64,000 bases of DNA, taken from IMG/VR virus record IMGVR_UViG_3300009124_000001; one strand, 5' to 3'. Position 1 is the stretch's first letter; each line of letters starts with the position of its first letter. Made by a program: the position numbers and the translations under genes. This document shows, one piece after another, positions 1 through 64,000 of the stretch. The notes below the pieces were generated by a model. That model did not search any database. It had not been told where the DNA came from and saw nothing but the letters and a program-made list of their open reading frames with translations. The stretch comes from a virus.

Positions 1-3000
1 GTGTAGCGGTCAGTTCGGTATCGGGGATCTCGGAAGTAACATTAGAGACCTTGACATTGTTAGATCTGTTATGCATACCATGGTTAGGATGAATAACGAC
101 GACCTTCTTGTCGGTAGTACGTGCAGAGGGACTTACTGCGGGATAGGCAGTGAACGAGTCACCACTATAAGTAGCAGATGTGATAGTGCCAGATACGCCG
201 CCAGGTTCAGACAGAGTGTCATTAGCAACGTCAAACTGACTGTCAACATAGCTGGCAGTAATAGTAGACGTACCAGAATCATATGCAGTAACCACAGCAG
301 TGGCACCAGAAGATGAACCAGTGATCACATCACCTGCTTCAAACACACCGTTGTTGACGGTAGACATTACAATAGTAACAAGAGATTGTGAAGACTTCAA
401 TGCTTGGAATGGATCTCCATTACCATCAATGAAACCTTGCTGGAACGCACCGACAATAGACGTTACTGTCAGAGTCTGTGGGTTAGATGTGCTATCAAAC
501 TCTTCGATAGTCGCCTCAGCATTGGAGGGTGTCTGAATGATACGAGCACCAACGGTGAAGTTGTATGTGTTACCAGTGGGTAGAGTGATGACCTGCTTGG
601 GTTGAATAGTAACCAGAGGGTTGACAGTCAAAGAACTGATACCATCGTTACCAAGACCCAATTCAGCGTTGTTGAATGTTGCTGTACCGATTACATTATT
701 ATCGAATACTGCACGATACAAGTTAAACTTCAAATCCTCATACTGGTCAGCGGTCCATGTAGATGCGTTCTGCGACTTGAACAGAACACCAGCATACGGT
801 TGCTCAGAGATCGTTCTTGTACCAGTGATATCGATATCACCCATACGAGAGATCCAGACCTTGTATTCGTTGGAGTCGGAGAACAGCACGAAGCAATGTT
901 CCTCAGACTCAGGAATGAATACAGGAGCAGGGAAGTTGAATCTGGTAGAGATAGATGCGTTATCAGAGACTTCAACCTCAGATGGCGTTAGAGTAACGTC
1001 AGAGAACGGAAGGATGTCCTTGGTCGGATATCCATTTTCCATTGGACGGATCTGCATAGAGATGGGGATCTTCTGGTCCTTTGTACCAAAGAAGATGTCC
1101 ACACCTGTCACAAATGTACCACCTTGCTCTTCCAGCAAGAAGGATTGTGCCAGAGGGTCCCACCAACCAACCTGTCTGGTGTTGGTACGAACTGTACGAA
1201 CAGTTCTTCTCTGATTGACGGTATCTCTAACAACTCTTGCATTACGAACAGCAAGAATGTTTTCTTGTAGAGTGTTGAGTGTACCTCTTGCTGTGTATTC
1301 TGCCTCAGCAGCAGAGTCAACAGCACCTGGCAGTCTGCTATCTTGCTCAGAAGAAGACAGACGGAACACTCTGGAACCAGTTGCCCAACGTGGGTTGGCA
1401 TCGTTAGATGGATTAGGAATCCAGAAGGCACCCTTAATGACACCGAGAAGGTCAGAAACAAGACGACGATCCTTAACAACGGCACGAGCACCAGATGTTC
1501 TACCAACCAAAACTTCACCAACTGCAAAGTTACCAAAGAAGTTGGGGTTCACAGTAGCAGAGAGAACTTCGGTATTGATGTTCAGGACGGCAGTCTGTGA
1601 TGCATAGGAGTCAGGCAGAACGTCGTTAGTAGGACTATATGGGTTGGTTGTCAAACCATCATTAGGTGCAGCGACACGGAATCTGCAACCAGATCTGAGA
1701 CCGAACACAGTCTCACCGATAACAAAGGGAGTTTCATTTGTTTGAGGATCTTCACCAGAGTTCTTGATGATCTCAATCAGTTTGGGGATAATATAGTTCT
1801 GTACGTTATCATTATCGAAGAACGCATACATGCGAGTCTTCGGCTTCACACGCTCCACGTCGAAACCGACGTTACGGGAGCGGATCCATGGGATAAATGT
1901 GCTATCGATGACACTATCACCCAAGGAGCGGCGGTCAATTCTAGGTACAACTCTAATACGAGTACCAGATCTCACCTGACGACGTGTCGTAACAGTGGTC
2001 TGAGATGCAAGAACACGACGAGGTACACCACGAGAGAACGAAGTCTCTCTCCATGTTCTACCATTAGTTCTTCTACTACCAGTCCAGGTAGTTCTCCATG
2101 CTCTCCACTGGATAGGTGCAAAACCTCTGTTGTTTGTACCAAATCTTTGACGAGTTGCTTGGAAGTTGCCTTCAATAGTTGTCACACGAGCAGGAACACG
2201 ACGTGTGTCAGTCCAGTCGTCAGAAGCAGGCAGCAGGTCAATACGTCCAATAAATGTAAACACGTTGAACGGGTTCACATTCTCCAAACGAGAAGCGTAT
2301 GGTTGAACAATAACAGCATTCTCTTCGTATGGGAGAGTCAGAATATTGGCACCTATCTTACCACCCAGTGCTGGATTTTCTCTCCAATACACCAAGTTAG
2401 AAGATTGTGATTGGTTATACAGTAGAGCAACGTTGGTTGTGTAGTGAGATGGTCTCAAAACACCCTCGGTGAAGTCAAGAGAACACTTGTAGTCGGAGGA
2501 ACTTAGGTCAGAAGAAGAGTGATCTGTGAAATCATCCACCAGGAATCCATTCTTCAATCTATCAAAACCGTCAGAATCAAGTGCCTTGACGTTTCTAGCG
2601 TCCGATTCCAGCAGTGACAGAGAAGTGTAGTATTCCAGAGACTGCAAGCGGCGGTCCATATTACCGATGTCTTCCATCGTGTAACGACGCTGCTGGTGCA
2701 GTGTAATCAGAATGTCATCCTCTACATCATAAACATATGGTTCATACTGGATCTTCGCCAACAGCATGGCATTGTCGATGTTATCTGCCTCTGGGGGATC
2801 CTCAGCAGGGACACCCATAGAGAGTTTCAGATCACCATCATGTGCCATGAACAGTTTGTCCTGTCTAGGCAGATAGTATTCGTAGTCACAGCGGAACTGC
2901 TCTTCCACCTTAGGAATATTGAAGATGGTAGAACCACCTGCACCACCAGTGGAGGTAAAGACACGAGATGTGAAGTCGAGGGACTTACAATTCACATAGT

Positions 3001-6000
3001 ATGGTTGCTCAACCGTGCCAGAACCAGAGGCAAGTTCACCAACAGCAGGACGGAAGTCAATAGTGTCAGTGACATATCTTGTATTACGATCACTACGATC
3101 TCTGGGAATATCAGAGAATCCGATACCAGTGTAGGACTGGTTAGCGAAGTAATCACCAGATGCCTCATGGATGAAGTAGTCAAATACAACTGCCAACTTA
3201 CGCTTGGGTTCAGAAGTGCCTGCCTGTCTCACCATTTTAGACACACTATAATAGAAAGGTGTCTTATTGCTGTCGAGGGCAAAGTTGGAAGTGATGTTCT
3301 TGGATCCTTCTTCCAGAGCATTCTCACCATCATCGACAACGGCGACCAGAGCGTTCAGATCATCATCGAAACCATCGACAGTTTCACCAGTTGTGAAGAA
3401 CTCAGTCGATACAGGAACAACATACAGTCTATTGTTATTAGCATTGAAAGACACAACACGCGCTCTGGCGTTAGAAGTGCGACCAACGATAACAGAACCA
3501 CTGTCGAAGAATACGTTCTCTGTCAGAGTGATGTATGGGACTTTTGCATCGTCATCGTCCTCAGACTCAAACACAGCGTGAAGTTTATATACATCATTCA
3601 GAGCGAATGAGATTTCTTCGTCTTCAATACGAGTGCCGTACAGGTTACCATAGGACAGACCATAGTTAGTAACGTCAGTTTGATTTCTGGTGCGAATGAC
3701 CTTCATGGTCCTCATCTTCGCAGCAGTCTTAATCTTCTTGGTAACTGTGTTCACGGATACAGCAGCAGTCAGAGTCACACGACTGATATCGTTGACAGTA
3801 CCACCAGAACCATTATTCAGACCAGTAATCAGAAGAGACTGACGGTTGGCACCAAATGACACACCAATAGTGGGGGTCTGTTTTTCAGACTCTGCCTCAA
3901 TATCAAGGTTTGTGCCAGGAGACCAACCATACCCAGTGTTGTCGTTAGAACCAACGTTAATTGTGAGGTTATAGTTCTCACCATCGAGAGTTGTGAACTG
4001 TTCGTTTTCGGGCAGCGTGAAGGTCACGTCACCAGAAGACAGCGGTTTGTTTGCAAATGTTTTGACGGAAATGAACGATTCGTCCGAAATGGACTTGATA
4101 GCAACCTTTGGCATATCGATTGCCAGTTCGCCATCACGGTTGACCTTCTCAGAGAAGATAGGACGAAGACGAGTGACCTGAGTTGCAGGATATTCGGCGT
4201 CAGTAACTGATCCCTTAGTTAGACCAGTGTCAATCGATGCTGTTTGAGAACCGAAGTCAAAGACTGGGGACAGACCACTAGACTTTCTATTGTTAGTAGT
4301 ATAGGCAATAGCAGTGGGGTCAATTCTTTCAATACGCAGAGAAGTTGAACCTTTGAAGTCAGTTGCTGTTGGGGAGATAACGTCGCCAGGGCGAAGATCA
4401 TCAGAGAATACTGTATCGAAACCAACAACATCCTGATCGCCTGCCTGATCCACAGTAACAGTCTTACCAACCAAAGAGATAGATTCTCTAAGAGCAAGAG
4501 ATGCAGTGAAGATTACAGTGGCATTTGTGCTGGATTCGTATCCAACGATGGAGCGAACATCCCCTCTATCATATGACCAGACTGCATTACAAACATCAAG
4601 GACTCTACCATCTCTCAGGATGACTTCACCTGTCTGGAAACGACCAGAGACTTGGTGGAGCATTGCATAGTCGCCAGCAGCAGAGTATACATAACCTCTT
4701 GCGCCAGAAGAACGACCAACAAGAAGTTCGCCATCAATGATGCTCTGAGAAGAAGCAAAGTTGATAGCAGTGAACATCTGAATATCGAACAGGAAGCAAT
4801 TATATCTGTTGCCATCCTTTTCGAGTTGCAGAACTCTTGCTTTACCAATGAGGTTGCCAGTGACAGACTGAGAAGGACCAGTACCCGACCAGTTGTCTCT
4901 CAGGTCAACAGTCTGATAACACTCAGATACGTTTTCACCAGAGATACGAGGCCAACCCCAAACATCATATACTTCAACGGCATTAGACAGATCAATAGGA
5001 ATGATCTGGTTCTGACGACCAACAAAGGTACGAGGTTTCGGTGTGTCTACAAATGTAGGTGCAAGGATTTGAGTTCTATATCCTTTTACATATGCTTTAC
5101 CAGGACCAACTTCCAGGGAAGCATACATTTCGGAAGCAACGTTGCCATCAGCAGATGTTGTACCAGGCTGATATACACCATTGTTAAAGTTATCGTCTAG
5201 GTGCTCTCTGGCACGGACATCAAAGGTATCGACAACATAGTCGCCATGTGTTTCAAACGTACGACGAGCGATCGACTTTTCGATCTCATTGTATTCCGTA
5301 CGGTCAACAAAGTTCTCAACAGACGAGTTCCTGATGCGAAGCAGTTCGATGAAGTTTTTGTCGGTGTCATCATCGATGGGTTTCTTAACAAGTTGAGTCT
5401 TGATTCTGAATCGGTGAGCACCAGGAGCCGAGTAATTGGATGCACCAATGGCGTTGTCTGTGAGAGACGGGTCATCCTCAGGTGTAATAATTGACTCGCT
5501 AATCTCGAATCCAACTCTGTAACTTGGGTTGTTCGTGTATTGATCAAGGATAATGTACTCGGAAGGAATATCAACGAAGTGACCTCTAATGAAGTAAACA
5601 CCTTCGCTGATGTATGCAGTAGAACCAATCTGTGCGGCGTCTACTGGCAGTAATTGTGCAAACGGAGAACCAGTCTCGATCAGGGTGTTACCGAAAGTAA
5701 TCTCCTGTTCAGCAACCAACTGTTCGTTGTTCTGGAATCTCTTAGTTGTGGTGGCAGATGTCGTATCCCCAGATTCGACATACTTAATATACAGTGTGAT
5801 ATAACCACGATCAGATTCTGTGGCAGGAATCGAGTAAAGGACCTTCGCTTTGATGCCCGTCGTTAGACCTTCAACGATCTTACCTGTCAGTTGATTTCTG
5901 TACGTTTCAACGTCAACCCCAAGGAATGCTTGTTGGATAAGGACGCATTCGACGTTCAGGTCATAACCGACCTGACCAGGAATGACCATCGCACCTTCCT

Positions 6001-6172
6001 TAAAGAGGTGCTGACCCATTGCTTCGATCTGATTTTGCAAGATCGACTGCATGGTCGTAAGTTCTCTTGCCTGAATCGGGAATCCAGGGCGAAAGAGAAC
6101 TCTGTAAAAGTTCTTGTCCTTATCGAAATCGTCGAAGTAAGGAGCAATATTGAGGTTGGTATTCTGGGGCAT
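1..6172 (-). CDS. Large virion structural protein, VrlC/DUF4815-like (3' end runs off the window, >2050 aa)
   Basis: Absent from the ORF track because it runs off the edge. ATG at 6172 gives MPQNTNLNIAPYFDDFDKDKNFYRVLFRPGFPIQARELT, the typical N-terminus of this cyanomyovirus family. The same frame is open at the left edge (..RSNNVKVSNVTSEIPDTELTAT). I checked both ends but not every codon in between. Confidence 0.85.
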   Translation of the reverse strand, partial: MPQNTNLNIAPYFDDFDKDKNFYRVLFRPGFPIQARELTTMQSILQNQIEAMGQHLFKEGAMVIPGQVGYDLNVECVLIQQAFLGVDVETYRNQLTGKIVEGLTTGIKAKVLYSIPATESDRGYITLYIKYVESGDTTSATTTKRFQNNEQLVAEQEITFGNTLIETGSPFAQLLPVDAAQIGSTAYISEGVYFIRGHFVDIPSEYIILDQYTNNPSYRVGFEISESIITPEDDPSLTDNAIGASNYSAPGAHRFRIKTQLVKKPIDDDTDKNFIELLRIRNSSVENFVDRTEYNEIEKSIARRTFETHGDYVVDTFDVRAREHLDDNFNNGVYQPGTTSADGNVASEMYASLEVGPGKAYVKGYRTQILAPTFVDTPKPRTFVGRQNQIIPIDLSNAVEVYDVWGWPRISGENVSECYQTVDLRDNWSGTGPSQSVTGNLIGKARVLQLEKDGNRYNCFLFDIQMFTAINFASSQSIIDGELLVGRSSGARGYVYSAAGDYAMLHQVSGRFQTGEVILRDGRVLDVCNAVWSYDRGDVRSIVGYESSTNATVIFTASLALRESISLVGKTVTVDQAGDQDVVGFDTVFSDDLRPGDVISPTATDFKGSTSLRIERIDPTAIAYTTNNRKSSGLSPVFDFGSQTASIDTGLTKGSVTDAEYPATQVTRLRPIFSEKVNRDGELAIDMPKVAIKSISDESFISVKTFANKPLSSGDVTFTLPENEQFTTLDGENYNLTINVGSNDNTGYGWSPGTNLDIEAESEKQTPTIGVSFGANRQSLLITGLNNGSGGTVNDISRVTLTAAVSVNTVTKKIKTAAKMRTMKVIRTRNQTDVTNYGLSYGNLYGTRIEDEEISFALNDVYKLHAVFESEDDDDAKVPYITLTENVFFDSGSVIVGRTSNARARVVSFNANNNRLYVVPVSTEFFTTGETVDGFDDDLNALVAVVDDGENALEEGSKNITSNFALDSNKTPFYYSVSKMVRQAGTSEPKRKLAVVFDYFIHEASGDYFANQSYTGIGFSDIPRDRSDRNTRYVTDTIDFRPAVGELASGSGTVEQPYYVNCKSLDFTSRVFTSTGGAGGSTIFNIPKVEEQFRCDYEYYLPRQDKLFMAHDGDLKLSMGVPAEDPPEADNIDNAMLLAKIQYEPYVYDVEDDILITLHQQRRYTMEDIGNMDRRLQSLEYYTSLSLLESDARNVKALDSDGFDRLKNGFLVDDFTDHSSSDLSSSDYKCSLDFTEGVLRPSHYTTNVALLYNQSQSSNLVYWRENPALGGKIGANILTLPYEENAVIVQPYASRLENVNPFNVFTFIGRIDLLPASDDWTDTRRVPARVTTIEGNFQATRQRFGTNNRGFAPIQWRAWRTTWTGSRRTNGRTWRETSFSRGVPRRVLASQTTVTTRRQVRSGTRIRVVPRIDRRSLGDSVIDSTFIPWIRSRNVGFDVERVKPKTRMYAFFDNDNVQNYIIPKLIEIIKNSGEDPQTNETPFVIGETVFGLRSGCRFRVAAPNDGLTTNPYSPTNDVLPDSYASQTAVLNINTEVLSATVNPNFFGNFAVGEVLVGRTSGARAVVKDRRLVSDLLGVIKGAFWIPNPSNDANPRWATGSRVFRLSSSEQDSRLPGAVDSAAEAEYTARGTLNTLQENILAVRNARVVRDTVNQRRTVRTVRTNTRQVGWWDPLAQSFLLEEQGGTFVTGVDIFFGTKDQKIPISMQIRPMENGYPTKDILPFSDVTLTPSEVEVSDNASISTRFNFPAPVFIPESEEHCFVLFSDSNEYKVWISRMGDIDITGTRTISEQPYAGVLFKSQNASTWTADQYEDLKFNLYRAVFDNNVIGTATFNNAELGLGNDGISSLTVNPLVTIQPKQVITLPTGNTYNFTVGARIIQTPSNAEATIEEFDSTSNPQTLTVTSIVGAFQQGFIDGNGDPFQALKSSQSLVTIVMSTVNNGVFEAGDVITGSSSGATAVVTAYDSGTSTITASYVDSQFDVANDTLSEPGGVSGTITSATYSGDSFTAYPAVSPSARTTDKKVVVIHPNHGMHNRSNNVKVSNVTSEIPDTELTAT

Positions 6173-6175
6173 CTC

Positions 6176-7711
6176 TTAGAACTCGATTACGATTTTGATA
6201 TCTTCAATTTGGTCACCAGCACGAGAAATCGCGCCTCTGTTATCTATATAGATGATTTCGCCAGAGTTAGGTTCGATCTCTGGTTTTGCATAACCATTAG
6301 TGAATGACATGCCAAGGTCATACTCAGTATTGTTGATAATACGAGTAGAGACGCCAGACACAACGGGGAAGTTGATGTCGGGGTCAGCGGATGTACCCGA
6401 TGTAGAACCAGTTACAGGGTTACCGCCTTCAAATTCTGTGAGGTTACCAGTAATCTCGGGGAACACACCATCGATTCTGTTCTGGTAGTATTTCAGAACC
6501 TTAGTTGTGTTGTTCCAAGAGATGACGCGACCACGAGCAGTCACTTGCTGACCACCCACCGTTCTGGACTGAGTAATGATCTCGTCAGTTTGGAACTGAC
6601 CAGTGAACGTGGGGGAGAAAATTACTGCCTTTGTTGCTGACAGAGTGATGGCAGATGTCAGTTCTGTTGTGCCGAACTGGTTGGGGTTAATCACCAGACC
6701 AATACGACGATAGTCGTTGTCAGTTGGGAAGTCACCCGAACCTTCATCGTAGGTGAACTTCGTGTTGATCATTACACGATAACCGCCAAGCTCTTTGGTA
6801 GGTTCCGAACCATGACCAGTGTCGGGAGGAATGATAACGTCGATAGCAGCACCAGTACCTGTACCAGCACCAATACCGTTGATCTCATCAATAACGACCT
6901 TACCGAAGGTGTATCCAGAACCACCAGAGGTCACTGTGGCAGATACGATCTTACCACCGTCAACCACCAGAGAAACACGACCACCAACGCCATCGCCTTT
7001 GATGGGTACGTTCTCATAAGTACCGTTGTTGTAACCAGTACCAGATGCTTGGATAACTACACTGTCAATTTCACCACCAACAGCATCACCTGTCACAGCA
7101 ACGTCGCTGAGCACAGGCATGTAATCGTTGGAGAAGAATTTCAGAACCTGACCAACAGGGATCGTATAAAGATACTTCCAACGATAACCATCAGCAGTTG
7201 TGATAATTGAAGTGGAGGTGCCAGTAGGCTCAATAGTAGAAGGTTTACCGTTAGGATCAGAAGGAGAAGTGCCATTGTAGATGCACTTATAGACCTGATA
7301 CTGCGAGTTAACGACGTAGAAATCTGCGTCATATAGTTTCGTAGCACCAGACGATGCTGTCTTCGTGGAAGAATAGTCATGGCGATACATATCATAAACA
7401 TAACCCAAACCACCAGTGGTTTGTTCTGGGGGAGTCCAGTCAATACGACGAACCACCTGAATGGTGTCGGATGCAAGCACACGCTTCAAAGAGATCATAT
7501 CGGAATAGGTATCCGAAAACTCTTGGAACGAGTCCACAGGAGTCGGCGGCGCGTTCTCGTTGTCCCACTCTTGGGGGCGACCGATAAACACATAGAGACG
7601 ATCTCTATTTGCTCCCGCAACGAGGTCAGACTGCGTGGGATCGGCACCCTCCAACGATTTGATGAATCGTTTCGCAGTAAAAATTCTAAATTGATCTGTT
7701 AGAAGTGCCAT
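6176..7711 (-). CDS. gp8: Baseplate wedge subunit gp8
   Basis: 511 aa; YVFIGRPQEW, DMISLKRV, YKCIYNG, DGYRWKYLYTI and C-terminal GEIIYIDNRGAISRAGDQIEDIKIVIEF are T4 gp8-family motifs; baseplate gene context. Confidence 0.9.
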   Translation of the reverse strand: MALLTDQFRIFTAKRFIKSLEGADPTQSDLVAGANRDRLYVFIGRPQEWDNENAPPTPVDSFQEFSDTYSDMISLKRVLASDTIQVVRRIDWTPPEQTTGGLGYVYDMYRHDYSSTKTASSGATKLYDADFYVVNSQYQVYKCIYNGTSPSDPNGKPSTIEPTGTSTSIITTADGYRWKYLYTIPVGQVLKFFSNDYMPVLSDVAVTGDAVGGEIDSVVIQASGTGYNNGTYENVPIKGDGVGGRVSLVVDGGKIVSATVTSGGSGYTFGKVVIDEINGIGAGTGTGAAIDVIIPPDTGHGSEPTKELGGYRVMINTKFTYDEGSGDFPTDNDYRRIGLVINPNQFGTTELTSAITLSATKAVIFSPTFTGQFQTDEIITQSRTVGGQQVTARGRVISWNNTTKVLKYYQNRIDGVFPEITGNLTEFEGGNPVTGSTSGTSADPDINFPVVSGVSTRIINNTEYDLGMSFTNGYAKPEIEPNSGEIIYIDNRGAISRAGDQIEDIKIVIEF

Positions 7712-7733
7712 CTTTAAGCAGTTACCTTCCTTT

Positions 7734-7740
7734 TATTTAT
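7734..7740 (-). promoter_or_regulatory. Late promoter core for gp8
   Basis: ATAAATA in the intergenic gap. Confidence 0.65.
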
Positions 7741-7745
7741 GGGAC

Positions 7746-9593
7746 TTATTCTGGTTCAGTTCTGACCAGATTGGTGTATTCTTGCTTGGTGAATAGACCT
7801 GTTGCACCACTAGACTGACCAGCGATGGTATCTGATGTAGTGAATTTGTAAGTGTTGCCATTGTTAGTAATGTTGTTCACAGACAAATATGTGTAACCAA
7901 ACTCGTCTGCTTCACTGATGAACGAAACGACCGTTGCCGTAACACCTGTGCTGCTACCAGAAACAATCTCACCAACACTAAACAAAGTGCTGTTCCAATT
8001 CTTAATCTTCAAGGTAGATTCAGAGATGTGCTCAATACCATCACCCAAAAGACCAGCAACTGCAACAGATGCTGTTAGTGGGATAAGATTGGAGTCATAA
8101 ATCTGATCACCTTGTTGGAACAGAGTTGTGTTCTGTCCACCGACTGTTTCTTCAATACCATACAGTGAAGAAGCAATACCACCATCTAGACTGATAGCAT
8201 TTTCATAATCAGTATCAGTATTTACGAGGTCAATAATGCCATCACCTTCTCCGTCAAGTTCGTCGTTATCCTCAAATACAAATCCTTCCAGAGTGCTGAT
8301 TGGATCAGTAAAGGTGACGATACTACCAGTTTCACTTTCAAGGAGAACGTGAGGTTCAACACCCGTTCCAGAAGAACCAGCAACACCAGCAACAAACTGA
8401 ATAACAGCACTGCTCTCACTGGATCTACCACCGTCAATGAACGCCAGTTCATCAACTTCAAACGTTAAGAACAGTTCTCTGGTTTCGGGTCGCCAGTCAT
8501 ATACGATGGCAACTTTGTTGGTTTTATCTTCTTCGACTCTTCTGATTCTGTCGGCAACACTGAAAGCATATCCAGAGATGCCAGTATCAGGATTAGTTGC
8601 AAGGTTATCAAGAATCACACGCTGGTCATATCGGAAGTTGATACCTCTATCACAACCAGTAAAGGAGATTGCTGTCTTGCCTGTATATCTAATAAGCTCT
8701 CTACCAATCTGGAACTTACCAGATCCAGGGAACGCCTCTGTTGTTTCGACGTATAGAGTGCTATCAGCGGCAGCAGCATTTCTAATCAATGCTGTCATGT
8801 TGTAGAAGTCAGAGACGAGAGACGTTCTGTTTCTCTGTGCTCTGATCAGATTAGTATCACGAGTGAAGATAACCTGAGGAGCAGAAGTATATCCGCCACC
8901 AGGATTGAGTAGATTTATGCTAGCAATTTTACCGAGACTAATATCTGCCTTTGCTTCTGCACCAGATCCACCACCACCAATCAACTGAATAATTGGAGGA
9001 GTTTCAAAGAACTCACCAGCATTGCTAATGTCAATACTTTCAACTACACCAAACTGGTTAACATCAGCAACACCTGTGGCACCCTGTCCACCGCCACCAC
9101 TAATAACCAGAGTGATGTCTTCGCCAGAATAATTTCTACCAGTATTTTCAACTGAAAGACCCGTCACACTTCCAGTGACAGGAACAAGTTCTGCACCAGA
9201 TCCACCACCACCAACTAATCTGGCAGTTGCATTAAAGTAACCATCGCCAGGTTGATTGACTTGCAAAAAGTTGATAGATCCATCTTCTTTGAGATAGATG
9301 TTTGCATCAGCGGGAACAGTACCAGGATCATTACTCTCAATCAAAAGTCTGAGGGGATTGTATCCTTCACCAGGATCAACCACATCCACAGACAAAATTT
9401 CGCCATTATCAGCGATATTTGCTCTAAGAACTGCATCTCTGATTGGCGTACCGCAGTTAGATACAGTTAATCTAGGTGGATTATTGGGGTCATACCCACT
9501 ACCACCTTTAACTACAATAACGTCCTTAACGCCCTGTACGGAATTAAAGACTGGTTCAATTACTGCACCACTTCCAGGAACTGTTCTTGGCAT
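7746..9593 (-). CDS. Virion structural protein with repeated 'V..I.I.NxGxGY..xP.I.I.GGGGSGA.A' beta modules
   Basis: 615 aa; same repeat type as in the N-terminal part of gp7; lies between baseplate genes. Confidence 0.75.
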   Translation of the reverse strand: MPRTVPGSGAVIEPVFNSVQGVKDVIVVKGGSGYDPNNPPRLTVSNCGTPIRDAVLRANIADNGEILSVDVVDPGEGYNPLRLLIESNDPGTVPADANIYLKEDGSINFLQVNQPGDGYFNATARLVGGGGSGAELVPVTGSVTGLSVENTGRNYSGEDITLVISGGGGQGATGVADVNQFGVVESIDISNAGEFFETPPIIQLIGGGGSGAEAKADISLGKIASINLLNPGGGYTSAPQVIFTRDTNLIRAQRNRTSLVSDFYNMTALIRNAAAADSTLYVETTEAFPGSGKFQIGRELIRYTGKTAISFTGCDRGINFRYDQRVILDNLATNPDTGISGYAFSVADRIRRVEEDKTNKVAIVYDWRPETRELFLTFEVDELAFIDGGRSSESSAVIQFVAGVAGSSGTGVEPHVLLESETGSIVTFTDPISTLEGFVFEDNDELDGEGDGIIDLVNTDTDYENAISLDGGIASSLYGIEETVGGQNTTLFQQGDQIYDSNLIPLTASVAVAGLLGDGIEHISESTLKIKNWNSTLFSVGEIVSGSSTGVTATVVSFISEADEFGYTYLSVNNITNNGNTYKFTTSDTIAGQSSGATGLFTKQEYTNLVRTEPE

Positions 9594-11074
9594 TAGACCA
9601 CCACGATATTACCGACCATAGACGAGTGAATGTTGCACTGATACACATATGTTGTACCAGCAGCAAGACTCTGGGGGACTGTCCAGTATTGGACACCGCT
9701 GATGGAACCTGATGTTCCACTGATCTGAGCACCACCGTTGGATACTCTAATTTCAAGGGGGTGTGAAGATCCTGTCTGATTGTTGAATCTGTATGTGAAT
9801 CCACGATACACATAGATTGTAGGATCTGTTGCTTCACTAATACCAGGACCATTAACTGTGTAGTTAGTGCTATCAGCAGCAGTGAAGTCATAACTCAGAG
9901 TAGGAGATGCTACTCCTTCATATGCGCTCGATCCCCTAATCAGAGACTCACCTTCATTTGCACTGGGGAGTGCAACAGTGTTAGTAATGGTAAGCGTCGA
10001 TCCAGAGACGGCAGTGGTGATTCCAGTGCCACCAGCAATCGTGACAGTAGAATCGGCGGCGGCAGCAGTATACGAACCAGTGTCGCCTGCAAGAGTTTTA
10101 AGGACATCTTGAACGACGTTGGGCGAATCGTTGGTGATGGTAATAGCACCAGCGTTTAGATTGGTGGAAATGCCAGTACCGCCCAGGAAGTTCAGACTGT
10201 CTGTTGTCACAGTAGCAGTGGTACTACCGTTATCAGCGCCAAAGGTGGTGAACACATTCTGGTCTAGGTCACCCAGGGTGCCTGTCATATCAATAGTAAG
10301 AGTATCACCAACCAGAGTAGTGGAGATGTTAGTACCACCTGCAATAATGAGGGTATCGTTAGGAGCAGAAGCAGTACTAGTACCAGTATCGGCATTGACA
10401 GTCTCAAATAAATTCTGAGTAGTGCCTGTACCACCAGTTCCTTGCTCATCATTAGCAGGGGACCACTTACCTGTTGCCGCAACCCATTTCAGGATTTGAC
10501 CATCAGCAGGACCACCATTCACTGTGGTATCTACGTCAGCAAGAACAGTGATGCTCTGAGTTTCGTCTACCAGAGGAATCCACTGAGCATTGTGAGCAAC
10601 ATATGCTTTTCCAGTGCCATGGACATGAGCAAACATACCATGGTGGTTGCTTGCATCAGGAAGATCTACGAGTTCAGCATATGGTGCATACCATTTTAAG
10701 TAACCATCATCACCATCAATATAGGTATATGCAGAACCAGAACCACCTGCCCAGAGTTGGATGTCACCAGTGCCAGTCTGTTTGATTACGATGGCATCTG
10801 TGCCATCAGACTGAATCTCATTACCATTGGTATCTAAGTTGCCAGTCAGCAGATTGAAGTCTGCCCCACGGAAGGCAGGATTAGGAGTGGTGCTCCATTG
10901 GAGAACCTGACCCTCAGTAATACCAGCACCAATATCAATCAGGATATCAGTGTTATTACCGAGACGTTCATACAGTTCGTCAAAGTTTGAATTGTATTTG
11001 ATAGCACCGTCTCTTAGGGTATCACCTGTTCCATCATTTGCCGAAGATCCAATACCGACTAGCTGTTTCGCCAT
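9593..11074 (-). CDS. gp9/gp10-like baseplate/tail-fibre connector with C-terminal cupredoxin (plastocyanin-like) domain
   Basis: N-terminus MAKQLVGIGSSANDGTGDTLRDGAIKYNSNFDELY is gp9/gp10-type; internal 'D.GST.A....DTL...GGTGI.T' repeats; C-terminus SHPLEI...YVYQCNIHSSMVGNIVVV. Confidence 0.75.
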   Translation of the reverse strand: MAKQLVGIGSSANDGTGDTLRDGAIKYNSNFDELYERLGNNTDILIDIGAGITEGQVLQWSTTPNPAFRGADFNLLTGNLDTNGNEIQSDGTDAIVIKQTGTGDIQLWAGGSGSAYTYIDGDDGYLKWYAPYAELVDLPDASNHHGMFAHVHGTGKAYVAHNAQWIPLVDETQSITVLADVDTTVNGGPADGQILKWVAATGKWSPANDEQGTGGTGTTQNLFETVNADTGTSTASAPNDTLIIAGGTNISTTLVGDTLTIDMTGTLGDLDQNVFTTFGADNGSTTATVTTDSLNFLGGTGISTNLNAGAITITNDSPNVVQDVLKTLAGDTGSYTAAAADSTVTIAGGTGITTAVSGSTLTITNTVALPSANEGESLIRGSSAYEGVASPTLSYDFTAADSTNYTVNGPGISEATDPTIYVYRGFTYRFNNQTGSSHPLEIRVSNGGAQISGTSGSISGVQYWTVPQSLAAGTTYVYQCNIHSSMVGNIVVV

Positions 11075-11097
11075 GGTTTTCTAGTTCTTTACAGTTT

Positions 11098-11104
11098 TAT
11101 TTAT
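11098..11104 (-). promoter_or_regulatory. Late promoter core for the gp9-like gene
   Basis: ATAAATA overlapping the upstream stop. Confidence 0.6.
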
Positions 11105-12705
11105 GTTGCGTCAAAAGAGATACTTGTAGTATCAAACTTAGTATCAGTAGACGAGAAGTCAACGTCTCCTTGACCATCACCAAATCCAGTAACGACAAGT
11201 GTCGCCACATCAGAAGTTAGTGGGGAGTTCTGTGCGGGAGTTACGCCAAGACCCAAAGGTCCACGAATCTCCACTCTATACTTATACCCAGACATATAGT
11301 TCAGGGCAGTAAACTGATATGTAGGATTAGTTGCACCAGTCAACACAGCGTAAGAGAATCCATTATCAGTAGATCTGTACCACTGATATGCCTTGGGACC
11401 ATCTTCGGGACTGACAGCAGCGGTAACACTAAATGTAACAGTCTGACCGACGTTAATGGTAACGTTCTGTGGTTGTAGAGCAATCTGCAAGGTTGCAGGT
11501 GCAGGAGGTTCACCACCACCTTGATCTGGTGGCGGCGGTGCAGCAGCACCATTGTTCGCTGGTTGGTCTAGCGTCTCACGGGTTGTAGAACCAATCAAAT
11601 ATGGAAATCTTGCTTGCAAGTTATTTTCACTGTCAAGTTCGCATGACAAGAAATATGCATAGGTGCCATCTTGAAATTCAGGAGTTATACAAAATCTACC
11701 ATTATGTGTATCTAGAATACCTAGACCCTCAGAATACTCCCAGTCCTGTATCAGAGATCCAGCAGGGGGGTTCTGCTGACTGTCACCGTAGATTGGTCTA
11801 CCAGGCACTTCTTCTGATTTAACTCTATAAGAAGTGCTAGCAATCGTTAGGTCAGAGTCATTGTCCCAAGGATCTGAATAACAATATGGACCATAGATGG
11901 GGAATCCATCAAACGCATAACCAAGAATCTTTGAATGACCATCAGGGTGTCTCAGGTTGTCACCATTGTACTGAGACGAACCATAATAATCATTATATGT
12001 AGACATAACAGAGTTTGCTTTCCAGCAATCAATGAAATGTGTGTCGTGGTAGTGATACTGTCCAGTGTTCTCGGGGTGTCCACCACAGTTGTCATCCCCA
12101 AAACTTACTGGGGATTCTTCATAGTGGGCGTTCCAGTTGAACCCTTGTGGGGGGTTGCCACCTGCCCCTGCGGAGGGATTAAAGAACACAACACCGTTAG
12201 CAGCAATACCAATAGCGCCAAGTGGAGTTTCTGTGCGACCATTACGTTGATCATAATAAGTGTATGTGCCATTATACCCTGATCTGGTGAATTCCATGAT
12301 CAGTTCTAGATACTGATCACTTGCTCTCCAAAACTCACCAGCAGTGGCAGTCTGCTCAGTGCCTCTGTAAACAAACACTTGCTTGTGTTCGTCGGGGGTG
12401 TTTGCGTCGAATACAAAAAGAATTCGATCACCAACTTGAATTTGATTGCCTAGTAGATCATTATCATCTACGGACAATGGGATTTGGATAAAGAATCCTT
12501 CATGCACAAAAGTGTTGTCATCGAAGGTTCTAGTAGTGCCAAATGTACCACCTCTATAATAGAAGTCATGCTCAAAATCCTGCTCAGTAACTTGATTGGG
12601 ATTATTGGCATTCGGGAACGTACCGTAGAGGACGGGATCTGGAAGACCATCGCCATCTACGGTAATAATTCTAGTGCCAGAGTTATATTCAGCGGTTGCT
12701 GTCAT
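11101..12705 (-). CDS. YHYH-domain virion protein with C-terminal Ig-like domain
   Basis: GGHPENTGQYHYH, GHSKILGYAFDGFPIYGPY, NGRFCITPEF..GTYAYF; Ig-like QPQNVTINVGQTVTFSV..YQWYRS. Confidence 0.85.
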   Translation of the reverse strand: MTATAEYNSGTRIITVDGDGLPDPVLYGTFPNANNPNQVTEQDFEHDFYYRGGTFGTTRTFDDNTFVHEGFFIQIPLSVDDNDLLGNQIQVGDRILFVFDANTPDEHKQVFVYRGTEQTATAGEFWRASDQYLELIMEFTRSGYNGTYTYYDQRNGRTETPLGAIGIAANGVVFFNPSAGAGGNPPQGFNWNAHYEESPVSFGDDNCGGHPENTGQYHYHDTHFIDCWKANSVMSTYNDYYGSSQYNGDNLRHPDGHSKILGYAFDGFPIYGPYCYSDPWDNDSDLTIASTSYRVKSEEVPGRPIYGDSQQNPPAGSLIQDWEYSEGLGILDTHNGRFCITPEFQDGTYAYFLSCELDSENNLQARFPYLIGSTTRETLDQPANNGAAAPPPPDQGGGEPPAPATLQIALQPQNVTINVGQTVTFSVTAAVSPEDGPKAYQWYRSTDNGFSYAVLTGATNPTYQFTALNYMSGYKYRVEIRGPLGLGVTPAQNSPLTSDVATLVVTGFGDGQGDVDFSSTDTKFDTTSISFDAT

Positions 12706-12718
12706 CGGACTTTTTGAC

Positions 12719-12725
12719 TATTTAT
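12719..12725 (-). promoter_or_regulatory. Late promoter core for the YHYH gene
   Basis: ATAAATA overlapping the gp7 stop. Confidence 0.6.
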
Positions 12726-15700
12726 TGGAAGATCTGAGTCGGGTTGAAGTTGCTGATGATAGTAGCACCAGTCTGAACTGTGAGGATCACAGAGTTGGAG
12801 TAGACAGGTGTAGCACCAGCAGCGGTGATAGCAACGCGGAATTCATCACCGTCATCTGCTTGTTCGGCAGGGTTGGAGTCATAGACGTTAGAAGTCTGAC
12901 CCGTGATGTTGTTCCAATCAGTTTCGCCATACTGCTTACGCTGCCACTGATAGTTCAGAGCGGTAGTTCCGATCTGGTTATCAGAGGACTGAATGAAGTT
13001 GGCGACAACGGTGAACTCAGCGGTCTGACCCTGGTTCACAGTCACGTTGGTGGGTTGTGATGCGATCTGGATATATCCAGGAACGATCACAATCGGATTG
13101 CCCTGAGGATCAGTACCCTCGCCAGCGTAGGTATCGAAACCTTGGTTGACGGCAGGACCAGTCGGGGGCACGAAGTCATCATCAACAGTAGTCTCAACTG
13201 CGACTGCTGGTTGTGCATAACCAACGCCACCAGTCTTCACGTCGATTCTTAGAATGCCCATCAAAGCACGAACACGACCATCGAAACCTGTGGCGGAAAT
13301 CACGTCCACGCTCGGGCGCGAGGTGTATCCATCACCAGGAGAAGTGATGATTGCTTCCGTAATCTCACCAGACTTGATGTTAGCGACTGCCTCAGCACCA
13401 CGACCTTTAACCGTGCCTGTGTACTCAAAGGTGATCAATGAGTTGGAAGACTCAATCAATGCAACTTCACGTTCGTCTGCCTCACCTTCGATTTGCAGGA
13501 TGTCGCCTGCTTCAATCGGAGGTACGACAGTTGCCGCGATCACGTCAGCGTCAGAACCGATGTAGGAGAAGGCAACGAACGTAGATCCTGCGCGAGGAAT
13601 CTCAGCGAAGATGATTCTAGAACCAACCAGTTCGTAACCAACGCCAGCTTCCTGAATCACACCATTGAGCGAGACGATAATGTTGTTCTCAGGCAGGATA
13701 GTGTTGGACGATACACCTTCCGTCAGAGTCAGGGAGTAGAAACCGCCCTGATACTTCAAGTTGAAGGACGAACGCAGAGAGTCAAACTCGAAACTGATGT
13801 CATCAAGTTGTCTCAGTTTACCCACGTAGTAACCGATAAATTCAGAACCGATGGTGGGTGGTTCAGTGAACTGAATCGAGTCAGAGAATGCCGTGTAGGC
13901 GTAGTTTGCACCAGGAGGTTGCAGCACACCGTTGACGAAAACGAGCAGGTGACCTGCGGGATCGGGGAAGTATGCTTCACCGTTGCTGACGGTGAGTTTG
14001 AAGGAAGTTGCAGTGCCATCGAAACCACGGAAGTATCTGTCGCAACGTGCGAGCAGGTTCTTCGATTGTGTAACACCAGCAGACCACCCATAGTCGGAGA
14101 TAATTGTCAGGTTAGAGGGGAAGTCGCCCACAACATCTTCCAACCAGATACGACCAGTGTCACCACTGATGGATTTGCCAGAAACCTTACCGTACGAAGT
14201 GTACTCAGTGACGGACACGTTGGAAATATCACACTGGATAACGGGGAAGTTATTCAGGTTTTCAAACTTACCAAGACCGCCCGAAAGGAGTTCATTGGGG
14301 TCTGTGGTCGTGTTGCCATCAGCATCAGCACCATAGGGTTGCAGGTTAGCGATCCAGATCTTGTGGATGCTGTTGTCGGGATCATAGAGATAATCGGTGA
14401 CAACGGCAGTCCAACCAGGAATCTTGGGAATACTTCCTTGCAGCAGGTAAACAAAATCACCCTTCTTGAAGTCGCCCGTGAAACCTTGGTCTCTCAGGAC
14501 AGTGTTGACATCACATTCGATAGTCTTGACCGCGTGTACATACTGATTGAGTTCAATGTCTCTGAAACTATCTCTGGTGATGTTGGCGATGTTGAGGATC
14601 TTGTCGGTGATAGAACCGTAGATGATATCGCCATCAATGAAGTCCTGTTCAAGAGTTTCAATGTCAATCGCAATACGACCGCCAGTGTTGCTAGTCAGAG
14701 AACCAGCAGAGTTTTCATAGGCGACGATATCTGCCTCAGCACCATTGGACTTGTTGAAGAGCATTTCATCAACGCCGAAGGATCCTCGCTCGGTGTTGAT
14801 CAGCATACGATCTCTGGCAGCAGAGGTAATTTCTGCTGTTTGGGCGCTATCAACACCTTCCAGGATATCGCTGACGGAGAAGGAACCAGTGATATTTTCA
14901 ACGTAGATCCAACCCTCATCCTCATTGTCACCCGTGAGGGGCGAAGTTTGAAGGACTGTGCCATAGTTTGTACCAGCACCTTGGACCTGAACTCTTTCAC
15001 CAATGTTGAATCTGCCAGTAGCAACACCAATATCAAATCTCTGATAGATCTTGATGATGTTTGCTTCGTTGTTTCTGGTGCGTACAATTTCAGATGTGGC
15101 GTTAGAGGAAGTACCCACAACCACGTCTGCGAGGCTAAACCCACCGCTTACAGGGTTGTCAATATCTCTGGTGCCATAGGTTGTAGTCGTACGAGTGATA
15201 CCAGAACGAACGTTCAGTTGCAGTTGTTGCTGACCAGTGGTAGCGAGGTTAACTGCAAACGGAGCAAATCTGGCATCGTGACGGATCTCCTTAGTGATCT
15301 CAAAGGCACTTGGAGTTGCGTTGAGCACATAGAAGTATTCCTGATCAGCAAACGCTGCCTCAACATCATTCGATGCAACAACATAGCTAAGGATGTCACC
15401 ACGCGAGTAGAAGTTCGGGCGATTGATAGTGATCTTGTTCTCTCTTCTCTCAAATCCAACTTCAACTGTCGGAGTATTGATAATCAGATCGGGGTCAGTA
15501 TTCCAGTCAAGACCTTCATCGTAAAGGTTCTGATTGTTAGTCGCATGGACGTTATTGGTCCACTGAATCTTGTTTTGAGACGGAGGCGTACCTCTGCTGA
15601 TAGCAAAGTATGCAGCATTCAGAGACGAATCAATCTTGAATTGGGTGGACTCAGGCTCGTACTCGTAACGATTTTCGATCGCATTCGTACCTTGGTGCGT

Positions 15701-18700
15701 GGGGTCAAGATAGATGTCATAACCATACCACTCACCACCAACTAAATTGTCATTGTAATCATCAAGGGCACGCTTGCAGTATTCGCTGATTCTTGTCACG
15801 AACCACAACAGATGTTGCTTTGTTACATCAGGGAACGCGATGAAGTTGCCTTCACCATCGAACCAAGTGTTAACGATTCTCAGAACACCTTGATTGCCGC
15901 CTGTGTTGAGGTCGTAAAGAAGACCACCAAGCAGTGTATCACCAAAAGATTCCTCAGCAGTAGTTGTGGGATATGCAGTCTGCACCTCAGCAAATGCCTT
16001 GGCAGAAATGGCATGTCTGTTGAAAAGGATTCTTCTAGCAACACTTCTGTCAGAATTGCTACCGCCACCAAGAGTGTCAAGCATCAGGTCGAAGAGAGAC
16101 TCGGCAGCAGAACTTACGTCATAGCAAGTGTAGAACTGATACTGGTTGTTGGTGTTGTATCCAACATCACGAGTGATGCCTGCAAGGTGACTGGAATTGC
16201 CAGCAGATGCCTCAGAGATAGTGTTAATAACAATGTCAAACAGTGTCTCAATTGTAGAGGCAGTTTGTGGGCAAGTCTCATTCCAGGCGGAAGCGGCACT
16301 GTCATAGGTAACGGTGGTGTCGCGTACGACCATTTCGGGAGCGTACTTAACAGGCCAGCAGTTGGGTAGAGACTTAGTGATAGTGCCGTCAGTAATGCTT
16401 GCGGGAGTGGTAATCGTATCAGTAACCACAGAGAAGAGATCTGTGATTGCAGATGCAACATCAGCACACTCATTGCCAGGATTCAGTGTATCCTGAGTAA
16501 CAACGTATCCACCTTGGTTATAGGGGAAGAAGTCAAGATCAGCGAAATACTTCTGAGAGAATCCATGAGCACCAGTGATGGTGATTGGTTGATCTCTCAT
16601 CACAGTGATAGCAAGGTCTCTTGCCTTATTAATGATCCAAATGGACTCAGTTGACTGTGAGGTGATGTGTGCAAGACTACCGTTGCTGACATAGAACTCA
16701 GCAGCACGGAACATCTTGTTGTTGCCACCAAAGCGGAGGTTCCAGACCATTGCATGAAGCATGTCAGTCACGTCATGGACGCAATTGATGTTGCCGCCAG
16801 GAATGACAAGACTTGGGAATTGTGCCAGACCCTGAGAAACTGCTTCCTCAGCAATCAGTCTGATGTTTCTCTCAATGATGTGAGAACCATCAATGAATCT
16901 ATCGTCAGTAGCATTCTGCTCGTATGTTGCAACATCAACAGCATCAACCGAGGATGTACCAACACCGCCAGGGTTAATTGCACCACCAGCACCACCTTCT
17001 GCCTGATAGATGTACAGGTTGTCGCGACCGAAACCATTACGCATCGTGAGGATGCAGATCTCCATTGCGATCTTGTACACGTCAATCGCTGCTTCTGCTT
17101 CTTGCTCAATGTGCAGCAAACTATCATCTTCTGGGTTCAGATAGAGGAGAGCAGCGTCATAAGTGGCAGAATTGCCGCCAAATCTTAGGTCATGGATAAC
17201 AGCGTCGATAACGCCCATCACGTCATCCTCACAGTTCTTAGAACCGCCAGGAATTGCCAGATCCAAATACTTGGACAGGTCATTCATTGTGTAAACTGCT
17301 TCCTTAGCAATCACATGCTTGTTCCTTTCAAGCATATTGGCAGCATCGATATTGTAGTTGGAAACAGTGTCCTGATAATCATAACCTTTGCTATCGATAG
17401 TGATAGTGGTGTCTCTGTATGCGGGGATTTCAGTGAACTGAGCAACATAGTAATCATCTTGCAGTTCGCTAGCGACGCCGAGTTCAGAAGAAGTAGTACC
17501 GAAGTTCAGCAGAGTGTTGCTAACTGCATGGAGAACGAGTTTCTTAACATAAGAGAAGGCGTCAAGCATTGCGCCCAGTTCATTCTCAACGTGAATGATT
17601 TCGTTATTGTTATTGATATAGAAATCAATTACATATTGAGTAGCGGAGTTGCCACCAGTGATCAGGTCCGTGATGACAGCGGGCAGGATGTATTCTTTAA
17701 TGTCACGAGCACATACTACATCGCCGTTGTAACCAGGGATATCAAGGAAGTCATACTGAGTATTGTTGATTTCTGCCGAATAGTAATCATTCAACCAACC
17801 GACAGTTTCATATGCGATATAGTCGCGATTCTTCCAGATCAGATCGCCAGCATCGCGGAATCTGTTACCTGTGGGACCGAGGATATCAGCGATAGTGTCG
17901 CAGAGCAGAACGACTTCATCTTGGATTGCCTGAGAGGCAGGAGATGCAAAGTTGTTAGGAATACGAAGGATATCAGTGTATTTGGTTCCGTTATAGTTAA
18001 CCAGATCAGTATCAGTTGTAGTAATAACATAGTTAATTACAACTGCCAGTTCAGTCCAAGTAAAGATGGATTGTAGCAGTTCGTTACCAACATAATTCAG
18101 ACCACCCTGCTTAGTGAGATAACCTCTACCAGCGATAACGCTATTGTAGTTACCACCATAACGCATGTCTTCGATGACTGCTTTGAGGATGTACTCCTTA
18201 GTATCACGCAGACAGAAGTTTGTACCTTGCTGGACGCCAGCACCATCAGCGGTGTCACCAGGCATCACGAAGTCAGGATACTTCTCCTTCATCAGACCAA
18301 CAGCAACCTCAGCAATCCAGTCGAGGTTCAGTTCGATCATATCAGCAGACTTGCGATACTCATCTCGTGCAAGGTTGATGTCTTCGACGATGATAGTCTT
18401 CTCATCGTAGTCAATACTCTTAGCGGTAGCAGAAGAGTTAGTCTGACCAGTGTAAGTTGCATATCTCTCTTCATTGCTGATGATGAGAGGCAACTCCATG
18501 CTCATGGAGAAACTGATATTTTGGTTGTCGGTCGGGAAGGTGAAACCAGGAGTGAATGTCTGACTGTAATCAGAAACACCCTTCTTGATGATGATGTTGT
18601 CCAGGTGACCAACAAATCCGCTAGCACCATTGAGGTCAGCACCAATCGTGAACGCACGTTCCAGATAGTTGTTATTGTCAGTGTAGTCGCCACCAACCTG

Positions 18701-21700
18701 AGATCCATTGACCCAGATCTTAGTGATGTTAGTGGTTCTGGTTACTGCAATATGATGCCAGGCGTTAGTGCCCAGTCCATGAGCAGCAGAGATCTGATCG
18801 CTACCGTTATACCACCATGCAATGTTGGCACCATTCAGGTAAAGAACAGGAGATCCATTCTCGGATGTGCCGCTAGTGCGAGTATCGAAGAGATACTGAA
18901 CACCAGAGATAGTCGTAGGTCTGACCCACATCTCAATGGTGAAGTCCTCAGTACCGAACTTCTGAACATCACTAAGTGTATGACTCAGATATGCACCAGC
19001 GTCAAGTCTGAGAGACTTAGTGCCAGATTTGTACTCCAAACCAGTCAGGACAGCACTACCGTTAGCGGTAAGTCTTGTATTAGTGATGTACTCTCTATTC
19101 TGGAAGATGCCTGTGATCGAATCAGTGAACAACCATTTCAGACCAGCGTTGGTTCCCTTGGCAGTGAAGGTAGCACCAGAGGTTGTGCCACTGATTGTTT
19201 CGCCAGGCAGGAAGAGACCATTAGCACCAGGATCCTTGTAGGAGATCTTGTAAACACGAAGGTTCTCATTCTCTTGGAAAGAACCATCACTAATCACTGC
19301 CAGAGCGTTGATGTTGTTCAGGTTACCTGCATTGATTGCCGTAGTAGCAATCGTGGTCAGAGTATCCAGAGCAGCCTGTACGTCAGCACAGTTGGCAGCG
19401 TCTTGGTTGTTGCCAGAGGCGTAGTTGGGATCATATGTATGACCCTCAGTAGGAGAGGTTAGATAAGGACCAGAATATGTGGTGGGATCGTAGACCAGAG
19501 TCAGATCCTTGTCATACAGCAGGTTGTTGATGGCAAGTTTTGCCATGTCTCTTGCCTTATTGAAGGCAGTGATGGACTCAGCAGTCTCACCAACCAGACC
19601 ATTGCTGATAGGAGCACCGTTAGCGTCGAAGTAGAACTTGGTGAAGGTTACAACACCATAGTTACCATCGCCCTTGATATCCTGAACCAGAGCATCAACG
19701 AAATACCCGATGTCACGACGACACTTGGTCTCATTGCTGCTATATGTGCTGGGTTCAGAGAGTTCGATCAGATCAGACAAGGAACCTGCGAGTAGAACCT
19801 CAGATACATTGTCGAACAGAGTTTGCAGGGCAGACTGAACATCCGAGCAGTTGTTAGCGCCGAAGTTATCAGCGTTGCTACCAGGAGTACCGTAAGGATT
19901 TCCAGGAGAAGGATCAGCAGTGATTCCAGTGCCACTAGAACCACCAGTGCTGCGCTCGTCATACAGGTTGTAGACAACAGCGTCAACGGTATCAGTGCCC
20001 GTCAGCATGTTGGTCAGAGCATTCTTCATGTATCCGAGTGCTTGCTCGAATGCATATTCAGTTGCTTCTGCTTCGTTGTTGATATACAGGAAGGTCAGAC
20101 CATCATCACTGAAATACATCTGCAAGAACTTGCGGGTGTAAACAGTGCCACCTTGGAACATGTCCATAGAGATAGCATCGATGAAGTGACCGATGTCACG
20201 ACGACACTTGGTGGGGGAAGGAATCGGCAAAGAAGGATACTGAACCACCATGTCAGAGTAAGACTTGGCGATGATGTAATCCTTATTGCGATGGATGAGA
20301 CGATATGCATCGGCATATCTGCTGAACTGGTCAGTCTGGTTATCGCCAGGATAGTAGAATCCAGGGTGCTGAACAGCGATTTCAGCATTAGCAAAGTCAA
20401 CAATTTCTTGCTTGTTAGCAGCGATTCTGTTGGCAGCGTCGAACCATCTGTTCAATGCATCAGTTACAGGATTTCCATAAGTAACGGTAATAGAACGAAT
20501 TACATCGCCAACTGCGATAGTGCCACCAGTCAGATTCTCAAATTCAACTTCTGTCGAGCGAACTTCTTCAAAGTCGAGGAAATCAGCGTTAACACGATCA
20601 CTGCTATCAAGAATCTCAACAGGTGTGATTGTGGTCTTAGAAATGTCATCCAGAATGACGTTCTGGTTAGTCAGAGAGATCAGACGCTCAAAGATCATAC
20701 CGAAGAAGGTAGAACCTTTGTTGATCGTCAGAGTATCAACCACGTCACCCAGTCTGACTTCGCCCGACACAGTTTCAGTGGTAGCGGTATAAGTTCTAAC
20801 ACCTGCAAATTCTGTATAGCCTTGAACAGTTTCACCATCGGTTAAATCAGTCTCACTATTCTTCAAGTAGTACAAAACAGGAGGGGATGCCTCAAAGTCA
20901 ATCTTGACAACTTCACCAGTAGCACCAGAGGTGATACCTTCAAACTTATCACCTTCAACCATGGTGGACCATGCACCAGCAGGCACAGGTCTTACCAGAT
21001 TGATGCTAACGATAGGATCTCTGTAAGGTGAGATACTGGTGATTCTTGCAGCAATATTAGATGCAGCAGAATAGAAGATGTCATTCAGGAACAAGTTATA
21101 CTGACCTGTCTCAAACTCAGCAGTACCAGAGGTCTTAGAAAGGACCAGTTTGTCGGAGATATTGCCATCCAGGTCGAGGTTAGATTCTTCAATGACGGCA
21201 GTATCACCAGTCATATTGGTGACAGTCTCGCCAAATTCAAAGATAGTCTTGTAGTTAACACTGTCAATGTTCAGGACATTTGCACCATACCCAGCATTGA
21301 AGAAGTTGATGTCCTCACCACGATCAAAGAATCCGTTGGACATATCTGTCACTTGGATGCTGTTATCAGTCAGATCGATAGAAGTAATAGTTGCTCTTGC
21401 ACCTGTGGTCTGACCGACAATGATGTCACCGATAAGACCTGTATCGAATGTACCACCAATGCTTTGGAGGAACAGTTTGGTGAAGGACTTTTCGATGGTT
21501 CCGATCAGAGCACTAAATCCAGTTCTATTAACATCAACACGCTCGTTCAGAGCAAAACTTCCACTGATATCAACAACATCAATGCTAGTAGCACCTGTTG
21601 CAACAACCTTAGCAGTAGTTTCGGTTTCAAAACCAAAGACATTATCACCGATTGAGGGGAAGATACCAGCAATACTATTCAAATTCAGTCTGGTGATAGG

Positions 21701-24700
21701 CATGAAATCGAAAGCGATATTTCGATATACAACCTTAGAGTCAGGTCTCGGTGGCTCAGAGAAGACAATCTCATTACCAACTACCTGATAGGAACTACCA
21801 GGAGACTGAATAACACCATTAATTGTGATGAGTAGTTGGTTATCCTTAACGATAACTTGCTCTCCCTCAACTCTCAGGGGGAAGTTCTTTTTAAGACCAT
21901 CGAATTGACCAGAGATATCGTCGATCTTCTTAACGATCGAGGTAAGAATTTCCTCAGAGTTGGTCAGTCTCTTCTTACGGAAGAGAACTTCGGAGTTGTT
22001 GAAGGTAGAGTAGATCGGTTGAGCAGCACCGAACGAGGTGATCTCGTTAACATTGGTGTACTCGTTGATGTTAACTTGCTTGGTGAAGTCAGCAGCAACC
22101 TTACGACCAGAGATATCTTTACCACCAGTCAGGGACAACTGACCGAACATATTGAAACCAACAGGGTGGTTATTTTGCAGAATCTGATTCTTCCATCTGT
22201 TGATAGGAATCTCAGACTTAATCACATAGGAGAAGTTCTGATAGAAGAAGGAGTCTTGAATCTTTTGAACAATCTCGGACGGTTTACCAACGTCATCAGT
22301 AAATCTACCAGCAGTCTTAGTAATAGCGTCAATGTTCAACACACCCTTAGCGATGTTGATATTGTCAATAACACCAGATGCACGAGAGATGACACCCTGA
22401 ACCTTGCCACCAACTAAGAAGTCTCCATCGGGGTTGGTAACTTTCAGAATCTTAGGTTCGATCTGCCAACCATCATTAATCGAGACAATACCAGTTGCAG
22501 TTGCGAGTTCGCGAGTCTCACCTTGGAACACTTCCTCACCTTCCAAGAAGCGAGAGGTCTCAACCACTGCTTCTGCTTTACCACCGAACACCTCGGTAAG
22601 AAGCACCTGACGACCAGCACCCTGAGTCAAGAAGGTAATGAAGTTGCCAGACTCGGCGTCAACAGGTGTCAGAGCGAAGCGCAGTTGGTCAGATTCCAGA
22701 CCATTAACTTCACCAGCAATAGCATAGTAGGTCTGAGCAGAAGACAGACTGGTCAAACCAACGCTGCTGGGTTTCGGCAGTTCACCAACGGTAGAACCAA
22801 TAGCATCAGCACGGAACTGAACCTCAGCGCCAGTGGTAATACCATGAGGGAAGTTGAACTGCAAGTAGTTCAGGTCGAGGTTCACAACGTAGGTGAACTC
22901 AGATTTCAGAGTAACATTCGGTTGCGAAGAGTACCCAGCACCAGGGTTCTTGATCAGAATCTCAGACAGTCTGTTGTTCTTAACGACTGCTTCTGCTTCG
23001 GCACCAGTACCGCCACCGCCAGAAATGATAACAGCAGGTGCAGAGGTGTAACCAGCACCAGGATCTGTAATTGTAATCTGAGAGAGGATCGAGGTATTGA
23101 AGAGTTGCAGGTTGATCGGGAATGCGATCTCAGGACGCAGAGTGTAGTCATGAGAGTAACCATAACCAAACTCATTGTTTTTCAGAGTCTTGATCTTACC
23201 GATTTGCTTACCAGTGAGGAACACAGCAGCGCCAGTACCCTCAGCAGGAATGACAACCTGAATCTCAGCACCAGAACCAGACAGGGTGGGACCAAGAATA
23301 CCTTGAATAGCATCAATGTCGATAGAACCGAACGTATATCCCTTACCAGGATCAGTCAGAGCAACCTGAGTAACAGTTCCAGATCCAATAATATCATCAT
23401 TCTCAACGGTGATATTGCAAAGACCACCTTCACCATCACCCAGAATAGAAACCTGAGTATATACGCCAGGTGCATATTCAGTACCACCAGAAAGGATACG
23501 CAGTTTCTCAATCTTACGATCAGATGCAATATCAGAGATGATGGGCAGTTTCTTATAGAATCCACCAGGAGAGATCAACTTAATAGAGTTGATAGGACCA
23601 ATTGCTTTCTTGGAAGTGGTGGAGTAGATAGTATTGGATTTGTCTTGGTCGTCCAGACCGATCTCAGCATTGTTGAACTCAGGCTCATACAGCAGCGGGA
23701 ATCTGAATTCAGTATCGCTAAGAACTTCGCTGATTTGGAATCTACCGTCATACGGAGTCTTGATAACGTCGATGAAGGAGTTAGATCCCACAGGAGACGT
23801 TGCACCAGTTCTGGACGGGTCGAAGTAGTAAGTAATGTTAGTAACTTCACCACCAATCGTGAACTTAACCACAGGTGTTTCTGCGGCAGAAGACAGACCA
23901 GGAGTGCCCTCACGCTCAATTACGTTGAAGGAGTATTCCAGTTTGAATTGGTTATCTTGTGCAAACGACAGATAATAACCAAAGTTGGAAGAATCACTCA
24001 GGTCAAAGATATATGAGTGATTTCTTACCAGCAGGAGTGTTGGGTGCTTGGAAGAGATCTTCACACGAGAAATAGCACCCTGAGCGAATGCAGGTTCGCC
24101 AGTAGCAATTGTTCTCAGTTTATAGGTAAAGTCTCTGGTAGAGAAGACTTCCTTAACGAAGAACGAACCATTAAACTCAGCAGTAGTGAATCCTTCAACA
24201 AACAAAATGTCTTTTGCTTTGAAGTTGTGAGGAGTCAATGCAGAACAATAAATGAGGTCAGTTCTGTTCTCAGCAGTTCTGATAATGTCCTTATTCAGAT
24301 TTACAGTCAAAGTAATTTCTTTGACGCTTGCAAGACCAGAGACCTCAGCAATCTTATTGTCAGTATCTGCCTTAGGTCCAGCATTGATGCTGTTGCCCAA
24401 GGACACAACGTCACCAATAATAAAGTCAGAACCAGCGTATGTATTGACAATGGTTACTCTATAATCTGTCAGCGTGAATGGACGGAATCTTGCATAGTCG
24501 GAAAGTGGATCATATGTACTAACGAAGTTCCAGGTGACGGATCCGTCAGCAGCACTACCCGTGGTGTGAGATGGTCCAACAGTGCCAGATACACCACCAG
24601 TTGCACATGTATACTTATTTCTACCAAAGTAGACAACATCACCAGCAACATATGTAGTTGTTGCAATCCACTCGGGATCAGTAGGAGCAGGCCATGGGAA

Positions 24701-27700
24701 GTCAGCAAGGTTAACTTCAATGTTAGGTGCTGCACTGATGTAGGACCAAAGGACAGCGCCATCGGTTACAATACCAATCTCATGTGTGGGTGCAGTGGAA
24801 CCAGAAGTTGCATTGTTTGTAGCAGAGTAAATCTTACCATCGCTCCAAACTTGATCATTCACAACATATGCCTTACCTGCTTCCCAAGCATTCTGAGCAC
24901 GCTTTACAGTAAAGGAAATTTCGTCAATTGTGTTTTCTTCTTCCTTGTCATTCTTAAAGAGGTCATCATTGTTAAAGGTTCCAAAGATCTTACCAACCTT
25001 ATAGGTTGTACCATAACCAGGAGTGTTAACACTTCCAACAGGAACATCTACAATGGTGCCAAATGCCTGAACAACGCCATTCTCATTGTACTGTTGAAGG
25101 ATAGATCCTTTCTCAAACTTAACTGCCTGATTGAAGACAAACTCCTTAACAGCATCAATCTTCTGATAACCAGCGTCTCTGATGTAATACTTCGGCAGAA
25201 CCACAGGTTCAATTTTGAGTTTTCTACCCAGAGGGGTAGGAATAGTCGATGTCTTAGTTGAGAAGGTATGTCTCTGAGTATTGAATGTATATGTTCCAGG
25301 TGCAAGGGTAGAAACGACATCAGAGAAGTCAAGGATTTGCAGACCCGAAGGACCTTCATTCCAAACGGTAATTACAGGATTGGAGAGTGTATTAACATTG
25401 AGAGTTGTGTTTGCTGTGAAGGAGATACTCTCAGTGTAGTTGCCATCATATCCAGCGAAGGTGGTGTTGTAATCACCTCTCTTGCTGTGCAGACGATCAA
25501 ACTTAACCAAATCGAGCGCAGAATCCTGAGTTGTAATTCTATAACGCTCAGTGGGCACTTGCAGAGAAGAACCACTATAAACTGCACGGGATTCGACGAC
25601 AATATCATCGATGTTGCCGACAAAACTGTTGTTCAGAAGAGGACCTGCTTCTTGACCACCAACAACCAGATCATTCATCGAAATTTCATCGACAACTGTT
25701 GCAGTTGCAACATTTACGCCATCGAAGTAGCAAGAATACACATAGGAACCGAGAGAGGGTTCTTCCTTGACCAAAGCAATATGGTGCCAGTCGCTATCTG
25801 CCAAAGTAGTAGCATAAGTCGAACCAATCGACCAAACAGTAGTGGTGCTACCGCCAGAAGGTGCAATTTCAAGTGCAATCTTACCAAAGTTGCCATCACC
25901 AGAATCAAGGTTCATAATGTACTGAACGGTGCTGCCAGAATCATCTTTGGCAGTAATCATCTCAATTCTGGGATTGTTGGTCCCATGAGTAGGTGCCATA
26001 CGGACCCACATCACATTTGTCCACTGTTCAGTCAAATTCAGGTCGGTCCACTTCAAATAGTTGGCATCTGCAACATTCAACGAATTTGCGCCAAATTTGA
26101 AGATAGAAGAGTCCTGAGAAACGGCACCGCCGTCATATACGCTAATTGTTGACTTATTCTGCTTAGTATCGTCAAAAGTGAGTACAGCGTTCTCAAATCT
26201 ATGTACAACCTCTTGAATGGGGTGTTGGAGGTTCAGTGGGAGAATAATATCACCAGAGTTGTCAACAGCATGAGTATTGGCAGTAAAACCAATGCCAGTA
26301 TCACTGCTGCTGCCATTCCATTGACCACGGGTCACATTTGTAGTATACAGAGAAGTTCCGTCATACTTGAATCCAGAAATGACTGCTTGCTGGTCATTAT
26401 CTTCATATACAACGTTAGTGACAACGTTAACATTGCCAAATACATCCAGAGAGACCCCAGCGTGCTTGATAGACTCAAAAGTGACCGTGGGTGCCATGAT
26501 CTTGGCAAAATCCCACTCAGGAGTCGCAACAGTCAGTCTGATTTGATCCAGGGCGATCTTGAAGAAGGCAACACCATAATTCTTGGTGCCATTCCACATA
26601 TCGCAGACAAAGAACAGATCATTGTACTCATCGAGAACAAATTGAGGTCTTTGAACGTCACCACCAGAAACTGCAAGACGTTTGACATATTTAAGTTCAA
26701 TATTCGCACCGTCATACTCCATGACGCCGAACAGAAGATCATTATTGTCTTCATCAATACCACAGAAGGCAACTTGATTGTCACCAAGGTAATACAGTTG
26801 ATGCATCTGCTCACCTTCGGTTTCAGATGCAAATTTACGCTTTTCAACTACATCACCTTGATTGTTGAGTTGCATGACCCAGATATCATCGGGATCGGGA
26901 GAGTTAGTGTCGGTCCAACCGCAAATATAGACTCTTTGCTCTTCATCCAGGTAGATATCACCAGCATAGTCGCGACGAGTCGTACCAGACACACCAGCAA
27001 TCTCTTTCTGGAATCTTACAATACCTTCGGGGTTGTTAGCATTGTCCAGACCAGACTCATACTTAGCAACCAGGATATCGGGGTTGTAATTAGCAGTTCC
27101 TTGGGATTCAGTTTCACCAATCAGGTAAATGAGATGATTAGATTCGGATGTCTGGTCAAGATACATCTTCTTCCAACGTGCAGTCTTGATGGATGCACTA
27201 GGAAGCAAAGATCTGTCCCAAACGAGACTACCGAGGTCATTATACTTGGCAAGGAATGCTGCACTGTCACCATTCGGTTGAAGGATCTCACCACAAACAT
27301 ACAGATTACGATCATCAGCAACAACTGAGTCGTGAATCTTGATTTGACAGTTTGTCTGAGTCTCAGAGTAGATTGTAGACCAATAATAAGTCTTCTTGAA
27401 CTTCTGGGGATGTGATACGCGAATTTCAGGAGGAATTTCAGTATCGTAGTTGAAACCAGAGTTGATAATATTAACTTTATCGATCTTACCTGTCGTTACA
27501 TCCAAATCAATATCAAGTTCAACGTCTTGACCACTGGTTGTAATGATTTCGTAGGTTGGAGGAATAGATTCGTTGTAACCAACACCAGTTTGCAGGACAT
27601 TGATGGAATCAATGCCTGTGACCACAGACATATAGAATCTCTTGTTGGTATTCTCTGTAATGACTCTGGAACTAACGATAACTTCGTCTTGGGCGATCAG

Positions 27701-30700
27701 TTCGTGATCTGTTTCTGTTGTAATTCTTCCGTAGGGGATGTCGTTGATGACTTCCTTTCTATATTGAGAAATTGCAGCACCTTGAACAGATTCAACTTGT
27801 GCGCTAGCGCCAAAACCATCCGTTCCAGTGTTATCGAAGAAGAGAGTATCAGTAACCTGATAGGATACACCAGGATTCTCAATAACAAATCCATCGATCT
27901 GAGCATTCTCAAATTTCGTTGTTGTCTCAACTTCGATATCGACTCTGGACTCTGTTGAAACTCTTGGGAAGTAATCATAGATTTGAAGTGCTGCTTCCTC
28001 AGTTAACGCCTGATCTGTGGCGATTTCGTTGGGAGAAATGATACCATCATTATCTATATCTTCTGTTTCAAACAGAATCAAGAATCCTTCCTTCTCAGTA
28101 ACCAACTGATCGGACTGTTGGTTGGGTTGACGATCAATATCAATGTCAACATCCTCATAAGGATCTCTATAACGAGAAACGTCAGAAGGAATGTTTTCCT
28201 GAGTGGCATTCAGACTGACGTTCCAAGTGTCAACCACAGAGTTGAATTCGGGACCAATGATATACGGGAACACAGGCAGACCTGCTTCCGAAGCATCAAT
28301 AGTGATGAAGTATGCATAGATGCCATCAGGATACTCAGGAGTCTTACAGAAACGACCATTGTAGGGGTCAAGGTCACCTTCTTGGAAGGTGTACTCATAG
28401 TCATCAATGAACTGACCAGCAGGGTAGTCAGTCAGAGAGGGACCATCGACACGAGCGGGATTTGGGTTGGTGTCAATATCATATACAACGTTTGTTTTCA
28501 GTTTGTAGGAAGAACGCATTCTTCTGATACCACCATTCTGATCGGTGGGATCGATATAACCATAAGGACCATAGATCGGGTTACCATCAAATGCCCAACC
28601 AATAATCGGGGAGTGACTGATGGACGCGCCAGTCTCAGTACCCTCTTCAATAAATTGATTGTTTTCGGGGTTCAGGATAACGTTATCACCGACTACATAA
28701 CGCAGTTCTTTCGGATCGGAAACGTGAGCATATTCGCCACCATACTGGTTGTTGAAACCAGTGAACACATAACCACGAGCAACGTCATACTTGTTACTCA
28801 GTTCATATTCAACGTTCTTGTTCCATCTAAACACAGATGCTTCAAACGTTGCAAGTTGTCCAACTGCTTCCAATCTGACAGTAGTGTTACCTTGGGTGTA
28901 ACCAACACCTCTGTTGGTAATTTGAATAGAGATAACCTTACCCTTATCTTCACCGAGGGTTCCGATAACTGCCTTTGCTTGGGCACCGAAACCATCACCA
29001 TTGATGTATACAGTGGGTGCAGTGGTGTATGCAGTACCAGAGTTAATGATAGCAATCGAAACGATACGACCATTAATAACGATTGGTTGTGCCAGGGCAC
29101 CTTCACCAGAGTTTAACTTAATGTTGGGAATATCAGTGTAACCGCTGCCTCGGGCGGTAAGGGTAACACCCGTGATTGGACCACGAACTTGGGCAGTAGC
29201 AAGGGCACCAGCACCGCCACCACCAGTAATAGAGATAGTGGGTTGTGCTGTATATCCAGTACCAGGGTTACCGACCAAAACACGAGTCACACGACCGTTG
29301 GTAACAACTGCTTGTGCAGTAGCACCAGATCCACCACCACCAACGATGGAGATCAGAGGTTGCGAGGTATAACCACTACCTTCATTAGTAACTTCAATAG
29401 AACTCAGGGAACCATTAACGATTACCTCAGCAGCAGCACCGCTACCACCGCCACCAGTGATTTCTAGTTGTGGTTTGCTACCAGCATCATAGTCAATACC
29501 ACCATTAGTGATGCTAATGCCAGTCACAGGACCATATGTAACAAACTCTTGGTCTTTGTAAGACCATGCTGCAACGCCATTGACCCATGCACCAATCGGA
29601 GTGTTGGGTTTGACAACAGTTCTAGTAGATACAGTATTTACTGTTCTGGGGAATCTCAGCAGTTTGCGCTGGTTACCAGGAATGAGTGCCGATCCACTGA
29701 AAGGACCAATCTTGTAGTTGGGCAGACCAGAGGCAGCAACGTAAACGTAATCGTTATTGAAGAAAGTGTTCTGAATGTTAGAAGTAAACAGAGAGATCAC
29801 TTCATCGATCGTGTCCTGTGTGGACTTACCTCTGTTTAGGTCCACAGACAGCAGAATGTTACCCTGAGGTTCGATGTCAGTAGGAACAGGGATCAGATAC
29901 GAGAAGGTGAACTCATCCAGACGTGCAGTAACTTCAAACGTACCGTTATAAACAGCAGGGTTAGCACCATAGATGGTCACAGCGTCTTCGACGAGCAAAC
30001 CATGAGGATTGGCGCAAGTAACAGTTGCAGTTCTGTTCAGACCGCCTGGTTCAATACGATCAACGCGGATTAGTTTCTTAACGTTGTACAACCAAGACTG
30101 CAAACGTTGATCATCAGCAGTAGAACCCAGAGCAGCAACATTCAGTTTGTCGCCAGGCAGATAATAGGATCCACTGTCTTCGAGAACAGTTGTTGCTGCC
30201 TCAGCAATACCCAGAATACGAAGTTTGACTTCTGTTTCCAGTCCTCTGTTGACATATACAAAGATATCAGAATGGATCGTTGTACCAGGATCCCAATCCT
30301 CTACAATGCCATTTTTGGAACGAGTACACTCGATGAATTGGTTCAGAGACTTATCTTTGTACTGAACAACCTCACTATCATCAATAATGATCGTACCGTT
30401 CTTCTCAGGCCATCCAATAGTGGAGTCAACGGTAATAATGCTCTCGGTAGTGTCCAGAGGTTCAACCAAGACTGTTTTGTAGGGAATCTTAAACTCACCG
30501 CTCAATGTTTCTTCGGAAATGGCGAGTTCGTAGATAACATCAGTACCTTCGATAATCGAAATGACATTTTCGATCAAAACTGACGCATCTTTGATATTCT
30601 GGTCAACAGGATCAGCAATTTGAACCAACTGAGCGTTAGTCAGGTTGACGGGATCACCAGAAATCAACTGAGCACGCAAAATAGTGTCTACGACCCAAGA

Positions 30701-32935
30701 TGCCGCAGACGGAGTGATCATTTCATCCTTAGGATAGAAAACGTCAATCTCTTCACCAAACAGAATCTTAAACAGATACTGTGTAGCAACTTTTGTACCC
30801 TTAGAGAGGTAGAAGTCCTTAATGTCTCTAATAACACGAACAGGATTGACCTGAGAGTAGTCAATCTGGATCGTGGGCATATATTGACGACGGAACTTGT
30901 CAAATACCTCACGAATAATCTGAGAATCGAGGTTATGGACTATTGAACCAGAAGTATGACTTGTTTGTGCAAGTGCAGTCTCGGGTGCATATACCTGATT
31001 GCCATAATCATCAAATTCAACAACATCAGAGACGCCACGAGCACATCCACGCAGTGAAGAAGGTTCATAATTACGACCACCAGAGAGAATGTTGAAACCA
31101 GTGACCTCACCGAAACCAACATCGCAAGATGCCTGTGCAGAAAGAGGTTCAGCGATGTAAACCTTGGGTGGTTGAGTATCAGAATACCCAGAACCGAAGT
31201 TAACGATGTTGATGTCAGTGATTTCTCCGTTAAAGATAGTAGCAACTGCCTCGGCACCAGTACCACCTATGGGTTCGCCCAGAGGTCCCTTACGATCGTC
31301 AACAATATAGACAGAAGGAGCATCGGTGTAACCAGAACCACCTGTCAACAGGTTGATGTTGGTCACATTCCCGTTCGCAACAGTCACGTCGAGCACCTGT
31401 GCGCCCACAGGTTGGATGATACGTGCTCTCGGGGCAGAAGTGTACCCTCTACCTCTATTTGTGATGGTTACGCTGACAACTTGACCATCAGGAGACACAG
31501 AGCAAGTTGCTTCGGCATTGATACCATCCTCAGGAGCAGGATCAATGTAAATTTCGGGAGGATTGCTATAACCAAGACCAGTCTTGACCACAGAAATCGA
31601 ATTAGCAACGAGACGACCCTCAGAATCGATTATAGGATTGCTAATTTCAGCACCATTCGGGTTGATAAACGAAATGGCAGGAATGAAGTCATATCCAGAA
31701 CCAGAGTTAGTGATCTCGATTCCAGAAACTTGACCAGTAGTGTCATCAACAGTAATTCTTGCTGCTGCCTGAGATCCATTGATCAAATCAGACGGAGGAG
31801 TGATGCTGATGACAGGTGGATTATAAGAATTGTAACCCTGACCACCATTAATCAGTTTGGCATCCTTGATACCATTGACAAGAGTACGACCAGCGGCAGC
31901 TTCACCAATACCAGTCGAAGAGAAGATTGAAAGTTTGGGGGCAAAGTTTAGTTCGTACCCTTTACCACCATTTTTGACAATAATTCTATCAATCTCACCA
32001 TTAGCACCAACACGAGCAACTGCCTCAGCGTCTTGACCAACAGTCGGAGACACATATTCAATAGAACGAATATGGAATGTGTCCTGAGTAGAGATATTGA
32101 TGAAATACTTGATTCTAGTGTTGTTATCAGTCAACACATAGTCAACATAGGGGCGTTGAAGCACACCATTCCTATTGATGATTAGACCGATCTCAGCGAT
32201 CGGAGCATATGCAAGATTATCATACTGCATGGTCATAGAATCTTGACCTTGCAGATCTGCAACAGGAGGCAGATCCAATTCCTTAATAATCGAATCGGCA
32301 AAACCAATGTAATACAGGATCTGTGTCAGTTCTACCTGATCGTTGCCTGTGCGGGCACGAGGTGCCTCTGTAAAGATGATCTCAGACCCACTGATGGTGT
32401 AGTCTACTTGGGGGATCAGAAGGTCCCCATAGATGGTTACAGCGAGGTGTTCAGCAGATACAGGAGATACGGGTGTACCGAGGAATTTAAGATCAAATGT
32501 TCTGCGAGTGCCGTCAAAGAACTCCCAAGGAGATTCGAGTGCCTGTCTTTTCTTATTAAATTCTTCAAGAGAGATACCAGGGGTCAGAATAGCATCAGGA
32601 CCACGAACGGTATTCTCATAGTAAATGACTTCATTATCAATCATCACCGAACCATTGTTCGGCATAAATCCATCAATCTGTTCGACTTCGATTAGATCGT
32701 TGGTGGGATCAACGTCCTTAATCAACACCGTCGAGGACGTTAAAGTCTTCTGGTCGTAAGCATCAATATCCAGATATTTCAGGATGTTGTTCAGAACGTT
32801 ATAGGAACGACCTGTCTTCTCCTGAGACTTATAGTATTCAACTAAAAAGTTGATCAGTTGCTCATCCTCATTACGGATGAACTCTGGGAGCTGATTGGCA
32901 ACTCTATCAGAAACGTTGATCGTATTTGCGAACAT
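12722..32935 (-). CDS. gp7: Giant baseplate wedge initiator gp7-like protein (6737 aa), multidomain
   Basis: N-terminus VANQLPEFIRNEDEQLINFLVEYYKSQE; IKDFYLSKGT..ATQYLFKILFGE; KIQDSFFYQNFSYVIKSEIP..W...HPVGFNMFG; directly follows gp6. Embedded YHYH-like, propeller-like, two LamG, CBM5/12-like, phycobiliprotein-like and Ig domains. Confidence 0.85.
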   Translation of the reverse strand: MFANTINVSDRVANQLPEFIRNEDEQLINFLVEYYKSQEKTGRSYNVLNNILKYLDIDAYDQKTLTSSTVLIKDVDPTNDLIEVEQIDGFMPNNGSVMIDNEVIYYENTVRGPDAILTPGISLEEFNKKRQALESPWEFFDGTRRTFDLKFLGTPVSPVSAEHLAVTIYGDLLIPQVDYTISGSEIIFTEAPRARTGNDQVELTQILYYIGFADSIIKELDLPPVADLQGQDSMTMQYDNLAYAPIAEIGLIINRNGVLQRPYVDYVLTDNNTRIKYFINISTQDTFHIRSIEYVSPTVGQDAEAVARVGANGEIDRIIVKNGGKGYELNFAPKLSIFSSTGIGEAAAGRTLVNGIKDAKLINGGQGYNSYNPPVISITPPSDLINGSQAAARITVDDTTGQVSGIEITNSGSGYDFIPAISFINPNGAEISNPIIDSEGRLVANSISVVKTGLGYSNPPEIYIDPAPEDGINAEATCSVSPDGQVVSVTITNRGRGYTSAPRARIIQPVGAQVLDVTVANGNVTNINLLTGGSGYTDAPSVYIVDDRKGPLGEPIGGTGAEAVATIFNGEITDINIVNFGSGYSDTQPPKVYIAEPLSAQASCDVGFGEVTGFNILSGGRNYEPSSLRGCARGVSDVVEFDDYGNQVYAPETALAQTSHTSGSIVHNLDSQIIREVFDKFRRQYMPTIQIDYSQVNPVRVIRDIKDFYLSKGTKVATQYLFKILFGEEIDVFYPKDEMITPSAASWVVDTILRAQLISGDPVNLTNAQLVQIADPVDQNIKDASVLIENVISIIEGTDVIYELAISEETLSGEFKIPYKTVLVEPLDTTESIITVDSTIGWPEKNGTIIIDDSEVVQYKDKSLNQFIECTRSKNGIVEDWDPGTTIHSDIFVYVNRGLETEVKLRILGIAEAATTVLEDSGSYYLPGDKLNVAALGSTADDQRLQSWLYNVKKLIRVDRIEPGGLNRTATVTCANPHGLLVEDAVTIYGANPAVYNGTFEVTARLDEFTFSYLIPVPTDIEPQGNILLSVDLNRGKSTQDTIDEVISLFTSNIQNTFFNNDYVYVAASGLPNYKIGPFSGSALIPGNQRKLLRFPRTVNTVSTRTVVKPNTPIGAWVNGVAAWSYKDQEFVTYGPVTGISITNGGIDYDAGSKPQLEITGGGGSGAAAEVIVNGSLSSIEVTNEGSGYTSQPLISIVGGGGSGATAQAVVTNGRVTRVLVGNPGTGYTAQPTISITGGGGAGALATAQVRGPITGVTLTARGSGYTDIPNIKLNSGEGALAQPIVINGRIVSIAIINSGTAYTTAPTVYINGDGFGAQAKAVIGTLGEDKGKVISIQITNRGVGYTQGNTTVRLEAVGQLATFEASVFRWNKNVEYELSNKYDVARGYVFTGFNNQYGGEYAHVSDPKELRYVVGDNVILNPENNQFIEEGTETGASISHSPIIGWAFDGNPIYGPYGYIDPTDQNGGIRRMRSSYKLKTNVVYDIDTNPNPARVDGPSLTDYPAGQFIDDYEYTFQEGDLDPYNGRFCKTPEYPDGIYAYFITIDASEAGLPVFPYIIGPEFNSVVDTWNVSLNATQENIPSDVSRYRDPYEDVDIDIDRQPNQQSDQLVTEKEGFLILFETEDIDNDGIISPNEIATDQALTEEAALQIYDYFPRVSTESRVDIEVETTTKFENAQIDGFVIENPGVSYQVTDTLFFDNTGTDGFGASAQVESVQGAAISQYRKEVINDIPYGRITTETDHELIAQDEVIVSSRVITENTNKRFYMSVVTGIDSINVLQTGVGYNESIPPTYEIITTSGQDVELDIDLDVTTGKIDKVNIINSGFNYDTEIPPEIRVSHPQKFKKTYYWSTIYSETQTNCQIKIHDSVVADDRNLYVCGEILQPNGDSAAFLAKYNDLGSLVWDRSLLPSASIKTARWKKMYLDQTSESNHLIYLIGETESQGTANYNPDILVAKYESGLDNANNPEGIVRFQKEIAGVSGTTRRDYAGDIYLDEEQRVYICGWTDTNSPDPDDIWVMQLNNQGDVVEKRKFASETEGEQMHQLYYLGDNQVAFCGIDEDNNDLLFGVMEYDGANIELKYVKRLAVSGGDVQRPQFVLDEYNDLFFVCDMWNGTKNYGVAFFKIALDQIRLTVATPEWDFAKIMAPTVTFESIKHAGVSLDVFGNVNVVTNVVYEDNDQQAVISGFKYDGTSLYTTNVTRGQWNGSSSDTGIGFTANTHAVDNSGDIILPLNLQHPIQEVVHRFENAVLTFDDTKQNKSTISVYDGGAVSQDSSIFKFGANSLNVADANYLKWTDLNLTEQWTNVMWVRMAPTHGTNNPRIEMITAKDDSGSTVQYIMNLDSGDGNFGKIALEIAPSGGSTTTVWSIGSTYATTLADSDWHHIALVKEEPSLGSYVYSCYFDGVNVATATVVDEISMNDLVVGGQEAGPLLNNSFVGNIDDIVVESRAVYSGSSLQVPTERYRITTQDSALDLVKFDRLHSKRGDYNTTFAGYDGNYTESISFTANTTLNVNTLSNPVITVWNEGPSGLQILDFSDVVSTLAPGTYTFNTQRHTFSTKTSTIPTPLGRKLKIEPVVLPKYYIRDAGYQKIDAVKEFVFNQAVKFEKGSILQQYNENGVVQAFGTIVDVPVGSVNTPGYGTTYKVGKIFGTFNNDDLFKNDKEEENTIDEISFTVKRAQNAWEAGKAYVVNDQVWSDGKIYSATNNATSGSTAPTHEIGIVTDGAVLWSYISAAPNIEVNLADFPWPAPTDPEWIATTTYVAGDVVYFGRNKYTCATGGVSGTVGPSHTTGSAADGSVTWNFVSTYDPLSDYARFRPFTLTDYRVTIVNTYAGSDFIIGDVVSLGNSINAGPKADTDNKIAEVSGLASVKEITLTVNLNKDIIRTAENRTDLIYCSALTPHNFKAKDILFVEGFTTAEFNGSFFVKEVFSTRDFTYKLRTIATGEPAFAQGAISRVKISSKHPTLLLVRNHSYIFDLSDSSNFGYYLSFAQDNQFKLEYSFNVIEREGTPGLSSAAETPVVKFTIGGEVTNITYYFDPSRTGATSPVGSNSFIDVIKTPYDGRFQISEVLSDTEFRFPLLYEPEFNNAEIGLDDQDKSNTIYSTTSKKAIGPINSIKLISPGGFYKKLPIISDIASDRKIEKLRILSGGTEYAPGVYTQVSILGDGEGGLCNITVENDDIIGSGTVTQVALTDPGKGYTFGSIDIDAIQGILGPTLSGSGAEIQVVIPAEGTGAAVFLTGKQIGKIKTLKNNEFGYGYSHDYTLRPEIAFPINLQLFNTSILSQITITDPGAGYTSAPAVIISGGGGTGAEAEAVVKNNRLSEILIKNPGAGYSSQPNVTLKSEFTYVVNLDLNYLQFNFPHGITTGAEVQFRADAIGSTVGELPKPSSVGLTSLSSAQTYYAIAGEVNGLESDQLRFALTPVDAESGNFITFLTQGAGRQVLLTEVFGGKAEAVVETSRFLEGEEVFQGETRELATATGIVSINDGWQIEPKILKVTNPDGDFLVGGKVQGVISRASGVIDNINIAKGVLNIDAITKTAGRFTDDVGKPSEIVQKIQDSFFYQNFSYVIKSEIPINRWKNQILQNNHPVGFNMFGQLSLTGGKDISGRKVAADFTKQVNINEYTNVNEITSFGAAQPIYSTFNNSEVLFRKKRLTNSEEILTSIVKKIDDISGQFDGLKKNFPLRVEGEQVIVKDNQLLITINGVIQSPGSSYQVVGNEIVFSEPPRPDSKVVYRNIAFDFMPITRLNLNSIAGIFPSIGDNVFGFETETTAKVVATGATSIDVVDISGSFALNERVDVNRTGFSALIGTIEKSFTKLFLQSIGGTFDTGLIGDIIVGQTTGARATITSIDLTDNSIQVTDMSNGFFDRGEDINFFNAGYGANVLNIDSVNYKTIFEFGETVTNMTGDTAVIEESNLDLDGNISDKLVLSKTSGTAEFETGQYNLFLNDIFYSAASNIAARITSISPYRDPIVSINLVRPVPAGAWSTMVEGDKFEGITSGATGEVVKIDFEASPPVLYYLKNSETDLTDGETVQGYTEFAGVRTYTATTETVSGEVRLGDVVDTLTINKGSTFFGMIFERLISLTNQNVILDDISKTTITPVEILDSSDRVNADFLDFEEVRSTEVEFENLTGGTIAVGDVIRSITVTYGNPVTDALNRWFDAANRIAANKQEIVDFANAEIAVQHPGFYYPGDNQTDQFSRYADAYRLIHRNKDYIIAKSYSDMVVQYPSLPIPSPTKCRRDIGHFIDAISMDMFQGGTVYTRKFLQMYFSDDGLTFLYINNEAEATEYAFEQALGYMKNALTNMLTGTDTVDAVVYNLYDERSTGGSSGTGITADPSPGNPYGTPGSNADNFGANNCSDVQSALQTLFDNVSEVLLAGSLSDLIELSEPSTYSSNETKCRRDIGYFVDALVQDIKGDGNYGVVTFTKFYFDANGAPISNGLVGETAESITAFNKARDMAKLAINNLLYDKDLTLVYDPTTYSGPYLTSPTEGHTYDPNYASGNNQDAANCADVQAALDTLTTIATTAINAGNLNNINALAVISDGSFQENENLRVYKISYKDPGANGLFLPGETISGTTSGATFTAKGTNAGLKWLFTDSITGIFQNREYITNTRLTANGSAVLTGLEYKSGTKSLRLDAGAYLSHTLSDVQKFGTEDFTIEMWVRPTTISGVQYLFDTRTSGTSENGSPVLYLNGANIAWWYNGSDQISAAHGLGTNAWHHIAVTRTTNITKIWVNGSQVGGDYTDNNNYLERAFTIGADLNGASGFVGHLDNIIIKKGVSDYSQTFTPGFTFPTDNQNISFSMSMELPLIISNEERYATYTGQTNSSATAKSIDYDEKTIIVEDINLARDEYRKSADMIELNLDWIAEVAVGLMKEKYPDFVMPGDTADGAGVQQGTNFCLRDTKEYILKAVIEDMRYGGNYNSVIAGRGYLTKQGGLNYVGNELLQSIFTWTELAVVINYVITTTDTDLVNYNGTKYTDILRIPNNFASPASQAIQDEVVLLCDTIADILGPTGNRFRDAGDLIWKNRDYIAYETVGWLNDYYSAEINNTQYDFLDIPGYNGDVVCARDIKEYILPAVITDLITGGNSATQYVIDFYINNNNEIIHVENELGAMLDAFSYVKKLVLHAVSNTLLNFGTTSSELGVASELQDDYYVAQFTEIPAYRDTTITIDSKGYDYQDTVSNYNIDAANMLERNKHVIAKEAVYTMNDLSKYLDLAIPGGSKNCEDDVMGVIDAVIHDLRFGGNSATYDAALLYLNPEDDSLLHIEQEAEAAIDVYKIAMEICILTMRNGFGRDNLYIYQAEGGAGGAINPGGVGTSSVDAVDVATYEQNATDDRFIDGSHIIERNIRLIAEEAVSQGLAQFPSLVIPGGNINCVHDVTDMLHAMVWNLRFGGNNKMFRAAEFYVSNGSLAHITSQSTESIWIINKARDLAITVMRDQPITITGAHGFSQKYFADLDFFPYNQGGYVVTQDTLNPGNECADVASAITDLFSVVTDTITTPASITDGTITKSLPNCWPVKYAPEMVVRDTTVTYDSAASAWNETCPQTASTIETLFDIVINTISEASAGNSSHLAGITRDVGYNTNNQYQFYTCYDVSSAAESLFDLMLDTLGGGSNSDRSVARRILFNRHAISAKAFAEVQTAYPTTTAEESFGDTLLGGLLYDLNTGGNQGVLRIVNTWFDGEGNFIAFPDVTKQHLLWFVTRISEYCKRALDDYNDNLVGGEWYGYDIYLDPTHQGTNAIENRYEYEPESTQFKIDSSLNAAYFAISRGTPPSQNKIQWTNNVHATNNQNLYDEGLDWNTDPDLIINTPTVEVGFERRENKITINRPNFYSRGDILSYVVASNDVEAAFADQEYFYVLNATPSAFEITKEIRHDARFAPFAVNLATTGQQQLQLNVRSGITRTTTTYGTRDIDNPVSGGFSLADVVVGTSSNATSEIVRTRNNEANIIKIYQRFDIGVATGRFNIGERVQVQGAGTNYGTVLQTSPLTGDNEDEGWIYVENITGSFSVSDILEGVDSAQTAEITSAARDRMLINTERGSFGVDEMLFNKSNGAEADIVAYENSAGSLTSNTGGRIAIDIETLEQDFIDGDIIYGSITDKILNIANITRDSFRDIELNQYVHAVKTIECDVNTVLRDQGFTGDFKKGDFVYLLQGSIPKIPGWTAVVTDYLYDPDNSIHKIWIANLQPYGADADGNTTTDPNELLSGGLGKFENLNNFPVIQCDISNVSVTEYTSYGKVSGKSISGDTGRIWLEDVVGDFPSNLTIISDYGWSAGVTQSKNLLARCDRYFRGFDGTATSFKLTVSNGEAYFPDPAGHLLVFVNGVLQPPGANYAYTAFSDSIQFTEPPTIGSEFIGYYVGKLRQLDDISFEFDSLRSSFNLKYQGGFYSLTLTEGVSSNTILPENNIIVSLNGVIQEAGVGYELVGSRIIFAEIPRAGSTFVAFSYIGSDADVIAATVVPPIEAGDILQIEGEADEREVALIESSNSLITFEYTGTVKGRGAEAVANIKSGEITEAIITSPGDGYTSRPSVDVISATGFDGRVRALMGILRIDVKTGGVGYAQPAVAVETTVDDDFVPPTGPAVNQGFDTYAGEGTDPQGNPIVIVPGYIQIASQPTNVTVNQGQTAEFTVVANFIQSSDNQIGTTALNYQWQRKQYGETDWNNITGQTSNVYDSNPAEQADDGDEFRVAITAAGATPVYSNSVILTVQTGATIISNFNPTQIFQ

Positions 32936-32942
32936 TTATCTC

Positions 32943-35123
32943 TTAGAAACAGGTTTCCGTTTCGGGATACACAAAGGCATCCACGGGGTAGTTGATTGTA
33001 TTTATGCCGCCGCCACCATAGTTCCATCCGTTGAAATTGAACGGATCGAAGTTAGAGATAGCGATGTCATCGACGTTAATATCTCTCGGATAAACCTCTG
33101 GGTTGAAGAGTGTTGGATCAACACCAGCGGGGATCTTGATAGATCCAGGTCCAGGAAGAACAACCACAGGAACTCTTGTAGTTCCATCTGGGGTGTCTGC
33201 AATATTCAAAGGTCCAACACAGACCTGTCCAGTCGAATAATCAACTGTGCCGACAGAGTTGTTCAGAATGACCTCTTTTTCGTTTCTGTTAGTAACCATC
33301 ATCATGTTACCCAGACCATCATCGCGAAGATTGACGGGAACTAGGGTAGTTGTGTTGGTTGTGGATGTGTTGAAGAGAACATTTTCAAGGGTGCTATTAC
33401 CACCTGCCAGAACTGCATCTGATGAAACAGTGCCTGTCAGGAGAGATCCTGCTGCTTCACCAGCAGCAATCAAATCGGCAACCTCTTCGGTATAACCAGT
33501 AGCGTAGAATGTTCCACTCTTGACTGAGGAGAACTTAGGTTTACAAGCGCCACCGCCATTGCCGCCACCATCGCCATCACTACCGCCGTCGCCGCCAGTA
33601 CCGTTCCCATCACCGCCGCCGTACTTATTGGGGTCAGTAATAGGATTGTCAAAGTCCAAACATTGTGTAAACTGATTGCCAAATGTAAATTGATCAAGAT
33701 TTTGTCCCAAAGACATGTGTGTAGTTGTACCAGCAATCGATGTGTCTGACGAATCAATCATCGAATTGAATTTGGACAGTTCCAAGCGACCACCAAAGCG
33801 ATCATTTCGATTCTGAGAGTTGAATTGATCAACAGACTTCAAAATTGCCGATGCAAGTTCATTGGAAGAACGAGATGTCTCGTTTCCATTGAATGTTGGA
33901 TATACTTTTGGTGAGATGTAGAAAATTCTAGGATCGACGATGATCGGTTCGATCGATGCCATAGAATAGTTCAGTAGTTGGTTCCTGATCCTCTTCTTAG
34001 TTGTGGTGTTGAGGTTAACACCTGTCTTGGATCTAACCGAAATGTAAACTTTGCCGTATTCTGGGGGAGACAACTTCTCTCCACCATATGCAGTGACTGA
34101 TGCTGCCTGAGGAAAGAGTTCAGACACTAGATATGCATAGTCTGCCTCAGTTACTGCTCTATTTTGGACAGAGAAAGACTTAGGAGCGCGATATTTGATG
34201 CTCAGACCAGTTTCGCGGTCTTCGCCATCCGCTGCGTTCTCGGTTGTGGTCATTGTGAGCGAAGCTGGCAGCACAATACGACCAGTATTGTCGATCAGAC
34301 GACCAATAAAGTTGAATTTGGTTGCACCATTTGCATCTGGACCATCTGTGTCGAGATATTCGATAGTGATGAACTCATTATCGATCAATTTGCGCCCAAG
34401 AACGCCATCACCGAAGGAAATTTTGTATCTGAGGTCTTCTGTCTCTTCAATAAAGTAAATACGAGAGGTAGAATCAAGTGCTGTGATGTTTTTGGCCAAC
34501 GAATACTCGTCAACTTCCACAGACTGCTCGTTTGGACGCACTAAAACTTTGATTCTTTCAGTATCTACGTTCTCGGATGGGATAATGTACTCAGGTCTAG
34601 CAGTATCATCAACTGTGTAACTATAACTGAGCAGGTTGCCCTGATAAATTGTAATTTTCGAGAAGGTAGCAATACCAGTGTTCTGGTCAACGTTACCTTT
34701 AACAGTATTCAGCAATGCATAAGTGTAAGATTCACCATCAACATTAGTGACGAAGACATCGCCCTTCTCAATTGTAACTGTGTCGGGGTAAGATTGCCCA
34801 CCAGGCAGAGTTGCCGCCTGTACGGTCATAGAAACGCACGCTCTGGACGATTTCTTAGACCTGGGGGTATACCCAATCTGCTTGGCGATCCTTACGATGT
34901 TGTCTCTAACAGTCGCAGATTCGAGGAACGCCTCATTCATCGACATGTTTGCCGTGAATGCTGCATAATATGTGTTGTATGCTAAGATATCGATCAAATA
35001 TGAGGCAGCAGATCCCTCAAAATCATAATCCGTGAACTCTTTACGAGTCCTCAGATAAGATCTGATAGATTCTTTGATCTCAAAAAAGTCTAGTGACGTT
35101 AATTCTGACGGAAGTGCTGCCAT
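32943..35123 (-). CDS. gp6: Baseplate wedge subunit gp6
   Basis: LDFFEIKESIRSYLR..EFTDYDFEGS...LIDILAYNTYY...NEAFLESATVRDN; QNRAVTEADY; PPEYGKVYIS. Confidence 0.93.
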   Translation of the reverse strand: MAALPSELTSLDFFEIKESIRSYLRTRKEFTDYDFEGSAASYLIDILAYNTYYAAFTANMSMNEAFLESATVRDNIVRIAKQIGYTPRSKKSSRACVSMTVQAATLPGGQSYPDTVTIEKGDVFVTNVDGESYTYALLNTVKGNVDQNTGIATFSKITIYQGNLLSYSYTVDDTARPEYIIPSENVDTERIKVLVRPNEQSVEVDEYSLAKNITALDSTSRIYFIEETEDLRYKISFGDGVLGRKLIDNEFITIEYLDTDGPDANGATKFNFIGRLIDNTGRIVLPASLTMTTTENAADGEDRETGLSIKYRAPKSFSVQNRAVTEADYAYLVSELFPQAASVTAYGGEKLSPPEYGKVYISVRSKTGVNLNTTTKKRIRNQLLNYSMASIEPIIVDPRIFYISPKVYPTFNGNETSRSSNELASAILKSVDQFNSQNRNDRFGGRLELSKFNSMIDSSDTSIAGTTTHMSLGQNLDQFTFGNQFTQCLDFDNPITDPNKYGGGDGNGTGGDGGSDGDGGGNGGGACKPKFSSVKSGTFYATGYTEEVADLIAAGEAAGSLLTGTVSSDAVLAGGNSTLENVLFNTSTTNTTTLVPVNLRDDGLGNMMMVTNRNEKEVILNNSVGTVDYSTGQVCVGPLNIADTPDGTTRVPVVVLPGPGSIKIPAGVDPTLFNPEVYPRDINVDDIAISNFDPFNFNGWNYGGGGINTINYPVDAFVYPETETCF

Positions 35124-35124
35124 T

Positions 35125-35538
35125 TTACGTTCTTTCTAAGAGGAATTCGATTACTTGAACTAATTCTTCACCGACAAGACGATATTCAATAGCAACATCA
35201 ACGGTTTGTTCATCATCAGAAAGACCAACCACAACATCTTCAATCTCAACACGCGGTTCAAGTCTCTCAATCGTGTTGATAATTTCATCCCTAATGTCCT
35301 CAGACGTAAAAACGTCGAAAGGTTCAAACAAAAGTCCTGTTACACGAGACCCAATGTCAAATTGAAAGGGTCTATCACCAAAATTTGTCAAGATAAGGTT
35401 CCGAACGGACTGCTTGATAGCATTCTCATTCTTGACAGTGCTAAAATCCTCCGTATTCGGGTTCTGGTTAAAGGACATAGCGAAATCCTTGTACCCCCGT
35501 GAGAGAAATTGCTCTGATCGGAACCTATACCTTGACAT
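35125..35538 (-). CDS. gp25: Baseplate wedge subunit gp25
   Basis: 137 aa; NENAIKQSVRNLILTNFGDRPF..DIGS, IERLEPRV: GPW/gp25 family. Confidence 0.92.
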   Translation of the reverse strand: MSRYRFRSEQFLSRGYKDFAMSFNQNPNTEDFSTVKNENAIKQSVRNLILTNFGDRPFQFDIGSRVTGLLFEPFDVFTSEDIRDEIINTIERLEPRVEIEDVVVGLSDDEQTVDVAIEYRLVGEELVQVIEFLLERT

Positions 35539-35547
35539 TATGACTGA

Positions 35548-35575
35548 TATTTATCAGTGTTCTGGATTATTTATA
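35548..35575 (-). promoter_or_regulatory. Tandem late promoters upstream of gp25
   Basis: TATAAATA at 35568-35575 and ATAAATA at 35548-35554. Confidence 0.7.
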
Positions 35576-35769
35576 GGGTCAGGTGGAGTATTATATTTTA
35601 AGAACTCGCGAAATGTCATTTTCATTTCGCGCTGAGACATGCCACAGTGTGCAGCGGCATTTGGAAGGTTCATCGTCGCATGAAAAAGTCCAAGATTTGA
35701 CTCTTGGACCAGTTCTGGCGTCGTTTCGACCTTAGGTTCCTTGACCACGGTAACGTTTCTGCTTGCCAT
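35554..35769 (-). CDS. Small conserved cyanophage protein (start uncertain: ATG 35769 or GTG 35748)
   Basis: TPELVQESNLGLFHATMNLPNAAAHCGMSQREMKMTFREFLKY; the ORF-track start at 35847 overlaps the upstream gene too far. Confidence 0.6.
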   Translation of the reverse strand: MASRNVTVVKEPKVETTPELVQESNLGLFHATMNLPNAAAHCGMSQREMKMTFREFLKYNTPPDPINNPEH

Positions 35770-35881
35770 TTCGTGAAGTTGCGCTGAGTGAGGTGTTTTT
35801 CGATCGACCTTGACGGGTCTTTTTGGGTTTGCCAGGTTGCCAGTCAACCTTGACGACGCCTACTTTTGATCGTGCTGCCAT
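35732..35881 (-). CDS. Small, highly basic protein (49 aa)
   Basis: MAARSKVGVVKVDWQPGKPKKTRQGRSKNTSLSATSRNGKQKRYRGQGT; GGAG Shine-Dalgarno upstream of ATG 35881. Confidence 0.7.
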   Translation of the reverse strand: MAARSKVGVVKVDWQPGKPKKTRQGRSKNTSLSATSRNGKQKRYRGQGT

Positions 35882-35900
35882 TTTTCTCCGTTTTAGGACC

Positions 35901-36443
35901 CTAAGATGATAGCACATTAGGTGACCCATACGCAACTACGCTGTTGCAGGGGTAAGACCACCCCATCCAACCAGGAGTTCCGATGCCCAGCGGATCTAGA
36001 ACTCGTCCGACAGGCAATTTGTTGGCAAAAACAGTCAATGTTGAAGAGAATAGGAACCTGATATGCCCTGTTCCTGCATTATCTTCGATTGTTAGGATTG
36101 AACAAGGTTCAGGAGTTGGCACTGGGCACAGGCCATTTTGGCAAGGACACATGTAGATGACAATATTTGTACACACTGAGACGTGTGGAGTGAACTGATC
36201 ACCAAAAGTCATTGCAGGAAGACCATTCACAAGCACAGTTGCCTTAATTGGATTGAGTGCAGTAAGAGGAACCAGTGGTTGTGGTGGCCACCAACAAGTC
36301 CATTCCTTGATTACGATCGAATATGGAATAGGCGGTGTCTTACATGCCTGCACAGAGTGTACTGTGGGAGGCACACAGATGCCGTGTCCTGAGTCTGGAA
36401 GACCCGTGATCGGTGCTATTGGTAGTAGGAGACCAAATGCCAT
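35901..36443 (-). CDS. PAAR-like spike-tip protein
   Basis: TVLVNGLPAMTFGDQFTPH...TVFANKLPVGRVLD...CNSVVAYGSPNV; Cys/His-rich; baseplate context. Confidence 0.75.
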   Translation of the reverse strand: MAFGLLLPIAPITGLPDSGHGICVPPTVHSVQACKTPPIPYSIVIKEWTCWWPPQPLVPLTALNPIKATVLVNGLPAMTFGDQFTPHVSVCTNIVIYMCPCQNGLCPVPTPEPCSILTIEDNAGTGHIRFLFSSTLTVFANKLPVGRVLDPLGIGTPGWMGWSYPCNSVVAYGSPNVLSS

Positions 36444-36446
36444 GTA

Positions 36447-39400
36447 TTATCCGTTAAAGAGGTTGTCTACGTCAGTAGAGAAGTCTGAGATGGTGGTGTT
36501 AACTTCGTCTTGATAGTCATAATCAGCATCGTAGAAGTCTTTCCAAGAGTCATCAGTGAACTTGATGTCCTTCGCACTGCTGTATTGCTTCCTCAGAAGT
36601 TTCTTATCACCAGGATCGTAACTAGAATTATGTATCTTCCTTTGTTTGATTGGTGGATTGGCGTTGATCACCTCAATTCTATTGGCAAAGACACCACCAG
36701 AGCACTCATCAAAGTAAGGATTGCCCATCTGCTTAGCAGTTTGACCAAAGACCATTGCTGATCCAGCACTCCAATTCTTAATTCCAAGTACACCTGAGTA
36801 TGGTCCCATCTTCATTCCTAACTGATCCATCACCTGAGGGTCAATAGAGATAGACAAATCATTCACATATTCCAAACAGAACTCATTTTGGTTAGCAGCA
36901 GAGGAGCTGCCAGTACCAAACAGCAGTGCATAGAGATATGAGATACCAAAGAAGCATGTAAATGTGGTGGGATATCCTTGATAGATCTGAGATTCCCAGA
37001 AAGTTTCACCATTAGTCCTTCCCTGAGTATTGTTTTCTCCACCTCCTTGCACATAATATGCGCTGTACACGTCGAGAACGCCATTAGCGTTGCCATTTCC
37101 GCCAGTTCTCTTTACATAGGTGTCCCAACATTCATGTTTTGGCATCCCATTCTGCAATCTTTCGACGGATGCAGTGTAAAATGAGGGGTTTGTGAACGAT
37201 CCACCAGGGGTTGTAGTTGTAGTGGACTGCCCTGTATTGGGGTCAACGGTAGTTGTTGACGATGATGGGACGGTATATGAGTCTTGTCTAGTGCGATATG
37301 AGAACAAATTGTCCCCTAACCAGACAGCCAGTTGTTCCAACTCAGTGAATCCACTCCTCTGCCAGTCAAAAGTGTTCTCTTCGAGACCCACAGGGACGAA
37401 AACAATGTCATTTCCACCCGAAGGGTCCCAATAACAACGTCCTTCAACCACCTGACCACCCGCTGCAAGCGATCTACGACACTTCCAGCACTTCCTTTTG
37501 TCCCCAACGACCACTGGACGAGGTTCCGTAAGTGTTGGCCGCGGCAATCCATGCAAGAAATCCATGAAATCTTCACCAGATGGACCAGTCGTCTTACCTC
37601 TAATCGACAAATTGATCTTCAAGTTGGCATCATCTGCGGTAGATCCACAATATTTGTAGACAATCCACCCAAATGCTCTACCAGTCTCGTTATCAATGTA
37701 AGGACAAGGTAGGTCAACGAACCTAGTTACGTTGTAAAACTTTGGTTGTGGGATCTGAATGCACTCCTGACCGTTATTCCAACCGAAGAAACTGGACAAT
37801 CTGCCCGCAGTGTTGTCAGCTTCTGCTGCTGCACTCTGAACCAATGGATATTGAGTGCTCATCATCTCCTTAAACTGCTCATTATTCCCCGTAATGTTCT
37901 TGACATCCTTCACTGTGAACAGAGAACCTGATACTAATTGCGGGAATTGGATATTTACACAACTCCCTGGGAGATTGCTACACAGAGATGTGACCTCAAC
38001 ATCATCTACTTCACCGATTTTGATGTATCCAGTAGGGTAGGTTGCGTTGAAACCATTCATCATTGTCTTGAAAGATCCAATAGTTCCGTCCTCCATGACG
38101 GAAAGGAACCCATCGATGTCATCACCTTCCTTCACTTTGCCTTTGAGGACATCTTTCAGTGTTTGTCTATTGGCAGTAACCGTGCCTTGACCTTCAATTT
38201 TATAGTCTTGCTTGTTGCTATTGGGGTTGAATGTATCACTAACAGCAGATTGTGCCTTTGTAGTGTTAGGTCCACGCATCTTGTATTGTTCGTTTTCAAC
38301 TTCAACCACAAAGATCTTGGGAGGATTGTTAGGATTAGTGTCATAACCCCTACCTCTATCTTTGATTAGAACCTCAACAATAGATCCATCCTTGTTCACC
38401 TTGGTAATTTCAAGGATAGCGGGACGCATTTTACCCTTACGACGAGACTCACTACTGGATACTCGTAGTTGCTTGTCTTTAATTTTCACTCTTTGTAGAA
38501 CTTTTTTGTTCTTTCTCTTGTCAGAACCCTCAATCTTGATGTCACTATTGTTAGCATAGGGATACTCTTCCCTACGTTCCTGCATATTGCTCTCGTAGTC
38601 ATCACGTAGAACTGCGGCAGTGTTCTTCTGAATCCTCTTGAATCCAAAGTTCAGGTCTTCACCATCATAGTTTTCGAGTTTGTTAGTCGGTGATCTGAAC
38701 TTGGGTGCGTCAAATTCAAACTGCTGTGCCACTTCTCTTGCCATATCCATGGCACCATACTCACTGAGTAGAGTAGGTTCTTGAATATGTGCCACAGGAT
38801 TCTTATATCCAAACCCAGCATTGGTGATAATGACGGATTCGATACGTCCATCTTCATCAACTGTGCAGGTAAGTTCTGCCTGATCAATAGTTCTTTGGTG
38901 TACCAGTGCGGTACTATCGATCTCTACCTTGTAGTAACTGAGTTTCTTGGGGAATTCATACACCCCAAAGAACCCTGCCTTGTCCTTAATCCCATATCCA
39001 GCAAGAACTTCGATGGATGCAGCATCTCTACCTGCTGGTGTAAACGTCTGACCTGCGGTAAATGCTTCCCCTTTGCCTTGCAGTTCCATGTAACCACAAC
39101 GCAACTTGTTACCAAAGTAGGCATACTCCGCAATTTCCCATCCATTGATGATGTCACCTGCCTTGAATCTATCCAGACCACCACTGGTATACCTGAACAA
39201 GATAGTCCTAGACTCAGTATCTACGGGTTTGAATGAATTCTCTACGCTCTCATTCGAGAAATCAGTCAGTTGTAGTTTAGTTTGTGTGGTCTTCCACGAG
39301 TCTTGACGGATCTCATAGAAGTGTGAGAAGTATTCTTTGGTGATAAGAGACTCATCGCACACACATCTCCTCAATGCTTGGTTGCCACTGGGGTCATTGT

Positions 39401-40754
39401 GAGATCTATTAGGACACTGATTGCGGTCACTGATAGAATACTGCACAGAAAAGATAGGACCTTTCCATGGATATGAGGTATCGAAGATATAATATACAAA
39501 CTGTGAGTCAAATGCGGAGTGAAATTCTAGATACTTAGGTACAGAACCCTTGACAGCACCTGCTTTTCCGTATGCCCACTCGAATAATGCGTCAGTATTG
39601 AGGATCTCACAGTAGTCTGGGTTACCCCATCTGGAATCTGGGTGCTTGGTGATGGAATATGTTTTCAGTCGATAGAAAGAATTGCGGAAATTGGTGACAG
39701 CAGTAGACAACATACCGTACTGGTCGTACGCTCTCAGGGGTCCTGCGTCAGCATCGAACTGATATTCATAGTTCTCATGAGTAAAGATGCCAGGAGATGT
39801 ATTAGGAAGTAAGTAGTGACCTGCAAGATCAGGTGCTTCCCAGTCATACCAACCAGCACGAGTCGCATAACTTACAGGGGCACCATAACCAGTAGGTCCA
39901 ATGATACCAACATCCTGATAGATCCTTCTGTTGCCAGAGTCAGAATCACTCAGGAAGACATAACCCACAATACCAACATACTGATATTCTTCGCCACGAG
40001 GATCCTTACAGTCAGGAACACCAGAAATACCTGTTTGTAGATTTACCTCGGTGGCAGGGTTTGCCGTATAGAAGTGATCTCTCTTACCACTAGATGATGG
40101 TCTGTAATACTCATACAGCGGTACAGCAGTCTCTCCACTCTCTGCATAGATGTTTGCATTGGAAAGAGATGAATAGATATGTCCAATCGTCTCAATGAAT
40201 ACATACCCACTACCAGGAGACGAACCACTCGTCGTCAACCATGTATCATTAATATCATTGTTATACCAATGGTTTAGAGGATTTGTGTAACTGCCCTTGT
40301 CGTTTCTAGAAACATAGAATACTGGGTCACCACGACGAGGTTCTCTGTTATATTGTTTTGCTACACCACTACCCCTACCTGTCTGTTCGCCAGTAAAGTC
40401 AGCAGGCCAACGTAGAGCAGAGCGGGGAGTGTACTTATGATCTCTATTGTCTTCACCAGAACGAAACCAACGATAGATTGGTTGTCTGAAAAAATCACAT
40501 TCTTCGATCTGTCCTAGACCAGGAATGAAACATGACTCATCATTATCCCCAATGTAGAACACGCGGTCCTGACCAAACACACTCCCCCCAGGACCATCGT
40601 CATCAAACGTGATACGATAGTTGGTCCCAGGTCCAGAGTGGTGTTGATAGGATTCGTAGTCGCCATCACTAGGACGCTGCCAAGTTTTCTGATACTCCTT
40701 GCCGTCGTCAATATTCGGAAAACTTCTCGCAGTGTCACTAATATAAATGCTCAT
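36447..40754 (-). CDS. Large virion structural protein (1435 aa)
   Basis: Late-promoter core upstream; contains 'PLYEYY..DHFYT..E..GYQYVGIVGY'-type repeats and 'I.SV.I.NAGFGY..P' modules shared with gp7; next to PAAR. Confidence 0.7.
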   Translation of the reverse strand: MSIYISDTARSFPNIDDGKEYQKTWQRPSDGDYESYQHHSGPGTNYRITFDDDGPGGSVFGQDRVFYIGDNDESCFIPGLGQIEECDFFRQPIYRWFRSGEDNRDHKYTPRSALRWPADFTGEQTGRGSGVAKQYNREPRRGDPVFYVSRNDKGSYTNPLNHWYNNDINDTWLTTSGSSPGSGYVFIETIGHIYSSLSNANIYAESGETAVPLYEYYRPSSSGKRDHFYTANPATEVNLQTGISGVPDCKDPRGEEYQYVGIVGYVFLSDSDSGNRRIYQDVGIIGPTGYGAPVSYATRAGWYDWEAPDLAGHYLLPNTSPGIFTHENYEYQFDADAGPLRAYDQYGMLSTAVTNFRNSFYRLKTYSITKHPDSRWGNPDYCEILNTDALFEWAYGKAGAVKGSVPKYLEFHSAFDSQFVYYIFDTSYPWKGPIFSVQYSISDRNQCPNRSHNDPSGNQALRRCVCDESLITKEYFSHFYEIRQDSWKTTQTKLQLTDFSNESVENSFKPVDTESRTILFRYTSGGLDRFKAGDIINGWEIAEYAYFGNKLRCGYMELQGKGEAFTAGQTFTPAGRDAASIEVLAGYGIKDKAGFFGVYEFPKKLSYYKVEIDSTALVHQRTIDQAELTCTVDEDGRIESVIITNAGFGYKNPVAHIQEPTLLSEYGAMDMAREVAQQFEFDAPKFRSPTNKLENYDGEDLNFGFKRIQKNTAAVLRDDYESNMQERREEYPYANNSDIKIEGSDKRKNKKVLQRVKIKDKQLRVSSSESRRKGKMRPAILEITKVNKDGSIVEVLIKDRGRGYDTNPNNPPKIFVVEVENEQYKMRGPNTTKAQSAVSDTFNPNSNKQDYKIEGQGTVTANRQTLKDVLKGKVKEGDDIDGFLSVMEDGTIGSFKTMMNGFNATYPTGYIKIGEVDDVEVTSLCSNLPGSCVNIQFPQLVSGSLFTVKDVKNITGNNEQFKEMMSTQYPLVQSAAAEADNTAGRLSSFFGWNNGQECIQIPQPKFYNVTRFVDLPCPYIDNETGRAFGWIVYKYCGSTADDANLKINLSIRGKTTGPSGEDFMDFLHGLPRPTLTEPRPVVVGDKRKCWKCRRSLAAGGQVVEGRCYWDPSGGNDIVFVPVGLEENTFDWQRSGFTELEQLAVWLGDNLFSYRTRQDSYTVPSSSTTTVDPNTGQSTTTTTPGGSFTNPSFYTASVERLQNGMPKHECWDTYVKRTGGNGNANGVLDVYSAYYVQGGGENNTQGRTNGETFWESQIYQGYPTTFTCFFGISYLYALLFGTGSSSAANQNEFCLEYVNDLSISIDPQVMDQLGMKMGPYSGVLGIKNWSAGSAMVFGQTAKQMGNPYFDECSGGVFANRIEVINANPPIKQRKIHNSSYDPGDKKLLRKQYSSAKDIKFTDDSWKDFYDADYDYQDEVNTTISDFSTDVDNLFNG

Positions 40755-41005
40755 TAGGGTTCAAGGACCTTAATTCTATCTTCCAACATATTTAGGCGGA
40801 CATACAGATCATCGAAGAGTTCCCGCATGTTGAGATAGTCCTCATACCCTTCTGGTTTATATTTGAGCATATCGGGTCCAGGTTGCGGCATGTGTCCGAA
40901 TGCCTTCTCCAATACACCAATTCTATTGCCAAGATTCTCTAACCCTTTGGCAATCATCTCCATGTGCTCTTTATACACATCAAGGAATTCTTCTTGTTGA
41001 TTCAT
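40754..41005 (-). CDS. Hypothetical protein, coiled-coil (83 aa)
   Basis: ORF with overlapping start/stop on both sides. Confidence 0.7.
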   Translation of the reverse strand: MNQQEEFLDVYKEHMEMIAKGLENLGNRIGVLEKAFGHMPQPGPDMLKYKPEGYEDYLNMRELFDDLYVRLNMLEDRIKVLEP

Positions 41006-41637
41006 AGGAATGGTACTGATAACATCATTTCATTGTTGGGTTCATATTCCTTACAATACATCATTGCTTCCGTAGTGTAAAGATCCCAGGCAAGTGCAAT
41101 ACGAAGATCATCTGATTCATTCGTTTCTACCTTGTGCTCTACCCATGATGGAAAGAGTGTCACCGTGCCTGCTTTCGGCATTGGTTTGAAGTTTCCCCCA
41201 TATGTAGAATATCCTGGTATCACATATTCTGTTGGTATCTTACTATCAGTCAATAACATATTACCTGATAGGAATGTGTTCTCATGTATTGAATGATGAT
41301 GAATAGGTAATGCTTCCCCTGGTTTCAATACATTGAACCATCCACGAATCCATACTCCTGTTGGCATCTCATATACAATCTGATTAGCAAATTGTGAGTA
41401 CATACTTTCAAGAATATCAAGAAGACCATAAATGTCCTCCTGAAAATAATTCTGCTCATACCATGGGGTGTTGGGATTCTGGGAAAGAATTTTTTCCACA
41501 AGTTCTATCCGAACACTGTCTACCCACATCGGCGCATCTACCAATGGCGCGAAGCGAGTATTAGGTTCCCAACTCCGCCACCAATATAACTTGTCGGAAG
41601 TACCGTAACGTCTCCCTGCACAATCCTCAATACTCAT
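41002..41637 (-). CDS. Fe(II)/2OG oxygenase (HxH...H type, TIGR02466-like)
   Basis: WFNV..PG..LPIHHH..FLSG; LFPSWVEHKV; RIALAWD. Confidence 0.85.
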   Translation of the reverse strand: MSIEDCAGRRYGTSDKLYWWRSWEPNTRFAPLVDAPMWVDSVRIELVEKILSQNPNTPWYEQNYFQEDIYGLLDILESMYSQFANQIVYEMPTGVWIRGWFNVLKPGEALPIHHHSIHENTFLSGNMLLTDSKIPTEYVIPGYSTYGGNFKPMPKAGTVTLFPSWVEHKVETNESDDLRIALAWDLYTTEAMMYCKEYEPNNEMMLSVPFL

Positions 41638-41673
41638 AGATAACCACGCGGATTTTTTCTCGGATTTTTTTTC

Positions 41674-41841
41674 TTAGATATCCTCTGACTTTTTCAGAAG
41701 AATAGTACCATCAATATCTTCACTCCATTCTAGAACGTCCCCTTCGACCCATCCGAGTTCCTCGATGAGTTCCTCTGGAAAGGTGATGTAAGGATTGTCA
41801 GACTCGTCTACTTGCACTGGGATAGTGTATCTCTTTGACAT
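41674..41841 (-). CDS. AbrB/MazE-like swapped-hairpin small protein (55 aa)
   Basis: Hand-translated MSKRYTIPVQVDESDNPYITFPEELIEELGWVEGDVLEWSEDIDGTILLKKSEDI; ITFP..L...LGW.EGD.L is AbrB-like. Confidence 0.7.
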   Translation of the reverse strand: MSKRYTIPVQVDESDNPYITFPEELIEELGWVEGDVLEWSEDIDGTILLKKSEDI

Positions 41842-41928
41842 GGGAATAATTCTCTAATATTTGTATATATGAGTATTCCCCCCAATACTGAGAAAGAACC
41901 CCCTTGTAGGGGATTCTAGGGGGGTCTC

Positions 41929-42063
41929 TCAGTCTTTCTCAGCACTCTCCCCTTCGGGGGGTGAACCTATGAGAGGTTCTGTGCCGTACTCCCAGTCATC
42001 GTAGTCCTCGTCATTGCGAATCTTTTTGTGGAGCTCGTTCTGTTGATTGAAGTCGTGTGTCAT
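41929..42063 (-). CDS. Small acidic hypothetical protein (44 aa)
   Basis: MTHDFNQQNELHKKIRNDEDYDDWEYGTEPLIGSPPEGESAEKD; GAGG Shine-Dalgarno upstream. Confidence 0.6.
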   Translation of the reverse strand: MTHDFNQQNELHKKIRNDEDYDDWEYGTEPLIGSPPEGESAEKD

Positions 42064-42172
42064 AGATAATCCTCACAGTTTCTCGCAGACATAACCATAT
42101 GTATCCTAACTCGTCCCTCAGAGTAATATTTCTATACTCAGAAATTTTTTGAGGTAGGGGGAAACGAAACAT
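42011..42172 (-). CDS. Hypothetical protein
   Basis: MFRFPLPQKISEYRNITLRDELGYIWLCLRETVRII...; overlaps the next gene by about 50 nt. Confidence 0.45.
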   Translation of the reverse strand: MFRFPLPQKISEYRNITLRDELGYIWLCLRETVRIIYDTRLQSTERAPQKDSQ

Positions 42173-42251
42173 TGAATAATATATCGAGGTCGGTGGGATA
42201 CTGTTGTAGGTTAGAGAGAAGGTACTTTTTAATATACCGCTACCGCGATAT

Positions 42252-42279
42252 AACATAACGGGGCAACGGTAACTGTCAA
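42252..42279 (-). promoter_or_regulatory. Putative sigma70-type promoter
   Basis: TTGACA-N16-TATGTT on the minus strand. Confidence 0.4.
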
Positions 42280-42284
42280 ATAGA

Positions 42285-42303
42285 GGGAGAGATTAACTCT
42301 CCC
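42285..42303 (-). terminator. Stem-loop over the stop codon of 42293..42487
   Basis: GGGAGAG-TTAAT-CTCTCCC perfect 7-bp stem, weak U-tract. Confidence 0.45.
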
Positions 42304-42487
42304 CAGTGACTACATCATAGCAGAATCCTTCGAGGATTAGGTAGTCGCACCACTGTGTATATTGTGTGAGTTGTTCATTCAAACCAGTGTCAATTAGGAA
42401 CTGTGCTAGATCGATTTGTTCGTCTGGTGGTAGTGAACCAGCATCATAAAGATCTAGCAGAGTTTCATACTTAGCAGGGATGCTCAT
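42293..42487 (-). CDS. Hypothetical early protein (64 aa)
   Basis: ORF track; ATGA overlap with the upstream gene. Confidence 0.7.
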   Translation of the reverse strand: MSIPAKYETLLDLYDAGSLPPDEQIDLAQFLIDTGLNEQLTQYTQWCDYLILEGFCYDVVTGES

Positions 42488-42651
42488 TGTGTAGAATAGC
42501 GGAGTGAATCAGTGAGTGCTTGTTGATAGTTAGGGAATGGTCCATACTTAGGACAACCATCGTAATCGTATCGCCAGAAGTGTTTACGATTCTTCTCCCA
42601 GATCTGTACAGCAACTGGGGGATTTGTGTCTAGTTGGATAGTCTTACTCAT
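42484..42651 (-). CDS. Hypothetical protein (55 aa)
   Basis: MSKTIQLDTNPPVAVQIWEKNRKHFWRYDYDGCPKYGPFPNYQQALTDSLRYSTQ; ATGA coupling on both sides. Confidence 0.7.
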   Translation of the reverse strand: MSKTIQLDTNPPVAVQIWEKNRKHFWRYDYDGCPKYGPFPNYQQALTDSLRYSTQ

Positions 42652-42776
42652 GACCAATCGCCCCTGACATCCTCTGCAAATTCAGTGGTGGCACTATCAT
42701 CGTAGAGGTCAAGGTCTGGGAGGTCAGTGTCATCAAGCAGGGCATCAATCCAGTCCTCATTGAGTACATCGTTCAT
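42648..42776 (-). CDS. Very acidic small protein (42 aa)
   Basis: MNDVLNEDWIDALLDDTDLPDLDLYDDSATTEFAEDVRGDWS; ATGA coupling, GGAGG Shine-Dalgarno. Confidence 0.65.
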   Translation of the reverse strand: MNDVLNEDWIDALLDDTDLPDLDLYDDSATTEFAEDVRGDWS

Positions 42777-42949
42777 CGGTAATCCTCCAAGTCTTGTGCA
42801 TCAAACTGTCGGTTTCGTTGTTGCTTATCAGGAGCAGAATAGTCATCGATTTCCTGATACTTTTTGTTGGATCCAAACTGTCTCTTTTCCCGAATAGATT
42901 TGGGACGGCGAGAGTTATGCAGATCGTTGCGTTTGTAAGTGCGACCCAT
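42773..42949 (-). CDS. Small basic protein (58 aa)
   Basis: MGRTYKRNDLHNSRRPKSIREKRQFGSNKKYQEIDD...; first gene after the promoter at 42988-43016. Confidence 0.7.
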   Translation of the reverse strand: MGRTYKRNDLHNSRRPKSIREKRQFGSNKKYQEIDDYSAPDKQQRNRQFDAQDLEDYR

Positions 42950-42987
42950 GAGAGTGTGTGATGTGTGTGTTATCGAGGGACTGTGTA

Positions 42988-43016
42988 ATTATGTATGATC
43001 TTGGAGGAAAAGTCAA
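42988..43016 (-). promoter_or_regulatory. Sigma70-type early/middle promoter
   Basis: TTGACT-N17-CATAAT. Confidence 0.7.
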
Positions 43017-43052
43017 GGGGTCTGTGAGGTTTTGAAAGTGTCCTCCTATGTG

Positions 43053-43081
43053 TTGACAGAGAGGGCGTGATAGGTTACACT
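43053..43081 (+). promoter_or_regulatory. Divergent + strand sigma70-type promoter with no downstream + strand gene
   Basis: TTGACA-N17-TACACT. Confidence 0.6.
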
Positions 43082-43103
43082 CCAAGGCAACAACAAAACA
43101 GGG

Positions 43104-43111
43104 TATTTATA
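43104..43111 (-). promoter_or_regulatory. T4-type late promoter
   Basis: Perfect TATAAATA in an AT-rich intergenic region. Confidence 0.55.
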
Positions 43112-43165
43112 TCACATTAAAACACCCAATATAGAACACACAAGTATATTTAATTAACCATTTCT

Positions 43166-43210
43166 TTTTCCACAATGTTTTCCACAATTCTCCGCATATC
43201 CTGTGGAAAA
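43166..43210. repeat. Three TTTTCCACA (DnaA-box-like) 9-mers, two direct and one inverted
   Basis: 43166-43174, 43178-43186, and TGTGGAAAA at 43202-43210; degenerate TTCTCCGCA at 43188-43196. Confidence 0.7.
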
Positions 43211-43213
43211 GTA

Positions 43214-43840
43214 TCAAACAGGGATGACATTGAATGTGAGAGTGATACGTTCATCTGATTGATTTGATTCATATCCATGGGTGAGATTAGATGGATAGAT
43301 GAGTACATCACCTTGTGCATATGGTACAGTTGCTTCTTGCAAATTGAATGCAGTCATCTGTTGGAAAGGTAACATCATGACAGGGAACATTTGAGACATG
43401 ACATTTCTTTTGAATTTTAAGTATGAGTGTTGTTTTACATCATAGTTAATGAACATTGTGCCAGAGAATAAGCAATTGGAGTGTTCATGTGGGGCATAGA
43501 TAGCACCTTTATTTGCGAGTTCAATGTATGCATCAGAGATACCAAAGTTCGATGCATAGGCGAGACCTGAATCGTTATGCTTTCTGGCAACATCAAGGAG
43601 TGCAGATTTGAGAGAGGGGAGATCTTGAAGGATCTTATTTGTTGGACCGATTTGAGAAACATTATGGCAGAGTTCGTGTCTGTTATGATCAACGAAATCT
43701 TCATTTTGCATCCAGCGAAGTATTTCAGGAATGAAATCAGAGAGGTCGTATTTAGTGACAGGAGTCATGAATAGACCATAAGTTTCAAACTGAATCTGGT
43801 CATCTAGATTAGGAGAAAGATTGATTTCTTGCTCTGCCAT
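43214..43840 (-). CDS. Fe(II)/2OG oxygenase (HxH...H type)
   Basis: YAPHEHSNCLFSG; IYPSNLTHGY; RITLTFN. Confidence 0.87.
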   Translation of the reverse strand: MAEQEINLSPNLDDQIQFETYGLFMTPVTKYDLSDFIPEILRWMQNEDFVDHNRHELCHNVSQIGPTNKILQDLPSLKSALLDVARKHNDSGLAYASNFGISDAYIELANKGAIYAPHEHSNCLFSGTMFINYDVKQHSYLKFKRNVMSQMFPVMMLPFQQMTAFNLQEATVPYAQGDVLIYPSNLTHGYESNQSDERITLTFNVIPV

Positions 43841-43912
43841 TGTAAATTAGTGCGGTGAGTGTGTATTATGTAGTGTAGCATGAAATGGGGGTGTTGTGGA
43901 CGCTTCTAGGGG

Positions 43913-44056
43913 TCACAGATCGAGTGGATTGAGATAGCGTACATCACCTTTGAGAATATCATCGAGAGCGTTTAGGAGTTCGTGTCCGTTAGAGGGGAAA
44001 GTGTGCAGGTAAGAGATAAAGAATTGACGTTGTGCGAGTTGGTTGGTTTGAGTCAT
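43913..44056 (-). CDS. Hypothetical protein (47 aa)
   Basis: MTQTNQLAQRQFFISYLHTFPSNGHELLNALDDILKGDVRYLNPLDL; ATGA coupling. Confidence 0.6.
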   Translation of the reverse strand: MTQTNQLAQRQFFISYLHTFPSNGHELLNALDDILKGDVRYLNPLDL

Positions 44057-44112
44057 TTGTTGAATTCGAGGATGACAATGAACGTGGCAAGAATGACGAG
44101 AATTGATGTCAT
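44053..44112 (-). CDS. Putative 19-aa hydrophobic micro-peptide
   Basis: MTSILVILATFIVILEFNK; ATGA overlaps at both ends. Confidence 0.5.
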   Translation of the reverse strand: MTSILVILATFIVILEFNK

Positions 44113-44441
44113 CCGAGGCGCATGGAAGAGAAGAAAGGAACGATGGAAATACCTTGGGCAGTGTTCATCGAAACGAACCAATCGAAGTTCTTTTGAAATA
44201 CACCGTCACCAGATTCGCCGTGCTCTTTCAGAATAGCATTGAGGCGAGATTTGGTGGTATTGGTTTGCCAACCACCATCAAAGAGGCGGATGAAGTTATC
44301 ACCGATCTCGGCAATCTTGTTACCGTGAAGGCGAACAACAGAGAGGTTATCTTCCTCGTTAAAGGAGACAGAAGTGTTACCAGACTGCCAGTTGGCGTTG
44401 TTAGCGATGGCGGTGTTCATTGCCTGCTCGATCTTACGCAT
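44109..44441 (-). CDS. Conserved cyanophage early hypothetical protein (110 aa)
   Basis: VVRLHGNKIAEIG..FDGGWQTNTTKSRLNAIL..GVFQKNFDWFV; behind a palindrome promoter. Confidence 0.8.
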   Translation of the reverse strand: MRKIEQAMNTAIANNANWQSGNTSVSFNEEDNLSVVRLHGNKIAEIGDNFIRLFDGGWQTNTTKSRLNAILKEHGESGDGVFQKNFDWFVSMNTAQGISIVPFFSSMRLG

Positions 44442-44490
44442 GATTTGAGATTGAAGGACGTTTGTGAAGTGAAATCCCCTCCACTCATCT

Positions 44491-44546
44491 AATATAGAGC
44501 ATTTTGAGGGTCGTGCCTGTTTTGTGTGCCAGTTCGCGGACTGGTC
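44491..44546 (-). promoter_or_regulatory. Palindrome-type early promoter, copy 1
   Basis: GACCAGT-ccgcg-AACTGGCAC followed by -10 TATATT (44491-44496). Confidence 0.7.
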
Positions 44547-44870
44547 TCAGCGGTCGAATTGTTTATGCAATTCAACGTATTGTGTGACTTCCTCGTTGAT
44601 GTATTCCTCAATCAATTCCTTTGCTTCGGCAACAGTGTCGGCACCAAAGATCTTCTCGTAGATATACACTCCGCTGGGAAGTTCTTTGCGTTGGTTGATA
44701 CGATACTTTGGAGGGTTAGGATTACCGATGTGCTCACCATCGAGGTCTTCGGTAATAGTGAAGGCGGCAAGACGTTTCTCACCCTGCCAGACAGAATCTT
44801 CGGTCACCCAGATGTCTTCAACGTAGTGAATGAAATTGTTATGACGCTTGGAGGATTCGATGATGAGCAT
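44547..44870 (-). CDS. Hypothetical protein (107 aa)
   Basis: ORF track; same strand and codon style as neighbours. Confidence 0.7.
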   Translation of the reverse strand: MLIIESSKRHNNFIHYVEDIWVTEDSVWQGEKRLAAFTITEDLDGEHIGNPNPPKYRINQRKELPSGVYIYEKIFGADTVAEAKELIEEYINEEVTQYVELHKQFDR

Positions 44871-44912
44871 GATGCGGAAAATGCGGAGAGTTGTTGTTAG
44901 TTTGCGGAAAGA

Positions 44913-45185
44913 CTACATGCCGTTGAGAAAATCGTGCAACTCATCGAGATATTGTTGCTCGGTCTCGAAATAGCGTCCATGAATATACTTTGGAAACTCG
45001 TGCTTGTTAAACATTTCAGAGGCGACATTGCAGTCTTGCTCATCATAACCCATCTCAACGAGATTTGCGACGTAAGGATTGTGAATTGCCATGAGGTTGT
45101 TATCAGTTTGAAGTGCGATTGTGCAGGGGTCGTTGTAGTTGTGGTTGTTCATATTATTCCACCAATTGGCGTCGTACTTAGGCAT
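44913..45185 (-). CDS. Hypothetical protein (90 aa)
   Basis: ORF track; possible internal start MAIHNPYV. Confidence 0.65.
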   Translation of the reverse strand: MPKYDANWWNNMNNHNYNDPCTIALQTDNNLMAIHNPYVANLVEMGYDEQDCNVASEMFNKHEFPKYIHGRYFETEQQYLDELHDFLNGM

Positions 45186-45386
45186 TCACCCCACAGCAGC
45201 AGATTCCCACACATCGTAGAACATATCCCATGCATCCTTATCTGCAACAAAGGAGTGACAATCTGCCTGATCACAAACCCAATCGTATGCCATATCGCAA
45301 TCAGCGTTAGTGTTTAGGGTGAACTCTTGCAGTCCTTCGATAGCAGCGCAGAATTCGCGATCGAGAGTCAGAGAGCGGTTGATCAT
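45186..45386 (-). CDS. Hypothetical acidic protein (66 aa)
   Basis: ORF track. Confidence 0.7.
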   Translation of the reverse strand: MINRSLTLDREFCAAIEGLQEFTLNTNADCDMAYDWVCDQADCHSFVADKDAWDMFYDVWESAAVG

Positions 45387-45410
45387 TGGTCGTTTCGTTT
45401 GATTGATCTT

Positions 45411-45483
45411 AGTATTGCACCTTTCAGCGATCCAGGTAGTTCACAGTGATACAAAACCGCGAAACCACCTGGGGAACTGGCAC
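45411..45483 (-). promoter_or_regulatory. Palindrome-type promoter, degenerate copy
   Basis: GTGCCAGTT-cccc-AGGTGGTT; the candidate -10 AATACT lies about 16 nt farther away than in the other copies. Confidence 0.45.
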
Positions 45484-45484
45484 A

Positions 45485-45679
45485 TCAATTCTCTTCATGT
45501 AGCAACTCAGGATAGTATTCTTCAACCTCTTCAATCAGTTCATTGACAGTATATTTGTCGAGATTTTCATCCAGTTGATCATATACCAACGCGATGAGAT
45601 CTTTGAGGTCCATGCCATCAATGATCTGGTTGATATATGCTGCTTGGAGTTCATCACGATCGATGATATTGTCAGTCAT
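45485..45679 (-). CDS. Hypothetical acidic protein (64 aa)
   Basis: IDRDELQAAYINQIIDGMDLKDL...ELIEEVEEYYPELL. Confidence 0.75.
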   Translation of the reverse strand: MTDNIIDRDELQAAYINQIIDGMDLKDLIALVYDQLDENLDKYTVNELIEEVEEYYPELLHEEN

Positions 45680-45797
45680 TGTTGAGATCGGAGAGAAGAA
45701 AACGAAGGGGACCAGTTGTCATCATGTCGTACAATTCATCGACAGTGACTTCTAGTTCTGCTGCTAATGATTCAGCAGTCCAGACACAATTAATCAT
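45672..45797 (-). CDS. Hypothetical protein (41 aa), possible helix-turn-helix
   Basis: MINCVWTAESLAAELEVTVDELYDMMTTGPLRFLLSDLNND; start moved from the track's 45875. Confidence 0.5.
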   Translation of the reverse strand: MINCVWTAESLAAELEVTVDELYDMMTTGPLRFLLSDLNND

Positions 45798-45801
45798 GAA
45801 A

Positions 45802-46050
45802 TCAGCAGAAGCAAGGAGTATAGGAATCAGGGCACTTGGTTGTATTGAAACCAGTGACATCTGCACCGTTAGCAATACGCTCGTTCACTTCGTGACCAAA
45901 CGTTTGCTTAGTAATTACAGACCAGGACTGTTGATCTTTACCGAAATCAGAGGGGAAAGTAACACGCTTGATGAAACGTTTGACACCCTCACCCTCAATA
46001 AATGCTTCGGGGAAGAAGTCAACAATGCAGACGGAATTGGTGAGTTGCAT
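45802..46050 (-). CDS. Conserved early hypothetical protein (82 aa)
   Basis: ORF directly after a palindrome promoter, AGGA Shine-Dalgarno. Confidence 0.75.
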   Translation of the reverse strand: MQLTNSVCIVDFFPEAFIEGEGVKRFIKRVTFPSDFGKDQQSWSVITKQTFGHEVNERIANGADVTGFNTTKCPDSYTPCFC

Positions 46051-46074
46051 GTGAAGAATTCCTTTGACTCTTTT

Positions 46075-46132
46075 AATATACAGGGAAACGGTGCCCTGTG
46101 CTCAAATAGTGGACAGTTTGACCAACTGGCAC
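46075..46132 (-). promoter_or_regulatory. Palindrome-type early promoter, copy 3
   Basis: GTGCCAGTT-ggtca-AACTGTCCAC then TATATT (46075-46080). Confidence 0.75.
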
Positions 46133-46506
46133 ATGTCTATGCTGGTGAGAGACCTGATCCCGATGGATTGTTTCATTTTGTTACCATTCATCAATTCTTT
46201 AACATCAGCGATGATAAATTCATCGCTTTCAGTATCATGAACTGCGAGGTAGTCAAATTCTTTGCCTGTGTAATTACCAGTGCCTTTGTTACGCTTACGA
46301 CGCAGATCTAAGTTGTAAGGATTATACTTCTTAGATTTTGTGTGTCGCTTGACTTGTATCCTAGCACCAGTAGATGCAATCATAAAATCCCATCCAGTGT
46401 CAATAGTTGGAGTGATGAGTGATAATATCTCATCATCCACTAATTCATACCAACGAGCAGCAAATAGCATCTCACTAGCAAGACCTCTCAATCTATGCGG
46501 TTTCAT
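46102..46506 (-). CDS. PD-(D/E)XK endonuclease (homing-endonuclease-like)
   Basis: RGLASE...WDFMI....RIQVK...Y...EFDYLAVHD resembles the group-I-intron-type PD-(D/E)XK family. Confidence 0.7.
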   Translation of the reverse strand: MKPHRLRGLASEMLFAARWYELVDDEILSLITPTIDTGWDFMIASTGARIQVKRHTKSKKYNPYNLDLRRKRNKGTGNYTGKEFDYLAVHDTESDEFIIADVKELMNGNKMKQSIGIRSLTSIDMCQLVKLSTI

Positions 46507-46507
46507 G

Positions 46508-47098
46508 TCACCAGATCATGGGGCAGGGAGTAAGATTGCTCACACTGATTTCTTGATAGTCTGCCTTGGTATTCTGCTCCCTCACGTTATCAATATCAAA
46601 GAACAGATCGATGGTATCAACAGCGCCATGATATTGACGTTGCAGAACATCATCGATCTTGGTACGATTCTTGGCACTCAGAACATCATCGAAACCAGCA
46701 ACATCGCCAGCAGTGTTGAAACGTGGAGCGACACGAGGAAGAACACTGACAAACAGAATCTTCTCGATGGAATTACAACCAGGAGCATAATAGAGTCGTG
46801 CTGCTTCTCCGATCGTAGTATTAGCGTAGTTCTTGATATTCTTGTTCACATTGCTGTTGATTGCTTTGGCAAGAATAGCAACGCGAATATCACCATCAGC
46901 ATCAAATCCTGCGATGTCGATGTCAAACGTGCCACCGAATGCATCTTCTTGCAGTTGATATTCAAACTTCCAAGTATACTCAGCGAGGTCAGGATTAGCG
47001 TTCAGGATCTCATCGAGCAGCACTTTGTGCAGTTCGTCAGTACGCTTGGAGGAGCGTACATTCTGAAAGGAAGTGGTGAGGAAGTTTTCGAGAATCAT
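46508..47098 (-). CDS. Putative restriction-endonuclease-like protein
   Basis: EYQL..DAFGGTFDIDIAG...VAILAKAINSNVNKNIKNYANTTIGE; start placed at 47098, downstream of the promoter. Confidence 0.5.
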   Translation of the reverse strand: MILENFLTTSFQNVRSSKRTDELHKVLLDEILNANPDLAEYTWKFEYQLQEDAFGGTFDIDIAGFDADGDIRVAILAKAINSNVNKNIKNYANTTIGEAARLYYAPGCNSIEKILFVSVLPRVAPRFNTAGDVAGFDDVLSAKNRTKIDDVLQRQYHGAVDTIDLFFDIDNVREQNTKADYQEISVSNLTPCPMIW

Positions 47099-47120
47099 GG
47101 TCGTTTGTCTCAACAATGCT

Positions 47121-47178
47121 AATATAGATCATTTTGGTGCCTGTGGCGGATTTGGTGGACAGTTCTCCGAACTGGCAC
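47121..47178 (-). promoter_or_regulatory. Palindrome-type early promoter, copy 4
   Basis: GTGCCAGTT-cggag-AACTGTCCAC then TATATT (47121-47126). Confidence 0.75.
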
Positions 47179-47347
47179 ACTGATTCTTTTCTCTTTGCTT
47201 TGCGTTGCTAATCTGTCGCTCCAACTCATACTTAACTGTGAATAGATTACGACTCATATACTCTTCCCACTCGTTATCTTTGATGAGTTTGAGTATATTC
47301 TCTATCTGCATGTGTGCAAATAGTAGTCTATCAAATTCTGAGATCAT
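47129..47347 (-). CDS. Hypothetical protein (72 aa)
   Basis: QIENILKLIKDNEWEEYMSRNLFTVKYELERQ; its C-terminus runs through the promoter motif. Confidence 0.7.
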   Translation of the reverse strand: MISEFDRLLFAHMQIENILKLIKDNEWEEYMSRNLFTVKYELERQISNAKQREKNQCASSENCPPNPPQAPK

Positions 47348-47943
47348 GGAAATTCAGGAGCGTTGGGTGGGTTACTCATAGGACGGACACACATGTTGAA
47401 ACTTAATGTCAGACGATTTGTGTCACTCTTCTGCATATGTACGCCATGACGAACAAACGAAGGGAAGACAATGATGTCTCCTTCCTTAACAGATAGATCC
47501 ATGATTGGACTCTGTTGAAATAGTTGTGTGTAACCACTGATTGTATGATCCAAGTTCATATTCTCAAAGTAAAACTTAGCATCAGTCTCAGGATTGTACT
47601 GAATGAATACAACTCCTGAAAAATTGATAAATTCAGGGAACTGGATGTGGTGATGGGGTTCCTGGTGACAACCAGAATTATACAAATTTAACCAACTATT
47701 CAAGATCTCAATGTCTGACCAGTTGGGGAAGTATTGATAGAGATATGGTGCTAGAACTGTGCCTAACTCTTCGGGATGAACTACATCTTTCTCATCAAAG
47801 TATGTGGTTTGTAGTTCACAATTCCAACGACCATTTGTGTTGCTAAGCAGATGCTCAGCACTCTGTAATAGAGAACCGAACACCTGCTTGTGGTTGTGAA
47901 TGTGAGCGTGATGATATTTAACTGGGAACAGAGTTTGCGACAT
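47344..47943 (-). CDS. Fe(II)/2OG oxygenase (HxH...H type)
   Basis: SWLNLY..GCHQEPHHH..FSG; VFPSFVRHGV; RLTLSFN. Confidence 0.87.
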   Translation of the reverse strand: MSQTLFPVKYHHAHIHNHKQVFGSLLQSAEHLLSNTNGRWNCELQTTYFDEKDVVHPEELGTVLAPYLYQYFPNWSDIEILNSWLNLYNSGCHQEPHHHIQFPEFINFSGVVFIQYNPETDAKFYFENMNLDHTISGYTQLFQQSPIMDLSVKEGDIIVFPSFVRHGVHMQKSDTNRLTLSFNMCVRPMSNPPNAPEFP

Positions 47944-48445
47944 TACGATTCACATCAGGGACAACAACTTGAAACTTATTTCGATAATTATATGCATACT
48001 TGGTGCGGTATCCATGAATACCCCAACCTAACCAATTCCAGGCATGTTTCATATAATAATCGATAGATTGACCTTCACCTTTAAGGTAAGGTTCATATCT
48101 TACCCACTGTGTCTCATTAACCATGTAGCGGAGTTGAGTAGACAAAGTGGACGGATCACCGCCATATTTGTTAGCAAACCTACCGAGACCAATGTAACGA
48201 TTAGTCGAGGTCCACTGAATCAAACCAAAACCACCAGAATGGCACTGATGATACTTTACTCGTGCTCCACCCTCGCAAATATCAGGGAGAAAGTTTGACT
48301 CTTGCTTGATGTTACCCATAACGGTTGCGAGGGCGTTCATAGATCGAATCCCTCGCTTTTGTAAGAATTCAAGAGTCTGTTTTTCGTTGCTGTTGCAACT
48401 CACGCACTGCACTATTGGTGCAGGAGGCATGTCGTACGCAATCAT
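47918..48445 (-). CDS. Phage tail-lysozyme-like muramidase
   Basis: ALATVMGNIKQESNF...GGFGLIQWT...QLRYMVNE. Confidence 0.8.
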   Translation of the reverse strand: MIAYDMPPAPIVQCVSCNSNEKQTLEFLQKRGIRSMNALATVMGNIKQESNFLPDICEGGARVKYHQCHSGGFGLIQWTSTNRYIGLGRFANKYGGDPSTLSTQLRYMVNETQWVRYEPYLKGEGQSIDYYMKHAWNWLGWGIHGYRTKYAYNYRNKFQVVVPDVNRNVANSVPS

Positions 48446-48467
48446 AAAAATTGTTTGAACAAATTAC

Positions 48468-48496
48468 AGTATACTTATGCAGATCAGATAAGTCAA
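48468..48496 (-). promoter_or_regulatory. Sigma70-type promoter for the lysozyme gene
   Basis: TTGACT-N17-TATACT. Confidence 0.7.
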
Positions 48497-48717
48497 CCCT
48501 GCTCAGAATGTCCAGATTGCTCTGTTGCCAGTCGGGACAATTCTGGGGATCGGAGCACATCATGTTGATACTCTAACTCCTTGTATAATGATTCAAGAAG
48601 ACCTTTGACATAAGATTGATGGTTGAGTCCTGAGGTGATTCTCATCAACTCATGAACATGTTGTTTTGCAAGTTCGATATTGTAGCACTCTTTCGTGCGA
48701 ACGTTGATACCAGTCAT
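48493..48717 (-). CDS. Hypothetical protein (74 aa)
   Basis: ORF track; ATGA coupling. Confidence 0.65.
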   Translation of the reverse strand: MTGINVRTKECYNIELAKQHVHELMRITSGLNHQSYVKGLLESLYKELEYQHDVLRSPELSRLATEQSGHSEQG

Positions 48718-48908
48718 GCAAATCCTCCTCCTTTTGATTTTTGATCGATGACCTCAACTATACGACAATGCTGTGGAAAGTTCCACCAAGCAGTTAGAAC
48801 TTCGTCATAACTGTCTACAATTTTAACTGTATCATCAGTACACCATATTTTATATCTATGGCGATCATATGGTGCAGTTGAAGTTTGTGTGAAGAAATCT
48901 TTACTCAT
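48714..48908 (-). CDS. Conserved hypothetical protein (64 aa)
   Basis: FTQTSTAPYDRHRYKI...VEVIDQKSKGGGFA. Confidence 0.75.
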   Translation of the reverse strand: MSKDFFTQTSTAPYDRHRYKIWCTDDTVKIVDSYDEVLTAWWNFPQHCRIVEVIDQKSKGGGFA

Positions 48909-49066
48909 CGATATTTAGCACAAAGGTCGTCATAAGATGCACCAACGGGCACCTGTTTGCAGAAACGTGCCATCTTACTGTCCTGCATTTTATTGATAGA
49001 AGTAATGGCATTGACGCCAATAAATCCACCAAAGAATAGCACGAGAGCGAGAAGAGTGATTCTCAT
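48905..49066 (-). CDS. Small membrane/secreted protein (53 aa)
   Basis: MRITLLALVLFFGGFIGVNAITSINKMQDSKMARFCKQVPVGASYDDLCAKYR; ATGA coupling. Confidence 0.65.
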   Translation of the reverse strand: MRITLLALVLFFGGFIGVNAITSINKMQDSKMARFCKQVPVGASYDDLCAKYR

Positions 49067-49143
49067 TGATCAAGGAGTGAAAGGAAAAAAAGAAACAACC
49101 CAAATACTATTGGGAACAATAGTATAATGAGTTGCGAGAACAT
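49063..49143 (-). CDS. Putative 26-aa hydrophobic micro-peptide
   Basis: MFSQLIILLFPIVFGLFLFFLSLLDQ; its stop overlaps the next ATG. Confidence 0.5.
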   Translation of the reverse strand: MFSQLIILLFPIVFGLFLFFLSLLDQ

Positions 49144-49150
49144 GATTGCA

Positions 49151-49339
49151 TCACCGCTGGAACTTACCATGGATGAACTTAGCGTGGTCAGGGTTATTTA
49201 CCCAGCGACCTTCTGCACAAGACCAGAGGAAAGGTGTGGGTTCAGTTGCAGGGGTGTTCTTATCAAGTTTGGCAAGAAGTTCGCGGGACTCAGCAACAAG
49301 TTCGTCGAGGGTAAGGCGAGCAGGGCGGACACCGTACAT
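49151..49339 (-). CDS. Hypothetical early protein (62 aa)
   Basis: GGAG Shine-Dalgarno, behind a palindrome promoter. Confidence 0.7.
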   Translation of the reverse strand: MYGVRPARLTLDELVAESRELLAKLDKNTPATEPTPFLWSCAEGRWVNNPDHAKFIHGKFQR

Positions 49340-49376
49340 GTTTGACTCCGTTGTGTGGTTTGTTGACTACCTTGTT

Positions 49377-49432
49377 AATATACAGGCAATCGGACGCTCA
49401 GGACTATTTAGTGGACACTACTCAAACTGGAC
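49377..49432 (-). promoter_or_regulatory. Palindrome-type early promoter, copy 5
   Basis: GTCCAGTT-tgag-TAGTGTCCAC then TATATT (49377-49382). Confidence 0.65.
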
Positions 49433-49936
49433 TCCACCATGTGGCGCAATCGCTCCAAGTGAGATACGAATATCTTTACTCGGAGGTTCACCATCATGTT
49501 CCATTAGTGAATCAAATACGATGATTCTTCCCTGCCTAAATGCTACCTTCTCACCATTTGCAAAGGTAGTATCACCATCCTCACCATATGCATGGTAGAT
49601 GATACTGGTAGCAGGACGATTGAAGTCAGTGTGTGTCTGTGACGTGTGCCCAGGGTTCTGTGCATTAACTAACAGTCTGTGGATGTGTGTTAGTGGCAGA
49701 TCCTTGCATATATCTTTGATGATACATTCATTGAAGTATGCAAAGAACCAATACCATGGAGTTTCGCTAGTAAACTCATTGTCTCTGATGACAGTATTGC
49801 CCCAGAATCGTGCCTTGCTGTAATCACCATATGGTGTGTTGTTGTAGTAGAAGGGGAAATCTGTCGAGAGATAGTTACCCACATCATCTACAATCCAATC
49901 AGGAAAGTATCCATCGATTACTCTAATATCACTCAT
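49418..49936 (-). CDS. Fe(II)/2OG oxygenase (HxD...H type, prolyl-hydroxylase-like)
   Basis: IRVIDGYF; SQTHTDF; VFDSLMEHDG; RISLG. Confidence 0.85.
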   Translation of the reverse strand: MSDIRVIDGYFPDWIVDDVGNYLSTDFPFYYNNTPYGDYSKARFWGNTVIRDNEFTSETPWYWFFAYFNECIIKDICKDLPLTHIHRLLVNAQNPGHTSQTHTDFNRPATSIIYHAYGEDGDTTFANGEKVAFRQGRIIVFDSLMEHDGEPPSKDIRISLGAIAPHGGVQFE

Positions 49937-50538
49937 AATTTAATACCTGATGTCAATTGAAAATTAGCAGACACTGTAATTCGTGCATTTGTATTATCAC
50001 CCTGTGGAGTAACTTGATGATGTAAGTATGATGGGAAGATGACTATATCACCTTCCTTCACATCTGGGAACCATGTATTTGTTGCTGGGTAGTGCTTACT
50101 GAAATACCCATGATGCACGTCTTGATTAGGATCGTAGAATACAAACTTACCATCCCTTTCAGGATCATACTGCATGAAGTAAGCACAACTGAATGCAGTG
50201 TTATTTCCACCACAATGTGTATGTATCTCTTGCGAATCACCCCGATGATATACATTTATCCATGCTTCTGACATTTTGATGGTCGAGGTGACGCGCCCAC
50301 CCAATTGGACGTGCATGTCCATGAGATTGTCAGAAATATAGTTGTTGAACAAATCCCATGAGAAATCATCCTGATTTGTATCACTATCAAAAGATGAGCG
50401 AACAGTACAGTTCCACTCATCGGGTTGTTTTAAGTTTGCTGTGGTGAGTTGATATGTCAGCATGGACTTAATATCCTCATGACGCTTCACCTCACCATGA
50501 TAATACCACTTTGGAAATAGATTCTGAACTTTACCCAT
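49933..50538 (-). CDS. Fe(II)/2OG oxygenase (HxH...H type)
   Basis: AWINVY..GDSQEIHTH; IFPSYLHHQV; RITVSAN. Confidence 0.87.
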   Translation of the reverse strand: MGKVQNLFPKWYYHGEVKRHEDIKSMLTYQLTTANLKQPDEWNCTVRSSFDSDTNQDDFSWDLFNNYISDNLMDMHVQLGGRVTSTIKMSEAWINVYHRGDSQEIHTHCGGNNTAFSCAYFMQYDPERDGKFVFYDPNQDVHHGYFSKHYPATNTWFPDVKEGDIVIFPSYLHHQVTPQGDNTNARITVSANFQLTSGIKL

Positions 50539-51785
50539 TATGCAACCAGCGAGAGGGGAGGAATACCTTTGACAAATATAGCATCAACCACATTTTGCAG
50601 GCGCTTGACCACATGCTTGCCATAAGTTTTGTGAACAGGCACTGCAACGAAACCAGTCGGTTTGTTGTAGAAACCCCACTGCTGGGGTTGCAACTCACCA
50701 GACTGCAAACGTGCAGCGTCATCCTTATCTAGGCGAATCACACGACCGATAGTCTGTGCCATCTCAACCACGTTAAGATTACGCAGCAGGATGCAGTGAG
50801 TGAGACCAGGGACGTTGATACCCTCAGAGAGAATAGAATAGTGGAAGACAACAAACTTACGACCAACTTCCTTACCCCATGCAGTCAGCGTGTCGAAGAA
50901 TACTTCACGAGAGACCTTCTTACCGTCAATGATTGCACCGAACTTAGAGGTAACGTGCATGACATTGTAACCACGCTCTTTGAGTTCGAGCAGCAGGGTT
51001 GTGCGAGAGATCATGTTACCCAGCACACGAGAAGAGGGCACAGCAACAAGAATCTTGCTAGCGTGAGTCTCATCGATCTGGTCAATAATGTCACGCACAG
51101 TGTCAGCATCAACGTCGTGGATGTTGTGCTTGTTACGAGTCAGATCGGTCTCGAAAGGAACAATCGTAGGGGGGAGAATGTGACCCTGCTCGATGAGTTC
51201 AGGAGCAGGAACATTGCAGAGAATGCCACCGTACACGTCACTATTGCCCATCGAACGATCGTGACGACGAGAAATACGAGGAGTGGCAGTAAAGAAGTAG
51301 CAATGATTAGCGACCATGGATGTTGCAGCAGTGCCAATAAAGAACTGCTTGGCAACACTGTTGTGTGCCTCATCGAAGTATGCACAGTTGATAGCAATAC
51401 CACTGTCGATTACACGAGGGAGAGAATGATAGGTGGTGAAGATAATGCAGGACTCACCTGCTGCCCGTGCAGTGTTAGCGAACAGTGCAATCTTCTCGGG
51501 TTTGGTGCTGTGGAAATAGTGAGTTTCACCACTGTGAGCATGGCAAACATGCACGTTGCTGTTGTCAATGAACGACATGAACTCGTCGCACAGTTGATTA
51601 GCAAGCAGGATGCGAGGAGCAACAACAACGATGGTACGATTAGACTCAGCAAGCAGTTGCAATGCGTGTTGAATCATGATGATAGTTTTGCCGCCACCAG
51701 TGGGAACAATCACCTGACCCTTGTCAGCGGTCTGCATTGCATCGAGAGCACGCTGCTGGTGGGGACGGAGGGTGATGGACATCAA
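50538..51785 (-). CDS. Superfamily 2 DEAH helicase (type III restriction Res-like)
   Basis: LRPHQ, PTGGGKT, FDEAH, FTATP, LSEGIN, QTIGRVIR. Confidence 0.92.
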   Translation of the reverse strand: MMSITLRPHQQRALDAMQTADKGQVIVPTGGGKTIIMIQHALQLLAESNRTIVVVAPRILLANQLCDEFMSFIDNSNVHVCHAHSGETHYFHSTKPEKIALFANTARAAGESCIIFTTYHSLPRVIDSGIAINCAYFDEAHNSVAKQFFIGTAATSMVANHCYFFTATPRISRRHDRSMGNSDVYGGILCNVPAPELIEQGHILPPTIVPFETDLTRNKHNIHDVDADTVRDIIDQIDETHASKILVAVPSSRVLGNMISRTTLLLELKERGYNVMHVTSKFGAIIDGKKVSREVFFDTLTAWGKEVGRKFVVFHYSILSEGINVPGLTHCILLRNLNVVEMAQTIGRVIRLDKDDAARLQSGELQPQQWGFYNKPTGFVAVPVHKTYGKHVVKRLQNVVDAIFVKGIPPLSLVA

Positions 51786-51805
51786 TGGGGGTCGAATACC
51801 CTGTA

Positions 51806-51862
51806 ATTATACACGAAAAAGGGGCGGCAACGCCACCCCCAACCAGTTCCACGACTGTCTAC
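51806..51862 (-). promoter_or_regulatory. Palindrome-type early promoter, copy 6
   Basis: GTAGACAGT-cgtgg-AACTGG then TATAAT (51806-51811). Confidence 0.7.
51816..51839 (-). terminator. Rho-independent terminator
   Basis: GGGGTGGC-GTT-GCCGCCCC-TTTTT, about 20 nt after the stop at 51859. Confidence 0.75.
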
Positions 51863-52224
51863 TTATCTCCTAATGACACATTGTGGATTGTTTCGTTACC
51901 ACTATTCCAGAACTTCTGATTAGCATTGAGTAGTGCTTCTTCTACATCTTCCTTGAATGTGCGACGTGGAATGAACAATTCATCATCTGCATTCTTATAA
52001 TCTGGATGCGATTCCTTGAATGTGAACTCTACATCATACAGGAGTGATTGTGTGATGTCGTTGATAGTCTCAATGGAAGATGGTGGGAGAGATTGCCAAC
52101 CATATCCAGGGAACATATCATCCTTGACACGATCTAGCAGTGCTTTCTTACAATGCCAACGTGCATCAAACAGTGCAGTAAACTCTTCCCAATCTTCTTG
52201 GGATTTGAAATTAGGGATTGTCAT
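51859..52224 (-). CDS. Hypothetical protein (121 aa)
   Basis: ORF track, operon-like overlap. Confidence 0.75.
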   Translation of the reverse strand: MTIPNFKSQEDWEEFTALFDARWHCKKALLDRVKDDMFPGYGWQSLPPSSIETINDITQSLLYDVEFTFKESHPDYKNADDELFIPRRTFKEDVEEALLNANQKFWNSGNETIHNVSLGDK

Positions 52225-52636
52225 TGTTTAACTCCATGAATTGTTTAGCAGTAGCAATTTCTTCTTCTACTCGAATCTTCGCCATCATACGATCAGTTTC
52301 TTCCTCTGCTTGTTTCCAGAGTTCAAACTTATCGCGGAGATCTTCATCCATAGTCAGTTCATACTCTTTACAGACTTTGCGTTGGTCTGACTCATTAACA
52401 TAATCATTGAAGACCAGTGACATAGCACCACTACGAATAGATGTGGGATCCATACCTACACACAGCATGAACTTCTCAAACAGTTTGAAATACTGCTTGG
52501 CATTAAGATCAGCAGCAGGTGCTGTAATTATAAAATGTTCTTCTGGGAGGAAGTCATCAGTAGGGTAGGAAGATGATCCATAGGTGGGAGTCCAGGTAGA
52601 ATCAAATTTGAATTCAACAGTTGCATCATAACTCAT
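52211..52636 (-). CDS. Hypothetical protein (141 aa)
   Basis: ORF track, ATGA coupling. Confidence 0.75.
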   Translation of the reverse strand: MSYDATVEFKFDSTWTPTYGSSSYPTDDFLPEEHFIITAPAADLNAKQYFKLFEKFMLCVGMDPTSIRSGAMSLVFNDYVNESDQRKVCKEYELTMDEDLRDKFELWKQAEEETDRMMAKIRVEEEIATAKQFMELNNDNP

Positions 52637-52833
52637 GAGTATGCCTCAATAAATTCATCGAGAGTGAAACCTTCATCAGTGCCAGTTTCTTCAATCAACT
52701 CATCATAAGTGTACTCTTCAAGTTCCTTACGATACTCTTCTGGTGTTGCATCATCTGGTTCTGGGTCATCATGACAGAGATACTCCCACTCTGACACAAG
52801 TGCATTGATGAGTTGTTCAGTCGTGTACTTCAT
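52633..52833 (-). CDS. Hypothetical acidic protein (66 aa)
   Basis: MKYTTEQLINALVSEWEYLCHDD... Confidence 0.75.
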   Translation of the reverse strand: MKYTTEQLINALVSEWEYLCHDDPEPDDATPEEYRKELEEYTYDELIEETGTDEGFTLDEFIEAYS

Positions 52834-52893
52834 TGTTTTTTAGATCATCAAGATACTGTTGAATGTAGTATGCCTTTATTTTATACCAATCAA

Positions 52894-53223
52894 TCATCGT
52901 TCGTCAATCGTAGGTAATAGTTCGTTGCCTGGGTGATCATTTGTCTTACCACGGTATGCTTTAACATGGTTGAAGTATGTATCATCAACCTCTAACTCAT
53001 CCCAGCAACTTTCAATAACAACCATACAACATTTGTTGGTTGGTCTTCGTGAACCAGGAGGATTGTCTTTCTCACTGACACAAATTAAGATGTGATTGTC
53101 ATCCAGGTATTCAATGTAACCCTCATGACCTCTCCAACGAACATGAGCGCCAACTGATAATGAGTTGACAATGTTTCTGATCTCTAATGCAGGTGCTTCT
53201 GAAATAAACAGGGGGGTAGTCAT
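52894..53223 (-). CDS. Hypothetical protein, SH3/Tudor-like beta-barrel (109 aa)
   Basis: VGAHVRWRGHEGYIEYLDDNHILICV. Confidence 0.65.
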   Translation of the reverse strand: MTTPLFISEAPALEIRNIVNSLSVGAHVRWRGHEGYIEYLDDNHILICVSEKDNPPGSRRPTNKCCMVVIESCWDELEVDDTYFNHVKAYRGKTNDHPGNELLPTIDER

Positions 53224-53822
53224 AGAGTTAGATAAGATGTGGGGTTTCCAAAATCACCTCGGATCATGATATTGAATGCTAGTGAATACCTCCTGGCAGT
53301 GTCCAAATTGTTCTGAACATAGTGTACCAGATGAGATGGGAAGATCACAACCATACCGTCCACTGGCGTAAGTGTCCACTGGTTACTATTATACACATTT
53401 GTGTGTGCTTTGTGTGGTGAGATAACATCGTGCCTATTATCTACAAACACCAAGTCACCACAATTAGGATGAGTTCTCAGATACAATATACCTGAGAACA
53501 TAGAGTTTCTATGCATGTGCTCATTAGATTTCTCCAAGTATTGGTGTATATTGACCCATGAGCAAGGTGAATCAATACTATGTGATTCATCAATACCCAT
53601 TACACCATACACATATTCTCTGATGTGTGGTAATAGAAACTCTTTGATACTTGGCAGTTTGTTAATTACATCCTGGTCAACAGATTGACTACCTAATCCA
53701 GGACCTGCAATGTTTGCATATTCCCAATCAGCAATCTCATCAATCACATCAGGCATAGTCTCATCAACTGTGACATATACTGGTGATGAAAATAGGGGGA
53801 TGACATCAGTGGAAGTTTGCAT
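53220..53822 (-). CDS. Fe(II)/2OG oxygenase (HxH...H type)
   Basis: SWVNI..NEHMHRNSMFSGILY; IFPSHLVHYV; RYSLAFN. Confidence 0.88.
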   Translation of the reverse strand: MQTSTDVIPLFSSPVYVTVDETMPDVIDEIADWEYANIAGPGLGSQSVDQDVINKLPSIKEFLLPHIREYVYGVMGIDESHSIDSPCSWVNIHQYLEKSNEHMHRNSMFSGILYLRTHPNCGDLVFVDNRHDVISPHKAHTNVYNSNQWTLTPVDGMVVIFPSHLVHYVQNNLDTARRYSLAFNIMIRGDFGNPTSYLTL

Positions 53823-54297
53823 TAATTAAGATCCTATTTTTGTGCTGTTTGGGAGAGTGTCCAGTGTGCATGTGTCTCCCATTAAATGTTAGGAGTCTAT
53901 TCTTTTTAGGTTGGACACGAACGAAGTCGTGATCACTCTTGTCTCCCAAAATAACAGTGTCGCCATCAGTATCGTTGACATAGTAGATACAAACAGTGTG
54001 TCTTTCGTCGCAGTCTACATGAAAATCATGCCTGTACCCCTCTGGATTATAGAGTGTCATATCAGCACGAACACGCAGACATTCCTCAGCAGCAACAGTT
54101 GTCTGCATTAGTTGTACCAGTGGAGCGAAATCTGGATCCCCCTCCACTGTCAACCAATGATTGAAACCATGTGACTGTATGTGTTTAGACCCACGAGTTA
54201 ATGTGTGCTGATAAAACCACGGAAACTCCCACCCCATGAGTATATCATGGATATGGGAGTGATAATCTGGGTCAAGAAAATCATCGATGATCCTCAT
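53806..54297 (-). CDS. Fe(II)/2OG oxygenase (HxD...H type)
   Basis: MRIIDDFL; DFHVDC; YYVNDTDGDT; FNGRHMHTG; RILINAN; start set at 54297. Confidence 0.87.
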   Translation of the reverse strand: MRIIDDFLDPDYHSHIHDILMGWEFPWFYQHTLTRGSKHIQSHGFNHWLTVEGDPDFAPLVQLMQTTVAAEECLRVRADMTLYNPEGYRHDFHVDCDERHTVCIYYVNDTDGDTVILGDKSDHDFVRVQPKKNRLLTFNGRHMHTGHSPKQHKNRILINANFH

Positions 54298-54469
54298 GTC
54301 TGAGATGTAGGGTGGTCGCAATTTCATCAATTAACTTCCTAGTTCTAGGGGGCACTTCACCATTCTTTTGATAGTATTCTTTTTGTAGACTGAACAGTGC
54401 ATGTTTGAGTAACACTTTCTGTTCCTCGTTGAGCACCTGAGATTTAAGGAACATGGTCATAGACAGCAA
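54281..54469 (-). CDS. Hypothetical protein (about 60 aa)
   Basis: LNEEQKVLLKHALFSLQKEYY; TAAATA late core at 54481-54486. Confidence 0.65.
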   Translation of the reverse strand: MLSMTMFLKSQVLNEEQKVLLKHALFSLQKEYYQKNGEVPPRTRKLIDEIATTLHLRHEDHR

Positions 54470-54483
54470 GAGACCGTAACTAT

Positions 54484-55041
54484 TTAACGAACTCTGGGTT
54501 TGAAATTAACATTCATCGCGATTCTGTAACCTTCGGAGGGTGAACTCGATGCGTGTAACACATGACCAGCGAACACAATCATTTTGCCACGCTCAGGCGC
54601 AACGCGCAACTGGCAATTTGGAATCCTAACACTTCTTTCATCATTGAAGAGATAGGTGTCTCCGTCTGTATCATTAAGATACAGAAGGGCAGTTGTGTGT
54701 TCTTCTTCAAAGTCAACATGTGGCGTATGATGAGGCAAACCATCAGGTAATAACATACCCAATCTAACACGATAGATGTCTGTGAATTGTTGACCACAAT
54801 CGTCTGCAATCAGACGTAGAGCAGACTCAAACACATCATAGTATTGTGATGCTGGTTCATAGTCCATCACCAACACATGTGAGAATGATGAACTACTAAA
54901 CTCACCACCAAAAGGTATAGGACCATCAATGAATGTGGTGTCCTTAATAAAATACCATGGAAATCTTGTGCTACTGACTAACTCTTCGATCTGATCTAAG
55001 ATAACCTTAGGGAGTGGGGATCGAGTTGAACTCAATAGCAT
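54484..55041 (-). CDS. Fe(II)/2OG oxygenase (HxD...H type)
   Basis: FPWYF; TPHVDF; YLNDTDGDT; FAGHVLHAS; RIAMNVN; start set at 55041. Confidence 0.87.
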   Translation of the reverse strand: MLLSSTRSPLPKVILDQIEELVSSTRFPWYFIKDTTFIDGPIPFGGEFSSSSFSHVLVMDYEPASQYYDVFESALRLIADDCGQQFTDIYRVRLGMLLPDGLPHHTPHVDFEEEHTTALLYLNDTDGDTYLFNDERSVRIPNCQLRVAPERGKMIVFAGHVLHASSSPSEGYRIAMNVNFKPRVR

Positions 55042-55729
55042 ATTGCTTACGGTCGCTGGGTACGTCACGAGGATACATGCAAGGGATAGACATAGACAAT
55101 CGCTTACCACCTGGGAATGGTTTGTGATATGTTCTTGCTGGGATATACATTACATCGCCAGGTTGCAACACAGTATCTAGGGCAACAGTTAGTTCTCGCC
55201 CTTCTTTATTTGGTAAGTATGGTTCATCAGTCATCTCAATGAGAGCAGAACATCTCTCTTCGTAGACATTCCAGTGTGTCTCACCATCAATTTGACAGAT
55301 AAAGTTAGGTGGTAGATCCCAATGAGCACCAAACGATCTACTGCCTTGCTTAGCACTACCAAATATATGTGCATCACAGTTACAATCAAACATGTCTTCG
55401 ATATTCTCTAAGAGATTATCTACTGCTGGATTGTAATGACCATACTGTTCAATGATGAACGTATGACCTTCATTGATTGCTTGAAACAATTCACTCTTAT
55501 GTGGTACACCTTTCTCATACCATACTTCAAACTTCTCAGGTAACATTAAACGACGACCCTCAAAGTTGAGGACCTGAGTTCTATAATACCATGGATTATT
55601 GAAACAGTGCGTGACTGTATCCCAGTTCACATATTGTGTGGGATTGTCTAATGCACGACGCCACACCATTGGTTTATCACCACACTGGAAAATGTCAGGG
55701 TTGAGGAATGGTAGGAGTAGTTTGTTCAT
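55007..55729 (-). CDS. JmjC/Cupin_4 oxygenase (ycfD/ribosomal-oxygenase-like)
   Basis: SFGAHWD..NFICQIDGETHW; LQPGDVMYIPARTYH; RLSMS. Confidence 0.85.
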   Translation of the reverse strand: MNKLLLPFLNPDIFQCGDKPMVWRRALDNPTQYVNWDTVTHCFNNPWYYRTQVLNFEGRRLMLPEKFEVWYEKGVPHKSELFQAINEGHTFIIEQYGHYNPAVDNLLENIEDMFDCNCDAHIFGSAKQGSRSFGAHWDLPPNFICQIDGETHWNVYEERCSALIEMTDEPYLPNKEGRELTVALDTVLQPGDVMYIPARTYHKPFPGGKRLSMSIPCMYPRDVPSDRKQYAIEFNSIPTP

Positions 55730-56400
55730 TTAAGTTCTGCAAATTCACCTTCGGTTGGATCTAACGGAAACCCTGCAACGTTCACACTGATAGCAATGCG
55801 TTCTTTCTTGTGATACGGCAACGTTCTATGTCTTAACCACGAAGGGAATATAACATAGTCAAACGTTTGTGTGTCCAATGTGTGCCAATCATAGCAGTAT
55901 TCGTTACAATCGTCACCCTCTCGTGACCAATCATCATATTCCATATGGAGAGGGCACATTCGATGGATTTGTTGTAGTGGATTCTCAAACTGCAACTGTC
56001 CACCATTCAGTTCCTTTTGCAAGTAATAAACACACGAGACGTGGGATTTACTCCTAGCACCGCCTATATGGGCGTGTAGACCCGTAGAGTCGCCTTCTGT
56101 GTGCAAATTTGCCCACATACTATCAATATAAAGATGCCAGTCTTTTCTATACTTTACTGTGTTGTTCCAATAGTCACGCACAGCATCTAAGAGTGGATGA
56201 GTGATCCAATCCATCTCAGGTTCTTCAAACAATGCTTTACCATCTTGAAACTCTGAGGTAGATTTACCTGTTTCTAATGCCCATCCACCTTTACATCTAT
56301 CAAACGCCTGCATTAAGAATGCATACGTCTCATTGAATTGATCATCAGTTGGTAGTATCTGACCCGTTACTACTGTCGTAGGAAATACTAGATGATTCAT
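55726..56400 (-). CDS. Fe(II)/2OG oxygenase (HxH...H type)
   Basis: MWANLH..GDSTGLHAH; IFPSWLRHRT; RIAISVN. Confidence 0.87.
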   Translation of the reverse strand: MNHLVFPTTVVTGQILPTDDQFNETYAFLMQAFDRCKGGWALETGKSTSEFQDGKALFEEPEMDWITHPLLDAVRDYWNNTVKYRKDWHLYIDSMWANLHTEGDSTGLHAHIGGARSKSHVSCVYYLQKELNGGQLQFENPLQQIHRMCPLHMEYDDWSREGDDCNEYCYDWHTLDTQTFDYVIFPSWLRHRTLPYHKKERIAISVNVAGFPLDPTEGEFAELK

Positions 56401-57058
56401 TTTGTTTAATAATGTCGAGCATGTTTTGTTTGTTTCTCACAGGTATGAAATTGAATGAGATACTTACACGTTCATCATCAGTTTCATTCTCTCGCACACC
56501 ATGAGCAACCCAAGCAGGGAATAGAAATAGTCTACCAGCAATAGGTGGGTAAGACCATGTTGAATGTGTATGTGGCACCTCTGCTGTACTCATGTCCTCA
56601 GATGTACCAATAGAATGAACTAAGAAACCCTCAGCAGCATTCTTATGGAATGTAATTCTTCCACACTCACCTTCGGGCACTTTAACATAGAAAGCACCAG
56701 ATATTACAGCACCTGGGTGTACATGTACTTCATTATATCCTCCCTTGCCATTGATATTGAACCATGCATTTGCATACTCAATAGTTGTATGGCAGGAACC
56801 ATAAGATCCGAACGCTTCTGTTGCCTTTGCTTTGATTTGTTGCAACAGTTTTTTGAACTCATCATCACCCAGACTCTCATCAGCAAGAATCTGTTCACCC
56901 ATAAAATCAGGGGACTGATAGTTCAGTAACCCCCGATTGCTTCGTGCTTTGGATGGCATTTCATGAGCGATATTATATGTAATATCCTCCATCTTTGCCA
57001 GATCAATGTCAAGATCAACCCACCATATTGGGGTGGGGAAGATATAATCAAGATTCAT
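56345..57058 (-). CDS. Fe(II)/2OG oxygenase (HxH...H type)
   Basis: AWFNIN.KGGYNEVHVHPGAVISGAFY; LFPAWVAHGV; RVSISFN. Confidence 0.9.
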   Translation of the reverse strand: MNLDYIFPTPIWWVDLDIDLAKMEDITYNIAHEMPSKARSNRGLLNYQSPDFMGEQILADESLGDDEFKKLLQQIKAKATEAFGSYGSCHTTIEYANAWFNINGKGGYNEVHVHPGAVISGAFYVKVPEGECGRITFHKNAAEGFLVHSIGTSEDMSTAEVPHTHSTWSYPPIAGRLFLFPAWVAHGVRENETDDERVSISFNFIPVRNKQNMLDIIKQNESSSISYDSSNGSDTTN

Positions 57059-57507
57059 TACTTAGTCTTGTTCAGATTAGCATCAGTTTCAGATTGATCT
57101 GATTCCCAGTTAGCATACTTTTCGTAACCAGGACGTGTGCGAACTTTGATCTTTTTACGTTGCTCTTGAAGTTCAGACTCAACCCATGGTTGAGGTTCTT
57201 CACCGAGAACCAATCGACGATACAGATTGATAGTTTCGAGACCACCTTCAATCTTAACCAGATCATCACGCATTTCATTCATTTTGGTGAAGTCAATACG
57301 TGTCTCTTGACGGTCAAAACTCATCGCAGAAACAGATGCTTGAAGATCAGAATACTCTCTGAATCTTTCACGATGTTGATACACAAGATTTTTCCACAGA
57401 TCATCCAGAGACTTGACTGCTTCCTCTTCACTATTCACCTCAGTGATAGTTTCAGGTTCCCACTCATCAATCGCCTCCTGATATTGATCAAGAATTTCCT
57501 CAGACAT
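57058..57507 (-). CDS. Hypothetical coiled-coil protein (149 aa)
   Basis: ORF coupled to the halogenase and the next oxygenase. Confidence 0.75.
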   Translation of the reverse strand: MSEEILDQYQEAIDEWEPETITEVNSEEEAVKSLDDLWKNLVYQHRERFREYSDLQASVSAMSFDRQETRIDFTKMNEMRDDLVKIEGGLETINLYRRLVLGEEPQPWVESELQEQRKKIKVRTRPGYEKYANWESDQSETDANLNKTK

Positions 57508-57509
57508 AA

Positions 57510-59093
57510 TTACTCCTTGTAAATCGTTTGTTTTAAGAACTCGTAACTTGACGGTAGTTTACTGCACCAATCATACATCTCCTTCTCCCATTCGTCAAAC
57601 CTGAGGTCTGCCGTCGCAATCTCCTGTTCATCAACTTCTGGGATTAGACCATTCTGTAATCGTTTAAGATGCAACGTATGCCTATTTATAGGACTGAACC
57701 CCATACCTGCTGCAATGTACCTTAGACCATCATTGTGTGCTGGATCACCTGCAAATTCATAGATAACATTCTTCTCTGATGCATATCTCATGAAAAGATT
57801 ATCTAATGCACCAGTAGAGAAATCATACTGAATATGATCAGATACTTCTTCCCAATACTTTGTCTGTCTAGCAGAGAAGGCATAGTGGGCAGCAATAAAG
57901 TTCTTGAATCCTTCAATCTCCAAGTCACACACTAAGTTTAGCATGTCAACTTCGACACGAGGAACAATACCTTCACGTCCAGCAAGAGTATTACATAGTC
58001 TCACGATCTGCTCATGTGTTGTGAGCAAACCAGTTGCTTCTAATGGTTCAACAAAACAATTAGATAGACCAACTGCACAGACATTCTTTACCCATGATCT
58101 CTTGTGCTTACCATTCTTGAATGGAACTTTTCTGAATGATGCTTCACCTGCTCTCTTACTACCTCTGGTCTTACAGAGATAATTGTAGAGTTCAAGTTCA
58201 GGATCATCAGTGAAGTCTTTGGAGTGAACATATCCAACACCAGATCTCTCCCACAGGGGAACATCCCACACCCAACCATTATCAATGGCAGTGCAGTTTG
58301 TGCTGTTTGTAATATCTTTCTCTTTGTCTTCGTGTGGCATGTGGCAGGTAACTGCCGTGTCATTGAGTAGACAACCACCATCATTTACATGGAAGGATAC
58401 AAACTCCTCACCCATGAATTTTTCAAGCAACAGTGACTTGAATCCTGTGCAATCAATATACAAATCATACTCTAACTTACGACCATCTGAGGTCTGTAAT
58501 GATTGTACCCACCCACGTTCATCTTTATGGCACACTTCTACATCGCCTTGAATATATTCAAGACCCATAGGTAGACACCAGTTCTCTTTCAACCACTGTC
58601 CAAACTTGATAGCATCCATATGGTATGCAGTATCTTGTTCAAACAAGAATGGTTTCTGATCTGTCATCTTGTTGTAGTGAGCAAGTTGCCCAACAAGATT
58701 ATGCAGACGTGCAAATGTGTTCCTAGTATATTTCTCTGGTTGCAGCAGATTGAGAGAAAACCACGACATCCAACCATGTGGACATAGATTTAGTCGCTCT
58801 TCTGCTGACCCGAAAGGATAATCCCAAGTTTCTCCTTTCTTGTAGAAATCATTGAATCGAATATTGACTTTATATGTGGATCCTGTATCTTTCATCCACA
58901 TGTGATCTTCTAAACCAAGGATGGCAAAGAAGTCATTGATCTGACCTAATGTAGATTCACCCACACCAATGGTGGGATAATTAGGTGACTCAATTAGTGA
59001 TGTTTTAATATGTGGGCAGAGTTTCAAAAGGGCGGCAGCGGTCATCCAACCAGCAGTGCCGCCCCCCACGATGAGGACATTACGAACGTGCAT
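57510..59093 (-). CDS. prnA: Flavin-dependent halogenase, tryptophan halogenase (PrnA) family
   Basis: IVGGGTAGW, IGVGEST, TYKVNIRF (catalytic Lys position), YIDCTGF, GWVWDVP, FVEPLEATG. Confidence 0.92.
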   Translation of the reverse strand: MHVRNVLIVGGGTAGWMTAAALLKLCPHIKTSLIESPNYPTIGVGESTLGQINDFFAILGLEDHMWMKDTGSTYKVNIRFNDFYKKGETWDYPFGSAEERLNLCPHGWMSWFSLNLLQPEKYTRNTFARLHNLVGQLAHYNKMTDQKPFLFEQDTAYHMDAIKFGQWLKENWCLPMGLEYIQGDVEVCHKDERGWVQSLQTSDGRKLEYDLYIDCTGFKSLLLEKFMGEEFVSFHVNDGGCLLNDTAVTCHMPHEDKEKDITNSTNCTAIDNGWVWDVPLWERSGVGYVHSKDFTDDPELELYNYLCKTRGSKRAGEASFRKVPFKNGKHKRSWVKNVCAVGLSNCFVEPLEATGLLTTHEQIVRLCNTLAGREGIVPRVEVDMLNLVCDLEIEGFKNFIAAHYAFSARQTKYWEEVSDHIQYDFSTGALDNLFMRYASEKNVIYEFAGDPAHNDGLRYIAAGMGFSPINRHTLHLKRLQNGLIPEVDEQEIATADLRFDEWEKEMYDWCSKLPSSYEFLKQTIYKE

Positions 59094-59100
59094 ATATTAA

Positions 59101-59640
59101 TCAAGCATCAGGGGCAGGTTGTTGTGCTTCGGGTGCGTACTTACCAAGACGAAACTCTCTCTGTGTATCATCATCGAGGTCAGATACACTCATCCAGGCG
59201 GGAATTTCTTCACCGTGGGGGAATGGTTCATCAGGCAATGCTTTAACCAGTTCAGTGCGTGTCTCACCAGTCATTTCATCAGTTACTGTAACCTCTTCAT
59301 ATTTTACAGTAGGTTGTGTCTCTCTTACAGTCTTGATATGCTCGTAGAACTTACCAGTCTTCGCTGCATCACCGAAGAGACCAGCATCAATATCCTTCCA
59401 GAGCATAGAAAGTTGCTCACCAGGATCGCCATATGCTACCACACGAAGCATTTCTGGATCATGATACTCAAAGTCAGGAATCCACTCACCAAGTTCTAAC
59501 TTCCAGTCGATAGTTGCATCGTCAGGAATATCGACCCATTTCATCGATGAACCAGGACCAGTGTAGATCTCAAACTCTTCGCCTGCTTCTACAATGTCTG
59601 TGATAAATCCGTCACAGCGGACAAGTGCTCTTTTTGTCAT
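59101..59640 (-). CDS. Tail-fibre assembly chaperone-like protein
   Basis: RVVAYGDPGEQLSMLWKDIDAG..KFYEHIKTVRETQP resembles 'Y....EQLD.LW.D...W...I..VK..P' chaperone motifs; follows the fibre genes. Confidence 0.55.
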   Translation of the reverse strand: MTKRALVRCDGFITDIVEAGEEFEIYTGPGSSMKWVDIPDDATIDWKLELGEWIPDFEYHDPEMLRVVAYGDPGEQLSMLWKDIDAGLFGDAAKTGKFYEHIKTVRETQPTVKYEEVTVTDEMTGETRTELVKALPDEPFPHGEEIPAWMSVSDLDDDTQREFRLGKYAPEAQQPAPDA

Positions 59641-59649
59641 TGGTTTAGA

Positions 59650-60450
59650 TTAATCGAATTCGTAGACTACAACAATACCCTGGCGACCGTCACCACCACG
59701 CTCGGAGTTACGACCTGAGGAACCACCAGCACCATAGGCAGCGTGAGCGCGATGGCGCTGTGCCCATTGTTGCTGTCTATGTGATGTGGGTGAAGATCCA
59801 CCCCAGAAAGATGTACCACCGTGACCTAAACCAGGAGGATTTCTATGACCTTGGGATGAACCACCGTAGATTCTAACAGATCCTTGATTGGGGTTACCAC
59901 CAGTAGATCCGTCATGCTGTTGTCTACGGTTGGCACCTTGTCCACCACCAGATGAACAATAGTTGCCAAAAGAAGATGTCCCGCCGTTACCAGCACGACC
60001 AGAATAACCAGTACCACTACCGACACCACCAACAGTTACGGAGATAGAGTTAATGTTTTCCACATTAACAATGGTCTCAGTATGAGCACCAGCAGCGCCA
60101 GACTCACCATAACCTGATCCACCACCGCCACCACCAGTACACTTCACCCAGATACGCTTAATGCCGCTGGGTTTGTTCCAAGTGGAGTTGCCAGTGTAGA
60201 CAGAGATAGACTTAGGACCACCACCAGTTTGGATGGATGCCCAAGACATTGTACTGCCATTCGTGGACAGAAACTTACCAGATTGTCCAGACACAGACGG
60301 AATAACCTGTGCAGAACTACCAGCAATAGTTCCGTTAATGTTGATGTTAGAAACGGTAAGAGTACCGTTCACTGTAATAGATCCAGAACTGAGGTTTAGA
60401 CCACCAGAACCAGACAGGTCTCTAATAGAGGATACTTTTAGGGTACTCAT
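59650..60450 (-). CDS. Glycine-rich tail-fibre/adhesin-like protein, paralogue B
   Basis: 266 aa; IPSVSGQSGKFLSTNGSTMSW linker; TWNKPSGIKRIWVKCTGGGGGG...GGDGRQGIVVVYEF glycine-rich domain. Confidence 0.75.
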   Translation of the reverse strand: MSTLKVSSIRDLSGSGGLNLSSGSITVNGTLTVSNININGTIAGSSAQVIPSVSGQSGKFLSTNGSTMSWASIQTGGGPKSISVYTGNSTWNKPSGIKRIWVKCTGGGGGGSGYGESGAAGAHTETIVNVENINSISVTVGGVGSGTGYSGRAGNGGTSSFGNYCSSGGGQGANRRQQHDGSTGGNPNQGSVRIYGGSSQGHRNPPGLGHGGTSFWGGSSPTSHRQQQWAQRHRAHAAYGAGGSSGRNSERGGDGRQGIVVVYEFD

Positions 60451-60473
60451 TGATTACTTGTCTCCTTCCTTGT

Positions 60474-60481
60474 TATTTATA
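60474..60481 (-). promoter_or_regulatory. T4-type late promoter
   Basis: Perfect TATAAATA, 24 nt upstream of ATG 60450. Confidence 0.75.
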
Positions 60482-61285
60482 TCAAATAAATTCGTAGACA
60501 ACAATGATGCCTACACGACCATCACCTCCACGCTCACTGTTCCTAGCAGATGATCCACCAGCACCATAAGCAGCGTGTCCTCTATGACGTTGTGCCCATT
60601 GTTGTTGACGGTGTGCGGTTGGAGCAGAACCGCCCCAATATGAGTGACCACCATGACCTAGACCAGGAGGATTGCGGTGTCCCTGTGAGGATCCACCATA
60701 GATTCTGACTGAACCTTGGTTGGGAGTTCCACCAGTAGAACCTTCGTGCTGCTGACGACGGTTGGCACCTTGTCCACCACCAGATGAGCAATAGTTACCA
60801 AATGATGATGTACCACCGTTACCACCACGACCTTGATAGTTAGTGCCACCACCAGCGCCACCGACAGTAACACTAATCGAGTTGATGTTAGCAACATCTA
60901 CAAATGTCTCTGTGTGAGCACCAGCAGCACCTGATTCACCATAACCTGATCCACCACCGCCACCACCAGTACACATCACCCAGATACGTTTTACGCCTGA
61001 TGGTTTGTTCCAGGTAGAGTTACCATTATAGACAGAGATCGAATTAGGAATACCTAAGTTGATCGCATTTGCCTGCCAACTGATCGTCGAACCGTTGGTG
61101 TAAAGGAACCTACCAGAGTTACCACTCTGATTTGGAATAATATAACCAGAGGAACCAGAGATATTACCATTGATCACAATGTTTGTGACAGTGATAGTAC
61201 CGTTAGCAGTAATCGCTCCGTTCGAGAACGACATACCACCCTGATTATTCAGGTCCTTAACTTGTGCAACAGTAAGTCTAGTCAT
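60482..61285 (-). CDS. Glycine-rich tail-fibre/adhesin-like protein, paralogue A
   Basis: 267 aa; C-terminal domain nearly identical to 59650..60450; ATAAATA at 61305-61311 upstream. Confidence 0.75.
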   Translation of the reverse strand: MTRLTVAQVKDLNNQGGMSFSNGAITANGTITVTNIVINGNISGSSGYIIPNQSGNSGRFLYTNGSTISWQANAINLGIPNSISVYNGNSTWNKPSGVKRIWVMCTGGGGGGSGYGESGAAGAHTETFVDVANINSISVTVGGAGGGTNYQGRGGNGGTSSFGNYCSSGGGQGANRRQQHEGSTGGTPNQGSVRIYGGSSQGHRNPPGLGHGGHSYWGGSAPTAHRQQQWAQRHRGHAAYGAGGSSARNSERGGDGRVGIIVVYEFI

Positions 61286-61307
61286 TGTTAGAGGATCTTT
61301 CTTTTAT

Positions 61308-61865
61308 TTATTCAATAATAGGTGCTGGGCGCTCTGTCCCAGGTTCCAGATATTTCTGGTGTGCTGTCCATTCTTCATCGGTAGGATAATACCCAGGATG
61401 ATAGACCATTTGATTGACTTGTGCTCTCTCAAATGTATCAGGAGTATCGAATTGACCTCTCAGGATATGGAACTGAACAGTCTTTTCAATTTTCTCACCA
61501 GCATGAGTACACCAGAATGTGACGCTGTAAGTATTGTTATCTTCGATTCTTTCACCAGCAATAAATCCAGTAATAGAACACTGCTCAATAATCTGTTGGT
61601 CAGACTTGATAGGTCCCTTAGTTTCTTTTGTGAAGACTATTGCTTTGGTAGCATCACGGACAACAGTAATACCATACCACAGATCATCGTACTCTGTAAA
61701 GGTAGCACCATTAGTACCATCTTTCAAGAACGCAATGTCACAATTCACCTGAGGGAAATGGAACATTGTCCTAGATACAAAACATGTGCCTTCATCTAAA
61801 TCAAAGACACATGCAAATTTATCATGTCGATCATTATATTTGATCGTATCTCTATCTTCAATCAT
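61308..61865 (-). CDS. Hypothetical protein (185 aa)
   Basis: ORF coupled to the Gly/Cys-rich gene by ATGA. Confidence 0.7.
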   Translation of the reverse strand: MIEDRDTIKYNDRHDKFACVFDLDEGTCFVSRTMFHFPQVNCDIAFLKDGTNGATFTEYDDLWYGITVVRDATKAIVFTKETKGPIKSDQQIIEQCSITGFIAGERIEDNNTYSVTFWCTHAGEKIEKTVQFHILRGQFDTPDTFERAQVNQMVYHPGYYPTDEEWTAHQKYLEPGTERPAPIIE

Positions 61866-62794
61866 ATTCTGTACCCAATAACAATTCTACCCACGCCACC
61901 ATTTCTGTTACCAGCACTGTTACGGAATGGGTGACTACTTTGTGCCACTGTACCGTAGTTTCCTGCTTCTGTAAAACTATTGAGTGCTGCACCACTAACG
62001 TAGTTAGATCCGCCCCCGCCACCAGCAGCGCCATGACAATCGCAACCAGGGTCACCACCAACGTTTCCACCACGGTATCCCCCGCCGCCACCACCGCCGC
62101 CAGAGCGGTCGCCACCAGGGCGTCCATTACTACCCACGCCACCATTTGCCTGAGCACAGCAACCGCCACCACCAGCACCACAGGATCCACCCTGTCCGTT
62201 CTGGTTTCCAGCGCCTCCCTGTCCAGCACCGCCACAACCTTCGCGACCGCCACCGCCGCCGCCTGCACCACCTACAATCCAGATGTTGCCATATGAACGA
62301 GAACCATTGTAGACAACACTACCAGCACCACCGCCACCACCACCAGCAGAGCAACCGCTACATCCTGCATATCTTCCTTGACCACCGTTGCACCACGATG
62401 ATCCATTACTTCCAGCACCACCTGCACCCCAGCAACCATGGCATCCAGAACCATTGCCACCACCGCCGCCGACGTTAGTGTATAAAGTTTGACCAGCAGT
62501 TACCTCAAATTCACCATATGCATAACCACCTGAACCACCAGCAGCACCACCTTGACCACCATTGCCACCAGCAGCACCCCATGCCCAAATGTAGACTGTA
62601 CCCACACCAGTACCCGTCACATCTTGCACACTAAATGTACTAGATCCAGAAGACTGCCAGGTATGAAGTTGTAAGTCATACCCATTGTCAGGATGAGTAC
62701 CAGTGATTACAGATCCACCATTACCAGTAACAAATGGTGTGCTAGATCCGCCACTTCCACCCAGAGAGGCAATTTTGTTAGTTCCGATCGGCAT
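61862..62794 (-). CDS. Gly/Cys-rich protein with a polyglycine (gp38/ALK-type glycine-rich) domain
   Basis: IWAWGAAGG..GGSGGYAYGEFEVTAGQTLYTNVGGGG..GGGGGAGSVV..IVGGAGGGGG..GGGGGGGYRGG..GGGGGSNY; many interspersed Cys. Confidence 0.75.
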   Translation of the reverse strand: MPIGTNKIASLGGSGGSSTPFVTGNGGSVITGTHPDNGYDLQLHTWQSSGSSTFSVQDVTGTGVGTVYIWAWGAAGGNGGQGGAAGGSGGYAYGEFEVTAGQTLYTNVGGGGGNGSGCHGCWGAGGAGSNGSSWCNGGQGRYAGCSGCSAGGGGGGAGSVVYNGSRSYGNIWIVGGAGGGGGGREGCGGAGQGGAGNQNGQGGSCGAGGGGCCAQANGGVGSNGRPGGDRSGGGGGGGGYRGGNVGGDPGCDCHGAAGGGGGSNYVSGAALNSFTEAGNYGTVAQSSHPFRNSAGNRNGGVGRIVIGYRI

Positions 62795-63660
62795 TACGGT
62801 TCGTACTTAGTAATTGTTCCAAAGCAATACCATGTGCTTCCATCAAGGAAGAACATGAACTGATAACCATCCCAGTGACCACCAGGAGTCAGATCAGTTG
62901 TATTGTAAGAGAGTGCTGCTGTTTGGTTATTAATTCTCACCGAGGTAATAGAACCATTACCATTCTGTTGTTGGATCATAACAGAGGCAGCATACATCAT
63001 GCCACCTTCTTCTGGAACATTAGAGAAGTTAAGGGTAAAGTTACCGTTATAACTTGTCGGGTTATTAGTAGAGAATACTGATGCCTGTGAGTGATCAACA
63101 GTTACGACACTTGCTTTGGCAAAGGAAATATGTCTTTCTTTTGTTTGACCAAATTCAAATGTAGAACCTGGGATCATCCTCAGGTGATTATTAACAGCAA
63201 CGTTATCATAATATCTATAAGAAGATAGATCTTCGTCAGCACCAATCAGTGTCCATGTTGCACCACTCTCAATGGTAACTGTAAAACCATTGGCAATGGT
63301 AATAGGCGCAGCAGAGAAACCGTTAGTAAATTCAGTGCCATTATTAGCAGTAGGACCAACAGTGAGGTTCTCACTAATTGTGGTTCCATTAGTTCTGATA
63401 ATAGAATCTTCACCAACAGAAGGTCCACCACCACCAACATCATCCCATCCAGGAGTACCAGGACCGTTGACATCAGGTAGATAACCCTGAATCATCTTTT
63501 CGGTAGAGTTGAAAACAATCGTACCGAGAGCAACTGTACCCAGAGCGTTTATCTGTGACTGATTCAGGATAGGCAGGTTGATCTGCTCTGTAACAGTGAG
63601 CGCAGTAATGATCGCTCTTGTTACAGCATCAATCTGATTTCCTATAATTTTGGTGGTCAT
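62794..63660 (-). CDS. Virion/tail-fibre structural protein (288 aa)
   Basis: GTIVFNSTEKMIQGY..W..VGGGGPSVGEDSIIRTN..ISENLTV..SAAPITIANGFTVTIESGATW. Confidence 0.7.
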   Translation of the reverse strand: MTTKIIGNQIDAVTRAIITALTVTEQINLPILNQSQINALGTVALGTIVFNSTEKMIQGYLPDVNGPGTPGWDDVGGGGPSVGEDSIIRTNGTTISENLTVGPTANNGTEFTNGFSAAPITIANGFTVTIESGATWTLIGADEDLSSYRYYDNVAVNNHLRMIPGSTFEFGQTKERHISFAKASVVTVDHSQASVFSTNNPTSYNGNFTLNFSNVPEEGGMMYAASVMIQQQNGNGSITSVRINNQTAALSYNTTDLTPGGHWDGYQFMFFLDGSTWYCFGTITKYEP

Positions 63661-63680
63661 TTATTCCGTGCGGTAGGTTA

Positions 63681-64000
63681 TTAGATAACGAGTTCACGAA
63701 TGTGGATAGTGTCACCAGTTGCAGGAGGTGTAGCGACAGAGAAGTCAACAGCATTACCTGTGACTGTGTAGTCTACGCCAGGAATTTGTGCAACACCATT
63801 TAAGAATACCAAAACAGAATATGCTGTGTGTCCAGGAGAGATGTTGAATGATTGAGATACACCATCTCCATTATATGTCACACCTGCATTACCATTAGCA
63901 ATACCAGTTGCTAATGAGTATTTATCAGAGCAACCATACTTGCCTGTCACGTCGATGTCACCATCAAAGAATGTATTGCCACTAACCTTCAATCGGTTAG
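63681..64000 (-). CDS. C-terminus of a tail-fibre/structural protein (5' end outside the window)
   Basis: YNGDGVSQSFNI...VLVFLNGVAQIPGVDYTVTGNAVDF..PPATGDTIHIREL module, also found in gp7. Confidence 0.75.
   Translation of the reverse strand, partial: NRLKVSGNTFFDGDIDVTGKYGCSDKYSLATGIANGNAGVTYNGDGVSQSFNISPGHTAYSVLVFLNGVAQIPGVDYTVTGNAVDFSVATPPATGDTIHIRELVI

Follow-up and report, generated by a model that had tools for sequence, protein, structure and literature searches.

We conclude that a virion protein of a marine cyanophage contains seven domains that are true homologues of phycobiliproteins, structurally nearest to the beta subunits. Because most of these domains keep both attachment sites, the virion is probably pigmented, and we put the probability that the protein is bilin-loaded in the particle at roughly three in four. 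The window, a 64,000-nucleotide stretch of IMG/VR virus record IMGVR_UViG_3300009124_000001, comes from an S-WAM1-like cyanophage, a virus of marine cyanobacteria; S-WAM1 and IMG/VR G001 served as stand-in genomes for gene content beyond it. The repeat region lies within a single ORF of 6,737 aa, flanked by gp6 (32943-35123) and by gp9/10-like and gp8 genes, the position of gp7 in T4-like phages, and the S-WAM1 baseplate wedge initiator is 93% identical to it across the repeat region. The S-SZBM1 orthologue is represented by 71 peptides in CsCl-purified virions, which places this orthologue in the particle. The features, all within this ORF, are as follows.

12722..32935, minus strand: giant baseplate protein at the T4 gp7 position, with YHYH, LamG, seven phycobiliprotein-like domains and a weak baseplate-wedge family match (E 0.0014)
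20336..20458, minus strand: N-terminal half of domain 1 (helices A-B; profile 2-40), Asp39 equivalent at 20438-40
19781..20329, minus strand: domain 2 (R1), complete, inside domain 1; PF00502 E 1.6e-5; CRRD Cys 20204-06, site-2 Cys 19847-49, Asp 20309-11
19322..19747, minus strand: C-terminal half of domain 1 (R2; helices E-H), CRRD Cys 19721-23, site-2 Cys 19388-90
18566..18988, minus strand: LamG/concanavalin-like domain (PF13385, E 1.6e-16), splitting the array into two blocks
17876..18370, minus strand: R3, CLRD site-1 Cys 18212-14; site 2 lost, with Lys at the Asp39 position and helix H beginning without a Cys
17501..17872, minus strand: R4 core, CARD site-1 Cys 17711-13, Asp 17852-54
17021..17362, minus strand: R5 core, CEDD site-1 Cys 17231-33, Asp 17345-47; the helix at 16205-16279 completes it
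16400..16909, minus strand: R6, complete, innermost of the nest; CVHD site-1 Cys 16781-83, site-2 Cys 16466-68, Asp 16889-91
16205..16279, minus strand: returning helix H of R5, site-2 Cys 16271-73
16067..16132, minus strand: returning helix H, probably that of R4 (assigned by elimination), site-2 Cys 16124-26
15746..16060, minus strand: R7, degenerate, with neither site (no site-1 Cys or Asp, no Asp39 equivalent)

Sequence profiles and structural models agree on the homology. The phycobiliprotein family profile PF00502 scores 53.2 bits against the repeat region (gathering cut-off 22.2, E 4e-14), and among single repeats R1 reaches 25.4 bits while the others fall under the cut-off. In the reverse direction, for a profile built from phage repeats only, each of the 60 PDB matches listed is a phycobiliprotein or a fluorescent-protein derivative (best E 1.9e-7). 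Profiles were required for this, a single-sequence phmmer search of the PDB giving E 0.13 only; identity between the phage domains and phycobiliproteins is 10-20%. The AlphaFold model of R6 (pLDDT 91.6, pTM 0.89; ligand-free) aligns to phycoerythrin beta with Z 15.6 and rmsd 2.5 over 144 residues, against Z 11.0 for the best match that is not a phycobiliprotein, and its best matches in Foldseek and VIA are phycobiliproteins as well. The R5 model aligns equally closely to phycoerythrin beta (Z 16.0, rmsd 2.5, 144 aligned), and globin-fold helices A, B, E, F, G and H are all present. The initial annotation had proposed phycobiliprotein homologues of globin fold, and PF00502, the reverse profile, AlphaFold and the structure searches support this. 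Over the A-E segment the best sequence scores are with alpha subunits. Public data already include automatic PF00502 matches for many orthologues; we found no paper on phycobiliprotein-like virion domains in a search that covered few subscription journals, and an AlphaFold 3 preprint on cyanophages does not cover these proteins.

The tandem repeats are real, with every Cys codon cited in the initial annotation at its coordinates. They align with one another (pairwise BLASTP E down to 2e-21), and an HMM resolves seven repeat units plus one N-terminal half. The pattern Cys-x-x-Asp...GG occurs five times in aa 4150-5750 and six times in the whole protein, whereas 2,000 shuffles gave 0.008 on average and never more than 1. 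The range first given for the array, 15860-20449, requires revision: the array extends from about 15,580-15,750 to 20,458 and is split by LamG. Domain 1 appears to consist of two halves, at 20336..20458 and 19322..19747, since these cover complementary parts of the profile (2-40 and 35-151). Residues 169..557 of the R5 model align to phycoerythrin beta 27..177, and R6 is nested within R5. The spacing of 105-119 aa originally reported between the two types of Cys holds only in the three domains that are uninterrupted between their two Cys; it is 320 aa in R5 and 529 aa in R4 because whole domains are inserted between the cysteines, an insertion that structure alignment demonstrates for R5 and that is likely for R4. 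Helix H was located with a PSSM, which misses some helices, and by eye a possible helix H of R7 lies near 15581-15658. With the nested cores running outward and their H helices returning, this arrangement may form a rigid multi-domain block.

The first bilin site corresponds to Cys84 of phycobiliproteins, and CXRD is a described bilin attachment motif (PMC10151467). Six site-1 motifs had been listed; Cys and Asp are indeed present in six of the seven domains, whereas the full Cys84-x-Arg86-Asp87 is found in four, R5 (CEDD) and R6 (CVHD) lacking the Arg. Across 325 non-redundant gp7-type repeats the site-1 Cys is present in 83% and the Asp in 89%, with the Asp in 266/267 repeats that have the Cys and in 20/58 that do not. 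Conservation is stronger still in about 1,500 repeats from 148 distant proteins (C 96%, R 93%, D 99%).

The second site, which we equate with beta Cys153/155 from alignment ranges, is marked by a distant partner residue. In phycobiliproteins the bilin at beta-Cys153 is bound through its pyrrole nitrogens by beta-Asp39 (PMC6614406), and profile position 5 of the phage repeats aligns to chain residue 39. Of all columns, that of this Asp39 equivalent shows the strongest association with the helix-H Cys (27/27, p 3.5e-10; 62/63, p 1e-43), and in each of the seven domains here the pair agrees, both residues being present in five and neither in two. In L009 a Cys lies on 11/11 helices H. Judged from these alignments, both bilin sites appear to be retained with their counter-ion Asp residues in most domains, for up to 11 potential bilin sites (6+5) per protein copy.

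These residue patterns bear on the view that the domains carry no pigment and serve as structural or receptor-binding modules, a captured host fold whose cysteines are disulfides or relics. The low identity to phycobiliproteins, the degeneracy of copies such as R7 and the existence of phage bilin genes without domains all fit this view, but disulfides or relics would not predict Arg at 93% and Asp at 99% beside the Cys, nor the coupling between Asp39 and the helix-H Cys. In arrays of psbA-less phages nearly every Cys is the site-1 Cys (24/24, 15/15 and 13/13), which leaves it no partner inside the domain, and in most relatives the Cys is unpaired. The two beta-subunit bilins of phycocyanin, moreover, are 38.7 Å apart; on this separation and the Cys inventory of the arrays we reject an intradomain disulfide, and we consider pigment-free modules unlikely overall.

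The pigmented reading is also consistent with the genes that accompany the domains. The initial annotation had suggested looking for co-occurrence with phage cpeT, and all 27 cpeT-positive cultured cyanophages have domains, while no cpeT was seen in nine cyanophages without them, although such co-occurrence counts and p-values overstate independence because the genomes are related. In the Sullivan 2010 set domains and cpeT are concordant in 16/16, counting the annotated cpeT of Syn1, which is 0.7 kb away from the fibre gene that carries the domains; in L009 heme oxygenase and cpeT lie ~4 kb from the domain-bearing gene. Repeats equally common in phages of non-phototrophs that lack bilin genes had been named beforehand as evidence against pigment. 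Instead, domains in psbA-less phages, which are unrelated to this one and hold up to 35 copies, come with bilin synthesis genes: in all four near-complete psbA-less phages with 14-25 domain matches, genes for heme oxygenase and bilin reductase lie side by side, and domains are present in every one of the five contigs that were selected by reductase and are at least 55% complete. The association is imperfect. P-SSM2, S-SSM7 and the Pelagibacter phage Mosig carry bilin genes without domains (an exhaustive hmmsearch --max found none in Mosig or HTVC008M); S-SKS1 and B3 have domains with the site-2 Cys and no detected cpeT; and G013 has CpeT and no site-2 Cys. CpeS/CpcV-type lyases were detected in S-CBWM1 only, which has no domains. 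In 2017 Gasper et al. reportedly found that phage CpeT binds phycoerythrobilin and did not load a host subunit.

We envision a scenario in which the domains are bilin-binding globins of a phage lineage that either descends from beta-type phycobiliproteins or is their sister group, and that was built into baseplate and fibre proteins. Bilins would be loaded covalently in the infected cell, during virion assembly, with site 1 filled spontaneously or by host lyases and site 2, which is served by T-type lyases, probably by phage CpeT. Synechococcus phages would draw pigment from the host pool, and phages of hosts that make no bilins would bring along their own heme oxygenase and bilin reductase. 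The closest relatives of the present phage, S-WAM1 and G001, have cpeT and neither heme oxygenase nor bilin reductase; therefore its pigment would need to be supplied by the host.

Such a pigment would most plausibly serve the free particle in some way that involves light, by gating adsorption or by limiting light damage. In the first case bound bilins act as a light switch that restricts engagement of the host by baseplate or fibres to illuminated conditions. The annotated carriers of the domains are solely baseplate and tail-fibre-type proteins, as a switch would have it. Phycobiliprotein bilins, however, normally do not photoisomerise, phycoerythrocyanin alpha being the exception. P-HM1 and P-HM2, which have domains, do not adsorb in the dark, P-SSM2, which lacks them, does, and S-PM2, which has them, shows light-dependent adsorption independent of host photosynthesis (PMC6628666), but very few phages are compared and their hosts differ, and adsorption of P-SSM2 is nonetheless enhanced by light. 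The longest arrays, moreover, occur in psbA-less phages, and diel traits are unreported for phages of heterotrophs (PMC6628666). We regard the switch as doubtful.

In the second case the bilins guard or stiffen the tail in sunlit water without signalling, whether as a passive screen, an antioxidant or a structural cofactor; we consider this possible if tentative. Domain copy number ranges from 1 to 35, which suits a dose effect better than a switch, and the identifiable sources of domains are all aquatic phages. The related bilin-binding globins known as BBAGs bind bilins yet are photoinert and weakly fluorescent (PMC10151467), in favour of a passive role and against a switch. On the other hand, a few dozen to a few hundred tail pigments would probably shade the head DNA little. 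A third idea places the action of the domains inside the host during infection or at contact with it, where they would soak up bilins or mimic a phycobilisome and bind host lyases, linkers or pigments; it draws on their homology to host antenna subunits and on the altered host phycoerythrin levels during S-PM2 infection. We find it highly improbable: the domains sit in late structural proteins present in the virion, their greatest expansion is in phages without photosynthesis genes, and they have none of the N-terminal helices on which alpha-beta assembly depends. No X/Y helices were found, as single-domain alignments start at chain residue 27-35 and no such segment precedes the repeats. Nor are the domains stand-alone subunits of 160-185 aa in an alpha/beta operon with linkers, being embedded in a baseplate protein.

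To our knowledge a chromophore covalently attached to a virus particle would be without precedent, and we found no literature report of coloured or fluorescent cyanophage particles. A pigmented particle would explain several phage pigment genes that have long gone unexplained. The role of cyanophage cpeT has been called "unresolved" and that of phage pcyA and pebS "a mystery" (PMC3037559), the heme oxygenase and bilin reductase cassette in phages of heterotrophs is "still enigmatic" (PMC11480375), and whether light-dependent adsorption is seated in host receptors or phage fibres has been left open (PMC6628666). The domains offer one concrete and inexpensive test shared by all of these in S-PM2, Syn9, P-HM2 and S-WAM1, which are in culture. 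If bilin loading is correct, several genes now classed as auxiliary metabolic would in fact act in virion maturation. Bilin-binding domains that are monomeric and need no lyase would also make useful fluorescent tags. The broadest extension, in which many aquatic myoviruses are bilin-pigmented, phage cpeT, and often phage heme oxygenase with bilin reductase, serve the particle rather than host photosynthesis and the baseplate is a light sensor that times adsorption, is speculative and on balance rather unlikely.

Several known systems resemble parts of this arrangement. T4 gp7 and the cyanophage short tail fibres (PHROGs 701, 18802, 4527 and 5342) share the gene position, and their matches cover the repeats; the annotation of these PHROGs is structural only, with no pigment-binding role described. 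The core-membrane linker ApcE likewise holds a phycobiliprotein domain inside a large multidomain protein (Z 12.5-14), but it has one such domain only and is anchored in the phycobilisome. BBAG-1/3 (Rockwell et al. 2023, PMC10151467), set beside the phage domains by description, are CXRD bilin-binding globins outside light harvesting whose genes are linked to those for heme oxygenase and bilin reductase and which bind bilin without a lyase; unlike the phage domains they are cellular and clustered with V4R and iron-sulfur proteins, and the paper names no viral or tandem forms. A short-protein search brought up no BBAG sequence and just four short phage-like pieces. Closest are the phycobiliprotein beta subunits (CpeB, CpcB; PF00502), which share fold A-H (Z 14.5-16, rmsd 2.1-2.5 in compact alignments), the Cys-x-Arg-Asp site, and the Cys that opens helix H together with its Asp39 equivalent. 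In contrast to these subunits, the phage domains have no X/Y helices, alpha partner, linkers or phycobilisome; their G-H loop is long and can hold whole further domains, and they stand in tandem and nested within a virion protein.

The repeats lie within a single open reading frame that encodes a protein at the gp7 position of the baseplate module:

12722..32935, minus strand, giant protein of 6,737 aa, a single ORF spanning the repeat interval

Every cysteine coordinate given by the initial annotation for this protein proved correct, and so did the kinship that it proposed to phycobiliproteins. The repeat units are homologous to one another, and a Cys-x-x-Asp...GG pattern occurs five times in the repeat region, where shuffled proteins average 0.008 occurrences. 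The same region exceeds the Pfam gathering score for PF00502 (E 4.2e-14), a match already precomputed in public data for many orthologues. A profile of 96 phage repeats, built with zero phycobiliproteins included, recovered phycobiliproteins from the PDB throughout the best 60 matches listed (best E 1.9e-7). The fold of R6, one of the domains R1-R7, agrees with these matches: its AlphaFold model is confident (pLDDT 91.6, pTM 0.89) and its top 50 Foldseek matches are all phycobiliproteins, nearly all beta chains. In a second structure search, independent of Foldseek, the best match was phycoerythrin beta (Z 15.6 and rmsd 2.5 over 144 aligned residues); other globins scored Z 11 at most. We found no description of phycobiliprotein-like virion domains in the open literature.

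The gene is flanked by gp6 upstream and by gp9/10-like and gp8 genes downstream, and over the repeat region the protein shares 93% and 71% identity with the baseplate wedge initiators of Synechococcus phage S-WAM1 and of S-SZBM1, respectively. CsCl-purified S-SZBM1 particles yielded 71 peptides of the 6,619-aa orthologue (PMC9146016) and the giant protein is therefore a virion protein. YHYH domains are present at about residues 1400-1550 and in the adjoining gene (11101-12705, minus strand). Many successive ORFs of 170-240 aa at 43214-57058 (minus strand) may, from their appearance, be 2OG-Fe(II) oxygenase-like, and the window also holds a homolog of prnA, a known cyanophage gene:

47918-48445, minus strand, tail-lysozyme-like gene amid the oxygenase-like ORFs (Pfam)
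50538-51785, minus strand, helicase gene amid the same ORFs (Pfam)
57510-59093, minus strand, tryptophan halogenase gene, PrnA-like (PF04820, E 6e-93)

The seven domains that had been described as tandem repeats are indeed there, but their arrangement is not a simple tandem. A LamG domain (Pfam) lies between two domain blocks; R4 and R5 are missing their own last helix, and three such helices stand after R6. In a four-domain model (728 aa, pLDDT 82.7, pTM 0.81), residues 327-492, which are R6, align to phycoerythrin beta, and so do residues 169-557 (Z 16.0, rmsd 2.5). As modelled, the helix just past R6 therefore completes R5; the next would, by elimination, complete R4, and profile coverage suggests that R1 sits between two complementary half-domains. 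Distant phage proteins likewise place several cores in a row ahead of several H helices.

At site 1, the Cys84-type bilin position, the cysteine is conserved in 83% and the aspartate three residues later in 89% of 325 non-redundant gp7-type repeats; the aspartate is present in 266 of 267 repeats that bear the cysteine versus 20 of 58 that do not. Conservation in a distant set of about 1,500 repeats from 148 proteins reaches 96% (C), 93% (R) and 99% (D), and CXRD has been described as the motif for bilin attachment in phycobiliproteins and in cellular bilin biosynthesis-associated globins (BBAGs) (PMC10151467). Site 2 is a helix-H cysteine of the Cys153/155 type. The aspartate of the R..DA motif aligns with chain residue 39 of phycobiliproteins; in beta chains, Asp39 forms hydrogen bonds to the pyrrole nitrogens of the bilin on Cys153 (PMC6614406). 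This column is the one most strongly associated with the sequence-distant helix-H cysteine: 27/27 and 62/63 helix-H-Cys domains in two sets hold the aspartate, the p-values for this coupling disregarding kinship among sequences. Five domains of the giant protein have both residues, and R3 and R7 have neither.

We put the chance that the domains are bilin-loaded at roughly three in four. A role without pigment is improbable and would leave the paired aspartates unexplained. A structural disulfide between the two cysteines, which the initial annotation had set against pigment binding, is judged unlikely: several relatives have hardly any array cysteine except that of site 1, and the two beta-subunit bilins are 38.7 A apart. 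Bilin loading would take place during virion assembly, with up to 11 pigments per copy. T4 gp7 is present in six copies per particle, and the same number here would give about 66 pigments.

Queries with repeats only, run against 50,697 cultured phage records, matched 357-394, all from cyanophages bar one single-cell marine virus record; the domains often occur in more than one baseplate or fibre gene of a cultured cyanophage. Among the bilin genes suggested for checking, cpeT, which encodes a T-type lyase, is present in S-WAM1 and a complete IMG/VR relative, and heme oxygenase and bilin reductase are absent from both. The anticipated co-occurrence of cpeT and domains was largely upheld. Domains were found in all 27 distinct cpeT-positive phage names among the matches listed, and there was no cpeT match in nine domain-less cultured cyanomyoviruses (P-SSM2, S-SM2, S-SSM7, S-CAM9, P-TIM68, S-CRM01, S-B68, S-CBWM1 and S-TIM5), which may belong to few clades, the counts being uncorrected for clade membership. 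In the 16-genome table of Sullivan et al. 2010, cpeT is missing from P-SSM2, S-SM2 and S-SSM7, where domains are absent too, and from Syn1, which has domains and whose record annotates a cpeT 0.7 kb ahead of a domain-bearing short tail fibre gene; counting this cpeT, concordance is 16/16. Homologues left unannotated or hypothetical in other records make annotation-based cpeT counts too low.

NC_015288 19938-20477, Syn1 cpeT, annotated in the record, absent from the 2010 table
MH920640 146705-147100, S-E7 cpeT homologue, unannotated or hypothetical in the record
KU686210 15000-15485, cpeT homologue, unannotated or hypothetical in the record
L179 9177-9863, CpeT gene of G013, a phage used for comparison (E 5e-22)

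We lean towards CpeT as the lyase that serves site 2. Exceptions to the concordance of cpeT and domains are S-SKS1 and B3, whose domains have the site-2 cysteine and in which cpeT was not detected, and where a host lyase could take its place, and G013, which has CpeT and domains lacking that cysteine. G013 is a psbA-less, low-GC phage with a GroEL gene. The tests of the present analysis contribute the link between Asp39 and the second cysteine, the nested arrangement, the agreement between cpeT and the domains, and the cases that run counter.

A profile search extended the domains to 1,264 protein clusters, some with >30 copies, and the loci of the distant proteins are T4-like structural modules. 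One (L009) has heme oxygenase and cpeT about 4 kb upstream of a domain-bearing gene and a cysteine in 11/11 helices H detected. Repeats in phages of non-phototrophs lacking bilin genes had been named as evidence against pigment binding; four near-complete relatives without psbA/psbD have 14-25 domain matches each, and 4/4 carry adjacent heme oxygenase and bilin reductase genes. Conversely, domains occur in 5/5 bilin-reductase-bearing contigs at least 55% complete. The psbA/psbD-less phages retain site 1 without site 2, a pattern that, by analogy with BBAGs, fits lyase-independent loading. Domains are absent from Pelagibacter phage Mosig, P-SSM2 and S-SSM7, which have bilin synthesis genes, so the domains cannot account for every phage bilin gene. 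In Mosig, the genes for heme oxygenase and bilin reductase (MT647606 39650-40886) stand immediately upstream of neck genes and a phycobiliprotein-like domain is undetectable; its bilin acceptor may be different. At two other loci (L181 8524-12090 and L182 7313-13264), genes that look curli-secretion-like by eye come after heme oxygenase and bilin reductase. In G025, a 383-kb phage, domains are borne by giant proteins and by two short frames (296 and 381 aa):

C1:101703-102134, single domain in a short frame
C1:225990-226415, second single domain in a short frame

What bound bilins would do is a separate matter. They may protect passively or serve as a structural cofactor, and variable domain copy number fits this. 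Light-gated adsorption is more doubtful. Neither P-HM1 nor P-HM2 adsorbs in the dark, S-PM2 adsorption requires light but not host photosynthesis, and P-SSM2 adsorbs in the dark (PMC6628666). The first three have domains and P-SSM2 has none, a small phenotype match in favour of gating. It is drawn from few phages with differing hosts; also against gating, light still enhances adsorption of the domain-less P-SSM2 (PMC6628666), and the related BBAGs are photoinert (PMC10151467). If the virion were proved to carry pigment or to sense light, it would be categorically new.

Repeat alignments to cellular phycobiliproteins begin at residue 27-35 of the latter, and the phage domains thus lack the N-terminal helices that assemble alpha-beta units in their cellular counterparts. 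The phage domain does not qualify as a light-harvesting phycobiliprotein subunit; it belongs to the phycobiliprotein-like globins.
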